Source of the DNA: Phaeosaccion multiseriatum
Lineage: Eukaryota > Protista > Ochrophyta, other classes
Assembly: GCA_965112735.1 (NCBI GenBank)
Contig: OZ218963.1
Location: 2,728,001 to 2,792,000 of the forward strand
Direction of reading: 5' to 3'
DNA: 64,000 nt
Shown: one piece after another, positions 1-64,000 of the stretch
Position numbering within the stretch: the stretch's first letter is position 1
How the letters are laid out: every line of letters begins with the position of its first letter
Program-made: the position numbers and the translations under genes
The notes under the pieces: generated by a model
Told to the model about the DNA's origin: nothing
What the model saw: the letters and a program-made list of their open reading frames with translations, nothing else
The model's database searches: none

Positions 1-36
1 CCTTAAACTCACCCTCCGTGGCTGTGCACGACTGCG

Positions 37-402
37 CTAGCGCTGGCTCGTCCCCACCGTCAGCTGCTGTCCCAGCGTTGCAACCGTACGAGGCACTCCA
101 TGCGCGGCCTGCTCCGTTTCCAATTGCTGCAGCCGATCCTTCAGAGAGAGAGAAGGCCCGTCCCACCAGTCCGGAGGATCCGCTTTAAACTCCTGCTGCC
201 ACCGGCGCTGCCTTGCCGGATCACACTTCATCGCGTCAATCTCCTGCTGCAACTGCCGCTCCTCCTCCAGCTGCCGCTCTGCCGGATCACTGACCCCGTC
301 GGGCCTTACCTTGCGCTTCTTCGACCGCCGCCCCCTCCTCTTTGGCCGCGCACCAACTTCGGTAGTGGAACCAAGACCACTGAGAACACCATTCACCCGC
401 AC
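37..402 (-). other. Truncated ORF fragment left of LTR A, probably a remnant of another retroelement
   Basis: 121-aa basic/Q-rich ORF cut by the LTR at 406; no recognisable motif. Confidence 0.25.
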
Positions 403-405
403 TAC

Positions 406-600
406 TGTCGAAACTACCGACAGCTAGCCTCAAAGCCAAGCTAGAGCAGAGCAGAAACTGAAGCAAGCACCCGGAAGCCAGCCCACACGCAGGCTGCGCT
501 TCCTTTCTTTATTACTGATGTACCGTCTCGTTGGCCCGTTTTCCGGCCGTTACACTACTGATTGGGTCCCCAAGGGACCCCAACTAGGCCACTTCTAACA
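406..600 (-). repeat. Family A 3' LTR (195 bp)
   Basis: tgtcgaaac...cttctaaca; homologous copies at 27747-27930 and, inverted, at ~28839-29014. Confidence 0.92.
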
Positions 601-630
601 CCCCCCTCACTACACCCCCGCCTCTTCCGC
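601..630 (-). promoter_or_regulatory. Polypurine tract of A1
   Basis: Minus strand reads GCGGAAGAGGCGGGGGTGTAGTGAGGGGGG directly before TGTTAG of the 3' LTR. Confidence 0.8.
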
Positions 631-638
631 CAGCTCCC

Positions 639-3249
639 TCAGAAGCCGAGATGCGAGCGATAGAATTGCGTCTCGTGCGCCAGCCCGCTGCCCCACTTCT
701 CATGTTGCCGCAGACGGATCGTGCTTTCCCGTTTAGACATATGCCCTCTTTTGACATTCACTCCTGGATCAAGGGCAGTGTGCGGAAGGGCTTTCTCGAA
801 CGCCTCTATGGCCTTGGCGTGTTCCCGCTCCAGCCACCACTCAGCCCATTCCCAGGTCTGGAAAGTGCCGCCGTCCGCCACCGCCCACCGCACGTTATAC
901 TCTCGCCGCAGTGGCAGCCCCGTGGCTTTGCGCCAGCGGAACTTCACAATCCTCGCCAGCGTGGGCACTTTCCCCTCACTCACCTCGTCCAGCTCTAAGC
1001 TACGCTGCTCCTGCATTGCGCTGGTAGCCCACTGAGGAGAGCACCAACGGATATGATACCTGGCGAACCCTTCCGGGAGACCGAAGGGCCGCTCGCTCAC
1101 CCCATCGATGAACGGCTTCGTCAAGTCTCTGTGGCACGCCCGTTGCAGCTGCTCCACACCATTGCCGCGCACCCGTTTCATAGACAGATACACTGCGCTG
1201 CGCTGCATGACCTGATAGTGCTCTTCACTCACCCGCCCATGCTGAGCACAGTAGGCCCCCAGAGATGGCCAAGGCAAGACTGTATAAGGACCATCCCACG
1301 AATGCTGCAGAGCCTTGAGTTGCGCTGACGGGGGCCCTTCGAGCTCTTCCCCTTCTTGCTGGGCGGCGGCACCAGGACGATACAACATCACCTTGGTTCC
1401 GGGTCGCAGGGGCGTCGGCCAACGGCGTGGCTGAGGCGTTCTTCAGCTGCAATCTCCCGTGGTAGTCGCAGCGCCTCGCATTGACCACCGCCCCAGCAGC
1501 AGCCAGACGTGCCCGCAGTTCGTGGACCCATGCCGAGGCAGACGAAAACGACCCGTCCTCCACTAGCGCCGGAAGCATCGCCTGTAGAGGCACCGGGGGG
1601 TGCCGACCGAACAAGGCGTAGAATGGCGCCATCCCCGTGCTCTCCTGCGAGCGGCAGTTGTACGCATAGGTGAGCCCGGCGACGTAGTCTGGCCACTGCT
1701 GCATCTGTGACTCCACGGTCGTCGCCAACATGTCCTTGATCGTGGCCATGAAGTGCTCCACCTGCCCATTGGCCTGTTGGTGCATCGGCGTCGTGAACAC
1801 TTGCGACGCCGATAGAACCCGCATCACATCGCCCATGAGCGCACTGGTGAACTGCGAGCCTTGATCACTCACCAGCACTGGGGGCACACCCAGGGTGGTG
1901 ACGACGTGCCGCACGAAGGCCCGAGCAATACCTTCCGCCGTATAGTCCTGTGCCCTCAAAGGCACCACCACTGTCCACTTCGTGAACCAATCCTGAAACA
2001 CCAAGAGGTACTCCTCACCGCCCATGCCCATAGGAAAGGGGCCAGCCACATCAGCGCCCATGACCGCCCAAGGTCCATCCACCTTGGAAATGGACGACAG
2101 CGGCACAGGCTTTGGCTGCCGGCGAGGAGTCTTGCGTGTCTGACACGCCAGACAGGAGCGGGCCCAATACAGCGCATGTGCATTCATCTTCTCCCACCAT
2201 ACGCGCTCTTGCAGCGCGTCTAGCATACGTCCCGGGCCTTGGTGCCCGCCTGCGATGGCATCGGTGTGGGCGGCATGCAGCAAGGCTGGCCGCATCTCCT
2301 TGGGCACACATACTTGTAGCCGAGTGTGCCGCACCCGCCACCGAAAGCCCCCAGGAGCCCACTTACGCATCAAGAGCCCGTCCTCATCCACAAAGAGCTC
2401 ACCCCCACCTGCATCCACCACGCCGCCGGTGGGCCCAGCCTGAACACGACGACGGAGTGCTTCCAGCTCCGCATCAGCCCGCTGCGCACGCACCCACCAC
2501 GCGGCCTCGACATGCAGACTGCCACCCAAAGCTCCAGCCGCTCGTCTGTGCGCCGCGGCAGCAGGCACCGTGCCTGGTAGAGACCACCCAAACTGTCGCT
2601 CTGCCTCTCGTCGATGCCCATCAAGCTCGCGCTGCAAGGTGGACTCCTGCTCCACCGGCTCCTTGGAAACTGAATCCACTGCATCCTCAGCTTCATTACC
2701 TGCATCCCCTGCTTCTTCCGTGACCAGTAGATCTGCCGTACCAGGCTCCGACGGCGACTCCGCAGCAGGCGGCTCCCTAGGGGGGGTGATGCGGCCCTCC
2801 TCCGTAACAAGCTCCTCACCCTCGGTGGCACCAGCAACGGCAGCTGGACACACCTCCGAGAGCAGACGAGACGCATCCTCCTCAAGCTCGGCCTCCCATG
2901 CAGCCCACGCATGAGCGGCCGCGGCACCCGTTTGCTGAGCCTCCGCTGGTGTGCACATCGAGAAGTAGTCACGCGACACCTGACGGACTTGCTTCCATGG
3001 CAGCTCGATCATGGTATCTAGATGACTGGCCAACGCGCCCACCACCTTCCGCTTGCGCTTATAAGTCCGCGTGAACAGCTCCACCATCTGCATCATTGTC
3101 TCCCACGAGCACTGCAGTTTGAATTGCAGTTTGGCCAGGTCGAATACCTCCAACGTCTTGGAGTGGACACCAAAGATGTAGAGCGGTGACACGTGGTCGC
3201 GATCGCCCCAATAACCAACCGCGGCCTGCATGAACCTGCCGACTTGCAT
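639..3249 (-). pseudogene. A1 pol C-terminus: unknown domain, integrase and chromodomain (frameshift near 1430)
   Basis: HHCC (HTDAIAGGH..CLAC), DDE (GADVAGP, VSDQGSQF, ANGQVE), GPY motif (WDGPY), chromo-like RIVKFRW..EYNVRW..TWE. Confidence 0.9.
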
Positions 3250-3262
3250 CTCCTCCTGCTCC

Positions 3263-3351
3263 TGTTAGAAGTCGTACTTTTGCTAGACTGATACCTGCCC
3301 TCTGAATTCAGACCGGGAGGTATCAGTCTAGCAAAAGTACGACTTCTAACA
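3263..3351. mobile_element. Solo 89-bp palindromic family C unit
   Basis: tgttagaagtcg...cgacttctaaca hairpin flanked by CTCC TSD (3259-3262 / 3352-3355); removing it rejoins two same-frame pol ORFs. Confidence 0.92.
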
Positions 3352-5224
3352 CTCCGCAGGGGTGTGAGCAGGGCTCATCGCGCTAAGCTCCACCCCCGGG
3401 CCACCATGGACGAACGGCACACACTCCGCCATGCGAGGCCAGAGGCGGAGGAGCGCCGCAGCGTCAGCAAACGCGTACTCCCGTTGAGCGGCGGACAGCG
3501 GCCGCTTCGTCCAATCTGTGGCCCGCTCCTCCTTGCTAAGGTGTTGCTCCAAAAACATGCTGACAAGGTCCTGGAGTCCGATGAACTGAGCATGTTCGGG
3601 GCACACGCGCTTAAAGAGGTCACTGGTGTCCACCAAGTTGACGATGTGCTGGACATGCTCCGCGAGCGCCGGCCATCGGCCCAGGGCGCGTTGGTCGTGA
3701 CTCCAGTGGTGAGCCAGCTTCACAATCGAGGGTTCGGCCCACAGGTCCCGCAACGCTTGCGCCAGTACCATCATCCCCCCCGCCTTCTGAAGCGCGTCTA
3801 GATCAATCAAGAGCCCATAGTCACGCGCCACATCCGGCAGCGGCCCAACCTGCACGGCCAATTGCAGCAGCGACGCGCGCCGTCGGTGACGCGCCCACTC
3901 CGAATCCATGGCGACCACTTTGGCTGTGCGCAACTGAGTCGACAGAGCCTGCACGTGCCTCGGCGTAGACACGTACGTGCACCTCACTGCGGAAATGTGG
4001 CTCACAAATGGGGGCATCTGACCCGGCTGCCAGGCCTCTATCACAGCCTTCTTCACACCCAGCTGAGGTGCTCGCGTAGGCTGCCATCCGCATTGCTGGA
4101 GACGCTGTGTCCAAGCACGCCGAGCAGTATCCCTGCGTGACTGCGTCGCCGACAAGTCCACCTCTGCAGTCTGCCAGGCTTGTAGGGCCTCCGCTCCGCT
4201 CTGCTGCTGGTGGTGGCACCGTTGCTGCTGTTGCCGGGCCGTCACGGCAGGCACAGGAATAGGAAGGCGTGTGTCGGCTTCGCCCTGCAGCTGTTGCGCC
4301 ACTGCGAGAAAGCGAAGCAGTGCTCCCTCCGTTGGCTCCTCCCAATGAAGGCTGCACTCGTCCCCTACCATCTCCACCAGGTTCAACTGCACCCCCATCG
4401 AAGCACACCAGGTGTGCAAGGGCGACGGCCACTCGCACGCAACCATGGCCAAGTCTACCCCCGCATGCGTCGCCCACTCCTGCACCGGAAGCGCGTTGCG
4501 AGAGAGGCAGTCAGGCACCACCACTTGCTTCCCGGGACGATGCACAAACTGCAAGTGGTGCGTAGAGAGCCGCTCGTACCATCTGAACAGCTTGGAATTG
4601 GTATCCTTGTGCCCAGCCAACCACAACAAGGGCTGATGGACCGTCACCACTGTGGTGGGGTAGTGGCAGATGTACATGGCCAGTTTACGCACACACCACA
4701 CCACTGCCAGCAGCTTCAGCTCAGTGCTGCTCAGTCGCGCCTCCGTCTCCGTGGTAGCCCGACTGATGAACGTCACCACACGCTCCTCCCCGGTCGCATC
4801 TTTCTGAGAGAGCACTCCTGCTAACCCTTCCGTCGAGGCGTCGGTGCTCAGGGTGAAAGTCGTCGCTGGCCCGTACTCCGGAAAGGCCAGTGCAGGGGAA
4901 GACAACATGTTGGCAACGAGTCCATCCCAAGCTGCATCGTGCGAGGCATTCCAGGCGGTGCTCACGTCGACGCCCTTACGCAGTAGCCCATTGAGGGGCC
5001 GCACTTTGCGCGCAAACTCCGGAATGAAACGGCGAAAGTAGCTGAGCATGTCAATGAAACGCCGCACCTGCTTAACTCGATTGACGCCACCATCCTTCGC
5101 AAGCAACCTCAACGGCTTGACCAGCTCTTGCACCACCGCATGCTTGGCCGGGTCTGTGCGCACCCCATTCTGATCCAGCAAATGCCCGCAGAACCGCACC
5201 TCCGGTGCACCCAATACAGCCTTA
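3352..5224 (-). pseudogene. A1 pol: RT thumb, RNase H and DEDDy 3'-5' exonuclease
   Basis: FCGH, YFRRFIPEFA, TDAS..GLAGVLSQ, PDCLSR; exonuclease motifs AMDSEW, HDQRAL, DWTKRPLS..QREYAFAD. Confidence 0.92.
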
Positions 5225-5425
5225 TGTAAAAGCGACTTAAGTCGCTTAGACAAGTGGTAACACTCGATATATTATACGGAATGGAACCCGTTTGCAAGCC
5301 CTGCTGCTAGGCTCTCCTTATACCAAGATCACCTTTTCTGACGTCCTCTTGCCCTCAGAATCTACGTAATATAGGACACGCCGACCATTGACTTATGGTC
5401 CTTCTCACTCTGAGGCCTTCCAACA
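5225..5425 (-). repeat. Family D 3' LTR
   Basis: tgtaaaagcg...ccttccaaca; contains the perfect 18-bp palindrome AAGCGACTTAAGTCGCTT (5230-5247). Confidence 0.93.
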
Positions 5426-5660
5426 TCCCCAATGCCTATCCCGTAACCTTCCAACATCCCCAATGCCAACCCGCTTGCAAGCCCTGCTGCTAGGCTCTCC
5501 TTATACCAAGATCACCTTTTCTGACGTCCTCTTGCCCTCAGAATCTACGTAATATAGGACACGCCGACCATTGACTTATGGTCCTTCTCACTCTGAGGCC
5601 TTCCAACATCCCCAATGCCTATCCCGTAACCTTCCAACATCCCCAATGCCTATCCCGTCT
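5426..5660 (-). repeat. Tandem partial duplication of LTR D and its PPT region
   Basis: Partial LTR copy at ~5469-5609 plus repeated ccttccaacatccccaatgcc units. Confidence 0.85.
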
Positions 5661-5684
5661 CTGCGACCACCACCACCGCAAGGT

Positions 5685-7877
5685 CTAGAACCCCAAATGT
5701 TGTGCCGTCTCCGCAGCGATGCCCATCCCCCACTTCTCGTGCAACATGGCGCGCACGGTGCGCTCTCGTTTAGACCGCTGCCCACGCTTGCGCTGCACGC
5801 TCGGGTCCAACGCCCCTGGCGCCAAAGAGTCCTCGAATGCCTCTATTGCCGCCCTCTCTCCGCGCCGCAAGAGCCAATCGTCCCACTCCCACGTCTGATA
5901 ACTGCCGCCCTCCCGTACAGCCCAACGTACACAGTACTCACGCCGGAGGGGCTGTCCTGTGGCCTTACGCCACCTCATCTTCACTATCCGCGCCAGCTCA
6001 GGCGCCAGCCCTATCCCAACCTCGTCGTCGGTCACGCTACGCTTCTCCTGCAGTGCACTAGTACCCCAGTGGGCTGAGCAGTAACGGATGTGGTATCGAG
6101 CGAACCCATCTGGTAGTCCTTGCGGCTGGCCACTCACCCCATCAACGAACGGCTTGGTGAGGTCCCTATGGTACGCCCCTTGCTTGAACTCCACTCCCCC
6201 GCCTCTGACCCTCGGCACATCCAGATACACCGTGCTGCGGCGCATCACCGCGTAGTGCTCGTCGTTGAGTACGCCACCATGTCGCGCCTGGAAGGCCTGC
6301 TGTGTGGGCCAAGCCAGGACTTGGAACGGTCCGTCCCAAGCATGACTCAGCGCCTTGAGCGTCAGTGCCTTCTGCTCCTCCATGGCCTCACCCTCCTCCT
6401 GCGCCGCCCCCCCTGGACGGTACAACCACACCTTAGTGCCAGGAGGCATCGGCGCTGGCCAGCGACGCTCACGGTTCTTGAGCTGTAGCCTGCTGCGGTA
6501 CTCCTCGCGCCTGCCCGTCACCACCTGCGCCGCCGCTGCCATCCGCGCCCTCAGCTCGTGCACCCATGCCGAAGGCGTCTCGAACGAGCCGTCCTCCTCG
6601 AGGGCAGGCAGCATCGCTTGAAGTGGAATTGGGGGGTGTCGACCGAAGAGAGTGTAGTACGGTGAGAGGCCTGTGGTCTTGTGAGCCCTGCAGTTGTACG
6701 CGTACGTGAGTGCGGGAACATACTCAGGCCACTGCTGCATTTGGGCCTCCACTGTCGTCGCCAGCATGTCCTTCATCGTGGCCATGAAGCGCTCCACTTG
6801 CCCATTGGCTTGCTGATGCATCGGCGTAGTGAAGACTTGTGATGTCTGGAGTACGCGCAGCACATCGGCCATGAGAGTGCTCGTGAATTGCGACCCCTGA
6901 TCACTGACCAGCACCTTGGGCGCCCCCAGCACCGTCACTACGTGCCGCACGAATGCCCGAGCAATGCCCTCCGCTGTATAGTCCTTGGCGCACAATGGCA
7001 CCACCACTGTCCATTTGGTGAACCAATCTTGAAACACCAAAATGTACTCCTCCCTCCCCATGGCCATGGGGAGAGGTCCTGCCACGTCAGCACCCATAAC
7101 CGCCCATGGCCCATTCACAGCCGCCGATGATATGGACGAGAGCGGAACCTGTGGAGGTCGCCTCCGTGGTGTCTTGCGTGTCTGGCACGCAAGACATGAA
7201 CGGGCCCAGTACAGCGCATGCCCGTTCATGGAGGGCCACCACACTCGCTCCTGCAGCGCGTCCAGCATCCGCCCTGGCCCGTGATGGCCGCCTGAGACCG
7301 CATCGCCGTGCGTGGCATGCAGTAGAGCAGGCCTGAGCGCCTGGGGGACGCAGAGCTGCAACCTCGTTCGCTCTACTCGCCACCGTCGCCCCCCGGGGGC
7401 CCACTTGCGGCGAAGGACTCCATCGCCATCGAGAGAGAACTCCCCCCCGCCCGCATCGAACACCCCCTCGCCCGGGGGGGCTGCCAAGACCTTCTGACGC
7501 CACCCCTCCAACTCAGCGTCCTGCTGCTGCGCCTTCACCCACCACGCGGGCTGGTAAGTCCGAGCCCCATGCAATATGCGAGCTGCGCACGACTGCGCAC
7601 CCGCTGCTGGGGGAACACCAGGGAGGGACCACCCAAATTGCCGCGTAGCAGCCTGCCTTGCGGACTCCACGTCTGCCAGCGCTGCTGCCTCGCTCGCCGC
7701 AGCCGCATAGCCGTCGGTGTCAGCCGCTGGAGTCTCTCCATCCTCTCGCCCCTCCATCACCTTGGGCGTGCCACCAACTGTGAGTCCGCCGCTGCCTCCT
7801 CCCCCGCCGCCTCCTCCGCCTCCTCCTCCTCCGCCGCCTCCTCCGCCTCCTCCTCCGCCTCCTCCGTCGCCGCCGCC
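5685..7877 (-). CDS. Family D integrase with GPF motif and chromodomain
   Basis: HGDAVSGGH..CLAC, GADVAGP, VSDQGSQF, NGQVERF, WDGPF, EYCVRW..TWE. Confidence 0.92.
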   Translation of the reverse strand, partial: GGGDGGGGGGGGGGGGGGGGGGGGGGGGSGGLTVGGTPKVMEGREDGETPAADTDGYAAAASEAAALADVESARQAATRQFGWSLPGVPPAAGAQSCAARILHGARTYQPAWWVKAQQQDAELEGWRQKVLAAPPGEGVFDAGGGEFSLDGDGVLRRKWAPGGRRWRVERTRLQLCVPQALRPALLHATHGDAVSGGHHGPGRMLDALQERVWWPSMNGHALYWARSCLACQTRKTPRRRPPQVPLSSISSAAVNGPWAVMGADVAGPLPMAMGREEYILVFQDWFTKWTVVVPLCAKDYTAEGIARAFVRHVVTVLGAPKVLVSDQGSQFTSTLMADVLRVLQTSQVFTTPMHQQANGQVERFMATMKDMLATTVEAQMQQWPEYVPALTYAYNCRAHKTTGLSPYYTLFGRHPPIPLQAMLPALEEDGSFETPSAWVHELRARMAAAAQVVTGRREEYRSRLQLKNRERRWPAPMPPGTKVWLYRPGGAAQEEGEAMEEQKALTLKALSHAWDGPFQVLAWPTQQAFQARHGGVLNDEHYAVMRRSTVYLDVPRVRGGGVEFKQGAYHRDLTKPFVDGVSGQPQGLPDGFARYHIRYCSAHWGTSALQEKRSVTDDEVGIGLAPELARIVKMRWRKATGQPLRREYCVRWAVREGGSYQTWEWDDWLLRRGERAAIEAFEDSLAPGALDPSVQRKRGQRSKRERTVRAMLHEKWGMGIAAETAQHLGF

Positions 7878-8249
7878 TGTTACGATATAAGGCATCCCAA
7901 TATGCCTTCAGTATAATCCGAACGTTTGGATAATACTGAAGGCATATTGGGATGCCTTATATCGTAACAAAAGGTGGGTTCGGTGAGCCCTACCTTCACA
8001 CCGGGGGGTTGGTGCTACCGAAACGTTCGACCCTAAATACTGTCCCTCATCCCCACCAGTTTTCCGTGCTTTTTCCCTAGGGTACGACCCTCTGGTAACC
8101 CCCCTCGGGAAATATCATTTTTTTCCTCTTCCTCAAGTAGGACTCGAACCCCTCTTTTGTTACGATATAAGGCATCCCAATATGCCTTCAGTATTATCCG
8201 AACGTTTGGATAATACTGAAGGCATATTGGGATGCCTTACATCGTAACA
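7878..8249. mobile_element. Family E mini-element (372 bp): two 92-bp palindromic terminal units around a 188-bp core
   Basis: Units tgttacgat...atcgtaaca at 7878-7969 and 8158-8249; interrupts D pol; only a 2-bp (CC) duplication is visible. Confidence 0.88.
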
Positions 8250-11184
8250 CCTTCAACTCTCCCTCCGCCTCCGGCACCACCCGCGCCGTCACCGTCGCCT
8301 GCTGCGGCTGCTGCGATGGTCGCGGTCGTCGCACTCACCGCGTCCACCGTCGCTGCACCCACCACGCCCGCTGCCTCGACAGCGGCAGGGATGTCCCACG
8401 CCACACCTTGGGTTTGCCACTGCTGCTGGGCCGCTGTGGGGGTTACCATGGTGTAGTAGCCGCCGGTATCCGCAGCGATGGCACTCCACGTCTTCTCGAT
8501 CATTACCGCTCGAGGTAGCGAGAGCTTGCCACGGCGCCGCGCCGCCGCTGGCCGATAGCGCGCCCTGAACTGCTCCACCTCTGCCATGAGCTCCGTCCAG
8601 GTCCACTGGGGGTGGCGGTAAGACAGAAGAATCAGATCAATCATCTCCACTGACTTAGCGGTCGCTGAGAAAATGAAAAGTGGGCTGGCGTGCTCCCGAT
8701 CGGCCCAATACCCCACCCCAGCAGAGACGAACTGCCCTGCTTGCATTTCAGCGCGCGTCACACCCGACACCCCGCTATCCACTGCGCTCACTTCCACCGC
8801 CGATGGCACCGGAACGGCACAAGCCCGCATCTGCGGCAGCAACTGTAGTAATGCTGCCACATCGTCGAAAGCATAGCTGAGCTGAGCCGCAGTGAGCTCC
8901 CGCTGAGTCCAGTCAGTCTTCTGCTCCTCCTTGCTCATAAAACGCTGCAGGAACATACTAACCAGGCCCGCTAAGCCAATGGGACGGCAGTGCTCTGGCC
9001 ACACCTCCTTGAATAGATGCGTCGTGTCGACCAAGTTGGCGATGGCCCACACATGTGGCGCCAACGCCGGCCACTTCCCTAGTGCACGCTGGTCGTGACG
9101 CCAGTGATGCGCCAGCTTCATGATTCCCCCGTCGCCCCACAGCTCACTCAGCACCGCCACCAGAGCCTCCATCCCACCATTGCCACTCAAACTGTCCAAA
9201 TACACCCAGAACCCACAATCACGCTCCGAATTGGCGACGCCGCTATACTGGACACCCAATTGCAGCAGCGACGCCGGACGAGGAGGGGTGCGTATAGCCC
9301 ACTCCGAGTCCATGGCCACCACTGTCGCCTCCCGCAGTGCCGCCCGCATGGCCCATACCTGCTCCTCCGTGCGTATGTACGTGCACCGAGCTGCTGGCAC
9401 GTGACTGCGAAACGGCGGCAGCTGAGACCACTCCTCTATCACCCGTTTCTTCTCGTTGATGTGGGACAGGGTCACTGGAGCCCAACCACATTGCCGCATC
9501 TGCTCCACGTGCTGCACCCGAGCCGAACCTAAGCCGTCTGGCGTCTCGACCGCCACACTGTCCACGCACATCGCCTCCAAACCTGCCGACGCCTGCTGTC
9601 GCGCCGTGACAGGCGAGAGTCCCTCCAAAGGCACTGACTGAGCCGCCACCGCCTCCCCTTGCAACTGCTGCACAGCTGCAACAAACCGCAGAACAGCCCC
9701 CTCCACCTGATCCTCCCACTCTAACGCGAGTGTGTCACCTACCACATCCACCAACGCCACCTCCACTCCCACCGCATCACACCACTCAGTCACTGGCAAG
9801 GGGTCGCGTGACAAGCAGTCAGGCACCACAAGCTCCCGCCCTGGCTTGTGGACAAACTTGAGATGATGCGCAGAGAGCCGTTCATACCATCGAAAGAGCT
9901 TTGAGTTGGTGTCTTTTTGTGTCGCCAGCCACAGCAAGGGTTGGTGGTCCGTCACCACAGTGCAGGGAGGCAAATGTACATGCTCAATTTGCGCACACAC
10001 CAAACCACCGCCAAGAGCTCGAGCTCCGTACTGCCGAGCCGAGCCTCCGTAGGGGTAGTGGCACGACTGATGAACGTAACGACTCGCTCCACCCCTTCGG
10101 CATCCCGCTGCGATAGCACACCCCCTAAGCCGTCTGCTGAAGCGTCGGTGCTCAGCGTGAACACCGATTCCGAGCCGCAGTGAGGGAAGGCCAACGCTGG
10201 AGAGCGGAGCAGGTCCTCGATGAGCCCCTCCCACGCCGCGTCATGCTTCGGCCCCCACGCTGACCGCACGTCCACCCCTTTGCGCAAGAGCTCATTGAGC
10301 GGCCGCACCTTCATGGCAAACGCCGGAATGAATTTGCGGAAGTAGCTGAGCATGCCTACAAAACGCCTGACCTGTCGCACCTGATTGCTTGGCTGCGCGG
10401 TGGGCTTGGCTAGCGCTCGCACTGCTGCATACTTGGCTGGATCGGCCCGCACCCCCTCACTATCCACCAAATGCCCGCAGAAGCGCACCTGTGGTGCCCC
10501 CAACACCACCTTGCTCGGCGCCAGCTTGAGCTTGTGCTGCACCATCCTGCCGAGAACTTGGTCTAACTGGCCAATGTGCTGATCCACCGTGGCGGAGAAG
10601 ACCGCAATGTCGTCCACAAAGCACGCCACAAACGCCTGCAGGCCCTGCAAAACCGTGTTCATAAGGCGTACGAACGTGGCGGGTGCATTCTTCGCTCCCT
10701 GTGGCATGACCCGCCAGGCGTACGTGCCACTGTGACAGACAAAGGTAGAGATGTCCTCGTCCTCCGTGGTGGCCATCGGCACGTTGAAGTAGCCGGACAT
10801 GATGTCCATCACCGAAAAGACCGTAGACCCCTGCATCTCCGCCAGCAAATCATCCACCACTGGCATGGCGGGCGCCTCCGTGCGGCACGCGTCATTGAGC
10901 TGTGACAGGTCACACGTCATCCGCACAATCGGAGTGCCGTCCTCGTGGCACTTGGTGTTGCCGTGCTCGTCCGTCTTCAACACGGCCATGAGAGGAGTGG
11001 CCCAGGCTGCTGTGCTGGGCCGGATGATCTCTGCCGCTAACATCTTGTTCAACTCAATCTCAATACCGCGGCGGACCGGAGGAGGGTAGCGCCGTGCCGC
11101 ACTCCGAATTGGCGGCTGCTTCGGGTCCAACAACGGAACACCAAACCGTCCCGAATCAGTGCGCGGCGTAGTAGTCGCTCCCAT
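8250..11184 (-). pseudogene. Family D pol: RT, RNase H, DEDDy exonuclease and unknown domain (frameshift near 9970)
   Basis: MPQGAKNAPATF, CFVDD, TDASADG, PDCLSR; AMDSEW, HDQRAL, DWTQRELT..QLSYAFDD. Confidence 0.92.
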
Positions 11185-14100
11185 CCACGCAGAATGCCGC
11201 TACTACTCGCTGCTTCAACACCACCACCAAGCCCCACCGCTGCGCTTCTGTCCAACCTTCATCACCGATGGTCATAGCGTGCATGTGCTGGGGCAGCTGC
11301 GCCTGGTAGAATGTGGCACGTGCCACTGCTGCTTGCGCCCGTCGCCGCTGCTGCTGCACACATTCACCACCTGCCAATCCTCCAACCTCCGCCCGCAGGA
11401 CACGACACTGCCACAATAGTCGCCGAATGGTGAGGAATAACTGCAGTGCTGCGTTCAGCTCCGTCTCCACACCGGCCTGCTTCAGCAACGAGTGACTGCT
11501 CCACATGGACAAGAGTTGCTCCAACCACCGGGCCACCACCACATCATCGACACCCTCGAGTCCCCCTTGCGTCTGCTGCACGTGTGGGCGTAAGAGCAGG
11601 AGAGCCGTAACTGCACCCACCTCCGCAGCCGCCAAGCACGTACGGAGCCGCTCCTGCCCACTCGCTGCAAGGCACGGCGCCCACTCACGCAGGATCAAGC
11701 TGTGAGCGGCCTCCCGTGTGCCCGCCTGCCGTCCATCACCCGTGCCACCAAGCGTCAAGGCACCATGCTCGTCGATAGCCCAGGTCGGGCCGTGCAGGCT
11801 GCCCGCCGTAGCCTCAACCTGCTGCCCCATCGCCACGTCATCCTGCAAGGTATGCAGAGTGGCCTGTGGAGACACCGTGGGTGGCACCACCTCCACCGCC
11901 CCAGTCACAGCGTCGCCAATTGAGGGCCCCCCGTCCACCGCTGCCACACAGACCTCGGACACGCACAGGGAAGGGGCACCTCCTCCTCCTCCTCCTCCTC
12001 CTCCTCCTCCTCCTCCTCCGCCTCCTCCTCCTCCTCCGCCGCCGCCTCCTCCGCCTCCTCCTCCTCCGCCTCCTCCTCCTCCTCCTCCTCCTCCTCCTCC
12101 TCCTCCTCCTCCTCCTCCTCCTCCTCCTCCTCCTCCTCCTCCTCCTCCTCCTCCTCCTCCTCCTCCTCCTCCTCCTCCTCCTCCTCCTCCTCCTCCTCCT
12201 CCTCCTCCTCCTCCTCCTCCTCCGCCGCCTCCTCCGCCTCCTCCTCCTCCGCCTCCTCCTCCTCCTCCGCCTCCTCCTCCTCCTCCACCACCACCACCTG
12301 TGCCTCCTCCAGCGGCGGCTGCGGCCGCCACGGCCCGTGCGTGTCGAGCCAAGATGCTAGGACCAGCAGTAAAAGGCCCCTCCACTGAGAGTGAGACGTG
12401 CCGCCGCGCTACCCGTAGACGCCGACCGAGCCCCAGCCGAGCAGGCCTGCATGGCCTGTGTTTGCCCGACTCCCTCGTCACGGGCCGCACTGCCTGCACG
12501 ACCGGAGCACGGACGGCTCCCAGAGCCACGGGCCCCAGCGGCACCGGGCGGAAAACATCCTCAGGCCCATCGACCAGATCGGAGGCCACTGCCTCGCGTC
12601 CCCAGCGCTCACGCAAAGCCACAGCCGCGAGCCACGCCTGTCGGGGCGCTCCGTCGTTGCCTCCTCCTCCTCCACCGTCGCCGCCTCCGCCATCTCCTCC
12701 TCCTCCTCCTCCTCCGTCTCCTCCAGCGCCACCTCCACCTGCGCCGCCTTCGCCATCTCCTTCTTCTACTCCTCCTCCTCCTCCGTCCCCGCCAGCGCCG
12801 CCTCCGCCGTCGCCGCCTCCTCCATCTCCTCCTCCTCCTCCGCCGGCTCCCCCAGCGCCACCTGAAGGCCACAAGGCAGCCACTCCACCGGTGCCTCCTC
12901 CTACTCCTGTGCCTGCGACGGCCGCTGCTGCACTTCCTCCACCGACACCACCACCACGCTCCTCGCCACCGACCACAGCACGAGACGCACCCCAGCGTGC
13001 CCAGCGACGCGGGAGCGAACGAAGGCCCCCGGCCGGCGTGCAAGGCGCAACAAGAGGAGCCGGCTCACATAACGCCACCTCCACCGCTGCTCGCCGATCC
13101 TCCTCCGCCAGCAGATACGTGCCCACGCCCACAGCCTGCCCAGGGACCACGACTATCGTCTCGTTGTGCTGATTGTGTATACCGATGCTCCACTGCTGCG
13201 TGGCACCGACCACGCACGCCGCACGACTCACCAGGACTTGCTCGTGGTTCAGCCACCACAACGCCTCCTGCTGCGCCTGCAACTGCCCGTGGGCACCCAA
13301 CTCCACACTGAGACGCCCTCCTGCGACACCCCCGTCCACCTCCAGCACGAGCGCGGCCTTGCCGCCCGGGGCGAGGCGAAGTGCCTCAGTCGCCAGCACC
13401 TGACACTCCCCCAAGCTGACAGCGGCCACGGCGATGGTGTCGTCGACCTCCGACCGCGGCTCCGACGACGGAGAACTCGCCTCCGTGGGGTGCACGTACA
13501 GCTGATGAACCTTGTGGTCAGTAACCGCCCCCACCATTGTGAGCACGTCTTGGCCAAAGATCAAGGGACGGGCGAGGTGCTCCACTACCCACATGGCCAC
13601 CACCGGCTGACACGTAGGCGTGAGGGCGATTTGCACCCACACCCGACCGAGCGAGGCTGAAGTAGCGGCCTGAGTCGTGGCGTACCGAACTGCCACTCGC
13701 TCCTCCGCCAAGTCCCGCACCTGAAAGACCCCTGCGGCGACGCCACGATCAAAGGTCGCACGTGAGGCACACGTGTGAGTGGCGCCGGTGTCCACCAAGG
13801 CCTGTACCGTGAGCGACACCGGAGCCCGTGACGGATGCTCGCGCAATTGAAGGGCAGACTGAAGCACCACCGATACCGTATGCCCACGCGGATTGACCGC
13901 CACCCCGGTACGCCCTGTCTGCTTAATCGCCAGAGTCATCTCAATCTGCTTCCGCCTCGCCTCCCGCCGCAGATACGCTGCCCCTGTATCGTCAGTAACT
14001 GAGAGCGCCGCCATCTCCACCCTCGCTCGCTGCACGCACACCTCGCAGGGCTCCCGCTCCGCACTCAGAGAGCACCCACTGACGCACTCCCTCTCCACCG

Positions 14101-15589
14101 GGTCTGCAGCTGGTGCCAGGAGCGCGGCTGCTCGACACGCCTTCGCCGTCGGAGACAATGCAGGAAGAGCACCACTACACTCCGGCAGCAGGGTGACGTG
14201 CTCCGCGAGCAGCGCGTCGAAATCATCGCAATCGTCGACCAGCAGAGCAGAACCCCCTGCCGGCGCGACTGAAGGCCCAGCCCCCACCCCCGAAGGCACG
14301 CGACGGCCAGCCGGCGGAATCACAAACGTTTCGGCCGCCCACGTCAGCACCCGCGCGTGCGCGGCCGCGCACTCTGCCGCCCAGCGCTGTGCAGCTTGCG
14401 TAGCTGTCTGTGCGTCGCTGATCACCCACTCCTGCGCCGCCCACACCCACTCACGAAGCAGGCTGGGGTCACGGAGAGACTGTTCCCATGGAGGGACCCC
14501 GAGCGGCAGAGCCATGACCCCCCGGGGCACGCCAGCGGCCGCAGACGCAGGGCAGCGGAACACATGCCCTTCACGCCACCGCCGCATGACCACAACCTGT
14601 CGGGCCCTCCAGACCCGCCGCTGTGCCTCCGCCGTCGCCCCCACCAGCCCGCATGCCGGCCCCTGTGCAGCGGCCTCAACCTCTGCCTGCAGCTCAGCCC
14701 CAAAGAGCGCTGCTGCTATTGTTGCATCGGCTGCTGCAACAGTCTGTCGAGCCTCGTTCCCGTTGTCCGCCACCGTCTCCGTCTGCTCCTCCTTAGCCTC
14801 CTCCGCCTCTTCCTCCGCCTCCAGCGCCTCCGACATTGGTTTCTCCTCCGCCTTCGCCTCCTCCTGCCCCTCCGGTGCCTCCGCCGTCACTGCGGCAGCT
14901 GCCTCCTCCGCCTCCTCCTCCGCCTCCTCCTCCTCCTCCGCCTCCTCCTCCTCCTCCTCCTCCTCCTCCTCCTCCTCCTCCTCCTCCTCCTCCAGCGCCG
15001 CCGACATCGGTTTCTCCTCCGCCTGCGCCTCCTCCTGCCCCTCCTGTGCCTCCGCCGTTACTGCGGCAGCTGCCTCCTCCTCCTCCTCCTCCTCCTCCTC
15101 CTCCTCCTCCTCCTCCGCCTCCTCCTCCAACGCCTCCGCCATCTGATTCTCCTCCGCCTTCGCCTCCTCCGTCCCCTCCTGTGCATCCGCCATGACTGCG
15201 GCCGCCTCCGCCTCCTCCTGCTCCTCCGCCTCCTCGTCCACCTCCGCCTCCTCCGCCTCTGCCTCCGCCTCCACCGCCACCAACGTGAGCGTGGCAGCCC
15301 CCAACCCGCCAACGGCCGCACCCTCGACTGCACCCCTAGCGGCTGGGAGCCCCACGTCACAACGTAGGAACGTGGCCGCCCGAGCCCGTGCGGCGTCAGC
15401 TGTTGCGCGCAGCGTGAGCGCTTGCTGCTTCCGCCGCCCTATGCGCAGCATATGATTCGGAAGGCGTGGCTCACGGCAAGCTCGCTGCCGCCACAACGGC
15501 ATGCCCCCTACCGCACCCCACACCGCCGCCTCCTCCTCCTCCTCCTTCGCCTTCTCCGCCTTCTGCTCCACCCCATCACCGTCAACCAA
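11156..15589 (-). pseudogene. Family D pol N-terminus: acidic repeats, aspartic protease, dUTPase-like segment
   Basis: ALVDTGATH...LIFGQD protease motifs; poly-E/poly-G tracts; frameshifted relative to RT. Confidence 0.8.
11980..12290. repeat. (CCT)n/(GGA)n trinucleotide expansion within D pol
   Basis: About 100 CCT units with CCG interruptions. Confidence 0.95.
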
Positions 15590-16285
15590 CCCCTACCGCT
15601 GTCAACGGGCCTACCGCTGTCAACTGTGTGAATCTCGCCCCTCGGGGAGGGAGGAAGTGTTGCTAGCAAGCTGAAGGAAGACGATACACAAGCTCGATGA
15701 GGTGTTACATTATGTGATTTGTTACCCTCTCTAACTCCCGTATCCACTTCCCTACTACTTGCCGTTACCACCCCCCCCCGCCCCAGGGCTCCGGCCCCCG
15801 CTGCTACCGACTCTGTAGCGGCGGGGCATCGTCACAACAGACCACCCGCTTCCTCTGCCTGCACGCCCCTAACCATCTCGGAGATGGAGTCGAAATCCGG
15901 GTCCTCCGCCAGCTTCCGCTTCAATTGCTTCATCAACGCGCGCTTCAGGCCCGTGGTCGGGGGCACCACATTACACCCAAAACGGAAGTGCCCTGTTTGA
16001 CCACACCCATAGCAGCGATCCCCCGGCGCGTGCAGAGCCGGCACCACGGCCCCCACAGTCTGCGGGGGGGCACCCGATGCCGCCATGGAGGTGGTAGCGG
16101 CAGCAGAAGCCGGCAGATCCACGGCGTTGATGTCCATGCTCTCCCTCCTAGGCCTGCCACCCCCACCGCCACCACCACCACCGCCACTACCGCCACCCCC
16201 GCTACGACCCCCACGGCCGCGCACCGACAACTTGCTGTGATCCATGATCACCTGCTCGAACTCCTGTGGGCACTTCCGCTCCAAC

Positions 16286-18008
16286 TGTTGAAAGTCAGTA
16301 TTATGTCAATGGCCCAGGCCCAGGCAAATACGGTGAGAAACGGTGCGTGGCCCGTTTCTCACTCACCTCCCAGCAGGTTGGTCGTTTAGGATGGCTCACG
16401 GATAAAGCTAATAGAGACAAGGCTGGCTGCCAGGCTGGCTTTGGGGTTGCTATTACCTTATCCATGCGGCTACTCCTATCCTAGGTGGAGAGCAACGTGA
16501 CTCTTTACAACCCCAAAGAATCCCGAAGGCAGCTGACCTTGGCCAAGAGGCTCAGGCAGCAGCTCGGTAGCTTTGAGTTTGCCGGGAGCGGTGCCTTACA
16601 GCGGGCACGGCTTTCGAGTGTGGCAGCTGCACGGATGTTGCTGTTACACGGAAAATGCTGCTGGAGCTTGGTGGGCAGTGGAGATGGAGAATTGCCGGGA
16701 GCGGTGCCTTACAGCGGGCACGGCTTTCGAGTGTGGCAGCAGCACGGATGTTGCTGTTACACGGAAATTGCTGCTGGAGCTTGGTGGGCCGTGGAGATAG
16801 AGAATTGCCGGGAGTGGTGCCTTAGACAGCGGGCATGGCTTTCGAGTGTGGCAGCTGCACGGATGTTGCTGTTACACGGAAATTGCTGCTGGAGCTTGGT
16901 GGGCCGTGGAGACAGAGAACTGCCGGGAGTGGTGCCTTAGACAGCGGGCATGGCTTTCGAGTGTGGCAGCAGCACGGATGTTGCTGTTGCACGGAAATTG
17001 CTGCTGGAGCTTGGTGGGCCGTGGAGATAGAGAATTGCCGAGAGCGGTGCCCTACAGCGGGCACGGCTTTCGAGTGTGGCAGCAGCGCGGCTGTTGCTGT
17101 TGCACGGAGTTTGGCGGGAGACAGAGAAGGATACTCGCAAGGCTGCTTTAGGGACTGTCTGGGTGCCTTGTAGGCACACCAGTAAACACTTGAGCAGTCA
17201 GCATTAGTGGTGCGCAACGAGGCTTTGGCAACGCTGGTGGCGAGTAGGAGTGGAGATAGAGAATTGCGCGGGTGAGTTTGAGTCATGGGATGTTCTCATC
17301 CGTGAGCTTGTGTGGGTGAGTTTGAGTCGTGGGGTTTTCTCACCAATACAGGAGGGTGTGTGTTGGAGGAGCGGTCGCACACACCTGGGTGAGTTTTGCA
17401 TATTTCTCATCCGTTTTTATTGGAAGCAACATGGAGGCTTTTGCTACAAGTCGAGCTTTAGTAGGCGAACCCGCTTTGAGTTGCGTGGGGACACGCAATA
17501 GTTTAGTTCAGGGGGATGTTAGAAGTGCAGGGATGGCTGACGGGGATGTTGAAAATCAGTATTATGTCAATGGCCCAGGCCCAGGCAAATACGGTGAGAA
17601 ACGGTGCGTGGCCCGTTTCTCACTCACCTCCCAGCAGGTTGGTCGTTTAGGATGGCTCACGGATAAAGCTAATAGAGACAAGGCTGGCTGCCAGGCTGGC
17701 TTTGGGGTTGCTATTACCTTATCCATGCGGCTACTCCTATCCTAGGTGGAGAGCAACGTGACTCTTTACAGTTTCCCACAAAACTGTAAAGAGTCACGTT
17801 GCTCTCCACCTAGGATAGGAGTAGCCGCATGGATAAGGTAATAGCAACCCCAAAGCCAGCCTGGCAGCCAGCCTTGTCTCTATTAGCTTTATCCGTGAGC
17901 CATCCTAAACGACCAACCTGCTGGGAGGTGAGTGAGAAACGGGCCACGCACCGTTTCTCACCGTATTTGCCTGGGCCTGGGCCATTGACATAATACTGAC
18001 TTTCAACA
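16286..18008 (+). mobile_element. Non-autonomous LTR element B1 (LTR-internal-LTR-spacer-inverted LTR)
   Basis: 224-bp LTRs at 16286-16509 and 17547-17770, inverted copy at 17785-18008; CAAC TSD; no recognisable coding domain. Confidence 0.92.
16581..17125. repeat. ~114-bp minisatellite inside B1 (4 units plus a partial)
   Basis: Repeated gccgggag..ggctttcgagtgtggcagc..ggagaatt; B2 has 2 units plus a partial. Confidence 0.9.
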
Positions 18009-18704
18009 CAACATAGTCCCCAAGGCCGCCCAGGAATGCTGGTGCGTCACCGCCATGTTCACCTCCTGTAGGATGGAGTTGGTGAGCGACGTCTGACTGA
18101 TGCCCCTGCGCCGATGCATGGCTTGGGCCTCCAGAACCGCCATCCCCTCCTGATCCACGATGGCGGCCAGAGCCTCGCCGCCGACCTGCGCCAACAAGGC
18201 CCTTAGACCGTTAACCTGATACACCCCAGTCACCAGCTTGAGATTGGACTCCATGCAGCCCGTCAACTCGGACGTCACCAGGCTCCGTACCACCGGGGCT
18301 CTCTGCAGCTCGACCTTATGAAAGAACCGGAATAGCGCCCTCACGGCCGCGTGGTAGAAGCGCGGAGTGTCAGGTGCAGACAACTCCAAACGAACCTCGG
18401 TGTAGAAGTTACTCCGCTCCATCACCGCGAAACCCTCAGCCATGAGACGCTGCACCTCCACCTCCTGCTCTTCCTTCACCACCCCGTGCCGCATGTAGCC
18501 CCAGGACTCCTGCTGCTGCATCCACTCGGAGACGACCTCCAACGTGCCCCGGTGCGTCATGTCCCAGGTGAGCGTGGGCATGAGAGAGAGTTCAGCGGGC
18601 AAGCTCCGAATCGTCTGCACCCCCCCCCCCAGCACAGGGCCACCGGTCGGCAAGGCTTGGAGATGCAAACTGGACATCTGCTGCTGCAGCCCCAACATCT
18701 GAGT

Positions 18705-18905
18705 TGTAAAAGCGACTTAAGTCGCTTAGACAAGTGGTAACACTCGATATATTATACGGGATGGAACCCGTTTGCAAGCCCTGCTGCTAGGCTCTCCTTA
18801 TACCAAGATCACCTTTTCTGACGTCCTCTTACCCTCAGAATCTACGTAATATAGGATACGCCGACCATTGACTTATGGTCCTTCTCACTCTGAGGCCTTC
18901 CAACA
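18705..18905 (-). repeat. Family D 5' LTR
   Basis: Near-identical to 5225-5425. Confidence 0.93.
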
Positions 18906-20498
18906 CTTACTCGGCTCCAACTTGAGCTTGTGCTCCACCAACCGCGCAAGCACAGCATCCAAATGCTCCAGATGCTGCTCAACCGTAGCCGAAAACACAG
19001 CAATATCGTCCACAAAGCATGCCACATGCTCCTGAAGCCCCTTGAGCACCTTATTCATAAGCCGCACAAAGACTGCAGGCGCATTCTTCGCGCCCTGCGG
19101 CATCACTCGCCAAGCGTAAGTACCACTGTGGCACACAAAGGTGGATATGTCCTCTTCCGCTGCTGATGCCATCGGCGCATTGAAGTAGCCCGACATGATG
19201 TCCATCACCGAGAACACCTTGGAGCCGTGCATCTCTGCCAGCAGACCATCAATCACCGGCATCGCAGGGGCCTCCGTGCGACACGCATCATTCAGCTGAG
19301 ACAAGTCACACGTCATACGTACCACAGGCGTCCCATCCTCATGACACTTGGTTTTGCCAGCTGCGTCCGTCTTCAAGACCGCCATCAGCGGAGTGGCCCA
19401 GCTGGAAGTGCTGGGGCGAATGATGGCAGCCGCGAGAAGCTTGTCAATCTCAATCTCAATCCCCCGCCGCAAATGAGGAGGATACCGTCGAGCGGAGCTC
19501 CGAATGGGCTGCTGATTCGCATCCTTCAGTCCCCACTCAAAGAAGAGAGTATCCGTCCGACCGTAGTCACCAGGCCTCTGACAGAATGCTTGCGACCGAG
19601 CGCGAAGGATCGCCACCAGTCCCCAGCGTTGCACCTCCGTCCAGGCACCGTCGCCAATCGTGATAGCGTGCAGGGGCGACGGTAGCTCCCTGAGCCAGAA
19701 CTGAGCCCGCTCCGTAGTGAGCTTGGCACGGCGCCGCTGCTCCACCACAAGCTCTCCTGCATCCCACGACTCCACTCCACCACCAAGACAGCGACTCTCC
19801 TGCAGCACCGCTCGCAATTGGATAAGGAGCAGCAGCGCATTGGTCATATCCTGCTCCACCTTCTCCTGCTGCTGTAATGGGCGACTAGACCACAACGACA
19901 AGAGCTGTTGGGCCCATGCTGCCACAGCAACGTCCCCAACGCCGCTCAGACCCGTGCCAGCGGCTTGGTGTACATGGGGGCGCAGGAGCAGTAGCGCGGT
20001 CACAGCCCCTTCCTCCGCCGCAACCAAGCACTCGCGCAGACGTCCATACACTCGCTCTGACAGGTGAGGATACCACTCCTTGATCAACTGCACTCCTGCC
20101 ATCAGAGTCCCACCAGACGTGTCACTCTGACTACCGAGTCGCAAGGCACCATCCGCATGCAGTACCCACCCATCACCGCGTAGGTCAGTCAATGATGTGC
20201 CCACAGCCGCCGACGATGAACCTGCCTCGGACCGTAGTGGCGGTTCCTCCGACGCCACTGACGACGCCGCCCGTGTCGCAGGCCTGCTGGTGGAATCATC
20301 AGCCACCGCCACGTGGTGGACCTGCAGCTGGCCTGTACGAGGCGGTCGGAGCTCCTGCAACTGTGTCTGACGGCGTCGCGCTACCGCCGCCGGAGCCACC
20401 TGCTGCTGCACCACATTGGACCGCTGAACCTGCTGAGCTGCCGACGAATCCGCTCGCTTAAAGAGCTCTTCCCGCTGGGCCTTGTGCCGTCGCTGCAA
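18906..20498 (-). pseudogene. A1 pol: RT fingers/palm
   Basis: SSWATPL, MPQGAKNAPAVF, CFVDDIAVFS. Confidence 0.92.
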
Positions 20499-20501
20499 TG
20501 C

Positions 20502-23500
20502 CTACTGGCGTTGCTGCCGTGCCTGCTGCTGTGCCGCTTGTAACCGCTTGGCCTCCTGCGTTGCCAACCATGCTGCTGTCTCCTCCTTCGAGTCAACTCG
20601 TGGTGTGTCAGCTCGTCTGGCCGGCACTCGCACTGTCCCCCCCCAGGAGGCCGCCAAGGGCACGCGACGCTCCCGCGGCACCTGTCGTTGCCCCAAGTCG
20701 CTCCCCCAAGCGAGACGAAGCCCTCGGCGATGCCAGGCGCAGGAGCCGTCAGCGCACAGCTCCCGTCGCAGCGGCAAAACTTGTCGTCGCACTTGCTCAT
20801 GGCGCTCCAACACTGCTTGCCGATGAACCTGGTCCCACAGCACAGGAGACTCCACAAGCATTGATGCCACTCTCCGACGTTGCCGCTGCAACCGCCCAGC
20901 ACCCACTCGACTCTGACGACACTGACTCCCCTTCTTGCCTTGGCGCTGCAAATGCTGAAACCGGGCCTTCACTGTCGGCTGAGGCACCAGAGTCGATGGC
21001 ACCCCCACCTCAGTCCGTGGGTGCGTCAGGGCCTGCACCGGCACAGCTTGCAGCGGAAGCGCCGTAGCCCCCAGCTCAGCCTCCTCTGGTACTACCGAGC
21101 AGCGAATTACAGGCCCCTGCGGTGGGTACCAGACCTGCTCAGCTCCTGCTTCAGCTTCAGACGGCTGCAGCGACACCTCCTCCTCCACCACAGACTCAAC
21201 CGCCTCCCGCGCCTTGGACCATGGCAGCCTGCGCGTCACCACACACCTCACCATCCCGCCAAGAGCACCAAGCCAGGAGGAGGGGGCCGCTGCAGTCTCC
21301 GGCACGGTATCTGAAGAAGCCGGCTCAGCGAGCATGAGCGCGGCCACCTCAGCACTCGCCTCCGAGTCGAGCAAGCAAGAAGCAGTGCCGATGACCTGCC
21401 CAGGAACGACCACAATGACCTGATTGTGGTGATTCTGCACTGTGATTCGGTAACTCTGCCCCCCAGCATACACACCATCTTTGTGCGCCACTAGAACCTG
21501 CTCGTGCTCCAGCCACCAGAGAACGTCCGCCTCCGCTGCCAAGTGTCCGTGAGCGCCCAGCTCCACCACCGCCTGGACACCCTCACCGATGCCCGTAAGC
21601 TCGAGGAGAAGGGACCCCGTCTGTCCAGGTCCCAAGCTCAAAGCCTCCACAGCACGTACCGCCCCAACAGCAGCGTTGCCGTCCACCACTGCCAGCACTT
21701 GCACAGCCAAGGCATCGGACGGACGAGCATCCGACGTGGCCTCCTCCGAAGGAGTCGGAAGTACGTAGAGCTGCTTCGCACGATGATCGACAACTGCCCC
21801 TACTTGGGTGAAGAAATCCTGCCCCAAGAAGATGGGCCGCGCCAAGTGGTCCACCACATGACAGGGTAGCACCGGCTGGCACGTCGGCGTGAGTCCCACC
21901 TGGAGCCAAACAAGCCCTCTGGACATAGTCTTGGCACGATTGTCAGCGTAAGACACCTGCACCCCCTTCTGCGTGGCGAGCTCTGACCGCTCCACCGTGC
22001 CATCCGAAACCAGTTGATTGAAGCAGGCTGTCGAGATGCAGCCCGCTCCTGTGCACCCACTGTCCATCAAGGCTGTAAAGGCGCTCTTCTCCACGGCGTC
22101 GGCTGCACTGGCATCCCGTGGAGCGGTAGCAGCCAAGCAATGCCGAGCGTCACTGACCTTCACTGGCGAGCGTACCGTAACCTCGATCGTGTGACCCCGC
22201 CCTACTGGGACTGCCGTACGACCCGTGGCAGCCACCGCTTCGGCAATCTCGGCTCGCCGCACTGCTGTCTGCAAGGCGGCCACCCCCCCCGGAGCGTCCT
22301 CCATCCGCACACGGTAGAGAGCCAAGGCAGCGCGTTGCACACACCCCTCGCACATATCACACTCACTGTCAACAGCCGACGCACAGGCACAAGCTCCCGA
22401 ACTGGGGGGCTCCTTGAGCAGAGCGACTCCCGCGCCAGGCTCCAAAGCTACTGCATGACAAGCACGCACAAACGGATCAAGGGCAAGCGTGTGCAGCCCC
22501 GCCTCCTCCGTCAACACAGCCGTGAAAGCAGCCTCCGGCTGATGCTGCTGTGCTGCTGATGTCGCACGAGCACGCTGCCTCCGCTGCTTCCTCGGTACCC
22601 GCCGTCGAAGAGCCACTGCGCGCCTCGCTGCATCCTGCTGCTCCTGTGCCGCCTGCTCGTCACCCTTGCGCAGCGCTGCCTTCGCCTGCTGGGCACGCCG
22701 TCTCAACCACTTTGCTGCCACCCTCTGCTCAGTCCTGCTCCGCCCCTCCGCCGGAGGCACCGCTGGAGACGTCAGCGGCAGGGTCCAAAGGCTCTGCTCC
22801 TGCTGCTGAAGCTGAACCTCCTCCTGCTGCTGAAGCTGAACCTGCCACGCCCACTGTTCATGTTCCCCCGTGGGAGTGAATGGCGGAAGAGATGCTGCCC
22901 CGAGAGGCAAGGCCCGCACGAGGCCCATGGCCTTGGCCTGTCGAGGCGTCACCAGGGAGCACAGCTGCTGAGGCTGAAGCTCATCGCTTGGCGGTGGGCT
23001 GGGCTTTGCAACCTGGACGGCAGCCTCGACAGCATGACCCTGCTGCTGCTCCAATTGCTCCGGCTGCCCCCCCGCCACCTGTGGCTGCTGCTCGGCAGCA
23101 GGACCCTGCTGTTGCTCCAGTTGCACCTGCGGTCCCGCCGGCTGCTGCTGCAGCTGCTGCTGCTGCTGTCCCAGCCGCTGTTGCCGCTCCTTCGCCGCGC
23201 TCTCGACCCAGCGCCGGGGATGCAGTGCACGCTGTTCCGGGAGCGCACACGCACGCACCCGCTCCAAACCCCTTGCATCCATCCAGACAGACTCGTGTTG
23301 CGCAACGGGTGCCGCCGCGCACTCAACCTCCCCAACTGCCGACTGCGGCGCCTGCTGCGCCGGGCACTCACCCGCAACGACTGCATCCTCCTGGCGCAGA
23401 GGCAGCGGCAGCGCGACATCAGGTCCGCTCGACAGCTCGACCGCAGAGCCGGGCTGCTGTGCTTCGACTAAGCACACGGAGCGTACCACTGGACACGGCT

Positions 23501-24150
23501 GCTGCTGCTGCTGCTGCTACTGCTCGACTGCGGAAGCCGCTGGCGCAGCCTCCTGGTGCGCGCCCTCCACGACTACCTCTACTGCACGCTGCGCCTGCTG
23601 CTGTACCGCCGTCATCTCCGTGTGCTCACCAGCAACGACTGCATCCGGGCCGTCAGTGCCCCTCGACTGCTCGACCACAGAGCGTACCACAGGACCCGGC
23701 TGCTGCTCTAGCTGCCACTCCGGCTGCTGGCGCTGCGGCTGCTGCGGCTGCCGCTCCGACGCTGGCAGCTGCTCGACCGCGGACGGCGCAGCCAGGCACA
23801 GCCTCTCTGTGCGCACCCTCCCCGACTACCTCTACTGCACGGCGCTGCTGCTGCGCCTGCTGCTGCGCCTGCTGCTGCACCGCCGTCACCTCCGTGGGCG
23901 CACTACCCACTACTGCATGCTCGGGACACCGATGCTGCGGCAGCTCTGCATGCTGCTGCTGCTGCTGATGCTGCTGCTGCTGCTGCTGCTGTTGCTGCTG
24001 CCGTCGTAGCCGAGCACGTCTGAGTCTGTTGCCACACCACATGTCACTCCGATAAACTCTGATGGGTGACTCCTGCTCTACACGACTAGCCTGACCGCTC
24101 CTACGCTGAGCGTCGGCATGGGGCAAAAACAAGATAGGTGCGAAGTACAT
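20502..24150 (-). pseudogene. A1 pol N-terminus: Q-rich repeats, aspartic protease, dUTPase-like segment
   Basis: ALMDSGC...IFLGQD; collinear with D ORF 11156-15589; several frame breaks. Confidence 0.78.
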
Positions 24151-24570
24151 TCATTATCTTCTACACTGCTCTTGCCTGCCCTCCCCCCCTGTTCCCCCAC
24201 GCCGACGCTATCCTCACGCGCTGCGGTCGTGGTCCCCAGGGCTGCTGGCCAAGCAGCCCCGGGGCACCGTCAGCCTTCGAACTTGAACCCGTCCTGCGCC
24301 GCCAGAGTGCCCGCCACCATTGCTGCCACGGATTCAGACATGTCGGACTCCTGGTGCAGCGCTCTGACCGCCTGCCGCCGCTGCACGCGACTCACAATGC
24401 CGAGCAGCTCCTCACGCGTAGCCGGGATGGCGTTGCATTCTATCCAGCCATGGCCGGCGCGGCGACAAGTCATGCAGTTAAATGGGGCATTGCCGTTGCC
24501 ACGCTGCTTGACCGAGCCGTGGAACAGCAAGGGCCGCTGCTGGGTGGGCGTGAGCCGCGGCTGCTGCGCC

Positions 24571-24608
<38 letters not shown>

Positions 24609-25478
24609 TGCATTCACCCCCACCTCCTGTGACGGCTGATGGTCCAGATGCTGCTCCACCGAATTCACGGCCACTTCCAGATGCTGCTCCACCGCATTCA
24701 CTGCCACTCCCCCGCGCGGAGTGCGCAGACCACCACCACCACCACCACGGGCCCGCGGAGCCCCACCAGTAGAAGCGAGAGCGAGTGGGCTACCAGCCTG
24801 GAGCACACGAGTCGCCGCAGGAAATGCCTTCTTGTAGGAGGCGTAGAAGTCACTCCACGAGGGAGTCTCCGACTCCCAGCGCAGCCAGAAGTTGGTCATG
24901 CCGTCAGTTAATGGCAACGAGCCGTGACGAAGCCGAATCTCGACCTCTGGCCGCAGCACCGCCAGCAGGCCCGTAACCAAGGCTTGCTCATCCGTGGCCT
25001 GCCCCGTCACCTGCGCCAGACACAGAGAGAGTTCCGCCAGCTTGGTGAGCAGCCTGGCGAGCGCCTGGTTCACCTCGGCAGGAACGGTGGACGCTTCCAG
25101 AGGCTTAGCCTCCCGCACCAACGTCTGGACAAGCTGCTGGAGGCCGTCTCGCGCAACAGGAACGCCGAAGAGACGCAACAGACACCTCGCGAGCAATTGG
25201 AACTGTGCACTCTCCGTCTCCCACTCCAATGTGACGTGCTGGTCGCCCTCCATCCACGACGCACCCTTCTGAGCCTCCGCCAGGACAGTGGCCTGATCCA
25301 CTGCACCCAAGTCGGCCAGCACTCGCTGCTCCATCACCCGCCCTTGGCCCGGAAGCACGGACCCAGTAGAAGTCAAGATCTCCTGTCCTTGCAGAATACT
25401 CACCCAGTCGTACATGATTGCGAGCACCACAGCACGAGGATGAGGCTGTCCAGCCGCATCGAATAGAGAGGGAAGTTT

Positions 25479-26619
25479 TGTTAGAAGTCGTGCTTTTGCT
25501 AGACTGGTACCTACCCTCTGAATTCAGACCGGGAGGTACCAGTCTAGCAAAAGCACGACTGCTAACAAGCCCATTGCTAGAAGTCGAGCCCCCCCCCCCC
25601 CCACCGCACATAGTGGAGAGAAGTAATGTTAGAAGTCGTGCTTTTGCTAGACTGGTACCTACCCTCTGAATTCAGACCGGGAGGTACCAGTCTAGCAAAA
25701 GCACGACTTCTAACAAAGCCCTAATGCTAGAAGTCGAACCCCCCCCCCCCCACCGCACATAGTGGAGAGAAGTAACTCGCAGTCTGAGAATCAGACTAAT
25801 GGGTGCCAGCCGGTACCAGTTTTCGCCGAAAAACACACTTTTTTCACAAGCTACAGCCAGGATTCGAACTCGCAATGGCCTTGTTAGAAGTCGTGCTTTT
25901 GCTAGACTGGTACCTACCCTCTGAATTCAGACCGGGAGGTACCAGTCTAGCAAAAGCACGACTTCTAACAAGGCCATTGCGAGTTCGAATCCTGGCTGTA
26001 GCTTGTGAAAAAAGTGTGTTTTTCGGCGAAAACTGGTACCGGCTGGCACCCATTAGTCTGATTCCCAGACTGCGAGTTACTTCTCTCCACTATGTGCGGT
26101 GGGGGGGGGGGGGTTCGACTTCTAGCATTAGGGCTTGTTAGAAGTCGTGCTTTTGCTAGACTGGTACCTCCCGGTCTGAATTCAGAGGGTAGGTACCAGT
26201 CTAGCAAAAGCACGACTTCTAACAGTAACTCGCAGTCTGGGAATCAGACTAATGGGTGCAAGCCGGTACCAGTTTTCGCCGAAAAACACGCTTTTTTCAC
26301 GCCGCGCGTCTGAATTCAGACCGGGAGGTACCAGTCTAGCAAAAGCACGACTTCTAACAAGGCCATTGCGAGTTCGAACCCTGGCTGTAGCTTGTGAAAA
26401 AAGCGTGTTTTTCGGCGAAAACTGGTACCGGCTTGCACCCATTAGTCTGATTCCCAGACTGCGAGTTACTTCTCTCCACTATGTGCGGTGGGGGGGGGGG
26501 GGGTCGACTTCTAGCAATGGGCTTGTTAGAAGTCGTGCTTTTGCTAGACTGGTACCTACCCTCTGAATATTTTTATTCAGAGGGTAGGTACCAGTCTAGC
26601 AAAAGCACGACTTCTAACA
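25479..26619. mobile_element. Outer family C fold-back element
   Basis: GTTT TSD; palindromic units at 25479-25567, 26309-26359 (half) and 26524-26619, with inverted cores. Confidence 0.9.
25627..26224. mobile_element. Inner, intact family C fold-back element (598 bp)
   Basis: GTAA TSD; units at 25627-25715, 25882-25970 and 26136-26224 separated by two mutually inverted ~165-bp cores. Confidence 0.92.
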
Positions 26620-27746
26620 GTTTCCGCTCCTGGAGCACACGGATAGCACCCACGGGCGGCGTGATCGTCTGCCCCGTATGACGGGCGGGCGCCTGCAGCA
26701 CATCCAGTGCCTGCTGCCGTGCCCGCGCCCGCTCCCGTTCCATGTCCCGCTGTAGCATATCCTTAACCTGCTGCTGCAGCACCTCTACCCCCCCCTGTGC
26801 GGCGTCCTTAACCTGCTGGAGCTGCGCCGCGAACAGCTCCCGCTGCAACGTCTCCACCTCCAACTGAGCAGCACCCTCAGTCGGCCGCTGCAGCTGCGGC
26901 GACCCCGCCATCTGTCGCTGCAGCTCCACCGTAAACTCCCGCTGCTGCTCCGCCCCCCGCGAGAGCCGCAGCACCTCCAGTTCCCGCTGCAGGGCCGCCG
27001 TCTCCGCCTTGCTCTCCCGCAGTTGGGCCGCCATGAGCTGCGCAGCTTGGTGCTGCGTCAGCATCTCAAGCCCCTCCTGGAGAACCCGCGTGTCCTCCTG
27101 CTCCGGTGTCTTCTCTCCCTCCGCTGGCTGATCCACCACCCGAGCCCCGCCAGACGCACCAACAAGAGGGAACAAGGGCGTTCCAACCAGATTCCACACC
27201 GTGCTCTCCTCCTGGCCCACCGACTCTGCAGCACCCGAGTGGAAAGAAACCTCCGACTCCGCCACCTGCAGCGGCCTCACCCCAGCAGCAGAAGGGGAAG
27301 CTGCAGCAGCCGTAATCGCAGACCCCTCAAAAAATCCTCCTGCGTCCTGGAACGAGCTCTCAGAAGGCTCACGGAACGAGCTCTCAGACGGCTCACGAGA
27401 CTCCGCCGAGGGCGACTCCAGTGACTCCTCCCTGCGCAACGCCTCCCGCACACGGTCCACAGCCCCAGGGCTGGCAGTGACCTCCGCAGGAGGAGCAGCA
27501 GCTTCCGATACCACAGCCCCCACGTCCGCAGCACCACGATCAGCTCCACCGCCCTCAGCGTCACTCGTAGCGCCCTCCGTCGATGCAAGGCGCAGGAAGT
27601 CCATCACCTCCTCAGCCATTGCCACCCTAGCAACCCTAAAGCTGTCAACGGCCTTAAGCTGGGCAGCTGGAAGCAAAGCTCAGGCCAACACAATAAATCA
27701 GCCTCAAAGCTGGATCTCAGACCTGTGTCTTTCGGGTCTTCCGGGT

Positions 27747-27930
27747 TGTCGAAACTACCGACAGCTAGCCTCAAAGCCAAGCTAGAGCAGAGCAGAAGCT
27801 GAAGCAAGCACCCGGAAGCCAGCCCACACGCAGGCTGCGCTTACAGGATTTACCGTCTCGTTGGCCCGTTTTCCGGCCGTTACACTACTGATTGGGTCCC
27901 CAAGGGACCCCAACTAGGCCACTTCTAACA
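27747..27930 (-). repeat. Family A 5' LTR, followed by a self-complementary PBS (27738-27746)
   Basis: Homologous to 406-600; PBS ACCCGGAAG is complementary to LTR 27810-27818. Confidence 0.9.
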
Positions 27931-29014
27931 TCTGGCTGCGGCTGCGGCGGTGGTCAATGGGAGGCGCTGCGACTACCACGGGAGATTGCAGCTGAAGAAC
28001 GCCTCACGCCGTTGGCCGACGCCCCTGCGACCCGGAACCAAGGTGATGTTGTATCGTCCTGGTGCCGCCGCCCAGCAAGAAGGGGAAGAACTCGAAGGGC
28101 CCCCGTCAGCGCAACTCAAGGCTCTGCAGCATTCGTGGGATGGTCCTTATACAGTCTTGCCTTGGCCATCTCTGGGGGCCTACTGTGCTCAGCATGGGCG
28201 GGTGAGTGAAGAGCACTATCAGGTCATGCAGCGCAGCGCAGTGTATCTGTCTATGAAACGGGTGCGCGGCAATGGTGTGGAGCAGCTGCAACGGGCCTAC
28301 CACAGAGACTTGACGAAGCCGTTCATCGATGGGGTGAGCGAGCGGCCCTTCGGTCTCCCGGAAGGGTTCGCCAGGTATCATATCCGTTGGTGCTCTCCTC
28401 AGTGGGCTACCAGCGCAATGCAGGAGCAGCGTAGCTTAGAGCTGGACGAGCGAGGTGAGTGAAGGGAAAGCGCCCACGCTGGCGAGGATTGTGAAGTTCC
28501 GCTGGCGCAAAGCCACGCGGCTGCCACTGCGGCGAGAGTATAACGTGCGGTGGGCGGTGGCGGACGGCGGCACTTTCCAGACCTGGGAATGGGCTGAGTG
28601 GTTACTGGAGCGGGGACACGCCAAGGCCATAGAGGCGTTCGAGAACGCCCTTCCGCACACTGCCCTTGATCCAGGAGTGAATGTCAAAAGAGGCCATGGG
28701 TCTAAACGGGAAAGCACGATCCGTCTGCGGCAACATGAGAAGTGGGGCAGCGGGCTGGCGCACGAGACGCAATTCTATCGCTCGCATCTCGGCTTCTGAG
28801 GGAGCTGGCGGAAGAGGCGGGGGTGTAGTGAGGGGGAGGAAGTGGCCTAGTTGGGGTTCCTTGGGGACCCAATCAGCAGGGTAACGGCCGGAAAACGGGC
28901 CAACGAGACGGTAAATCAGAAGTCAGCCTGCGTGTGGGCTGGCTTCCGGGTGCTTGCTTCAGCTTCTGCTCTGCTCTAGCTTGGCTTTGAGGCTAGCTGT
29001 CGGTAGTTTCGACA
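27931..29014 (+). mobile_element. Family A copy A2, 3' fragment (integrase C-terminus, chromodomain, PPT, LTR) in opposite orientation
   Basis: Inverted, slightly diverged copy of ~406-1510; LTR at ~28839-29014 lacks its TGTTA start. Confidence 0.9.
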
Positions 29015-32000
29015 CCTCATAGTTCTTGGGAGGGTTCCAAGGCAGGTTGCGGTCGCTCATAACCTTCATGCGCTCGCTTTGCTCTTGAGCTGCGGGCAAG
29101 TATAGACCGTGGATCAGAGTTGCCACACTTGAAGCAAGCCCGAGCCTTGGACTCACGTCCTTGCTTCTTCGGCTTCTTCAGAGGGGGGGCAGTTGCCCGA
29201 GAGTCCGCAGAGGCGGGAGCGTCGCGCTTCGGCTGCTGCTGCTGCTGCGGCTGCTGCTGCTGCTGCTGCTGTCGCCTACCGCCGCCAGCTGGCTTCTTGC
29301 CCCCACCAGTGATGACCAATCGCTGTATCTCCTCAAGAGAGGGCAGAGCGACAGCCCCATTAGAAGTGTCTTGCTGGATGCACCGGTAGATGGGCAAGTA
29401 CTGATCCACCATGAGGGTCAGTTGCTGGAGAAAGCGCACGTAGGTCTTCAGAAGATTCTTGTGAAGAGTGAAATACCTAGTGAGGTACCCCTTCAGCCCC
29501 TGAGGCAGGGCGATTGCACGCTTGAAGCAGAGCATTGCACAGAACTTGGCAAGACTCCGTGCTGACCTGAGTGTTGTCCTCCTTGCTTAAAGAAGACTCG
29601 AGTCTGGCCATGCTTCTCCAAGAGACCGTGCATCTGCTGATTGAGAGAGCCCACGGGATTCTGAGTATCCGGTGGCAGATAGAGCTTGCTCTTGAGGTCC
29701 TTCAGTAGGGCATTGCCATAGTCCGAACAGGAGCCGGCCTCAGGCTCTACCAGCTGCTGAAGGTGCTTGTGTTATGTGTTGCGTGGGTACACGCAACAGT
29801 CTTGTTCAGGGGGATGTTAGAAGTGCAGGGATGGCTGACGGGGATGTTGAAAGTCAGTATTATGTCAATGGCCCAGGCCCAGGCAAATACGGTGAGAAAC
29901 GGTGCGTGGCCCGTTTCTCACTCACCTCCCAGCAGGTTGGTCGTTTAGGATGGCTCACGGATAAAGCTAATAGAGACAAGGCTGGCTGCCAGGCTGGCTT
30001 TGGGGTTGTAACCTAAAGCTAATAGAGACAAGGCTGGCTGCCAGGCTGGCTTTGGGGTTGCTATTACCTTATCCATGCGGCTACTCCTATCCTAGGTGGA
30101 GAGCAACGTGACTCTTTACAACCCCAAAGAATCCCGAAGGCAGCTGACCTTGGCCAAGAGGCTCAGGCAGCAGCTCGGTAGCTTTGAGTTTGCCGGGAGT
30201 GGTGCCTTAGACAGCGGGCATGGCTTTCGAGTGTGGCAGCAGCACGGATGTTGCTGTTGCACGGAAATTGCTGCTGGAGCTTGGTGGGCAGTGGAGATGG
30301 AGAATTGCCGGGAGCGGTGCCTTACAGCGGGCATGGCTTTCGAGTGTGGCAGCAGCACGGATGTTGCTGTTGCACGGAAATTGCTGCTGGAGCTTGGTGG
30401 GCCGTGGAGATAAGAGAATTGCCGAGAGCGGTGCCCTACAGCGGGCACGGCTTTCGAGTGTGGCAGCAGCGCGGCTGTTGCTGTTGCACGGAGCTTGGCG
30501 GGAGACAGAGAAGGATACTCGCAAGGCTGCTTTAGGGACTGTCTGGGTGCCTTGTAGGCACACCAGTAAACACTTGAGCAGTCAGCATTAGTGGTGCGCA
30601 ACGAGGCTTTGGCAACGCTGGTGGCGAGTAGGAGTGGAGATAGAGAATTGCGCGGGTGAGTTTGAGTCATGGGATGTTCTCATCCGTGAGCCTGTGTGGG
30701 TGAGTTTGAGTCGTGGGATTTTCTCACCAATACAGCAGGGTGTGTGTTGGAGGAGCGGTCGCACACACCTGGGTGAGTTTTGCATATTTCTCATCCGTTT
30801 TAATTGGAAGCAACATGGAGGCTTTTGCTACAAGTCGAGCGTTAGTAGGCGAACCCGCTTTGACTTGCGTGGGGACACGCAATAGTTTAGTGCAGGGGGA
30901 TGTTAGAAGTGCAGGGATGGCTGACGGGGATGTTGAAAGTCAGTATTATGTCAATGGCCCAGGCCCAGGCAAATACGGTGAGAAACGGTGCGTGGCCCGT
31001 TTCTCACTCACCTCCCAGCAGGTTGGTCGTTTAGGATGGCTCACGGATAAAGCTAATAGAGACAAGGCTGGCTGCCACGCTGGCTTTGGGGTTGCTATTA
31101 CCTTATCCATGCGGCTACTCCTATCCTAGGTGGAGAGCAACGTGACTCTTTACACTTGTAAAGAAACTCGTGAGTAATAGCTGAGGTAGCTTTACCAAGC
31201 TGAGCGCCAAGTGACGTAAGGTAGTGCGTAGGCAAGAGCACCTCAAGAGTCGTAAGGTCAGGCTTTGAACCTACAATCGCGTTGTATCGCCGAATGTAAG
31301 TCCCATACTGCTTGAAGAAAGCAATAAGAGCCTTCTTCTCCGTAACCTCCCCAGATGGGAAGTTGGGAGCAGTAAGAGAGAAGACGGCCACTGAGCTGGC
31401 TGTGGCGGGCATACGCTGAGACTCCTCTTCGCTGTCCGAGCCGCTGCTGCTACTGCTGCAGCCATTCTCCTCGTCGGTGCCGGAAGCTGCTGCCTCGTTG
31501 TTCGCCTCGGATGCTGCATCTGCTGGCTGCCCCCGCGACATCATCTGAGTCAGCCACGTCCTGCACCGCCTCAGCCTCCTTAGCCTTGCCCTTGCTTACC
31601 CTTGTTCTTGTTGTTCGCCATGCTGATGCTGAATTCCACAAAGCTGAGGATCAGAGGTGGTCCGGTTGTCGAGCTGTTCGACTCTAGATCAGAAATGCTG
31701 AGGCTGAGAGGTCTCCCGAATGCAGAGACCGAGCGAGAGCTGAGAGTTTCCTGAGTTTTGGCAATTCTCAAATAAAGCTTTATTGTAGCCAATCCCGCTA
31801 TCGCTAGCAAGTCGGAAAGTGAGCCAATATTCGAAGAGATGGGTGCAAGGTTGTAAAGTTTGGAGGCCTTGCCTCAGCTCTAGTAAAGAACCGAGTCTCC
31901 TTTAGCTTTAGGATGGATAAGCTAAGAGTGAGGGAGCGCCACAGACTACTACTCCTAGTGGGCTGTGTGCCACCTCATTGTGCCACGTAAGATGTCATAT

Positions 32001-32050
32001 GGGCATGGTGACAGTTACACGTACTAAGGCAATGAATATGAGGCTGTACA
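29015..32050 (-). mobile_element. Family F LTR retrotransposon 5' remnant (LTR plus degenerate gag)
   Basis: Gag-like frame rejoins across B2 (EFLYK-HLQQLVE); degenerate knuckle CFKCGN; candidate TG..CA LTR at 31852-32050 with no partner in the window. Confidence 0.6.
29770..31154 (+). mobile_element. Non-autonomous LTR element B2
   Basis: CTTG TSD; LTRs at 29845-30120 (internal duplication) and 30931-31154; 75-bp extra segment at the left end. Confidence 0.88.
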
Positions 32051-33007
32051 GTAGGGGCAACAGAAATCACCAAAAGTCGTGATCTGATCCATGATGTGAT
32101 CCATGGATCATGATTTTGCTGTGTGTGATCCACCAAAGTGACAGGTGTGATCCGATCCGATCATGAGTGAACAACGCATGATCCGATCCATGATGTGATC
32201 CTGCTGGTGGCCCCCTGCCCCTGATCCGATCCATGATGTGATCCATGATCTGCATGATCTTGTCATGATCTGCTCGCCCGCCCATGTGATCCGATACATT
32301 AGTGACCTGATGTGATGCGATCACAGTATATTCACTGTTTATCTCCTTCACATTCTGTGTCCCTGGCCTTACGATCAGCTCCCGACACCTTAGCCTTCCA
32401 CGCAGGGTCCCCCGCCCGATACTCTGTCCTCATGTACTCCATAAAGTCTCTCCAGTTCATGCGCAGCACACACACCATCTCCACCATCTCCACCTCCTTC
32501 GCGTTGAGCAGACTCTGTTGCCTTCCGTAACAACATTGTTAGCTAGCGCAGGAGAGTACACGCTCGCAAAAGCTTTCAGCCATGACACTGCCCAAGCGGG
32601 CCCTCGCCATCGCCGGAATCCAGCCGTACTCGTCCTTCTTCTCCGCCATACGCTTGTACACCTTCATCACATCAAGAGGGAGCAAATTATCGATGACATC
32701 AAGGTCCTCAATCACGTCTACGTCCAAAGCCCCCCCCTCACGACCACACAATCCACTTTGAATAATCGAACACAGCCACAAAAAAAGTAGGATCAGTTAC
32801 ATTTAATGGATTAGAACTGGATCACAGTTGGATCAAGGTTGGATCGTGATCCATGATCTGCATCATCCTCGGTGTGATCCGATCCATGATGTGATCCTGC
32901 TGGTGGCCCCTGCCCCTGATCCGACCCATGATGCGATGCGATCACGACCAAATGGATCATGAATCATGATCCTGGATCATGATCCATTTCATGGTTTCGC
33001 AACACTG
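32051..33007 (-). mobile_element. hAT-like DNA transposon remnant with GATC-rich subterminal repeats
   Basis: AESFCERVLSCAS, then VEMVCVLRMN after a frameshift, matches the hAT C-terminal dimerisation motif; candidate terminus CAGTGTTGCGAAACC at the right end. Confidence 0.7.
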
Positions 33008-33385
33008 ATATTTACTGACTTAATAGGAATCACTTAGAAACTGACTGTGTATGTGTGCGTGTGTGTGCGTGCGTGTGCGCGTGTCTCTGGGGCCCACTGG
33101 GGGGCTGTTACTCCCCCACCTGGTCGGGGGGGGGGAGCGCTGGTCCGGCGCCGCGGTTGTTGAGAAGGACGGGGGTACTACGAGAGGGGGGTGAACTTGA
33201 GGGGGGTTGGCCTTCCATAACCAACATGCTTACCAAATACAACTGTGATAACTCCTCCTGCTCCGTCATAAAATCAAATTCCCGGCCTGGCTGCCCTCCA
33301 GAAAGCCTTGTGTGAAAGGCTTTGCAAGTGAAGGAATATAGCAGAGAGACACACGACGAAGCTGCTGTGCTAGCGAGTCAGCGGC

Positions 33386-34908
33386 ATGGCGAAACCCGGG
33401 CTGAATGTTTCATCGCATCCGGTACGTTGTGGCCTGGCCAACTGCTTTGTCTTTGATGGAAGCTCCTTCTTATGAAAGAAGCTGCTGTTCCTTTGATGGA
33501 AGCTTGTTCTAGTTAAGGCCGATGCTCCATCTGTGTGTCCTGCTGCTGTTGTTGCTGCCGCTACCGCTGCTGTTCCCTGGAGAAAAGATCGTTCAGCACA
33601 AGCTCACACTCATCCGGAAGAAGGACCAGCCCTCAGGGAATTTCCGGTCCCTTTTCCGGGAAATCTCCTTCTACCTCGGATATGAGGCTACACAAGACCT
33701 TCTCACCAGGGAAGTCAAAGTCCGAACCGAGGCAGTGGAAACAAAAGGATATAAGGTATGGGAGGGAGGGGTTGTGAAGGGGAGGGCCACTTATATAAGG
33801 GAGACAGTAGGAAAGGGGAAAAGGCCTTGCTTGGACAAGCAATATCCGCACGCCAAGGCCCCTGCCGCCCCTCCTCCCCGCCCTGCGCCTCTCAGGTGTC
33901 CTCCAAAGTGGCCATCATCCCCGTGCTCAGGGGAGGGCTGGGCATGACCGACTCCCTGCTGGACATGGTGCCCAACGCCCCCGTGTACCACATTGGCATG
34001 TACAGAAGCGCCCAGTCAGAGCTGCCTGTGCAGGTGAGACGAGAAAGCATTGATTGAAGACAGACATTTCAAGAACGCCCATCTCTCTCTTCTCATCTCC
34101 AGTGAGGCACTCGACCTCACGTTGGTCCTGTTTAGCTTGGGATGTCCCAGCATCTAGCTAAATGGCCAGTCTCTCCTCATCTTTTGTCCCTTGTGCACGC
34201 AGTACTACAATAATCTGCCCAAGGGCCACCCTGCAGATGTGGCCGTGGTACTCGACCCCGTCATCGTCAGGGGAAACACCATTTGCGCAGTCATATCCAT
34301 GCTTAAGAAGTGGGGGTGGTACGTTGGGCTACCTTACGGTTGGGGAGGGGAGGGAGGGGGCGGGGTTAGGGGCGCGACACATCTCCTCTCTCTTCTCTCT
34401 TTTCTTCGAGGCAAAGCTACACTCATCTCCCTGCCCAAGCTCAGCTGACAAGCGTCCCCCTCCGCCGCGCCCCACGCCTCTATCGTGTCCCACGCACAGC
34501 CCACAAATCAAACTCATCTGCCTGGTGGCCTCCAAGCCCGGGCTGCAGATGCTTCTAGACATGCACCCAGACGTCTTCGTCCACTGCTGCGCGGTGGATG
34601 AGCTGAGTGTGGAGGTGAGAGAGTCTCGTCGCTCTCCCGCAGTCACTCGAGGGCCCTCGCATGCCCTGCCGGAGTTTGTTGACAGGACCCCAGGGTAGAG
34701 GCTTCAAGTCGCATCTTGCTGATTCCGCCCCCCCTCCTTCTCCGTCTCCTTTACGTTCTCTTTCTGGTCTGGTGTGTCGTCGCGTTGCGCACAGGGGGAG
34801 CTCGTTCCTGGTCTCGGGGACGCGGGGGACCGACTGTACCTTGGCCCGGACCACATTGAGCATCACAGCGAGCAGGACGAGAGCGAACGCAAGAGGATGA
34901 AGGCATGA
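33386..34908 (+). CDS. UPRT: Uracil phosphoribosyltransferase (multi-exon)
   Basis: SHP|[53 protein letters not shown]; GT-AG introns. Confidence 0.9.
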
Positions 34909-35247
34909 TTGGATTGGATTGGTGCGGCAGGGTACTTGCATGCTTTCGCTTTGTCACCAGGAGAGCGTTGCCGTCCTTCTTGTCCGATCCTTCTGTAACG
35001 TTGTCTGACTCGCGCAGAGAGAGATGGAGCCAAATCACAAATTGCCGTTAGACCACCCGGGGCTGTTCTTGACTAGAGGCCTTGGGTCAACATCTCGATT
35101 TTACACACGCTGCTTCTTATTCACAATTAACCCTTTGTACACAAAGGAAAGCAGCCCCAGGCTGCACCAGCACAAGCCGAGTCGTGAGACGGAGCCGAAG
35201 ACTTGGGGGTCCAAGCTGAGGTCCACGAGGGAGGTTTGGGTGGAAAG

Positions 35248-37076
35248 CTACCGCCTTCCCAGCTTGGGATTTTGCTTCCCTTTCTTTCCAGCCCCCGCCC
35301 TGCCGCCAAAGCCAAACTTGATGGGGGCTGCACCTGTGACCACACCTGTGGCCATCGAAGTGCTGCTGCCCGTTGTTGTCCCCGTTGCTGCAGCTCCTAC
35401 TGCCCCGTCCGACGCGATGGATGAGGCTGCTGCCGCTCTCGCGGCCCGTTGCTGCATCTTCTCCCACTCCCTCTTCTCCGCCTATCAACAAAGTCACACA
35501 GAAATGAGGACACAAGAATTATTTCAGAGAGTCGTACTTTCAAATCAGGGAGGCAGGGTTTCAAACGAGTTCCAGTGCTTCTCTCAGCGTCGGCTGCAGC
35601 TGATGCTGCTTGCCGGGGCGACTGACCTTGCCCCGATCGAAGGTCTTGCCCTTCCTCGCCCTCTCGTCCTCCTTGAGCTGCTTTAGCCTGCGAACGTGGT
35701 GGTGGTCGTACGAGCTGAGGTGGTTCTCCATCTCCTTGACCGTTTTGTACTGCTTATCGCAGTCGGGGCAGAAGAACTCGCGATTCATACGCGTAACCTG
35801 TAGATTGATCACGTGTCATTTTGGGATGTTTAGATAAGCCCGGAGAGGAGGGAGGACAGGCCGGTCAGTGCAGGCGTAGGCGACCGCAAAGGAAGGATGC
35901 CAACACCTCACCTCGTCTTTGATGTTCTGCTGTGCCTGTGCGAGGGTCTCTCTGCTCACTTTCTCTTGCGCCGTCTCCTTCTTTTCAGCCTCGAGCAGCT
36001 TGCGCGAGGCTGTCACCTCTGTGTTGTATCTAGGTGGTCACAGACGCCACCGCAGCAGCAGCACGCAAGGAAGCACACAGCGAGTGCGCGGGCGGCGAGA
36101 ACAGCGAAGCATGTTAATACTTGGTCAGAGGGCATCACTGGAGCAGAGGCCCCGAGACTCTCAGGAAGGAGCCCGCGCTGCACAACTCTCCGTCTCTGTT
36201 CAGAGTCGAGATCTCTACCCACGCTGATACATACCACCGCTGCTGCTATTGCTTATTACCCCCTCTGGCTGGAATTCTCTCCCCTCTCTCACCTTTCGTA
36301 CTCGGAGCCTTTGCCCAATCCGAGCCCCGCAGCGCTAGCGTCACCTAAAGCCACAGGGGCGGAGATACCTGCGCGAAAGCGAAACACTCTTAGCTCACAA
36401 TAGTCAGATTGTTTGCTTGGCGTCAGAAAGGTGGTGCAAAGCTGCAAAGGGGGCGCAGAAAAAAAGCAAAGCATACCATATTTTCCTACTTCACATCCAC
36501 TCCTCCGACTTTTGGAGAGAAAGCAAGTGACCATGCCGTCGGGGACGCCCTCTGCAGCATGGGTATAACCTGGCTCCAACCAAGAGACGGTCCTCACCTT
36601 TTCCGTCCTTGCCCAGACCTTTCCCCTGGCCCTTCCAACCCATCTTGACGAGGAGCCTGTAGCCCCGATTGTCCTCTCCGATCGGCTTGTCAAGTGACGC
36701 CGCAGAGAACGAGTTGGGATCCACATAGCCGTACGTCTCGTTCTTGGCGTACAAGCGCTTTCCCTGTCGGTCCTCTTCCTGCTCGACATGGGGCGTACAA
36801 GCAAGCAGAGCAAGAGACGACAAGGGGGGGTCGGTTGTTGTGCTGGAAATTTCCACCAGAGCGAAAGAAAAAGGTTTTCCCAGCCCGTTTCTCTTCAATG
36901 TCCTCGGAGGACCTTGACAGTGAGGGAATGCGTGGACGTCCTCACCCCGCTGTACTCACATCTATCCTGTCGAACACTTCCAGGGCATCCTGTGCCTGCG
37001 CCTTCTCTCGCAGCTTCTCTCCGCGGGTCTTGATCTCGTCACGCTTTTCAGCTCTCTCTACTACTCCTCCCCCCAT
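35248..37076 (-). CDS. G-patch plus C2H2 zinc-finger protein (GPATCH8/ZNF804-like N-terminal module)
   Basis: IGEDNRGYRLLVKMGWKGQGKGLGKDGKG; FFCPDCDKQYK..ENHLSSYDHHH. Confidence 0.85.
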
Positions 37077-37368
37077 CCCCGTCTGGTGTTTCTTCTGGTA
37101 GGCGCTCTGTCCCTCCCCTTCCCCCCCCCCCCTCTGGTGCCATCTGGTGCATAATAGTAACGGGCCCACACACGCTGACTGTGTGTGTGCGTGCGTGAAT
37201 CACCAAACGGGTGAGTGGGTAAATGAGTCGGTTAAGTGGATGAGTGAACGGGTGACTGAATGCATGGGTCAGTGGGTGATTGAGTGAGTGCGTGATTGAG
37301 TACACGTGACGCGTTCTTACACGAAATGTTGTCCATTACTCAAAGTTATTTGAACCGATGGATGGGCC

Positions 37369-39911
37369 TCAAAGCAAAGAGTTGGACACGGCAGGCAGGT
37401 TGTCTCTGAGCCTGGACAGCTTGCAGTCAATGTCCGCCGGTGAGGCCGCTGAGAGCGCCACGCCGCACTTGCTGAAGAAGGCTCTCCCTTCCTCGGCAGT
37501 GCCGAAGCTTAGCTCACTGCAAACAAAGTCCACGGGGATTGTGGGGCGGTACCTGTTGGACATGTCGGGGGGATGGGGGGGGTAGAGTAGTAGTAGGGGC
37601 AGTAAGCAAGGCAGCAGATCGAGTCTGGCGGCGAGCACGCACACAGGCCTTCGGCGCAGATGCTCTCACGATTTGATCATCCGCTGTAGCGCCTGCAGCC
37701 TGACGGAGTCGACCAGCATGTCCATCAAGTACGCGTTCATATTCGGTGCTTCCCTGAATGGGCAGGGCAGGGTATCGGAGTGGGAGGGTGTGAAGGATAC
37801 GCGTACGTGAGTTGAAGAGGAGAGAGGGCAGGCCTGTCTTTCCGGTGCATGAGGGGGGGGAACAGCACACAAGAGGAGAAACAGCAGTACAAGAGAAGAA
37901 ATAACATGCCGGGTGCGAGTCCCCCCTAAGAACGCGCCTGTAGAGCTTGAAGAACGAGTGAAAATTCACATCCGCCATTGCCGCTCGCACGCGTAGTGCG
38001 TGGCGTATGCACTCCTCTCTGTCGAGACGCTGGCGTGAGAGCTCGGACATGATCTCCATGAGGTCTCTGCTGCCCGCTTCGTACCTGCACCGCCGAAGCG
38101 AAAAAGAGAACAAACAGAAACAATGGAAGGAGAGCAAAGAGAGCCACGGCCGATGAGTTGGGGTTGAGACAAGAGACAAATAACAAGCAAGAAAAAGCCC
38201 CATCTCAGCAGTGGATCTCGACTCTCACTTGTCGTTGAGCTGCAGGTACACGTAGTAGAGGACTCGGTAAGCCTTGAACTCCACCTCGGCCCCCGTGAGG
38301 TCCCGCTCATACAGGCCCTTGAGCTGCGTCTGGCACTGATTGAACTCGTTGAGGTCGCCCTGCCGCAAGAGGTGAGGCATACGCAGAGGAGGGGGGTGAC
38401 GTAGACCAAGTGCGCAACGTTAATACGGAAGTGTGAAAGAGTCAACGACAACCCGCTGCGCAGAGTGGGCAGTACGCAATAACGTAAGAACGTACGAAAG
38501 TAGCAACCACCTCAGCAGCTCCGCACCTCTTCCAAAGCCACTCGTGCGTGCGCCTCGTAGACCTCCACTGTAAAGCTGTTGAAGATGCGCTGTACCTGCA
38601 GACACAAAGGTCAAACAACAACGAGACAGACGGGTAGACGTGTAGGTGGGGGCAGGGACGGAGGGGTGGAGGGGGGTCACCACAGAAGCGTGCCGCAGAT
38701 GTAGGCTCAGTAGCGGCGGGGCAACGGCGCAACGGCTCACCGTCGCATCTTGCCGAATAGCCTTGAACTGGCTACACATGTACTCGTAGCTCGGGCCCGC
38801 CTGTCTGCCGGACACGGGCCCGGTGGTGTCCCTGTCCCGCCAACGCCGCTTGAGGTTGTCGAGGTGCTTCTTGAGGACAGGCTCTGGCCGCACCGTCTCG
38901 GGGAGAGGGGCCTGGAGAAGGCCGAAGGTGGGAACAGAGCAGGTTAAGTACGCTGTACCAGCTCTACCACACCCGGAATCTGAATACACGAGTACAGGCG
39001 TGTTCAGCCTTCCATCCCCTCCTTGCCCCCCTTGCTGACACCACATGGCCCCAAAGCGACGCATGCGGCACTTACCGACGTGAGCCGAAAGTACTCCTTC
39101 TCGAGATGGTCACATGTGCCCTTGATGGTGAGCGAGTCCCAGTCCAACTCTCCATTCTCGTCCACTGCCATCTGCGCGCCAGGAATGTGGTTTCCAGCCC
39201 CGTCTCGCGTAGAGTTTGGGATGAGCAGAGAGGCCTTGGAGCCCTTCCTACTGCTGCTGGTGCCAAACCCCTTGCTGGTAGCATCGCTGCTGCTGCTGAA
39301 GCGCTGCTTACGGAGGTTCTGCTTCTTGCGGTCCTGCTCAGTCGACTCAAAACCGTAACCCCTCCCATTCTCGTCGTCGTCAGAGTGCCTGTGAGGATTG
39401 GGGAGGGGATAGAGAGCGAAGAGAGAATATGGGATTTCAGTTTGCTGCTGAGAGCTGAAGCTGAGAACTTCGGGTCCAAACCCTCAACGGCGAAAGTTCA
39501 TAAAATCAATACATTCTATGGAGGCGTCGCCCGCCCGAGACACGTGCCCTTCCCTTCTCTCTTCTACTCTTCTGCTGACTTACTCGGCTCCCTTCCGCTT
39601 GCCCTTCCAGCCGCCCTGCTGGTTGCGCTTTCTCGGAGACGGCTTTTCAGCTCTTTTCCCGCGCCCTGAGAGTTGCCCAGCATTGCCACCACCGGCGCCG
39701 CTACCGGGTGATAAAGAGCCGCGGGGAGGGAGGGGGCCGAGGGTAAGGCGCGTGTGGCTTGGCTGAGTCCGACCATGAACGCAAGTCCAATGGTAGCACA
39801 GCCAGCACGTGACAAGAGAACCGATGACTACGCGGGAAATGTCTCCAGACCTCTGCTAGACTTGTCGAGGTCTGTCAGAGGAATTCCATTTTCCACCCCA
39901 GACACGCACAG

Positions 39912-39993
<82 letters not shown>

Positions 39994-40407
39994 GAAGCTG
40001 ATGTCCACCTTGGACCAGTCCGTGGTCCACAGGGTGCCGCGCTCCTTGGCGTCGTTCACGAGCGCACTCACTCTTGCCTTGACGTACTCCTTCTCCGCCC
40101 AACTCTTGCGCTGCGCACCCATCACGGAGGACGTTACCAGCTCGGCGAGGGCGGGCGGCAGCTCTGGGCAGTGGGAGGGGAGCAGAGGACACGCATCGGC
40201 GACATTGCAGAAGGAAGGATGGGGGATACGAAATGGAAATGAAGAGTCAGCAACAATGACCCGGTCCTGGTCAGCATGCACGCTCTCCCCGCGTGCACTT
40301 CCCATCATCATCATCATCATCATCATCAGTCTACGCCTTAACACATACCTCCCGGAGCCGTACCAGCCGGTGTGGCGTTGACGGCCCCCAAGCCCGAGGA
40401 CGTGAAG

Positions 40408-40439
<32 letters not shown>

Positions 40440-40672
40440 CAGTGCAGCAGCCGCAAACCTGGACTTTGCCGGCTTCCGTTTCGTGGCTACTGCTGCGGGT
40501 GGCATGGGTTTGGCGCCTTCCCGAATGCTCTTCTCGAAGCCGGGGGGGGGGGGAGGCGGGGGGGGGGGGGGGGGGGGGGGGTGGGGGGGTGCTGGCCGCT
40601 ATTCATGCCATCGGCTGCTGCTGCGTTCACCTTCTGCTGATACAGGTAATTGTACTGCACTTGCTGCCTCTG

Positions 40673-40714
<42 letters not shown>

Positions 40715-42690
40715 GTGCTGCTGCTGCTGTTGCCTCGCGTGCTGCTCAGCGTAGTAGGCTTGTTGTTGCTGCTGCTCGTAATAGAGTCGCTGCTGCTCCT
40801 GAGCTGCATGATAGGCTGCCTGCTCTTGGTGCTGGTGATTGTAGAATATCTGCTGCTGCTCCCCTTCGTACGCTTCCAGCTGCTGCATATACTCTTGCTG
40901 CTGTTGTAGCTGCCCCAACTGCTGTCGCTGCTCGTCTGTGAGCTCCGCCTTCTCCTCCTGCAGCTTCAGTAGCGCCTTTAGCTGCTCACCCTGCTCCGCT
41001 GACAAGGCGTGCTGGCAGTACTGCTGCTGCCGGATGTGCTCCAGCCGCTGCAGCTGCTGATACTGCTCCGCGGAAAGCAGGTGCTGATCCCCAAGGTGCC
41101 GCAGTTGCATGAGTTCCTGGTACAGATCCGCCGTCATATGCTGTTGCTGATAGGGATTCTGTTTCAGCTCCAGTAGCTGCTGCAGATGCTGCTCCTGCTC
41201 CCTTGTCATCGGATCTTGGCCCTGTTTCAGCACCTGCAAGTCCTGCAGGAGCTTCTCCTGTTCCGGTGTCAACTGCTGCAGCTGCTGCTGTTGCTGCTGC
41301 TGCTGATGATGATGGTGCAATTGCTGTAGGTGCTGCATTTGCTGCTGCTGCTCGGCCGTGAGCTGCTGCCGAACCTGAAGAGTGGCCAGATCGTGAAGGA
41401 GCTGCTGCTGCTCTGCCGTCATGTGCTGTTGATATTGCTGCTGCTGCTGCTGCTGCTGTAGGTAGCTTAGCTGCTCCAGCTGCTGCTGCTGCACCGTTGT
41501 CAGCTGCTGTTGTTGTTGGAGCTGGTACAAGTGCTGAAGCCGGTGACCCTGCTCTGGTGTCAGTTGCTCGTGGCGTTGCTGCTGCTGCTGTTGGTGGTGG
41601 TGGTGACTTTGGTGCTGGTACTGCAGCTCTTGCAACTGTTGAGCCTGCTGCTCTGACATGGCTTCCTGCTTGCTCTGCATCTCCAGCAAGCTTCGAAGGG
41701 TCTGCTGCTGACCAGGTGATAGCTGCTGCGGCGCTGGCTGGTTCCTTGCCCCGCTCCCCTCCGCATGCTCCTCTGTCGTGCTACTCTGTCTTTCCTCTTC
41801 TTCTGGGGGTGGGGGCGGGGGCGGGGGAGGAGCATCATCATCATCCTCCTCCTCCTCCTCTTCCTCCTCCTCATAGTCCGCCATCACCTCTTGTACTGGC
41901 TCTGCGGCGTTTTCGACAAGCGCCGGCGCGCCTTCTGACGCTGAGGGCGCGTGGGGCCGGGGCTGACGCGGAGGCTGGGGCTCACTTGCTGCTGCAGCGG
42001 CTGCTGCTGCCTCTTTTGCTCTCTGTTCGTAAAAGGCGGCCAAAACTGTAGGGTCCTTTTCTTCTTTGCCCTCCCCCTCCTTTGGCGGCTGCTGCGGCTG
42101 AGCTGCTCCCGCCGCCTCTCCCCAGGGCGGTTCCACTGCAGCCCCTGCCGTGGCCTCACGTTGGTCGTACACAAGGGCGCCTCCCTGCTGCTGCAGAGGC
42201 TGATGAGGAGGATAGTATTGATCTGCTGCCTGTTGCGGATAGTGCTCTTGTTGATGCTGTTGATGATGTTGTTGTTGTTGATAGTACTGCTGTATTTGGG
42301 CATCACTCCACTGCCCACCCTGACATACAAGAGCACGTGCAGCAGCACAAGGGCGACAGTTTGGTGGCAGAGTCAGGATCAACGTGCAGACGACCATCGA
42401 CAGAGAGCGAAAAGCCAAGCAAGAGAAGTGTGGAACGAAGACCAGAGTCTGCCTCCATCTGGTACACACTCGCATAAGATACCTACCGCCGTTCCCTGCT
42501 GCGGCTGTTGTGGGGCATACTGGTAGGTGCTATGGGAGGAGTGCTGGGAATAAGCGTACTGCTGCTGCTGATACTCCGAGCCCCATGCCTGCTGCTGGTA
42601 GGGCTGTGAAGCTGCCGCGTCTTGTGCTGGAGCTGCCGCGCCGGGTGTTGCTCCGGCTTTGTTTACCACCTCCGCGCACCAGTGCGCCAT
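37369..42690 (-). CDS. SAC3/GANP-family protein, LENG8/THP3-like, with long Q-rich N-terminus
   Basis: [66 protein letters not shown] across exons. Confidence 0.85.
39914..39990. repeat. (CA)n microsatellite in an intron
   Basis: Direct observation. Confidence 0.95.
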
Positions 42691-43010
42691 CCCTCGACGC
42701 GCGTCTTCTCCCCTCCAGCGTAGGAATGCCCTTTCTTTCCACTTCGGATGGGAGTGCCACGTCCGTTGATGGAGTTCCACACTCCTTACATAGTGAACAG
42801 AGAATGGAAGGGGGAGGCGAAGGGGGATGGGAAAACGTATGCTTACGTAAGGAGACCGTCGGAGTCCTCTTTCTTCTTCTTCTTTTCTTGCTTCCTGCAA
42901 ATACTTGTACTACGTCCTATTTGCAGCCACGGAACCCCGCTTTCCTCACTGCCCCTGTTGTCTTCACTGGCTGCAGCAGTGTCAGCAAGAAGGAGCGGCT
43001 GCCGCTCATC

Positions 43011-44861
43011 ATGGCGAGCACGAACGTCATAGCTTCCGTGGTCGCTTATAGTTTGTGCAGTGGCACCATGTTGGTGCTGAACAAACTGGCCATTCAAAGC
43101 GTGTCGGGCTGCCCCACGCTGGTGTCCAGCATCCAGTTGCTGGCTACCACTCTTATAGTGCTCTTATTTAGTTCTCCGGCCAGGTTCCCGTGGACGCGTT
43201 TGTGTGGGCCAAGGTCCGTACAAGAAGCAAAGCAAGGGAGGAGGGGACCCCGATCTGCTTTTCTTCCCACCCTTATGCAGCTTGCGCTCTCCTTCCCTCC
43301 TCAACAGATAAAGCCCTACCTGCTCTATGTGGTGCTCTTCGTGCTGGGCGTGTGGTCTAACATGAAGTCGCTGCAGGCGTCGAATGTAGACACGGTAGGC
43401 AGGGAAGGAGGGCGGAAGCAATAACGCTGCTCATGTGCACTTCGTTGACGGGTTTGCTATGGAACTTGAACTCATCAGGTGATTGTATTCCGGGCATGCA
43501 CACCCATCGCCGTGGCCATAATGGACGTCATCTTCCTTGGGCGAGAGAAGCCGAGCAAGCGCTCCCTGTTTGCTCTTTCCTGCCTGGTGATCGGTTCCAT
43601 GGGGTATGTGGCCTCCGATGCCGAGTTTGCCTTAAACGGCTTCAGCGCATACTACTGGGTCACTGCGTACTTTTTGCTCATCTGCATTGAAATGACATAC
43701 GGCAAGAAGCTGGTGAGCACGGTCAAGATGGAGTCGGTGAGCGGCTCTGTGCTATACACAAACATCTTCAGCTGCCCGCCCATGTTCCTCATCGGAGTGA
43801 GATCGGGGGAGTTGAAGAGCTTCAACGCGATGGAGTGGACATCATCAGCTGTTTTCTTTCTCGCCCTGAGCGCCATCGTAGGTGAGAGAGTGCTAGAGTG
43901 GGAGGGAGGGAGGGACAGGGTGGGTGAGTTCACACCCTGGTGGATAGCAAGTGCGTGAGTGGTAAGAGGGTGAAGACAAAAGCACGAGGTCCATAGATGT
44001 GTACACCGTACGACAATTCGGAGTCCGTGCCGTTCGCCAGCAGAGAGGATCGACTGCCCAAGAAGGGCCAGCACGCACACTGGAGGGGCCCATTGTTGAC
44101 GCTCTCTCTGCCCCTGTGGCAACTCGCGTGTCCTCTTCTCCTCCTCCAGGCACCGGCATCAGCTACGCAGGCTGGTGGTGTAGAAGCAAGGTGTCGGCCA
44201 CCACCTTCACTCTTGTGGGGGTCATCAACAAGACCATGACAGTGCTCATCAACATCTTCATCTGGGACAAGCACGCCAGCCCCACGGGCATCTTCTTCCT
44301 CTTCGTCTGCCTGGGGGGAGGGACCCTCTACAAGCAGGTGAGGGCCTTCATCTCTTCACCTGGCACTGTGACACTGTCTGAAGGCGTGACACGGGGACCT
44401 TCCTGCCGCCCTTGGCCCGTGCAATGTACTCCTGCTGCTGCTGTTCCTACTACCACCTTTGCTACTACATCTACTTACCCCATTTCTACTACGACAAACC
44501 ACTACTTCTTCTACTACTCCTGCTGTTGTACTACTACTACTACTACGACAACTACTTCTAATACTGCTCCTATTCTACTACTGCTGCTATACTACTACTC
44601 CTTCTACTACTACTTGTACTATACTACTACTACTGCTGCTACTTCTACCAACACTAATACTACTGCTGCTACCGCGCTACCTGGCTTATCCACACCTCAC
44701 TGCAGGCTCCACTGCGCAAACGCATGCAGGAAGGCGGGGTGGCCATGGGCAGCAACGCCAATGCCGAGCAGGACATCGAGTCCCGGGAGCCCCTCGCCGC
44801 TAAGGGATTGACACCACGCCCGAAACCACAAGGATATCCGTCTTCAGACTCGCAGCGGTAA
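43011..44861 (+). CDS. Golgi nucleotide-sugar (GDP-mannose/GDP-fucose type) transporter
   Basis: YSLCSGTMLVLNK, SNMKSLQASNVDT|VIVFR, SVLYTN, SATTFTLVGVINK; apparent 1-nt frameshift near 43168. Confidence 0.85.
44420..44675. repeat. Degenerate (CTA)n tract in an intron
   Basis: Direct observation. Confidence 0.85.
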
Positions 44862-45263
44862 TCAGGAGTAGTTGGTGCACCGCGTCTTGTACACGCTCGC
44901 CTTCTCCTCCACACCCTCCAGTACCACCTCGGTCTCCTTGCCTGTCCATCCCCAGTTCGTCCTTTGTGGAAAAGGACGAGAAGTGGGGGGGGCAGGCTGC
45001 GAAGAAGTTGCTCCCAGGAGCAGCGACAAGTTCACCGCGGCTGCGAGACTTAGGAGACCCGAACCGGGCAGGGGGGGCAGGGGGTGTTCCGCTGGTGGAG
45101 GAGAGAGGAGCACGCTACTCAGGCCAAACTCGGTTGGCTTGGGGCTGGGCTATGCCTCTCAACAATGCTTTGCATCTGTTTCAATCAAATGGAAATAAAA
45201 TTAAAAGAGGCAGCCCCCCCCAAACCAAAGGGCAAGGCAATTGCATCGCGGGTAAAGCACAAT

Positions 45264-45869
45264 CTAAGGCTGCTCAATCCGTGATAGGATCATCTGTTGC
45301 AACGCGTTATGGTCAGCCCCAACTACCGTGTCGGTGACGGCGCCCTTTCTGATGAGCTTGAAAGTGGGCATGGCCTCCACCTCGTACTCCTCGCTGGCCT
45401 GGTCATTCTTGTCCACATCAACCTGCCGGGGGTAGGTGGTTGGCTGATCGATCAGTAGGGAATGGCACAGCAAAAGTGCCATTCTATCTCCCTCTCTATC
45501 TCTGCCGTGCCATGCTTCGGAGGGATTATAACCTCTGGCTTGTCAGAGCACAGACAAATACAAGACCAAGACATTCATTTCGCTCGCACCTTGAGAAACA
45601 CAACGTCAGACATCTTTTCATCTGATTCCCATGCGGCTATTTTGGGGGCGATTGCTTTGCACGGCCCGCACCACGTTGCGAAGAAATCCACCACCACCTA
45701 AGGAGGGGAGAGGGAAGAGGATTAAGTTTCGGGGTTCATTTTCTTCCCAGGGCTTTCCTTGGCCTCCCCTTCGACCAACGTCGCGCTTCCTTACCAGTTT
45801 GTCGCCAGCAGCCGCCAGTGCCTCACTCAGTTCCGCCATCGTTGTGCATTCCTTCACCTTTGATACCAC
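45264..45869 (-). CDS. TRX: Thioredoxin (start exon uncertain)
   Basis: [17 protein letters not shown]|VDVD, AMPTFK, VVGAD. Confidence 0.92.
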
Positions 45870-46133
45870 AGCAGCGGAAAACCAGTATTCAGTATTCAGG
45901 GGAGCTTCTGATGCACTCTTACGAACCCATCAGCAGCAGCACCACAGCTAGCAACAGCAGGTGGAGGGGGTATGTCGCATATATCTCCTTTTCTTACCAT
46001 GACGGCCGTAGTTTCTTTTTGTGTGTGAGGGGCAGTTTAAATTTCAGTTTTCTCAATGACTTATTCTTTTTCTCTCTCTTACAATGTATTATCATCCTCT
46101 CTATTTCCTTTTTCCCCTCCTTAGGCGACTCCT

Positions 46134-47282
46134 ATGACGCCCCTAGAGCGGGCGGAGGGCCTCTTTGTGAGCTGCGACTTTGAGGCGGCCGCTGAGGTAT
46201 GCCGAGGCGAACTAAGCAAGCACCAATTGCTGCAGAAGGAGGTCGGCGATGCAGCAACATCAACAACAGCAAAGGCACTCGGCGGCTTGGCCGTGCAGGA
46301 AGAGAAGGGCCTGCTTCTGCGCGTATGCGATATGTTTGTATCTCCCGTGACGCCGTGCTCGCAAGAGGACTTCCTTTGTGCGCTACTGCTGCAGTGCGGC
46401 TACGAGCTGCAGCGGAAGGAGCACTACGAGTACTGCCGGGATTACTACCGACGGAGAGGGGCGATGCCTTTCGACGTGGCCATGATTTGGTGGGTGGACG
46501 CGACGCTTTTCGCAGCTTTTTGGTCCCCTTTTTTGCTGCTTCATGCCTCCCCCCCGGTAGACCAGCCAAATTCCCACACCCTTTTGTTTTGGCACATTAC
46601 TCATGTTGTGCCTGACGCCTTCTGCCGTAGGTTAAAACTACGGATCGCAGAGGGGGGAGTGGACGAGTGGCTGCCCCAGACCCTCCGGCACGTACTGGAG
46701 CGCTTGCGAGCTCTTGTCAAGGGTGTAGCACGCAAACAGGAAGAAGCAGTGAACGGACCCGAAGAGGGTTTTGATTTGGAGGAGGAAGAGGTATTGCTGA
46801 GGGGCTACTATGATGAGGTTCTTGAGCTGCTCTTGATGAACTGTATGCTGCCCGCGGGGCAGGTGGAAGAGGCAAGGGGTCTCTTGGCCACGGACGACGT
46901 GCTGCCTGAAGAGCGCCTGTCCAGATTGGGCGCCATGTGCGGGAGGTGCGACCGCCAGCTGCGACGTGGGTCAGAGAGGCTTGAGCAGCAGCAGCAGCAG
47001 CACCGGGGAGAGCAGGGGATAAAGGCTGGCGGGACCGCGAGTGGGAGACGGAAGCAATCAGACCGAAGGCGAGGCTGGGCACCCCAGCAGAGGACGGCCG
47101 GGGGGGAGCAAGGCGACGAGGAGTGCAAGGGGCAGGGGGCGCAGGGGCAATCAAACGGGCAGGGCCTGACGGCGGCAGCAGCGCTTGTGGCGGTTGGAAT
47201 TATTGCCATTGTCGCCATCCGCAAACGCGGAGTGTTTGGGCGGATAGCACGGGCAGTTTGTGAGCTGGGAGGAATTGGATAA
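46134..47282 (+). CDS. Tail-anchored protein, PEX26/APEM9-like
   Basis: AEGLFVSCDFEAA, LCALLLQCGYEL, C-terminal TM followed by a basic tail; probable intron ~46492-46630. Confidence 0.5.
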   Translation: MTPLERAEGLFVSCDFEAAAEVCRGELSKHQLLQKEVGDAATSTTAKALGGLAVQEEKGLLLRVCDMFVSPVTPCSQEDFLCALLLQCGYELQRKEHYEYCRDYYRRRGAMPFDVAMIWWVDATLFAAFWSPFLLLHASPPVDQPNSHTLLFWHITHVVPDAFCRRLKLRIAEGGVDEWLPQTLRHVLERLRALVKGVARKQEEAVNGPEEGFDLEEEEVLLRGYYDEVLELLLMNCMLPAGQVEEARGLLATDDVLPEERLSRLGAMCGRCDRQLRRGSERLEQQQQQHRGEQGIKAGGTASGRRKQSDRRRGWAPQQRTAGGEQGDEECKGQGAQGQSNGQGLTAAAALVAVGIIAIVAIRKRGVFGRIARAVCELGGIG

Positions 47283-47906
47283 AATATCGTTCTTTCTCTC
47301 TCCCCTACATCATTCCTACTACTCTTCCTCTACCCCATTAGATTTAGTGCCCGCCCCCGCCATCCCTCCCCTTCCACATGGCGGCGCTTCGGGGGGGTGC
47401 TCCTTTCATACAAGTTCAGAGCGGCAGAAAATTTGAAAGTCTTAACTGTTGCTGCAAGCCCTTCCTCTGTCGCTGCTGCAGCTGCTGTCTGCCAGGGGCA
47501 AGCGCAGTAACCTGTCCTCGTGCTCCTCCCGGATGAGAGCGATGGGCCCGGCGATGGGCAGCACTTTGGCGCGGATGGCATTGCCCAGTCGAAAGGACGC
47601 AAAGCTTCGTCCCTTGCCCAGCAGAGGTGGTGGCTGTGGCTGTGGCTGTGGCTGCCGGAGGGGCGCGACCGGTACGGACGATGTTGCGCTGTCGCAGTAC
47701 AGCGGGAGGGCAATAGAAGGGAGGCAGCAGCACACACAGCGGGGGGGGGGTCGTGAGAAGAAGAAAAGCAGAAGAGGGAACAGGTGCACCTCTACCCAGA
47801 AAGCATTCCTCGGCTTTTGCCCCCCCTTCTCGTACTCGATTCCGCCAGTGACGACAGAGAAGAGAAGCATTGGGGCTGTTGGGTCTCCACTCGCCCTTCT
47901 CTTCTC

Positions 47907-50054
47907 TCACCTGGCGCGAGCTGCACTCTTCCCCGGGGATGATGCTTGTACCCCTGGGTCACCCGCCTTGCTCTGCCTGTCTTTCTCGCCCTCATCGCTT
48001 CCATTGCGCTCGGGCTTGCTGCCCTTGGCCTGGACAAGAAGCATGCCCACACTCATGCTCATGACCGGAACCTCGTCGTGTCGCTTCTTGAGCGCGCGAG
48101 TCAGCAGAAAGGTCATGGTCAGGTACCATGCCTGGGGAGCCACGCACACCACGCAGAAGACGGAAACCTCCGGCATCAGCCAGGCTTTGTCAGCCACGAA
48201 GGGCACAAAGACGTAAAAGGGGGCGACAAGATACATCGCGACCGAGCCCATGCACACGTGCTTTGTGTGCGTAGCGGCCCTCAAGACCTTAGCCAGGCTT
48301 CTCTCTTCGTTCTTCTTCTTGGAGGCTTGGCGGTACAGCTTCCTGCCTCTCACAGAGGCCACGCCGGCCGAGAATCTTGAGACCGACTTGAAAGAACCCC
48401 CCATGGACGCCATTGACACGTTCTCGTCGTCGTCATCATCCGATTCATGCGAGTCCGCGTCTTTGCTGGCGCTCACCCGAGTGCTGCTGTTCCTACTGCT
48501 GGTACGGACCACGCCACTCTTTGGCGTACCCTCTTGCTGTCCACCGCTTCTGGTGCAGCCTAGGGTTTGCTCTGTATTTGGTCCTGCGGGAGTTCGTCAC
48601 TGCCCGATGCTTCTGCAGCCGCCGCCCTTGCCGCTCGCTGAAGCTGAGTCCTCGCCGCCGACGTGGCCCCTTCTTCCCTTCCCGAGCGTGGCATGCTTAC
48701 ACACGCACTGCTGTCCTCCCCTTCTGATGGTCCTGCGTGTTCATCCTTTGGAATCACAGCAGTCCGAGCTGGGAAGAATGAGCTTATGTCACCCTTTCTG
48801 TCCGGAGTCAGGACCTTTTCCGCTAGTCTGGGTGAGGTGGGAAAAGGAAGATGGAGGGGCGGGGCAAGGGGGGGCGAAGTGAGCACTGTATTCCAAAGCA
48901 AACGGCGGGGCGAGGAAAAAGAGAGAGCAGCGTGGTGAAGATCAGATGGAGCGTGGGGCTCTCCAGTGCACGGGACGTCGTTGCTTGCTGTGGCACCGCA
49001 CGAATGAGAAGCAGCAGGGCCGCCAGTATGTATGTCAATGGCCGCAGTGGGAGCGCTCAAGCACATGCCTGTGCCTCGCCTCACCTGGCGGTCGCAGCGA
49101 TTTTCTTCTCCTTGTCTCGCACCATGGACTCTCTCGCGTTCTGCTCCGTCAGCGTGGCGATGACGAACAGCCCGCCGCTGACCGTAATGCCAACAGGGGT
49201 ACCATACGCGACGGTGAAGTCCCAGGTGGCACGCAATCCGCTATGATGAAAAGCAACTAAGCCCAGCAAGAACGGCAGCGTTGACGCCGCAACGATCGGC
49301 GTCTTGTACGCAATGAGATTGTTGCGTATCGAGGTGAGCAAGGCGCCGGACCTCTGCTTCGCCATGACAATGTGAGGCACTGTCTGCCACCACAGCATCA
49401 GCAGGTTAATGGCACCCGTTGCCATGAGCGGGGCCGCAAGGGGAATGATCCAGAACAGGTCGGCTAGCGAATACCCGCTGCTGAGTTGAATGGTGAGGGC
49501 CAAAGACACATGGAGCAGGTGGAAGAAGAAGCCGGCAACAAAGAAGGACAGGCGCCAGTGGTCGACAAGCCTGCTCAAATGCTGGCGTCGATTGAGGTGG
49601 CCAATCCTCCTCTCGCCCCAGCCGCAGAATCGGCGGAGCGGCAGCGGGACGAGCGACTTCATGTGATATCGTCTCCTATGGTGCCAGACGTGTGACGCTA
49701 TATGTGCCATATTAACAGCCCCTGCGGTTTGTGGCACAAGGTGGACAAGGTGGGAACGACGGGGAGGTTGGGTCAGTGTGGAAGGTAACGCGGACAAAGC
49801 TCTGCTGAGATCCTATTAAGCGGCGCTTCAAGCATCGCCCCCCGAGAGTAAGGTGTGCAGTGCTCACCTACGATGAAGGACAAGCTCAATAACCCGCGCG
49901 CAAAGAAGCGTGGTACGCAGCTGGGAGCACCTGCAATATCACTGGAGAAGTATCCACTTTCGCACAGACATGCCTCTTGCCCAAGTTCGCCGATAACACA
50001 CTCCCCCCCCCCACCGTAGAGCCGGCAGTCCTCCACACACTCCGTCCCGCCCAT
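47907..50054 (-). CDS. Multi-pass membrane protein with N-terminal EGF-like Cys motif
   Basis: CVEDC..GEC..CLCESGY..C exon followed by hydrophobic exons 49081-49720 and 47907-48900. Confidence 0.5.
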
Positions 50055-50390
50055 GCCTCCAAGTGGGAGTCCGCCCGGTTCCTCTTCCCACACACACACA
50101 CTACTCGTACTCCTCCACAGGGAGGCGTAGTATCACGCGACAGGATTCCTGTCATGGGACCTACGCTTCTTACTGCTGCACCCTCTAATCCCTTGCTGTC
50201 GACGTCGTTGTGGCTGCCGCCTCCCTGTAAGAGGCGGCAGACGAAAAAAAACGTCCCCATGTTGCTCTCTGGGCTTTCTCCTTTTATGCGATGGCTCCAC
50301 CTAATTAGCTCAAATTCACATTCGCGGCTTTGGACGGCGGAGAGCCGGGGGGGGGGGGCGACGAACTCTCTGTTTGAGAGAAGAAGGAAA

Positions 50391-52536
50391 ATGTCGGCTG
50401 CATGGGATTCTTCAGGGGGGGGGGGGGGGGCGCTCAGCGGAGAGGGCGCCACGAAGCTGGTGCAGGAGGTGCAATTAGACGGGCTGGTAAGTTTGTGTGC
50501 TCCACCGACAACGTGGGCTCCTCTGCGCAGTCTTTCCGCTGTCGAGCTGCAGCGGGCTGTAATCGGACGTGATATTGCCTTCTTGCTCCTCCTCCTCCTT
50601 TCTCTTTTTTTTCTCCCTCTCCCTGCAGGCGGTCCTTAAGATCATCAAGCATTGCTCGGAGGCGTTGCCGCAAATGGTGGCAGGGTCGCTCCTCGGCCTG
50701 GATCAGACGCAGACTGGCAAACTCGAGGTCACGCACTCCTTCCCCTTCCCCACAGTAAAGCAAGGCATGGTGGACGGTGGGGGCGGAGGGCAGCAACAGC
50801 AACAACAACAGGGAGGAGGTGCGCTGGAAGATATCGACGGCCAAGACTATCAAATGGAAATGATGAAGATGCTGAGAGAGATCAATGTTGACAATAACTG
50901 CGTGGGGTGGTATCAGGTAAGACGTCTCTCGTGAGACGGGCTTAGCAGCGACTTAGCGAGCTATGGTCAGGGCATGTCTTGTAGGCAATGGCTCACCCCT
51001 CCCCCCGCCTGGATCGCGGAGGGGTGCAGCAACCAGCTGTGTTTATACTTAGACAACCACCACTTGGCTGTGGGGGCGTTTCGAATCTTGTGACACCCTC
51101 AACTTCCGCGCTCCTCTCTCTGGGACCTTGTCTCTCTGTTGACCCTCCTGCTGCACGTCCCCCCGTGTTGCGGTTTGCGCCTTTGTTCTCCGTCTACAGT
51201 CCATGTACCTTGGGTCTTTCTGTACCCAAACACTGGTGGATAACCAGTTCTCCTACCAGGAACACCTCAGCGACAACAGCATAGTCATCCTCTACGACCC
51301 CGTGCAGACGGCCAACGGCTCTCTTACCATCAAGGCGTATCGCCTCAGTGCAGAGTTCATGCGCGTGATCCGAGAGAAGGAGAATGCGTACATCAAACCC
51401 AGCGAGATTCTTGAGGAGCTGCCCATCAAGGTTGGTGCGAGACGGGAAAGAAGCCTTCCAGTGGCGGACACTTCCCCACTTCCTGTTGAACGAGGCAGGG
51501 GCGAGGGACTCGTGCGGCCTCTCCCGAGGGGCTTCAGAGACAGGCCCCCCTGTGCCGTGTGCTCCTCTGACCCGCTCTGCCAGCGGCCCTCTCTCCGGCC
51601 TCGTAGGCCGTTTTGTTGAATGTTGAATGTTGGGTTTGGTTTCGTGCCGTGCAGTCCTAACCCCCTCCCTCTCTCCAGATCCGCAACCCCGGTGTGATCA
51701 ACGCCCTCGTGTACGATCTGCAAGAGCAAGCCCAGCTCGACTGCGACTTCGAGCGGCTCGACCTCTCCACCAACCCCTACCTGGAGAAGAACTTGGAGTT
51801 CCTCTGCAACTGGATCGACGACCTTGGAAACGAGCAGGTGGGTGCGTGTATGTATTGTGTGTGTGTGTGTGTGCGTGTGTGTGTGTGTGTGTGTGCGAGA
51901 GAGAGAGCTCGGTGCAAGACCAAAAGACTACTTGATCAAGCGATGTTGTACAGGGAGAGGAGAGAGAGGTGACTTGCACCGCTTTTGAATGGAATGGAAA
52001 CGAAGTCCATGTCTGGAGCTATAGACTCAGCGATCCTCACGCGGATGCCCTTGTGTGCATGCAACGACTTGCTCTTTTTGCACGCATGATCACTGCCTGA
52101 CCGATTTGGCGACGGGTGGACTCCCACCAGTACAAGTTCCAGCAATATACGCGAAATTTGGCCAAGCAGAAGCAGGAGCAGGCGCGGTGGGCACAGCGGC
52201 GAAAGGCAGCAAACGAGGAGAGAAGACATTCCGGACAAGATCCTTTACCCGAAGACGAGTCTTTCTTCGACAAGAAGATTGACGCACCGCAGCGGATGGA
52301 GAGCCTGCTCATCAGCAACCAGATCAACGCCTACTGCTCACAGGTGAGATATGTCAGGATGTTAGAGGAGGGCCTCTAGTTAGTTAGGGTCCGTTGTTGA
52401 GCTGCGCACCTCATGCTCCGGCTGCCTTCTGCTCTTTTCCCTCCTTGCCGCCCAACAGGTGAACGAGTTTGCAGGGAGCAGCTTTGAGAAGCTCTTCCTG
52501 GCCAGCGCTCTCCAGAAAGAATCTTCCACCAATTAG
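50391..52536 (+). CDS. eIF3h: Translation initiation factor 3 subunit H
   Basis: VQLDGLAVLKIIKHC, GSLLGL, LEVTHSFPFP, YQMEMMKMLREINVDNNCVGWYQS, QINAYC. Confidence 0.95.
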
Positions 52537-53037
52537 ACGCCCTGAGCTGAGTGTGTGTAGCCCCCCCGGGTCTGTATAGCACAGTCCCCTCCGTCCCCTT
52601 TCCAGATGCTGCACATGTTGCATGTGTTGGAGGTGCTGTCCCGAGGCAACTTACGTTGGACACTGTGCGCCAGATCGGCGCGGATTTTCGACTTTTTGCA
52701 AGTCCTTCGAGAGAGTGGGCGGTGGTGCTCGCTGAAGAAGGCGGTCGCGAGCCCGATGTGGACGGGAGCACGTCGAACGAGACATGTAGCAAGCTTCTCA
52801 GTCTGAAGTGCAGCGGGAGTTGGACGACAGATATGCTGGGAGAATCCTTCACGGTGCAGGGACGCTTCCTTCCTCACCGAAGCAAACAGGCGGAAGAGTG
52901 CAAGGTGTGGGGGAATCGATACACAGGACCACCCTCATGAGCGGTGGAGAGGAAAGGCGCGGCAGGCAGAGTGGATTATTAACCAGAGCAGTGAGTTGAG
53001 AAGGTATTATCTTGTGGTGCGTGGGCGATGGCCACTC

Positions 53038-56000
53038 TCAGCTGCCGCTGTGCGTCGGCTCGGTCTCCTCTCGCTCCTCCTTCCCCCCGTACGTGGTCGC
53101 TCTTCGTGCCGCTGTCCCCTCCCTCCCCTCCAGCAGCCCCGACGTCTCTGTGGCTTCCTCTCCTCCCGCAGCAGACACGTGCTCTCCTCCGCCCTCCCTG
53201 ACGCCCGCAAGTATGTCTTCGCCAACTAGCAGCTCCTCCGACTCCTCTCCTCGCTCATGCTCCGCCTTTATCCCATCCTCTCGGGGGGAGGGCGACCTGC
53301 TCTGCCTCCGGTGGGGAGACAAGGTGTCTTCTGACCAGCCTGTGCGCCTCGCCCTGTCGCTCCTCATGGTCCTGCGCCGCTCCGTGTCCCCGGCAGTCCC
53401 CGCTGCGGAACCCCCTCCCGCTTTCTGCTCTTGCTCTTGCTCTTGCTCTCTCTCTTGCTCCTTCTCCTCCTCGTCATCCCGTGCTCCGTTGCCACTTTCC
53501 CCATAGGCCCACATACTACCGGCACTTCCCCCGCTGAGTCCCTTGTACCACTCAAGGCTCTGTCCTGTGGAGTCATCTCTCACCAACCCCCCGGGGACCG
53601 CCTCTCCTACCGCTTGTCTAGGCTGCCCCCCCTCGCTCCTGGCGAGGTGCTCGTGGGTGCGTGTCTTGGAGGAGCTCTCCAGGCTCAACGCGTTCTGATT
53701 GCTGCCACTGCTGCTGCTGGTGGTGGTCGTGGTAGCGGTGCCCATGCGGGCCAGCATAATCTCGTTCATCTTGTCCAGAACCCCCCTGAGAGCCTCCACC
53801 ACCTCTGAGAACGGAGGCCTGCTCTCGGGGTCCTCGCTCCAGCAGCGCACCTGCACGGGCCGGGGGGGGCGACGCACAATCAACGTGGAACGGCGGACAG
53901 ACTTGACACTTCGAACGATTCTGAGACGCGCCCCGAAAAGCAGATGCTGCGAATGCTGCGAGGGTTACGCGGAAGCACACACACGTACCATCATATCTCT
54001 CCACGGACACCCCTTGGGCACCTTGGGTCGCAGCCCCTCATTGGCGACGCGGGCGATGATCTGCGCCGCCGAGAGCTGAGCGTGCACTTCCTCGCGAGTG
54101 GCCACCTCCCAAAGCATGATGCCGAAGGCGTACACGTCGCTGTGCTTGCTGCCCTTGGCGTGCTTGATGGCCTCCGGCGCGAGCCAGCAAGCCGTGCCCA
54201 CTCCGTGAGTCATGGTGCCGCCTCCTGAGTGCAAAGCGACTGCCCGGGCGCTGCCCCAGTCGCCGATCTTGGGCACCAAAGTGCCATCCGGCTCCTCCTG
54301 CCAGAGAGACGGTTGAACAAATAGAAGGGCCGACGGGGAGCTGAGCGACGAGATGGGGCTCAGAAAAGCCACGCGGGGAGCTTGGAAGACTCTCTACAGC
54401 TCAAAGACGAAGTGGAGGGCAAAACTAAGGTGCTGTATGGCACGGCACGTGCCCCCACGCCACACCAGTGCCACAACAGGCGCATCGACCCCCCCTTCTC
54501 TATGAGTGGAAAGGGAAGGCGACCTACGCCCGTATGTCCGTTTATCCCCATGCCCGTATGCCTGCATGCCCGTCACATTACCTGCATGAAGACGTTGTGA
54601 GACTTAAGGTCTCTGTGGATGATTGGCTGGTCCCTGGTGTGGAGGTACAGCATGCCCTCCGCCACTTGAATGGCGACTTTCAGCCGAGCGCGCGCCCCGA
54701 GGTGGCAGCTCCGATCATTCAGCACCTGCGAAGGCCAGTGCGTGGGGGGGGGGGGAGAACAGAATACGTCCATGATCACTTGAATGAAAGTCCTCGCCAC
54801 AGCCCCCCGGGGATCCAGAGCCAACCCCCAAGACAGACTCGGTGGAGGCAAGAGCACAATCCTTTACAGCGAGCCAAGGCCCGGCCTCAAGCGATGCTGC
54901 CGCACGGACCTGTCTGAGGCTGCCCCTGCTGCACAGCTCGCTGACGATCCAGATGGCCTGGCTGGTGAGGCTGCAGCCATACAGATGTAGCACCCGCGGG
55001 TGGCGCAGGAAGCTCATGACCGCCGCCTCCCCCACAATCTCCTCGATGAGCGCTTCTCTGTGCAAGCTGCTCCCCTCCACTGCAGCCTGGGCGAACACGA
55101 ACTCCTTCACGGCCACCTAGAGGGAGGGACAGCACACGTCACCTGAGTCTTTTCGCTTCCGTTCCCTCTCACCCACCCCCTTGAGGCCCTACACCCTCAT
55201 ACACCCTCATGCCAAGGGGAAACCGCACGTACCTGGCTGCTCCTCCACATGCCGCTCCACACCCGGCCAAAGCTTCCCTCCCCGATTATCTTGTGAAGCA
55301 CGATTTCCTGACGCACAGACGCATAGAGAGAGGCAGCGGAAGAGGAAGTGAAAGGGCAGCCCCTCCGGCAAGAGAACAGAGAGGCAGCGAGCAGAAGAGG
55401 AAGAGTGAAAGACCAGCCTGTCCACCAGCCCCTCCAGCGAAAGAATAGCGCGTCGTGTCACATGCAGTGCTCCTTTCTGCCAGGGATAGTCCCTAGTGCG
55501 GGGGACAGCGTGCCCCACCTCACCTTGGGGTTGATGACGTTAAGGGGGCGGTCCTCGGAGAGGTGCCTTGCTGCCATGGCCCGGTCGTAGCGCTGCCGGA
55601 ACTCGTGCTCCATATCGGCCATCAGCCCTGCCACACGCAAAAAGAGTGAGTGGGTGAGTGAGTGAGTGAGTGGGTGAGTGAGTGAGTGAGTGAGTGAGTG
55701 AGTGAGTGAGTGAGTGAGTGAGTGAGTGAGTGAGCGAGTGAGTGAGAGGAGGGATGTTTCATCGCGAACGATGGGGCTAGAGCTTCGCCCCGCTCCTTGA
55801 TTAAATGTCCAGTGCAGGCGCAACTTGTGACCTTGAGACCCTGCGAGGGTGGTGAGTGAAATGCCGTTGCGTCCCTCCACCATATCTTTCAGCCACGGCA
55901 CATCCAAGTATTGCCTGTAGTAAGGGAGACAATAACAAGCCGGAAAGGTAGGCGGGCGGCACGGAGTGCGAGCCGGAGGCGAGGGCGAGAGAAGGGCAGT

Positions 56001-59000
56001 AGAAGGGGGGGCGCCGCCGAGAGCCACGCAGGCCATTTGGGGACACAAGTGAGGCAATATCAGAGGCTACGCTGAGGGTCGGTCGCCAATGCCATACAAT
56101 GCCATCCCCCTCCCCACTCAGGCAACACGACACACTCACACCTACACCCAGCCGAGAGCCGGCATACAGCTCAGCCGCACATTCTCCAACCACTGGGTGG
56201 CCCCAAATCCGACCCCGCTCAGGCCCTGTGTTTAGGGAGAGGCAAAAGACATGAGTGCACACAATCCACCGCTCCGTCCACTCACTGATTGTGGCAAACG
56301 AAGGCCATGCACACCCCGAGGCAGATGCCCAAAGACACGCAGGTCAGCACCACGGCCCACGTGAAGGAGAGCCCTTCCTGGCCCTCCTGGCCATTGCCGC
56401 GCGTGCCGGCTGAGTGGCGGCGACTGGCGCTGTCGCTGCTCTGCGCAAGGTCCCGCGGCTCCTGCAGCATCTGCGATATGCTCGTTACCACGCCCTGTAC
56501 ACAACAACAGAGCACAGGGAGCAAACGCAAACGTTGGTGAAGCCCCAAGCCGAAGCATCGCACCAAAGCACCAGAAATATCAACACAAGCAATCATACAA
56601 ACTGCTCGTTGTGTTGTGAGAAGCACAAAGAACTGAGGCAGGCAGAGACGAAGGATGTTGTACGGAGACCAGGAGGTTGCTCATCCGCCCTCCCCTGTTG
56701 GTTGGTTCCCTTCGCCCCATATGTTCCCGTTGCATCGGACGCTATTGCACAGACATACACGCACACACGCGCACACACACACACACATACACACATACAC
56801 ACACAAACACTGTTTGCGCTCCTCTCCGAGCACACAGCCACAGACCGACCGACAGCCCCATTCCCTCGGACTCAGTAAGCAAGCGAATCTCCACCCCCCC
56901 CTCACCTGCAGCTCCGCCTCGTGTCCAAGGAGCGAGGTGGAGGGGCCCCACTCTGCGTCATCAGTCCAAATCACCAGGGGAGGGTCGAACTCGCCCCCGA
57001 TGAACAGGGTATTCGCAAACGCGCCAGTGCCCCCCTCCACGCTGTTGATTCGCGCCTCCAGCCCATTAAAGCTTGGCAGCCACTCCCAGTAGAAGCGGTA
57101 GTTACCGTCAAAGCCGGGGCTGACTTGACGGGAGGCGTTTCGGCCGCTCGTCCCCGGCACTTCGTCTTCTTTCGAGTTGGCGGCCCGATCGCTGCCTTCG
57201 CTGCCTCTGCGGCCACTACTGCTACTGCTACTTGTGGTGCTCGTAGTCTGTCCCCTGTCCCGCCCTAAATGCCGAGTCCGGTACTGCCCACCTCGTTTCT
57301 CCTGCTCATGTCGTGCTTCTCCCACCTGCTCCTTTCCTCTGCTCCTCCTCATCCTGCTGCTGCTGCTGCTGCGCCTCTTATGCGCTTCCCATGCTGTCTC
57401 ATTCATTAACCCAGCCACCCTCTCTGGCCGCCAAGTCCGCCCGAGCTGAACCCCCCCCGAAGCGGTGCCTTTGCTTTCCGGCCCCCACCACCCCCGCCCT
57501 CTCCCCTGCCCTGGGGGGTACCAGGCGCGGTGCTTCTCCTCTTGTCCGCCATACCCGGAGTCATACCCGGAGTCTTCCTCCTGAGAAAAGAGGGACCTTC
57601 CTCCTTTCCCTCCCCCCACCTTGCCCCCGGCAGCCCCCATTCCCCATTTGTCTGTAGCAAAGGAGAGCCGCGGAAGAGAAAAGCCCACAGAACAAAAGGA
57701 GCAGAACAGAACGGGTCTATGGGTAAGACACTCTGCCCCACACAGAACGGGCAAGACTTTGCCCCACACGCTCTACCAAAGGACAGATCACCAAGGAATC
57801 AGTCGGCCTCACCACAGGGCCAAATCAGTCGGCGCATGCAGCATCTGCCGCAACCATAAGCTCCATCCATAGCCATGCACTGTCATCCACTGTCAGCCCC
57901 CCCCCCCGCCTGCCGAACACTCACCGTACTTCCCCCGAAACAGGGCCGGGCTCTGACTCATTCTTGCGATGGTGTACGCCCTCTCGGGCTCGTTAGCCCA
58001 GGATGACAGGTTGGAGGGCAGTCCCGCCACGAACAGAGTCTCCTCAGTGTACTCCAGACTGGTGATGAGGCTGAAGCTGTGGCGCGGCTCGTACAGACAT
58101 GTCCACTGCTGCCAGTCAAGCCGCCACACGGCGATGCTGTTGCACTCACGCCCGTTGATGCGGTCGAAGGAGCCAGCCACGTATCTGTGCGGTGAGGCGG
58201 TGGAGCGGATCCCAAAGGAGAGGCAAACGGAGCCAAGGGTAAGAGAGATATCGCGTGCCGAAAGGCGCGTAGGCAGAGGACTGATGCTGCCATACTGATG
58301 CTGCCATGCTGGCGCTGTTGGGCAAGGAAACAAAGGTCCGAAGCTGGCAGCCCAATAGTGGCAGACCCAATGGCAGCCCTGTAGCTTCTCTCTGTCTCGA
58401 TCCTGTCTCTCGGTGCGCAGCAGCGCGTGTGTGGGAATGCCCGTCTTCACGCTTATAAGGATAAGGCGTACCATTGTGACGACAGAGTCCAGTCTCAGTC
58501 TCGGGTCCCATACTCCAAGACTGCCTCCCCCCCATCTCCATCCAGCTCTGGAGCCTCCCCCCTCCCCTCGAAACACTCACAAGCTTCGACTTTTGTCGTC
58601 ATAGAGCAGGCTCGTGGCGACACCGTCATAAATGTAGTCTATAGAACCTTCCTTGGTGGGTGCGTTGTATGACACGCCCCCCCCCGGGAAGGCCAAGATG
58701 CCCGTCTCCTTGCTCCACACCGCAAGCCCCGGTTGGATGTACATATTGTCAATCATGTTGAACTGAGCAAGGCGGCAGCACACACAACGGAAGGACAGCA
58801 GCAGTCAGCCGAGGAAAGAGAGCAGAAAGGTTCGCTGAGGGGGTCTCTCTTTTCTGGTGGAAGGCCCAGGCCTAAGCAGGGGTAGAGAGCGCGTAAGTCA
58901 CACTCGGTAGGACTTGTTCAGGAGGGGGGGTGGTGGAATCAGTTTTGCAGGGCATTTCGGCTGCGGATGGAGAGCTCACACTCACACCCACACTAGCTAC

Positions 59001-60302
59001 TCCTTTGCAGTGTACGCACCCCGCCCCCCCCATGGGCCCCTCACCTTTCCCCCAATGTACAGGACCTTGTCCCTCTCGTTCCAGGCTAGACTCATGACGT
59101 CGACGGTGCACCAATTGCAGCCCAAGCCGCCACCCTGCAGCTGCTGCAGAGGCAGCCATGCGTCCTTTCGAGTGTCGTACATTGCCACATTGTAGATACT
59201 GACGAAGCGCTCACCGCTCCACACTCGGCTCTGTGTTGGCCGGCGCCGGCAAGCCATGGCACAGCCGCATGGGGGGCGGGGGATGGAGGAGGGACGCACG
59301 TCCAAGGTGACAGGGGAAGGAGGGGGGGGGGGAGAGGCGGGGCTTCAGTTCCATAGTCTTTGGGGGAGGTTGAGAGGAGGGAGGAGCTGGGGCGAAAGAA
59401 AGGAACGAGAGAGAGGGGGAGGGTATGTGCTGGGCCAGGCAGTAGTGCTATAGGCGGTGGCTGCGCATGGAGATTTGGCCGCATGGAGTGGGCGAGAGTG
59501 GCGCAGTACGAGAAGAAGCGCACGCACCGCTCACCGCACCGCACCCACCTGGAATGTTCCGCCGACGAAGAAGTTTCCGTTCTCCGCAAGCTCGGCAGTC
59601 ATGAGGCGCATGGAGATGTCCTGCGAGTGCGGACAGAGCCCGTCTCCGACCTTCTCGAACGTCGCGCCCGTCCACAGCCCCACGCTGCAGTACTGCTGCT
59701 GGCAGGTCTTGCACACTGTGTCGAAGGCCCCCACCTGGGACGTGGGTTGCACAGGGGGGGGGCAGTATTAACGAACACGGATGGGGTCTGCTGCATCATT
59801 GTCAAGGTTCCTCACCACATAGAGATAGTCGTAGCCGGACTCGCCCCCCCCGGGGTCGACTACCAAATCGAACACCTCTCCTGTCGCCGCTCCGTACAGA
59901 TAGAGCTGAGGGTCGAAGCGAGAGTACCTGAGTGCGCCGCGGGGGGGGGAGCAGGAGGAGGGGCAAAGGAACACGGGCTCAGAGCTTCGTGCGTGTGAGC
60001 GACGAATACGATTGGCCCACCTTCGTTGCCGAAGTGTTAAACTATAAAAACCAGTATCCTAAAAAAAATCCTCCTCCCTAAATCTCTTCTCGATCTCTTC
60101 TCACTCTCGCTCACCACGTCTTGCTCGACGTGTCGAACTGCGCAATGTTTGTGCTTTTGCCATTTAGAGTAAGGTTCCCCCCAATTACTAGAGAGGTGAC
60201 GGGATTTACTGCCGAGTGATGCAGTTGACGGCCGCCCGTCCCAGTCACGAAGGGAAGGAGGAGCAGAAAAGGCAGACAGAGCGTCGGAGACCGTGGCACC
60301 AT
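53038..60302 (-). CDS. Receptor-like TKL kinase with beta-propeller-like ectodomain
   Basis: Signal peptide; repeated L(Y/F)(V/I)GG.F blades; TM at ~56300-56365; GEGSFG, VAVK, HRDLKSHN, DWG, GTACWLAPE, SDVYAFG. Confidence 0.87.
55645..55746. repeat. (TGAG)n intronic microsatellite
   Basis: Direct observation. Confidence 0.95.
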
Positions 60303-60503
60303 CGTGCCCTTCCCCGGTAAGACAACTTCCCCCCGTCCTCAGCCTCCACCAAGCGCAGCAAGTGGTAGGGAGGAAGGAAGGCTATATATTGCACTTTTAA
60401 GTCTCAAGGCCATCCTCCTCAATACGAATCCACCACCAGATTCACAGGGGGCGAGGGGTTCGTTCAGAGAAAAAGCAACATATTTCCGCTAACAAAAGCC
60501 ACC

Positions 60504-63500
60504 ATGCCGGCCCCAGATGGACTGGGAAAAGGAGGAGGGGAAGAATGGGAAGCGGCAGCAGCAGGCGACGCGAGTACGGCGATTGAAGAGGCCATTCAGA
60601 GAGACGTGAAGCCGTGGCTCAACCTGGTGGACGATCTCTCGCACCTCACCCACGACGCAGAGATGTCCATCCCACAGGCAAGAGCTATTTATTACCGATG
60701 ACAGATGGTTGGTCATATATTTTGAGCGAAGAAGCGGATAGAGTACTGTGGACAGGGCAACATGCCTATCTGTACCACCGCGTGTTGTTCCCCCACCTCA
60801 TTTCTCCCTACTGTTTCACACTGCTCCGGGAAGATCTGCGTCATGGGCGACCAGTCCAGCGGGAAATCGTCCGTCCTGGAGGCCTTGTCCGGTATCCCCT
60901 TCCCTCGCGGGTCGGGCCTTGTGACGCGTTGCCCCATCCGCCTCAGCATGAAGACGGCGGTCAAGGGGAGCACATGGCACGCCCTGGCGCACATAAGCGG
61001 CAGGCCGACAGAGACGTACACGGCGCGGTGAGTGGCCAAGCGAGGGGTGTGTATGCACTTGCATTTCCCCAGCGTCTCTGTACTCCTGAGCATCCTCCTC
61101 CTCCACTCGGAAACACCTCCCGTTCCTCCTTCCCCCCCCCCCCCACCGCAGCACCCCTCCCGAGCTGACGGCTCTGTTGGAGCGGCTCACCAACTCGCTC
61201 ACCATGTCCACGTCATACTTCTCCACGGAGACTATCAACGTGAAGCTCACCTCCCCGCAAGTGCCCGACCTCACCGTGGTGGACCTCCCGGGCATTGTCC
61301 GTACTGCCACGGCAGGACAGGACCCAAGAGTAATCTCGCAGGTCAGGGCTGGCGGCAGCAGGCAGCAGGCAGCAGGCAGCAGGACACGGCGTCAAGTAGC
61401 CTCGGATTCTCTCTTGCTTTTTTTTTTCATCCCTCGACTCCTTTGCTTGCTCACCCCTCATCCCCTTCGGTTGGTTAAAGAGAAGATTTTTGCCTCTCTT
61501 CTGTCCGTCAATACCAACTCGCAGCGCTCTTTTTGTTGTCCATCCCTCTCGCACTCCTCTGCCCTCCCCTCCCCTCCCCAGGTGAACTCTCTGATCGAGT
61601 CTTTCCTGGTGCAGGAACGGACCATCATCCTGTGCGTGGTGCCCGCCAATCAGGACATCGCCACCGTTGACATTTTGGAAAGGGCGCAGCGCGTCGACCC
61701 CGCGGGGGAGCGCACCATCGGCGTGCTGACCAAGCCCGACCTCATCGGACCGGGCAACGAGGATGAGGTGCTCGCCGTGCTGCACAACGTGCGGAAACCA
61801 CTGCAGCTGGTGAGTGAGTGATTGAGTGAGTGGGTGAGTGGGTTGAGTGAGTGAGTGAGTGAGTGGAGTGAGTGAGTGAGTGAGTGAGTGAGTGAGGGAG
61901 TGGAGTGAGTGAGTGAGTGGAGTCAGTGATTGAGTGAAGTGAGCTGACTGATGGGGTGAGTGAGTGAGTGAGTTAGTGATTGAGTGAGTGAGGAGTGAGT
62001 GAGTGAGTGAGTGAGTGAGTGAGTGAGTGAGTGAGTGAGTGAGTGAGTGAGTGAGTGAGTGAGTGAGAAGGCAGGGCGGCGGGGCCAAGGCAACAGGAGG
62101 GGGGGAATGGGTTGCCACCTTCGAGGTCCGGAAAGTACCCCACGCATTACTACTCGACGTTGAATATGCTGGTGGGTTTGACTTGCCTCTCTCACACTTG
62201 TCTAAGCTGTCAATCCGAAACCACCCAGTGGGACCATGTCCGCCTTTCGTCGCTTGCCAACCCACCCACCCATCCCCTCTCTTCCTGCCTCCGTCTACGC
62301 GGCGCAGGGCTACGTGATGGTAAAGAACCGCAACCAATCTGAGCTCAGCTCAGGGGTGTCCAACCGAGAAGCGCGGCGGATCGAGGCCAACTTCTTCCAA
62401 CAACACCCCAGCTTCAAGGCGTGCGACTCCAAGCTGTTCGGCGTGGAGAACCTCACCAATAGACTCACGCAGCTGCTGGTGGGGCGGATACAGCACGAGC
62501 TGACGCCCATGAAGGCGGAGGTGGAGAGGGCTCTCGCAGGGGTACGTTTGTGCGTATGTGCGTGTGTGCAGCTCTTGTTCCACCTGGGGGCTGCTCTGTC
62601 TCTGTCTCTGTTGGCTCTGGCTCTGTCTCTGACTCTGTCATTGCGTTTGTTCATTGCGGGAAAAGATGTGAAGGAGGTTTGAGACCGTTTGATTTCTCTG
62701 TTTTGGCGTCCCTTCCGAGCAGGTACGGGCAGAGCTCAAGTCTCTGGCGGGGGTGGGCAGCACCAAGAGCAGCATCGACAGGCAGAAGACGCTCGTGACC
62801 ATCACGCAAGAGTTAAGCTGAAGCTGAGCTTCGGACCAAGTGGAAAGGATCGGTGTACTCAGCTCTCTCTGTCTCTGTCGCCTCTCCTCCTCTTACGCGG
62901 AGTCTCCGTTGCATGCTCTGTGCCCACTGATGCCCCATGCCCGTAGGTATGTGCGCCATCTGAACAGCGTGGTCCAAGGCGAGTACCGAGATCGCATCAT
63001 CGTTGTGCACCCCCAGCTGCGCCTGTACACGAGGGCGCTCAACGTGTTCGACGCGCTCAAGGCCAAGATCGAGAACACGGCGCCCAAGTTCAAGGACGAC
63101 AACTTCGTGCAGGTCAGAAGGAAGGAGGAGAGCACGCATGGCTTTCGCCCCTCCCAAGCCGAAGCGAAGGGGGGGGACGAGCTAACCACCGTCTTTTGCC
63201 TTTTCTCTCTCCTTCGTCTCTTCCATGAATAGATTTTGGCCTCCCAGATGGACTCCCTACGCGGGCGAGAGTTGCCGGGCTTCATGTCAGCGCAGTCCTT
63301 CTACATGTTCATGGCGCAGTACGTGGAGGCGTGGAGAGACCCCGCCCGGTGAGAGCCTCGTGCAGAAACTTTGCCCTCTCCCTCCCGTCCAATATGTACG
63401 CACCCACCCACTGCGTCCTATCTCTGCTCGCCCTTTGCGCTTCTGTTCCCTCTCACCCGATTCCCCCTCGATCCCCCGTACGCTCGCCTCTACGCCCTTC

Positions 63501-64000
63501 CCCTCTTGATTGCCCCCCATTGATGTACTCCCCTGCTCCTCTTGATTGTGCCTCATTGCTGTACGCCGCCTGCACCCATAGTGTGGCGTGTGCAGAGATC
63601 CGGTCCCTCACGCTGGAGGTGGCATCAAAGCTGCTGGAGGTGCTGGTGGTGACTTATCCGCAGCTCAGAGAGGCGGTGCGAGGCTCAGCAGGCAGAGTAC
63701 TCGAGAGAGTCTACCACGAGGCTCTTGAGGTTGGTGTGGGTGGGTGTGTGGGTGTGGGTATGTCCGTGGGTTTGGGTTTCTTTCCACGCACGTGCCGTCC
63801 AATCCATCGGCTTCTGCACGACTCAAGAGGAAGGCAGAGCACTCTACATGGATATGGAGGCAGAGCACTCTTTATCTCAGCCCCTCTCCTACCACTCCTG
63901 CTAGGCACTGGACGACCTGCTACTGAAGGAGAAGGACCCCTTCACCATCAACGACTTTCTGGAGCAGCACATCAACAAGCTCCGCTATGACCGCTTCGAG
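60504..64000 (+). CDS. Mx-like dynamin-family GTPase (runs off the window end)
   Basis: [46 protein letters not shown]. Confidence 0.93.
61810..62066. repeat. (GTGA)n intronic microsatellite
   Basis: Direct observation. Confidence 0.95.

Follow-up and report, generated by a model that had tools for sequence, protein, structure and literature searches.

An in-frame DEDDy-type exonuclease domain between RNase H and integrase in the Pol polyprotein of Ty3/Gypsy-type LTR retrotransposons

We analyzed a 64,000-nucleotide stretch of Phaeosaccion multiseriatum DNA (hereafter 'the window'), together with the genome from which it comes, and show that a Ty3/Gypsy-type LTR lineage encodes a predicted DEDDy 3'-5' exonuclease domain (Exo) as part of its Pol polyprotein, in the order PR-RT-RH-Exo-IN. 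The earlier note had set such a domain in the reading frame after RNase H and ahead of integrase – a placement borne out by Pfam matches and intact copies – and had added that no described family was known to carry one. That addition stands only in part. Bdelloid rotifer Juno/Vesta and Athena/Terminon LTR elements carry a DEDDy ORF3 that is separate and lies 3' of pol (PMC5408684), and a later paper treats the DEDDy exonuclease as a well-known accessory domain of such elements (PMC6338049). An RH-Exo-IN fusion within Pol, on the other hand, was not described in the literature or protein databases searched, a search that did not cover Repbase, Dfam, or GyDB. What is new is the predicted placement of Exo inside Pol, as carriage of DEDDy nucleases by transposable elements was already known. 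The most likely role of Exo is to work in cis, within the particle, on 3' ends of the replication intermediates that the element itself produces – a reading inferred from sequence, to which we give a probability of about one half.

Identity and predicted fold of the domain

The Exo-bearing Pol is encoded on the minus strand, which the earlier note had not stated. Pfam matched amino acids 427-609 of ORF 3346..5253(-) to PF01612 (DNA_pol_A_exo1) with a score of 77.4 bits (cut-off 23.6), and scores across three copies were 77.4, 74.1, and 54.7 bits (E 1.6e-21, 1.5e-20, and 1.4e-14). The exonuclease motifs quoted in the earlier note were all recovered from this ORF: VVAMDSEWA, SLLQLA, HHWSHDQRAL, and DWTKRPLSAAQREYAFAD. 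Its catalytic residues are D and E of Exo I (3904-3906 and 3898-3900), D of Exo II (3694-3696), and Y and D of Exo III (3475-3477 and 3463-3465, all minus strand), and an alignment of 58 sequences shows no variation in the columns D65, E67, D135, Y208, and D212.

Structure prediction agreed with known exonucleases. The AlphaFold (AF2) model of Exo (pLDDT 86.9, pTM 0.84) contains an RNase H-like alpha/beta exonuclease fold, and the best Foldseek matches were the Nibbler EXO domain 7jw2 (E 1.5e-11), RNase D 1yt3, Rrp6 4nlb, and WRN 2e6l, all at probability 1.00 and with TM by target of at most 0.80. The top Atlas structure match was MUT7 (TM 0.73). Profile, catalytic residues, and predicted fold together uphold the RNase D/WRN/MUT-7-type signature that had been proposed, and show the segment to encode a putative complete DEDDy (DnaQ-like, PF01612) 3'-5' exonuclease domain. 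MUT-7/Nibbler, RNase D, and Rrp6 are mainly RNA 3'-trimming enzymes rather than DNA proofreaders, whereas WRN works on DNA; the modeled fold alone cannot tell which substrate Exo uses.

Similarity to RNase D and Rrp6 in both sequence and fold would suit a role in RNA 3'-end processing, in which Exo matures or trims the 3' end of the genomic RNA or another structured RNA required in priming or packaging, much as those two enzymes treat cellular RNAs; Arkhipova and colleagues proposed such processing for the DEDDy ORFs of rotifers (PMC5408684, PMC6431247). We consider it quite unlikely here. No HRDC domain was found by Pfam in the 350 amino acids after Exo at E up to 1, and the post-exo block has no confident fold (pLDDT 30-76 when modeled together with Exo). 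Nor is the primer-binding site (PBS) tRNA-like, so maturation of a tRNA 3' end would be unneeded.

Element copies in the window and in the genome

The window holds a family A element interrupted by a family B element (Table 1). Alignment to an intact family A copy ends at 5224 and restarts at 18906, with the family B insertion in between; the upstream portion contains the 5' LTR (27747-27930), ORF1, the N-terminal region of Pol, and the N-terminus of RT. Linker 1 begins with a Gln-rich, indel-prone stretch and continues into a conserved pre-exo block (CGW..KK.VIE.W..P.F.SH..AARCTY). Downstream of Exo and in the same frame, ORF 1225..3249(-) encodes Integrase_H2C2 and rve domains – an H2C2 zinc finger at about 2128-2307 (PF17921, E 8.9e-16) and an integrase core at about 1792-2055 (PF00665, E 2.6e-6). 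The sole in-frame stop between Exo and integrase (3346-3348) is supplied by an 89-bp mini-element whose ends are TG..CA and whose target duplication is 4 bp long (CTCC at 3259-3262 and 3352-3355). At least 40 near-identical copies of this mini-element are present in the genome, and contigs of other sequencing runs skip the insertion, which is missing from other element copies as well.

Table 1. Features of the two element copies in the window, ordered by position.
Feature	Positions	Strand	Evidence
3' LTR, window family A copy	406..600	(-)	blastn with intact-copy LTR, 98.5%
Post-exo conserved block, acidic low-complexity spacer, and integrase of family A	1225..3262	(-)	Pfam, A/B alignment
Palindromic mini-element, 89 bp, in Exo-integrase linker	3263..3351	.	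absent from intact copy
Predicted DEDDy 3'-5' exonuclease domain, family A Pol	3427..3975	(-)	PF01612 DNA_pol_A_exo1, E 1.6e-21
Linker 1, RNase H to Exo, family A	3976..4563	(-)	A/B alignment, 53% identity with indels
RNase H domain, family A Pol	4564..4866	(-)	PF17917 RT_RNaseH, E 6.9e-27, aa 130-230 of ORF 3346..5253
RT C-terminal part and RT-RH connection, family A	4867..5224	(-)	blastn to intact A copy
Nested family B element, within RT of A copy	5225..18905	(-)	blastn to intact B copy, ORFs, Pfam
Predicted DEDDy exonuclease domain, family B copy	8825..9382	(-)	PF01612, E 1.3e-14, aa 285-470 of ORF 8237..10234
5' portion, same family A copy	18906..27930	(-)	blastn to intact A copy, 90-96%

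The nested family B copy has LTRs that are 99% identical (5225-5425 and 18703-18905), a frameshift, and a 372-bp palindromic insert at 7878-8249. Its Exo domain retains D-E-D-Y-D, and the family A and family B domains share 59% amino acid identity. Both window copies are dead – the family A copy is split by family B and carries the stop from the 89-bp insert, and the family B copy is frameshifted. No Pfam match was obtained for ORFs of the window's right half.

Two dead copies are compatible with Exo being a neutral passenger, a decaying host gene fragment recently trapped in one lineage, or with mis-assembly. The wider genome makes both highly implausible. We found more than 27 copies on 10 contigs, with at least 18 of family A and at least nine of family B, and all scorable copies (18/18 and 9/9) keep D-E-D-Y-D in a domain free of stops and indels. 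Each of the 16 family A copies with a full RT-RH has Exo at a fixed distance. Single open Pol frames of 3274 amino acids (family A, C1:1293547-1303368) and 3199 amino acids (family B, C5) both have the Pfam order RVT_1, RT_RNaseH, PF01612, Integrase_H2C2, and rve. The earlier note had raised the prospect of a domain confined to decayed copies with neutral dN/dS; this is excluded, as open-frame copies with identical LTRs keep Exo and the domain is under purifying selection (below). Contigs from three independent studies span the RH-exo and exo-linker2 junctions, and the genome holds no host paralogue closer than a 45-amino-acid motif match.

The LTRs of these two open-frame elements are 196 and 202 bp long and form 100% identical pairs, and both families were apparently active recently. 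In family A the LTRs end in TG..CA, the duplicated target is 4 bp long (CACA), and a run of purines precedes the 3' LTR. Both families have a Tf1/Tj1-like self-priming signature, with the self-primer and predicted start site at LTR position about 124 in family A and 132 in family B. Assignment to Ty3/Gypsy is based on the Pfam signatures PF17917, PF17919, and PF17921 and on domain order; the evidence for a protease upstream of RT is a weak gag-asp_proteas match and a DTG motif. No Pfam matches at E up to 1 were obtained for the linkers, the 1560-amino-acid N-terminal region, the C-terminal 383 amino acids, or ORF1. The elements are 12.6-13.3 kb long, nearly all of it coding – an unusual length for this class. 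Separately, we observed that the genome is GC-rich and that element copies are concentrated in a few genomic regions.

Relatives, selection, and possible functions

The protein closest to the domain, among 1.84 billion searched, is a metagenomic relative (P0001) that is 46% identical and keeps the five catalytic residues. Its contig, at 917 bp, is too short for gene context, and the similarity that continues past its stop codon was weak and unconvincing as element context. Apart from one metagenomic fragment, cellular proteins are at most 37% identical to Exo. An exhaustive search of representative proteins gave relatives of cellular type only, with no fusion to RT or integrase among its matches, and all 17 long protein matches examined had Mut7-C, tRNA_edit, OTU, HRDC, or exo-only architectures, none with RT or integrase. 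Six weak matches on metagenome contigs had no RT or integrase nearby, and viral contigs gave no match to the domain. Word-index protein searches were blank for the exo region of the 3274-amino-acid Pol and for a 250-amino-acid domain query (E 1e-5), though this index is too insensitive for either blank to say much.

In the phylogeny, a 98/91 split puts the transposable-element clade (support 99/99), which sits on a long stem, together with all five Mut7-C proteins. This position, the structural matches to Nibbler EXO and MUT7, and the mut-7-like silencing role that has been considered for the rotifer DEDDy proteins (PMC5408684) all speak for a counter-defense role, in which Exo would trim or degrade host small RNAs (siRNA/piRNA-like) or their precursors and so blunt silencing in a Nibbler/MUT-7-like manner. 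We give this a minor but real chance of being right. Neither of the ~3200-amino-acid Pol proteins contains Mut7-C (PF01927), and the clade has no settled place within the Mut7-C side of the tree. If Gag-Pol is its only source, moreover, the domain would be present in low amounts and enclosed in particles, with poor access to cytoplasmic or nuclear small RNAs.

Selection on the domain was assessed from substitution counts, with misaligned truncated copies masked and the commonest codon per column taken as reference. Nonsynonymous and synonymous changes numbered 23 and 29 in family A (p 1e-6 versus neutral) and seven and 25 in family B (p 5e-11). Shared variants within family A were weakly skewed (nine nonsynonymous to eight synonymous, p 0.03). 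Among the differences listed in the domain for plant-metagenome contigs, which represent relatives 85-95% identical, 14 are synonymous and seven nonsynonymous, and a handful of these are present in the organism-A runs too. Between the families, dN/dS in Exo was 0.21 at a saturated dS of about 1.8. These comparisons among copies show that purifying selection maintains Exo, and that the predicted domain was already in the common ancestor of both families, whose synonymous sites are saturated. The synonymous excess, and the sharing of Exo by families this divergent, likewise count against a trapped fragment or mis-assembly.

The corresponding A-versus-B dN/dS values for RT, RH, and IN were lower (0.05-0.09), and the weaker constraint on Exo fits an accessory rather than a core role. 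It would also fit a non-catalytic module in Pol that binds nucleic acid, acts as a spacer, or dimerizes, like the inactive Maelstrom and EXD1, which we regard as very unlikely. Inactive DEDD derivatives typically lack the catalytic residues. Inactive DEDD domains with RNA-binding roles do exist (PMC5408684), but the five catalytic residues here are invariant in 27 copies, in two dS-saturated families, and in P0001.

Action in cis on the 3' ends of replication intermediates, our preferred reading, draws on where Exo comes from: a domain of Gag-Pol would be expected to be packaged with RT and integrase. Further context comes from retroviral dUTPase, which was captured at the matching RT-IN position and is packaged too (PMC2427051), from the unusual length of the elements, and from the self-priming signature of both families. 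Within the particle, Exo might strip 3' nucleotides that are mis-incorporated or non-templated, whether the cDNA is still nascent or already complete, as a form of proofreading or end-cleaning before integration; alternatively, it might trim the RNA self-primer at its 3' end. The exo module comprises about 340 amino acids (residues about 2150-2500 of the family A Pol) bordered by disordered, indel-rich linkers, and a low-complexity spacer precedes the N-terminal extension of integrase, which suggests that the module remains with RT-RH or is freed alone.

Reverse transcriptases are textbook examples of polymerases without proofreading. By analogy, Exo might be the proofreading partner of RT, excising mismatched cDNA 3' termini, with the higher fidelity permitting an unusually long and nearly all-coding genome of about 12-13 kb. 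We consider this specific version unlikely; if true, these would be the first reverse-transcribing elements with built-in proofreading, and the case would parallel that of nidovirus ExoN.

An Exo kept by selection inside Pol, stoichiometric with RT and integrase, would let one ask in a natural setting whether retroelements are able to edit or clean up the ends of their cDNA. Its presence here would also represent a second, independent route by which LTR elements recruited DEDDy nucleases, after rotifer ORF3 – and the two together support the activity being repeatedly useful to retroelements. The RH-IN junction, these elements show, takes accessory enzymes outside retroviruses too. Should the module work with RT, it could interest engineers of higher-fidelity reverse transcription.

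Comparison with known systems

MUT-7/Nibbler/EXD3 proteins are the best structural match to Exo (7jw2, 7jw6), fall with it on one side of the 98/91 split, and share the DEDDy catalytic set; by comparison, the domain described here is 18-21% identical to the Nibbler structures, lacks Mut7-C, and is fused to RT, RH, and IN. RNase D, Rrp6, and WRN share its Pfam family, motifs, and fold, but Pol has neither HRDC nor, by Pfam, a helicase domain. Nidovirus nsp14 ExoN is comparable by analogy only, as a DEDD-superfamily exonuclease that forms part of a replicase polyprotein in a large RNA virus whose genome is unusually long. It is a DEDDh proofreading enzyme partnered with an RNA-dependent RNA polymerase, with no homology beyond the superfamily.

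Among mobile elements, the rotifer Juno/Vesta/Athena/Terminon elements share with those described here an LTR-borne, RNase D/WRN/mut-7-like DEDDy nuclease with essentially intact catalytic residues (PMC5408684). The rotifer protein has the motif DEED and is encoded apart from pol, by an ORF3 that lies downstream of it, whereas Exo is an in-frame Pol domain upstream of integrase with DEDD-Y. Intragenomic evolution of the rotifer DEDDy was reported not to depart from neutrality (PMC5408684), in contrast to the clear purifying selection here. The hosts differ as well – a bdelloid rotifer (PMC5408684) versus a protist/alga. A Rotifera protein cluster ranked 48 among language-model neighbors of Exo.

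The dUTPase of non-primate lentiviruses, likewise a captured accessory enzyme of nucleic-acid hygiene, occupies the same RT/RNase H-integrase junction within Gag-Pol and is packaged (PMC2427051). Retroviral dUTPase has an unrelated fold, hydrolyzes dUTP rather than performing 3'-5' excision, and belongs to vertebrate retroviruses (PMC2427051). Tf1/Tj1 of fission yeasts share with the present elements a PBS whose complement is a segment of the 5' LTR lying downstream of a TATA-like box and, with family A, a stop codon that separates gag from pol; the occurrence of copies in few regions is common to them as well (PMC4600332). Tf1/Tj1 are about 5 kb long and lack an exonuclease domain, whereas the elements described here carry Exo within 12.6-13.3 kb.

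Domain identity and the layout of the window copies

The minus-strand ORF of the family A copy that encodes the RT C-terminus and RNase H continues into VVAMDSEWA, SLLQLA, HHWSHDQRAL and DWTKRPLSAAQREYAFAD motifs. Pfam assigned this region to PF01612 well above the curated cut-off of 23.6 bits and identified integrase domains in a second ORF in the same frame. Because motifs, PF01612 match and in-frame integrase ORF agree, the position that the earlier note gave for a motif-bearing domain after RNase H is right to within a few bases.

Its assignment to the RNase D/WRN/MUT-7 type of DEDDy exonuclease also held. In an alignment of 58 sequences, including the best matches from 1.84 billion protein representatives, D65 and E67 (Exo I), D135 (Exo II), and Y208 and D212 (Exo III) are invariant. 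The top PDB matches of an AlphaFold2 model (pLDDT 86.9, pTM 0.84) in Foldseek were Nibbler EXO (7jw2, E 1.5e-11), E. coli RNase D, T. brucei Rrp6 and WRN exonuclease, and its top structural match in the ESM Atlas was MUT7 (TM 0.73). By sequence, solved structures match only weakly, but they too indicate this type (Rrp6, RNase D, NanoRNase C and mut-7).

Compared with full-length copies from other parts of the genome, the window resolved into nested elements (table). Both copies are dead, but their exonuclease domains are untouched: the family B copy is frameshifted, and the sole stop between exonuclease and integrase in the family A copy falls within a near-perfect palindrome of 89 bp that ends in TG..CA and is flanked by a 4-bp target duplication (CTCC). 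This palindrome is absent from the intact family A copy and from contigs of other sequencing runs, and has at least 40 near-identical copies in the genome (e.g., C14:2618070, C5:4371202, C4:4081015). Its first 10 nt (TGTTAGAAGT) are those with which U3 of the family A LTR begins, so the palindrome may be mobilised as a non-autonomous mini-element by the integrase of family A. With a 372-bp palindromic unit in family B, mini-elements occupy the exonuclease-integrase linker of both window copies; the C5 family B copy also has the 372-bp unit, twice and in inverted orientation, between ORF1 and Pol. A tandem partial family B LTR and an inverted family A fragment suggest that this site has recombined or taken up insertions more than once. 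In the window family B copy, the N-terminal Pol region holds very long runs of poly-Gly (GGN) and poly-Glu/Ala, periodic at 9 bp, which are expansions inside the coding frame.

Features of the window and of intact copies elsewhere in the genome (window positions unless a contig is named)
Feature	Location	Strand	Basis or remarks
Family A 3' LTR	406-600	-	Comparison with full-length copies
Integrase_H2C2 + rve	ORF 1225..3249	-	Pfam
89-bp palindrome	3263-3351		
Stop in palindrome	3346-3348		
RT_RNaseH	ORF 3346..5253, aa 130-230	-	Pfam
PF01612 (DNA_pol_A_exo1, '3'-5' exonuclease'), family A	ORF 3346..5253, aa 427-609 (nt 3427-3975)	-	Pfam, E 1.6e-21, 77 bits
Family B element	5225-18905		13.7 kb, nested in RT of family A copy
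Family B LTRs	5225-5425, 18703-18905		99% identical to each other
Partial extra family B LTR	5468-5608		Beside 3' LTR of nested copy
372-bp palindromic unit	7878-8249		
Exonuclease domain, family B	8825-9382		PF01612, E 1.3e-14
Low-complexity runs, family B	11835-12400, 14780-15300		
Family A 5' LTR	27747-27930	-	Comparison with full-length copies
Inverted family A 3' fragment	27928-29014	+	96%; adjoins 5' LTR
Intact family A element	C1:1291036-1303604		12,569 bp; LTRs 196 bp, 100% identical
TGA between ORF1 and Pol, family A	L031:5545-5547 (G000:C1:1293544-1293546)		Next base C
Intact family B element	C5:19488-32788		13,301 bp; LTRs 202 bp, identical
Self-priming signature (putative)	L031/L033 (G000:C1:1291036-1291260); L032 (C5:19488-19720); 27747-27930		

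Intact copies and independent samples

For family A, at least 19 matches (95-100% amino acid identity) were recovered from the genome (67.1 Mb, 22 contigs), and for family B about 10 (56-58%). The intact family A copy encodes a 619-aa ORF1 without a Pfam match, then a single TGA, then an open 3274-aa ORF2 in the same frame; this arrangement suggests that Gag-Pol is made by stop-codon read-through, as in Tj1. Its family B counterpart has an open Pol frame of 3199 aa, and in both frames the Pfam order is RVT_1, RT_RNaseH, PF01612, Integrase_H2C2, rve. Because the exonuclease lies within open Pol frames of young copies with identical LTRs, confinement to decayed copies is ruled out. The elements have apparently been active recently.

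Copies, fragments and mini-elements of both families are concentrated in ~0.4 Mb of C14 (2.32-2.75 Mb, window included), with further pile-ups near contig ends or starts (C5:8-30 kb, C11:9-12 kb, C10:8 kb, C3:6-10 kb, C9:9 kb), a pattern that looks centromere-like or subtelomeric.

Sequencing runs from three studies contain the exonuclease stretch (two of 'organism A'; three runs of 'plant metagenome'). The plant-metagenome contigs are 85-95% identical: one lacks the 89-bp insert, joining 3073-3261 to 3364-3544, and another covers 3890-4614, from the exonuclease N-terminus to the RNase H end. The listed differences that they carry in the exonuclease comprise 14 synonymous and 7 non-synonymous changes, a few shared with organism-A runs. 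Across 2200-5224, summed word depth is 5,000-40,000 in organism-A runs X1-X4 (library type not on record) versus about 8 in run X5 (DNA), with very short contigs; these could be RNA, small RNA or enrichment libraries.

Constraint and origin

All scorable copies (18/18 in family A, 9/9 in family B) retain D-E-D-Y-D, and their exonuclease is free of stops and indels; that the domain is kept for a non-catalytic role seems very improbable. After masking of misaligned ends, within-family comparison gave 23 non-synonymous and 29 synonymous events for family A (neutral synonymous share 0.24, p 1e-6) and 7 and 25 for family B (0.23, p 5e-11). The domain is thus not evolving neutrally, and its being a passenger or artefact is scarcely credible. 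The comparison of family A with family B gave saturated synonymous sites (dS about 1.8) and an exonuclease dN/dS of 0.21 (59% amino acid identity), which indicates that the domain predates the family A/B split. Corresponding values are 0.07 (80%) for RT, 0.05 (81%) for RNase H, 0.09 (83%) for integrase and 0.28-0.31 (44-53%) for the linkers, pointing to constraint on the exonuclease, though weaker than on the core enzymes RT, RNase H and integrase.

The next Gypsy-like RTs in the genome are 31-34% identical to those of families A and B, and their elements lack a PF01612 match. The 11 host PF01612 loci match the element domain only over the length of the Exo III motif (best 47% over 45 aa), which excludes a recent origin of the domain by capture from today's host. 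The best of 1.84 billion protein representatives is a 186-aa metagenomic fragment (46% identity); remaining matches reach at most 37%, and RT and integrase were absent from every long match checked. Scans of metagenome and viral contigs for the exonuclease added nothing. In the tree, families A and B group with the fragment (99/99) on a long stem; this clade falls with the Mut7-C proteins on one side of a supported split, where branching order is not resolved.

Possible function and related systems

The fusion is real, ancient within the lineage and under selection, and the exonuclease is an intact catalytic domain translated within Pol; its function we offer as a hypothesis. Aligning the two families delimits a module of ~340 aa (conserved pre-exo block, domain, conserved post-exo block), set apart from RNase H by a Gln-rich, indel-prone linker and from a conserved N-terminal extension of integrase by an acidic or Gly-rich low-complexity spacer. 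Both regions are plausibly protease-accessible. The exonuclease would be packaged together with RT and integrase and would act on 3' ends of the element's own replication intermediates, a reading in cis to which we give a probability of about 0.5.

Both families carry a putative Tf1/Tj1-like self-priming signature (mechanism described in PMC4600332). At the LTR/PBS junction, nine nucleotides can pair with LTR positions 124-132 (family A) or 132-140 (family B), a segment that follows a TATA-like box by ~30 nt in each; the paired sequences (A, CTTCCGGGT; B, AAACGGGTT) differ between families. Of 5000 trials with shuffled LTRs, 73 and 48 reached 9-nt complementarity, and neither family has a tRNA-type TGG PBS. 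A 3'-5' exonuclease could shorten the self-primer or clear cDNA of 3' nucleotides that are non-templated or mismatched; strict proofreading, as part of the in-cis reading, is doubtful. We consider small-RNA counter-defence unlikely, and other RNA 3' processing improbable.

The earlier note knew of no described family with such a domain. We found no description of the RNase H-exonuclease-integrase order in the literature searched (Repbase, Dfam and GyDB lie outside that search), but LTR-borne DEDDy exonucleases are already published in bdelloid rotifers: Juno, Vesta and Athena/Terminons (PMC5408684; also PMC6431247, PMC5718144, PMC6338049). The rotifer enzyme has an ORF3 of its own, its motif is DEED and its evolution is reportedly near neutral (PMC5408684), whereas the exonuclease here lies inside Pol, carries D-E-D-Y-D and is constrained. 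The dUTPase of some retroviruses occupies the same Pol junction (PMC2427051). The exonuclease within Pol adds to the known LTR elements that have recruited DEDDy nucleases.

Follow-up and report, generated by a model that had tools for sequence, protein, structure and literature searches.

The window, that is, the whole stretch of 64,000 nucleotides of DNA that was analysed, contains two LTR retrotransposons on the minus strand, here called A and D, of which D sits nested inside the reverse transcriptase (RT) region of A (Table 1). On the basis of their LTRs and the order of their Pol domains in Pfam (RVT_1, RT_RNaseH, Integrase_H2C2, rve), both elements are Ty3/gypsy-type LTR retrotransposons (Metaviridae); the protease match was weak. 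In A and in D, an exonuclease domain is placed between RNase H and integrase, in frame within Pol, and in each element the exonuclease and RNase H share one ORF of the minus-strand translation.

The LTRs of A (406-600 and 27747-27930) are about 195 bp long and 91.8% identical, and no target-site duplication was seen at the ends of this element. An earlier note on this DNA, based on the letters and their open reading frames, had described the LTRs of D as clearly different from those of A. Self-comparison of the window supports this description, with no detectable similarity between the two sets. A 183-bp partial tandem duplication overlaps the 3' LTR of D.

In A, the gag-pol region is interrupted by a nested insertion and by five in-frame stops, and its frame shifts at least once. 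That of D holds one nested insertion as well and its frame shifts at least three times; its exonuclease part is intact. After subtraction of the nested inserts, the length is about 13.8 kb for A and about 12 kb for D; much of this length consists of low-complexity repeats, not of extra genes. No Gag family was matched by the upstream ORFs in Pfam, searches for tRNA and Rfam families returned no matches, and the other long ORFs were without informative domains. When the sequence was viewed without tRNA comparison, no obvious complement of a tRNA 3' end appeared after the 5' LTR.

Table 1. Positions of the features of elements D and A in the window.
Feature	Position	Strand	Basis or remark
Element D, complete LTR retrotransposon, 13,681 bp	5225..18905	-	Terminal direct repeats; resumed A homology on both sides; 4-bp target duplication
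D 5' LTR, 201 bp, TG...CA	18705..18905	-	198/201 identical to 3' LTR
D 3' LTR, 201 bp, TG...CA, preceded by purine-rich tract	5225..5425	-	
Target-site duplication TAAG, 5' side of D	18906..18909	-	
Target-site duplication TAAG, 3' side of D	5221..5224	-	
D internal coding region (gag-pol)	5685..18698	-	ORF list, Pfam, frame comparison with A
Unrelated repeat unit nested in 5' part of D	16286..18008	.	Matches 29845-31157 at 89-98%
D putative aspartic protease (weak)	13541..13810	-	gag-asp_proteas E=0.011, below cut-off; homologous to upstream ORF of A
D reverse transcriptase core	10471..10902	-	Pfam RVT_1 E=6.3e-26
D RNase H domain	9872..10257	-	Pfam RT_RNaseH_2 and RT_RNaseH
D linker from RNase H to exonuclease, without known domain	9383..9871	-	No Pfam match at E<=10
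D family DEDDy 3'-5' exonuclease domain	8825..9382	-	PF01612, motifs, AF2, Foldseek
D post-exonuclease region to integrase zinc finger, without known domain	7350..8824	-	No Pfam match at E<=10
D integrase zinc-binding domain	7170..7349	-	Pfam Integrase_H2C2 E=2.7e-15
D integrase catalytic core	6819..7088	-	Pfam rve E=2.5e-7, just below cut-off
Element A, host of D	406..27930	-	About 13.8 kb without D
A reverse transcriptase core, 3' side cut by D insertion	18906..19295	-	Pfam RVT_1 E=8.2e-26
A RNase H domain, same open frame as A exonuclease	4564..4953	-	Pfam RT_RNaseH E=6.9e-27
A DEDDy exonuclease domain (comparator), uninterrupted	3427..3975	-	PF01612 E=1.6e-21
A integrase, zinc-binding domain and core	1792..2307	-	Integrase_H2C2 E=8.9e-16 and rve

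The exonuclease domain of element D

Judged from its sequence and predicted structure, the 8825-9382 segment within the pol of D encodes a complete, uninterrupted and putatively active DEDDy 3'-5' exonuclease domain (DnaQ-like; RNase D/WRN/Mut-7 type). Pfam assigns it to the family DNA_pol_A_exo1 (PF01612) with a score of 54.8 bits (cut-off 23.6; E=1.3e-14), and the match covers residues 285-470 of an open frame in which the C-terminal part of RNase H is encoded as well. The domain of A reaches 77.4 bits against the same cut-off. Pfam therefore finds the same exonuclease at the same Pol position in a second family, as the earlier note had claimed. The start of the interval given there (8825-9390) is correct; its end overshoots by 8 bases and does not fall in frame.

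The motifs AMDSEW, HDQRAL and YAFDD, already recognised in D from the letters, all lie in one open minus-strand frame. The residues of ExoI (D-x-E), ExoII (D) and ExoIII (Y-x3-D) were all found in A and D; the third motif differs between the two elements in its fourth residue and keeps the catalytic Y-x3-D spacing in both. In an alignment of 33 sequences, composed of A, D, the metagenomic relative P0001 and 30 cellular homologues, the five residues D40, E42, D112, Y185 and D189 (numbering of window positions 8765-9427, minus strand) are invariant, so that the claim that all catalytic residues persist in both families holds.

The AlphaFold (AF2) model of the D domain has a pLDDT of 91.2 and a pTM of 0.87. 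With this model, Foldseek returned 160 PDB chains at E<=0.001, and the top matches listed all had a probability of 1.00. The best match is the EXO domain of Nibbler, a Mut-7 homologue (7jw2, TM 0.72), and TM values of 0.62-0.72 to Nibbler, Rrp6, RNase D and WRN point to an RNase H-like alpha/beta exonuclease fold. Sequence matches in the PDB included RNase D (the best), diDNase, NanoRNase C, Rrp6 and Mut-7. Both the domain match and the fold prediction are far above chance level. RNase D was also the top sequence match in NCBIfam, where TIGR01388 scored only 41-52 bits against a cut-off of 299.

Similarity of the domain to every cellular subgroup is low (19-30%), which makes any assignment to a subgroup weak. 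With Pfam, no Mut7-C domain was found in the frames of A or D, and no HRDC domain was found downstream of the exonuclease at E<=10; the domain thus lacks the hallmark of the Mut-7/Nibbler subfamily as well as that of the RNase D/Rrp6/WRN subfamily.

Conservation of the fold might also reflect a non-catalytic use, in which the domain serves as a nucleic-acid-binding or spacer part of Pol, comparable to Maelstrom, EXD1 and Egalitarian. DEDD derivatives that are inactive and only bind RNA do exist (PMC5408684), Egalitarian is among the Foldseek matches, and the constraint on the exonuclease is moderate. Catalytic residues are typically lost in such derivatives, however, whereas all five are invariant in A, D and P0001, which are mutually only 44-56% identical. 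A purely structural role is accordingly regarded as improbable.

Divergence and selection

The Pol proteins of A and D are diverged, as had been noticed before, with identities of 57-79% depending on the domain. The exonucleases share about 57-58% of their amino acids, their alignment has 2 gap columns, and both copies are free of stop codons. The flanking linkers, also described earlier as diverged, reach 30-40% column identity overall and contain many indels: between RNase H and the exonuclease, 40% of columns are identical and 38 are gap columns, and in the post-exonuclease stretch 30% are identical, against 57% in the exonuclease. The post-exonuclease region of D is conserved in part in A and in the metagenomic contig L002, and its AF2 model is of low confidence except for a helical hairpin.

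A comparison of dN/dS with that of the RT had been suggested as a check on selection. Between the exonucleases of A and D, pN is 0.293 and pS 0.703, giving a pN/pS of 0.42 (bootstrap 95% 0.33-0.54). Nei-Gojobori omega, which is bounded from above rather than measured because dS is saturated, is about 0.18 for the exonuclease, 0.165 for integrase, 0.13 for RNase H and 0.084 for RT; the exonuclease ratio is therefore not near 1. Saturation of synonymous sites is evident from identity at fourfold sites, 0.39 between A and D against a chance expectation of 0.36. It made the dS values from ML and YN00 (17-26) unusable, and proportions and Nei-Gojobori values were used instead. Among the enzymatic domains, constraint is weakest on the exonuclease, whose pN of 0.29 compares with 0.355 for that portion of the linker which can be aligned.

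D lies physically inside A, and this adjacency could have favoured a recent transfer or gene conversion between the two copies; the domain might otherwise be a neutral passenger that was never under long-term selection. At the DNA level, however, the exonucleases are 61% identical, the lowest value among the pol segments (74% in RT), and the longest exact word that they have in common is 19 nt, which excludes recent conversion. The exonuclease is less similar between A and D than RT, RNase H and integrase are, its fourfold sites are at chance level, its pN/pS is well below 1, and its frame is open in both copies. The substitution and shared-word data thus refute recent conversion and neutral passage, and this explanation is given hardly any weight. 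Of the two outcomes that the earlier note would have taken as a refutation, a dN/dS near 1 and recent conversion between the families, neither was observed. The same comparisons suggest that purifying selection has probably kept the exonuclease while A and D diverged to the point of synonymous saturation.

Origin and distribution of the lineage

The collinearity of A and D extends from RNase H through integrase and takes in the linkers. Because homology runs through both linkers, a single ancestral capture followed by retention is indicated, and the domain probably entered the lineage one time only, before A and D separated. The earlier note had presented the exonuclease as an old, selected lineage trait rather than a one-off capture. 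The first part of this statement agrees with the present data; the second should be reworded, since the evidence points to a single ancestral capture.

Only three members of the lineage were found, and the sequences available for comparing RT and exonuclease trees were two copies and a fragment of 917 bp. In a set of 1.84 billion protein representatives the lineage has a single close relative, and outside the trio of A, D and P0001 identities do not exceed 30%. The exonuclease domain is absent from the three nearest RT relatives with retrievable public DNA, which suggests that the trait is confined to a narrow lineage. Conversely, an RT or integrase resembling those of the window was found in none of the best 150 exonuclease relatives.

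Other searches returned little. In word-indexed protein searches, the exonuclease region of D had no match in the band of 366-1164 aa; the best matches of the D RT ORF were only 38% identical, none of them with PF01612; and the D integrase ORF gave one distant match in a list that was probably swamped by low-complexity words. L001, an HRDC-bearing RNase D from a bacterium, was all that a scan of metagenome contigs returned. Nothing was found in a scan of viral contigs or by exact look-up of one ORF of the window.

Possible role and relation to known systems

The account favoured here is that of a Pol-fused exonuclease, gained once and kept by purifying selection, which edits or trims the 3' ends of replication intermediates; we put its probability at roughly 0.55. 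The part that concerns mechanism is the more tentative. The exonuclease is encoded in cis, in one Pol polyprotein together with RT, RNase H and integrase, and for this reason may be delivered into the same particle. There, by two-metal-ion catalysis, it could attack free 3' ends in the replication intermediates of the element and clear nascent cDNA of 3' nucleotides that are mismatched or non-templated; alternatively, 3' ends might be trimmed ahead of strand transfer or integration. Such RT-associated editing or trimming may aid the replication of unusually long elements (12-14 kb). Several findings count against this account: in either element gag-pol is damaged outside the exonuclease, dS is saturated, constraint on the exonuclease is the weakest among the enzymatic domains, the lineage has only three known members, much of the element length comes from low-complexity repeats, and the nearest structural neighbours, Nibbler/Mut-7 and Rrp6/RNase D, are enzymes that trim RNA.

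RNA-trimming neighbours would suit at least equally well a role in silencing. According to this alternative, the element is targeted by host small RNAs, and the domain trims or degrades the 3' ends of these RNAs or of their precursors; like cellular enzymes of the Mut-7/Nibbler type, it would protect transcripts and would not edit cDNA. The top structural match to Nibbler agrees with such a role, as does the Mut7-C domain in several of the best cellular relatives (P0003, P0009, P0010, P0027), and a silencing role of retroelement DEDDy ORFs has been raised by Rodriguez et al. 2017 (PMC5408684). In A and D, however, Pfam finds neither the Mut7-C partner nor any other RNA-pathway domain, the low similarity to all cellular subgroups makes kinship with Mut-7 in particular uncertain, and the position between RNase H and integrase links the domain with the enzymes of replication and, probably, with the particle, not with the free cytoplasm. 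Counter-silencing is therefore a possible explanation, and one that we hold to be rather unlikely.

The closest known case is found in bdelloid rotifers, where LTR retrotransposons (Juno, Vesta) and Athena/Terminon retroelements carry a DEDDy exonuclease as ORF3 (Rodriguez, Kenefick and Arkhipova 2017, PMC5408684; PMC6431247). This ORF is separate and lies downstream of pol, was acquired at least twice and has its motif changed to DEED, and its authors proposed that it processes 3' ends of RNA or ssDNA (PMC5408684; PMC6431247). Both cases combine an RNase D-like DEDDy domain with Ty3/gypsy-type LTR elements, and in both the catalytic residues are largely kept. Compared by description, the domain of A and D differs in lying in frame inside Pol and upstream of integrase, in retaining the full DEDDy set, and in a probable single gain before the two families split.

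Among cellular enzymes, Nibbler/Mut-7 (EXD3) is the best structural match to the modelled domain and appears to have the same DEDDy chemistry. It differs in its low sequence identity (19%) and its Mut7-C domain, and the domain of A and D forms part of a polyprotein of retroelements. RNase D, Rrp6 and the WRN exonuclease belong to the same PF01612 family and have the same fold, and are set apart by the HRDC domain that is missing after the exonuclease of A and D.

In some retroviral Pol proteins, a dUTPase is inserted between RNase H and integrase. The exonuclease of A and D may be seen as an analogue of this dUTPase, an accessory enzyme of nucleic-acid hygiene at the same junction, although the two are unrelated in fold and chemistry.

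A further parallel may be drawn with RNA viruses. Nidovirus nsp14 and arenavirus ExoN are 3'-5' exonucleases of the DEDD superfamily that were captured by replicating elements with a non-proofreading polymerase, and they are linked to large genome size; a paper on this topic is 10.1101/2021.02.01.429129. As a functional analogy only, these viruses would resemble A and D; their enzymes are DEDDh, whereas that of A and D is DEDDy. The specific proposal that a catalytically competent Pol-fused DEDDy enzyme edits or trims nascent cDNA 3' ends in the manner of nidovirus ExoN, possibly in connection with the element size of 12-14 kb, is doubtful at present.

In retroelements, DEDDy exonucleases had so far been reported as the separate ORF3 of bdelloid rotifers. 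A and D add an in-frame domain of Pol, and this different architecture comes from a GC-rich genome of another kind. The arrangement also marks the RNase H/integrase junction of Pol as a recurrent site for accessory enzymes.

Textbooks treat the reverse transcriptases of retroviruses and retrotransposons as polymerases without a proofreading exonuclease. The arrangement is rare, because reverse-transcribing elements are normally thought to be without such an enzyme. Whether a retroelement can profit from an exonuclease encoded in cis is a question that can now be approached directly. If the editing reading is true, these elements would be the first retroelements with a proofreading-like activity encoded in cis.

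Nested elements and the position of the exonuclease

The window is GC-rich (GC 0.53-0.68), and minus-strand LTR retrotransposons, nested in one another, make up its first 29 kb. In the long minus-strand ORFs, Pfam detects the order reverse transcriptase (RT), RNase H, DNA_pol_A_exo1 (PF01612, a 3'-5' exonuclease), integrase zinc finger and integrase core twice, once in host element A and once in element D, which is nested in A. Neither element has an interruption in its exonuclease segment. In A, the exonuclease shares one frame with the complete RNase H domain; in D, the same open frame also carries the end of RNase H. The earlier note had placed the D domain at 8825-9390, which is correct except for the upper end, eight bases too long and out of frame. 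The three motifs that it quoted (AMDSEW, HDQRAL and YAFDD) can be read in the translation of D; the first two are identical in A, and the third, said to be the same there, differs at one non-catalytic position, with Y-x3-D kept.

Positions of elements, domains and other features in the window
Feature	Position	Strand	Details
Element A	406-27930	-	LTRs 406-600 and 27747-27930, about 195 bp, 91.8% identical
Element D	5225-18905	-	LTRs 5225-5425 and 18705-18905, 201 bp, 98.5% identical
A exonuclease (PF01612)	3427-3975	-	Pfam E=1.6e-21
D exonuclease (PF01612)	8825-9382	-	Pfam E=1.3e-14, residues 285-470 of open frame
Post-exonuclease region, A	2308-3426		to integrase zinc finger
Post-exonuclease region, D	7350-8824		to integrase zinc finger
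A-like 3' fragment	27931-29014	+	95% identical to 406-1510; LTR at about 28839-29014
Tandem duplicate, D 3' end	5285-5650		183-bp unit, 99% identity
CCT tracts in D	11979-12286; 14902-15272	+	~100 tandem units
Repeats, A 5' part	25468-26621		148-bp period; palindromic arms 93-98% identical
Terminal-repeat unit	16286-18008; 29845-31157		1.3-1.5 kb; 224-bp direct repeats
Extra inverted 224-bp copy	17785-18008		in the copy nested in D

D is a complete element of 13,681 bp that inserted into A's RT region, because the window self-comparison reveals an LTR pair, alignment of the two ends shows TG...CA termini flanked by a target duplication of 4 bp, and homology of A to D ends at one side of the pair and restarts at the other. 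A purine-rich tract is located just before the 3' LTR. The LTR divergence of A is consistent with its being older than D; no target duplication is visible at the ends of A. The LTRs of A and D are alike in their first bases and unrelated in the remainder. Both gag-pol regions are defective: each is broken by one nested insertion, to which A adds five in-frame stop codons and one or more frameshifts, and D three or more frameshifts. Once nested material is discounted, A still measures about 13.8 kb and D some 12 kb, a very great length for elements whose LTRs span 200 bp; low-complexity coding sequence accounts for much of it. The CCT tracts lie inside the long upstream open frame of D and encode long single-amino-acid runs in the polyprotein.

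Other repeats were also observed. The 5' part of A contains dense inverted and tandem repeats, and the unit duplicated at the 3' end of D joins the ~42 nt that precede the 3' LTR to the first ~141 nt of the LTR itself. A second A-like copy is represented by its 3' fragment, which stands head-on against the 5' LTR of A; this suggests that A inserted into, or was rearranged with, an older copy. One copy of the 1.3-1.5 kb unit sits within the 5' part of D. The unit has internal tandem repeats of 113-115 bp and no detected protein domain, and may be a small non-autonomous terminal-repeat element. Long ORFs in 31200-64000 (e.g., 40487-42475, minus, and 46134-47282, plus) have no significant Pfam domain, and the whole window yielded neither a tRNA nor an Rfam family.

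Identity and predicted role of the domain

Among solved structures, sequence search matched the domain to RNase D, diDNase, NanoRNase C, Rrp6 and a Mut-7 homologue. Across D, A, one metagenomic relative and 30 cellular homologues, the aligned residues D40, E42, D112, Y185 and D189 (numbered in window:8765-9427:-) are among the invariant columns, and they make up the DEDDy catalytic set. A purely structural role of the domain is unlikely given this invariance. AlphaFold2 on the homologue alignment gave pLDDT 91.2 and pTM 0.87, and the top Foldseek match in the PDB was the Aedes Nibbler EXO domain (TM 0.72), followed by Rrp6, E. coli RNase D, WRN exonuclease and EXD2. Among predicted viral structures, the 50 best matches listed were giant-virus and phage exonucleases only, with none from a reverse-transcribing virus. 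Based on these matches and the catalytic set, with the NCBIfam RNase D model matching far under its cut-off and no HRDC or Mut7-C domain found beside the exonuclease, the domain belongs to the PF01612 DEDDy group and to none of its named subfamilies.

The resemblance to Nibbler and Mut-7 suggests, as the main rival explanation, that the exonuclease acts on small RNAs. The favoured reading is that it trims or edits the 3' ends of cDNA, a predicted activity. The domain has a complete active-site set and a confident predicted fold, and is in frame with the replication enzymes; it would be made and packaged together with RT and integrase, and would act on 3' ends of the element's own nucleic acids.

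Distribution and reported retroelement exonucleases

A profile built from the A and D domains gave 1262 matches at E<=0.001 among 1.84 billion protein representatives. The sole close match was P0001 (186 aa, E=2.7e-39; next best 1.6e-17), from L002, a 917-bp JGI metagenome contig of GC 0.57. Since L002 shares with D both the exonuclease and the region just downstream, a third member, at the greater distance of 35-44% identity, exists outside the window. None of the top 150 profile matches carried an RT, RNase H or integrase like those of the window. The better cellular relatives are eukaryotic (malawimonad, xanthophyte, MMETSP transcripts), several of them Mut-7-like; their identity of 20-30% is too low to point to a donor. 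For RT, the closest relatives in public data reach only 38-39% identity, and in all three whose DNA was retrieved the integrase directly follows RNase H and the exonuclease is absent. Thus, with one close relative and such RT relatives, the trait marks a narrow, poorly sampled lineage.

DEDDy exonucleases are already known from bdelloid rotifer LTR retrotransposons (Juno, Vesta) and from Athena/Terminon retroelements, as a separate ORF3 downstream of pol, with at least two gains, a DEED variant motif and no function demonstrated (PMC5408684; PMC6431247; PMC5718144). A later opinion paper counts a DnaQ-like exonuclease among LTR-element accessory domains (PMC6338049). In A and D, the domain forms part of the Pol frame, between RNase H and integrase; full-text searches over an incomplete range of journals gave no report of this arrangement. 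The association is therefore already known; the in-frame Pol fusion at this position appears to be new.

Selection and history in A and D

Codon alignments were confined to uninterrupted frames. Third positions have an identity of 0.45-0.49 across these segments, and at fourfold sites of the exonuclease identity is 0.39 where chance predicts 0.36. These values mean that synonymous sites are saturated, which makes ML dS values meaningless.

Comparison of A and D by segment (pN/pS with bootstrap 95% interval; omega, NG86, at saturated synonymous sites)
Segment	aa identity	DNA identity	pN	pN/pS	omega
RT	79%	74%	0.130	0.19 (0.14-0.27)	0.084
RNase H	70%	68%	0.193	0.28 (0.22-0.37)	0.13
Integrase	66%	66%	0.231	0.34 (0.29-0.40)	0.165
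Exonuclease	58%	61%	0.293	0.42 (0.33-0.54)	0.18
Linker (alignable part)			0.355	0.53 (0.43-0.65)	

The exonuclease ratios are not near 1. The flanking linkers are more diverged than the domain, as the earlier note had stated: identical columns make up 57% of the exonuclease, with 2 gap columns, compared with 40% of the linker from RNase H, with 38 gap columns, and 30% of the stretch after the exonuclease. Recent conversion between the families is excluded: the longest exact word common to the exonuclease segments is 19 nt, and at most 20 nt in every pol segment. The pN/pS values, gap counts and short shared words indicate that the exonuclease has been under purifying selection, somewhat weaker than that on integrase, and has undergone no recent exchange between A and D.

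The post-exonuclease region (~370-490 residues) has no Pfam match; its first part is conserved in A, D and L002, and its AlphaFold2 model is confident for a short helical hairpin only. The linkers on both sides of the domain are homologous and collinear between A and D, and a single gain before the A/D split is the simplest history. D, as had been claimed, is a second, diverged family that keeps the exonuclease, and this retention turns a curiosity into a selected trait.

Follow-up and report, generated by a model that had tools for sequence, protein, structure and literature searches.

A young palindromic foldback element with hairpin termini in Phaeosaccion multiseriatum and its probable insertion by a Gypsy integrase

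Results

Two nested palindromes within a Gypsy element

The window analysed here is a stretch of 64,000 nucleotides from the genome of Phaeosaccion multiseriatum (contig OZ218963.1). Its minus strand carries two Ty3/Gypsy families, each of which possesses reverse transcriptase, RNase H, DEDDy exonuclease and integrase domains detectable by Pfam. As Pfam gives no chromodomain in the Gypsy elements of the window, we do not retain the label "chromovirus" that an earlier note, made from the sequence alone, had attached to the integrase. Full copies of Gypsy family A are 12.3-12.4 kb long. On the minus strand, the 195-bp LTR of this family (406-600) reads TGTTAGAAGTGGCC...GTAGTTTCGACA; it is preceded by GAGGGGGA, with a purine tract at 601-606 (plus-strand positions). 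All four LTR pairs that we compared are 100% identical, and family A is therefore active now; six of six LTR pairs have a 4-bp target site duplication (TSD). A search for homologues of the family A integrase returned two distant matches. The 5' part of the element, read from the minus strand, holds ORFs of 995, 386 and 367 amino acids (20502-23489, 24270-25430 and 26573-27676) without a Pfam match. Its leader starts with ACCCGGAAG, which is complementary to CTTCCGGGT at LTR position 123 and would fit a self-priming (Tf1-like) design.

A copy of this 12.4-kb element, with its 5' LTR at 27747-27930 (minus strand), is interrupted about 1.35 kb inside by a small repeat that we refer to as family C. 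Positions 25479-26619 comprise a younger, 598-bp palindromic copy nested in an older, damaged copy of identical design. The inner copy (25627-26224), flanked by the TSD GTAA (25623-25626 and 26225-26228), consists of a unit (25627-25715), a reversed core (25716-25881), a central unit (25882-25970), a forward core (25971-26135) and a last unit (26136-26224), in the order unit+, core-, unit+, core+, unit-. Inverted-repeat detection in the window assigns it arms of 203 nt that are 99% complementary, and an arm of 33 nt occurs 13 times in the window where 0 occurrences are expected.

The outer copy begins behind GTTT (25475-25478) with a left terminal 89-bp hairpin unit (25479-25567, plus strand) that has one mismatch to the consensus. 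The tail part of a reversed core (25568-25626, minus strand) follows, into which the inner element breaks at GTAA; the rest of this core (26225-26300, minus strand; core positions 111 to 35) opens with the second GTAA copy. Next come the deletion scar GCCGCGCG and a truncated central unit (together 26301-26359, plus strand; unit positions 39-89), the truncated unit itself occupying 26309-26359. The forward core (26360-26523, plus strand) belongs to an older 'ATGGGCT' subfamily and is 97% identical to the young core, and the right terminal unit (26524-26619), 96 bp long and with ATTTTT at its tip, consists of the left half-unit in perfect palindrome; GTTT recurs at 26620-26623. Nine paralogous family A copies retain the uninterrupted site ...GGGAAGTTT/CTGCTCC with one GTTT (a slash marks a junction here and below), and the outer insertion together with its 4-bp duplication is consequently certain. 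The layout of the inner copy and its TSD, as given in the earlier note, are thus borne out by coordinates and flanks, and its claim of nesting in a second copy with the TSD GTTT by flanks and empty sites.

The hairpin unit and the core

Family C is built from an 89-bp unit, TGTTAGAAGTCGTGCTTTTGCTAGACTGGTACC...GGTACCAGTCTAGCAAAAGCACGACTTCTAACA, and a 165-bp core. The unit starts with TG, finishes with CA and folds into a hairpin of -44.8 kcal/mol (z = -16), in agreement with its earlier description as an 89-bp hairpin with TG..CA ends. It has 34-bp arms and a short upper stem whose two sides bear different bulges, A on one and CC on the other; as these bulges are the sole asymmetry of the unit, they allow the orientation (+ or -) of each unit to be assigned. 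Because the unit is a palindrome, both ends of an element show one LTR-start-like terminus, TGTTAGAAGT...ACTTCTAACA. A solo unit of an older subfamily (3263-3351), lying within the pol gene of a family A copy, has the same two changes in both arms; the solo insertion with the TSD CTCC proposed earlier is confirmed by CTCC at 3259-3262 and 3352-3355.

The core shows no more similarity to the LTR, the leader or the pre-LTR region of family A than shuffled sequences do. Families C and E (see below) share a motif resembling a B-box or tRNA T-loop (GAGTTCGAATCCT, GGGTTCGAGTCCT) about 10 nt inside the head-side unit, found in the window at 25971-26022 and 8100-8157 and followed by A6-7/T5-7 runs. 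In family C, the B-box-like GAGTTCGAATCCT lies 10 nt inside this unit and precedes a T5 run; the head region has no tRNA-like fold (z = -0.5). A tRNA-derived SINE would have internal Pol III A and B boxes, an A-rich or LINE-like tail and TSDs that vary in length; the TSD of family C has a constant length of 4 bp. ARAGORN detected no tRNA, Rfam gave no tRNA or ribozyme match, and a permissive Rfam search yielded generic hairpin (miRNA-like) matches only, with no hammerhead ribozyme among them.

Family C across the genome

The genome-wide unit search advised in the earlier note was carried out by pattern search of the 67-Mb assembly, with architectures and TSDs recorded at the loci inspected. 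It returned 305 arm matches, equivalent to about 150 units, among them 49 perfect units, as well as 52 cores. We inspected some 35 loci, which cover essentially all listed cores and about three quarters of the units counted. Solo units, monomers (unit, core, unit; 342 bp), a few direct dimers and arrays of up to eight cores were encountered, while the majority of elements are head-to-head dimers of the form unit+, core-, centre, core+, unit-. A perfect 4-bp TSD flanks 18 of the 22 loci with intact outer ends, and three further 4-bp TSDs were seen, namely the nested GTAA and those of two adjacent insertions (CGTG and TTCT). The 18 TSDs yielded no target consensus, and CCGG is absent from them. 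The previously noted equality in TSD length with the neighbouring LTR elements holds for family A (six of six pairs) and for the small LTR element B1 (CAAC).

Older subfamilies, some of which already have the dimer design, share 89-94% identity with the young copies in their units and 87-91% in their cores. With 49 identical units, family C is young; it is a mobile, non-coding and non-autonomous foldback element. Metagenome scans with the arm and with the loop were both blank, and a comparison of ten paralogous family A copies revealed no interpretable excision footprint.

Several copies are of interest in their own right. At C13:3326301-3329389, a family C core is cut within its G13 run and continues (joint at about C13:3328031) into at least 1.35 kb of (TTAGGG)n, an arrangement that suggests the healing of a chromosome end by addition of telomere repeats to the G-run of the element. 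The monomer at C7:3934162-3934503 lies between 224 bp of 100% identical inverted flank from a 42-bp satellite, and its 4-bp flanks, GTCG and CGAC, are mutual reverse complements; the element is the midpoint of a local inverted duplication. At C14:1514470-1515435, a third family of hairpin units (TGTAGCCTTTCTGAAGGCAAT...ATTGCCTTCAGAAAGGCTACA), with the B-box-like motif GGGTTCGATTC close to its unit, is inserted into a family C unit. Around 1.79 Mb on C9, an ankyrin-repeat gene lies on a segment of about 6.6 kb that is present in tandem, and again inverted 1.3 Mb away (at 0.44 Mb); every copy of the segment contains a family C half-unit that is truncated and belongs to an old subfamily.

Orientation of the terminal units

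Fourteen TSD-flanked elements have a canonical unit at each end; in 13 of them these units are inverted, with a plus unit on the left and a minus unit on the right. Whichever end one starts from, the bulges of the unit are always met in the same order on the way inward. With respect to the core, the tail-side unit keeps to a single orientation in 46 of 59 cases; the head-side unit, which in most cases forms the centre of a dimer, varies. Any "flip/flop" of the central unit is uninformative, since the rest of the dimer is a perfect palindrome and the two isomers are one element in opposite insertion orientations. Unequal end variants are inherited, as a unit with the tip ATTTTT is present at one end only in two insertions.

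The sequences adjoining the units are complementary neither to the unit nor to a tRNA 3' end with CCA. No polypurine tract lies next to the unit: unlike families A, B and D, which read GGGGA/TGTT at the LTR, family C reads ...GCATTAGGGCT/TGTT, and its sole purine tract is the G13 run 22 nt away. The earlier finding that a tRNA primer binding site is absent is therefore corroborated by ARAGORN, by Rfam and by the unit-adjacent sequence, and the LTR- or TRIM-like logic implied in the earlier note fails on the inverted rather than direct orientation of the terminal units. Its statement that the element is neither a MITE nor a TRIM stands in the second part, given the inverted units and the absence of a primer binding site and an adjacent polypurine tract. 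It does not stand in the first: family C is small and non-coding, with terminal inverted repeats (TIRs), a fixed TSD and many near-identical copies, and is in structure a foldback/TIR element and not a TRIM.

Shared ends and joint insertions with family A

The terminus of the family C unit, TGTTAGAAGTCG, agrees with the start of the family A LTR, TGTTAGAAGTGG, at 11 of 12 bases and resembles the other LTR ends in the window less closely; the outermost 10-12 bases of the unit are a copy of the first LTR bases of family A. Two composite insertions join the two families. In C10:803789-816847, a family C direct dimer abuts the 5' LTR of a family A element exactly (...CTTCTAACA/TGTTAGAAGTGG...; CTAACA/TGTTAG), and TCCT occurs as the sole matching flank on the outer sides only, left of family C and right of the family A 3' LTR; this is the weaker of the two cases, the TCCT being situated in low-complexity sequence. 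In C16:2394203-2407008, TAGG links a family C fragment to the opposite end of a family A element; the composite lies between two copies of GTTC, and neither part has its own TSD. Two successive insertions cannot yield either composite; in each, an end of family C and an end of family A must have been used jointly in a single integration event. These composites are the strongest evidence that ties family C to the family A integrase.

A half-unit that ends at the loop centre is fused straight to the start of a family A 5' LTR at C5:4374756-4374785 (...CCTGCCCTCTGAA/TGTTAGAAGTGG). This fusion, along with other inserts at loop centres, suggests that hairpin tips are preferred integration targets.

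Centres of dimers and tips of units

Two copies, C2:3747412 and C1:4333272, end exactly at the loop centre; some units switch subfamily at precisely this point, and units of 91 bp consist of two half-units side by side. Many dimer centres are formed by a half-unit and its mirror image around a copy-specific, AT-rich filler, in copies that are otherwise 99-100% identical. Collectively, the copies that stop at the loop centre, the two-subfamily units, the 91-bp units and the mirrored centres suggest that intermediates naturally terminate at the loop centre.

The dimers are almost always head-to-head, and there is little variation between their arms. Two of them share private variants in both arms and four have unlike arms; in one, 14 of 140 positions separate the arms at C10:2319364 and C10:2319633, and in three others 2-6 positions do. 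As the arms of some dimers stem from different subfamilies, not every dimer was templated by itself, and such mixed dimers show that recombination or template switching is frequent. Compensatory changes were found in four arm pairs.

Neighbouring elements B1 and E

The window contains two further small elements. B1 (16286-18008) is an LTR element with 224-bp LTRs (TGTTGAAAGTC...CTCTTTACA) and an extra, inverted LTR 14 nt past its 3' LTR. CAAC flanks the whole, so that both integrated ends of B1 are LTR starts, as they are in family C. Family E is represented by a monomer (7878-8249); in contrast to family C, its two units are direct repeats and a TSD cannot be recognised. A direct family E array of five units and four cores (C12:3039990-3041390) is inserted exactly in the loop of a central family C unit; every unit tip in this array is different (A4T10, GCCCCG, none, a 41-nt re-copy, CC), and one unit has a compensatory change in both arms. 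A search for a Gypsy LTR mimicking the family E terminus (GGGGA/TGTTACG) gave matches at chance level, so that evidence of end mimicry exists for family C alone.

Discussion

The 11-of-12-nt match of the terminus, the shared 4-bp TSD and the two composites lend strong support to the view that family C is inserted by a retrotransposon integrase, in all likelihood that of family A. Linear double-stranded copies of family C would be inserted by this enzyme through a 4-bp staggered cut. The earlier suggestion of a non-autonomous parasite of a chromovirus integrase thus holds as regards a retrotransposon integrase and fails as regards the chromovirus label.

The composites also show that DNA of family C and cDNA of family A come together ahead of integration, and reverse transcription is for this reason the favoured route of copying. 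Copies of family C would arise outside the chromosome, where the family A cDNA is, most likely from reverse transcription of a transcript of the element. On a monomer of the form unit+ core+ unit-, the new strand would end in a unit, fold back, prime and copy itself, and the product, unit+ core- unit- core+ unit-, would have the terminal orientations that we observe. A template ending at the loop tip might acquire a few untemplated bases as filler, and a snap-back to an internal site could give rise to the asymmetric centres. Priming by the 3' hairpin of the template itself was considered and rejected, because it would flip the tail-side unit in each generation, contrary to the one orientation that this unit has at 46 of 59 cores. 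We infer copying by reverse transcription and fold-back from these data. The fold-back priming proposed in the earlier note is compatible with the palindromic centres and plausible; the instability of long palindrome centres after insertion covers much of the same evidence. As a whole, an explanation that combines a foldback element, the family A integrase and extrachromosomal fold-back copying appears to us fairly probable. Several points count against it. Family C has neither a primer binding site nor a polypurine tract beside the unit, and shows no resemblance to the leader or packaging region of family A. An integrase is unable to excise a chromosomal copy, which bears on the source of the linear copies, and transcription of a perfect 600-bp palindrome would give long double-stranded RNA. 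Copy-specific fillers, symmetric centres and asymmetric central deletions are also expected from the instability of long palindromes once inserted, and the dimers with arms from different subfamilies were not templated by themselves. A more elaborate version is conceivable, although we regard it as doubtful: a short transcript, possibly made by Pol III and ending at the hairpin tips, would enter Gypsy particles and undergo hairpin-primed copy-back into palindromic DNA, this DNA, with a mimic of the LTR start at both ends, would be inserted by the Gypsy integrase, and the unusual 3'-5' exonuclease of Pol may trim 3' tails to the hairpin base and thereby set the ends. Family C would then be a novel type of retro-parasite, the LTR-retrotransposon counterpart of a SINE.

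The most serious competitor is the idea that dimers are not made in transposition at all, but that one master, be it a monomer or a canonical dimer, is copied faithfully and the centres are altered after insertion as hairpin tips break, ends are joined and the arms of long palindromes convert one another, which would produce the fillers and deletions. The variation clusters in the middle of the 600-bp palindromes, whose end units remain canonical; there are asymmetric central deletions, and the fillers resemble end-joining products. The unit tips of the family E array differ though three of its four cores, all but the first, agree to at least 99.5%, and hairpin mismatch repair can give compensatory changes in the arms. 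Change after insertion therefore explains fillers, central deletions and compensatory arm changes equally well as copy-back does. Nevertheless, it is silent on how the master is copied, leaves the near-constant head-to-head arrangement of dimers unexplained, and has to share the asymmetric centres with an internal snap-back; we give it a substantial chance, if one below even. Palindromes are, of course, a known artefact of long-read libraries, and fold-back reads might have misled the assembly. About 30 internal loci on 13 contigs, however, share the same anatomy, each with its own 4-bp TSD, which makes an artefact very unlikely; empty paralogous sites, nesting and diverged subfamilies are all present as well, and we consider the probability of this explanation negligible.

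Two other readings place family C in established classes of mobile elements. It could be a MITE/foldback derivative of a DNA transposon that is mobilised as DNA, either through cut-and-paste or through copy-out, paste-in as in IS3, its partner being Ginger-like or from another DDE family with TGT...ACA ends and 4-bp TSDs, and being rare, divergent at its ends or situated in a part of the genome that we did not inspect. The true TIRs (inverted terminal units in 13 of 14 elements), the inheritance of unequal end variants such as the ATTTTT unit in two insertions and the absence of a primer binding site and polypurine tract all speak for such an origin, as do TGTNR ends and 4-bp TSDs, which are traits of Ginger elements (PMC2836005). 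The targets, on the other hand, are unlike the CCGG/CCGT of Ginger1 and the AT-rich RTATAY of Ginger2 (PMC2836005), no perfect arm runs on into non-hairpin sequence, and the two single-TSD composites bind the family C ends to Gypsy integration. Pattern searches found no partner, and one sharing only about 10 terminal bases would have escaped them; TGTTAGAAGTCG followed by a base other than T turned up decayed units and scattered single matches only. A pair of TGTTAGAAGTCGA sequences 6.6 kb apart on C9 was rejected as the LTRs of an autonomous partner, as they are truncated half-units in the tandemly duplicated ankyrin-gene segment. On balance, descent from a DNA transposon seems unlikely. If family C were a TRIM-like miniature LTR retrotransposon, its 89-bp unit would serve as a direct LTR of the form U3-R-U5, R would coincide with the loop centre, and strand transfer would renew the unit in each cycle. 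Such a reading would account for the TG...CA ends and 4-bp TSD, for TSDs on solo units and for direct arrays (C10:803789 and those of family E). The subfamily switch at the loop centre of some units, as in recombinant LTRs, and one copy with the structure half-unit, core, half-unit, like a genomic RNA, would also suit it. It is contradicted by the inverted terminal units in 13 of 14 elements. Moreover, an LTR-type cycle on an inverted dimer should lead to symmetric end units, which are not seen, the two ends of one element can differ, no primer binding site is present, and the sole purine tract is the G13 run 22 nt from the unit. We therefore hold this reading to be highly improbable.

Family C combines features of several known systems. 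Like TRIMs and other small non-autonomous LTR retrotransposons, retrozymes included, it is tiny and non-coding with TG...CA ends and a 4-bp TSD, and like TRIMs it relies on Gypsy enzymes and forms solo repeats and arrays that share a repeat. Unlike TRIMs and retrozymes, it has inverted hairpins as terminal repeats, lacks a primer binding site, an adjacent polypurine tract and a ribozyme, and is mostly a head-to-head palindrome. With foldback elements (FB of Drosophila, Tetris, Tm1) and MITEs it shares long inverted arms, a variable centre, the lack of coding sequence and a TSD of fixed length; those elements, however, use Mutator- or P-type transposases and have 8-9-bp TSDs, whereas the arms of family C begin with a self-complementary unit bearing the signature of a retro-integrase. 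Rolling-hairpin replicons such as parvoviruses resemble it in their terminal hairpins and in head-to-head dimers joined through a single copy of the palindrome, but the terminal units of family C do not flip, no Rep gene is known here, and its insertion makes TSDs. The bacterial IS3 family offers a replicative, RNA-free route through copy-out, paste-in. IS3 elements likewise have TG...CA ends and 3-4-bp TSDs, and their transposase is related to retroviral integrase; unlike in IS3, neither circle junctions with abutted ends nor a dedicated transposase were seen for family C. Ginger elements and their non-autonomous copies come close in their TIRs, TGTNR termini (here TGTTA), 4-bp TSDs and need for an integrase of the Gypsy-type fold (PMC2836005). 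Family C differs from them in that no autonomous partner was seen, in its targets, in its genuine Gypsy LTR terminus and in the use of family C and family A ends in one insertion.

To our knowledge, the parasites of LTR retrotransposons described so far (TRIMs, LARDs and retrozymes) all keep direct LTRs, a primer binding site and a polypurine tract. Family C keeps just some 11 terminal LTR bases, displayed at both ends through its palindromic unit, and yet integrates, even jointly with a Gypsy element. At issue is whether DNA with such ends is made by copy-back reverse transcription or by a DNA-level route, and the youth of family C renders its mode of copying directly testable in culture. The element shows how little sequence a Gypsy integrase needs and provides a natural minimal substrate for integration assays.
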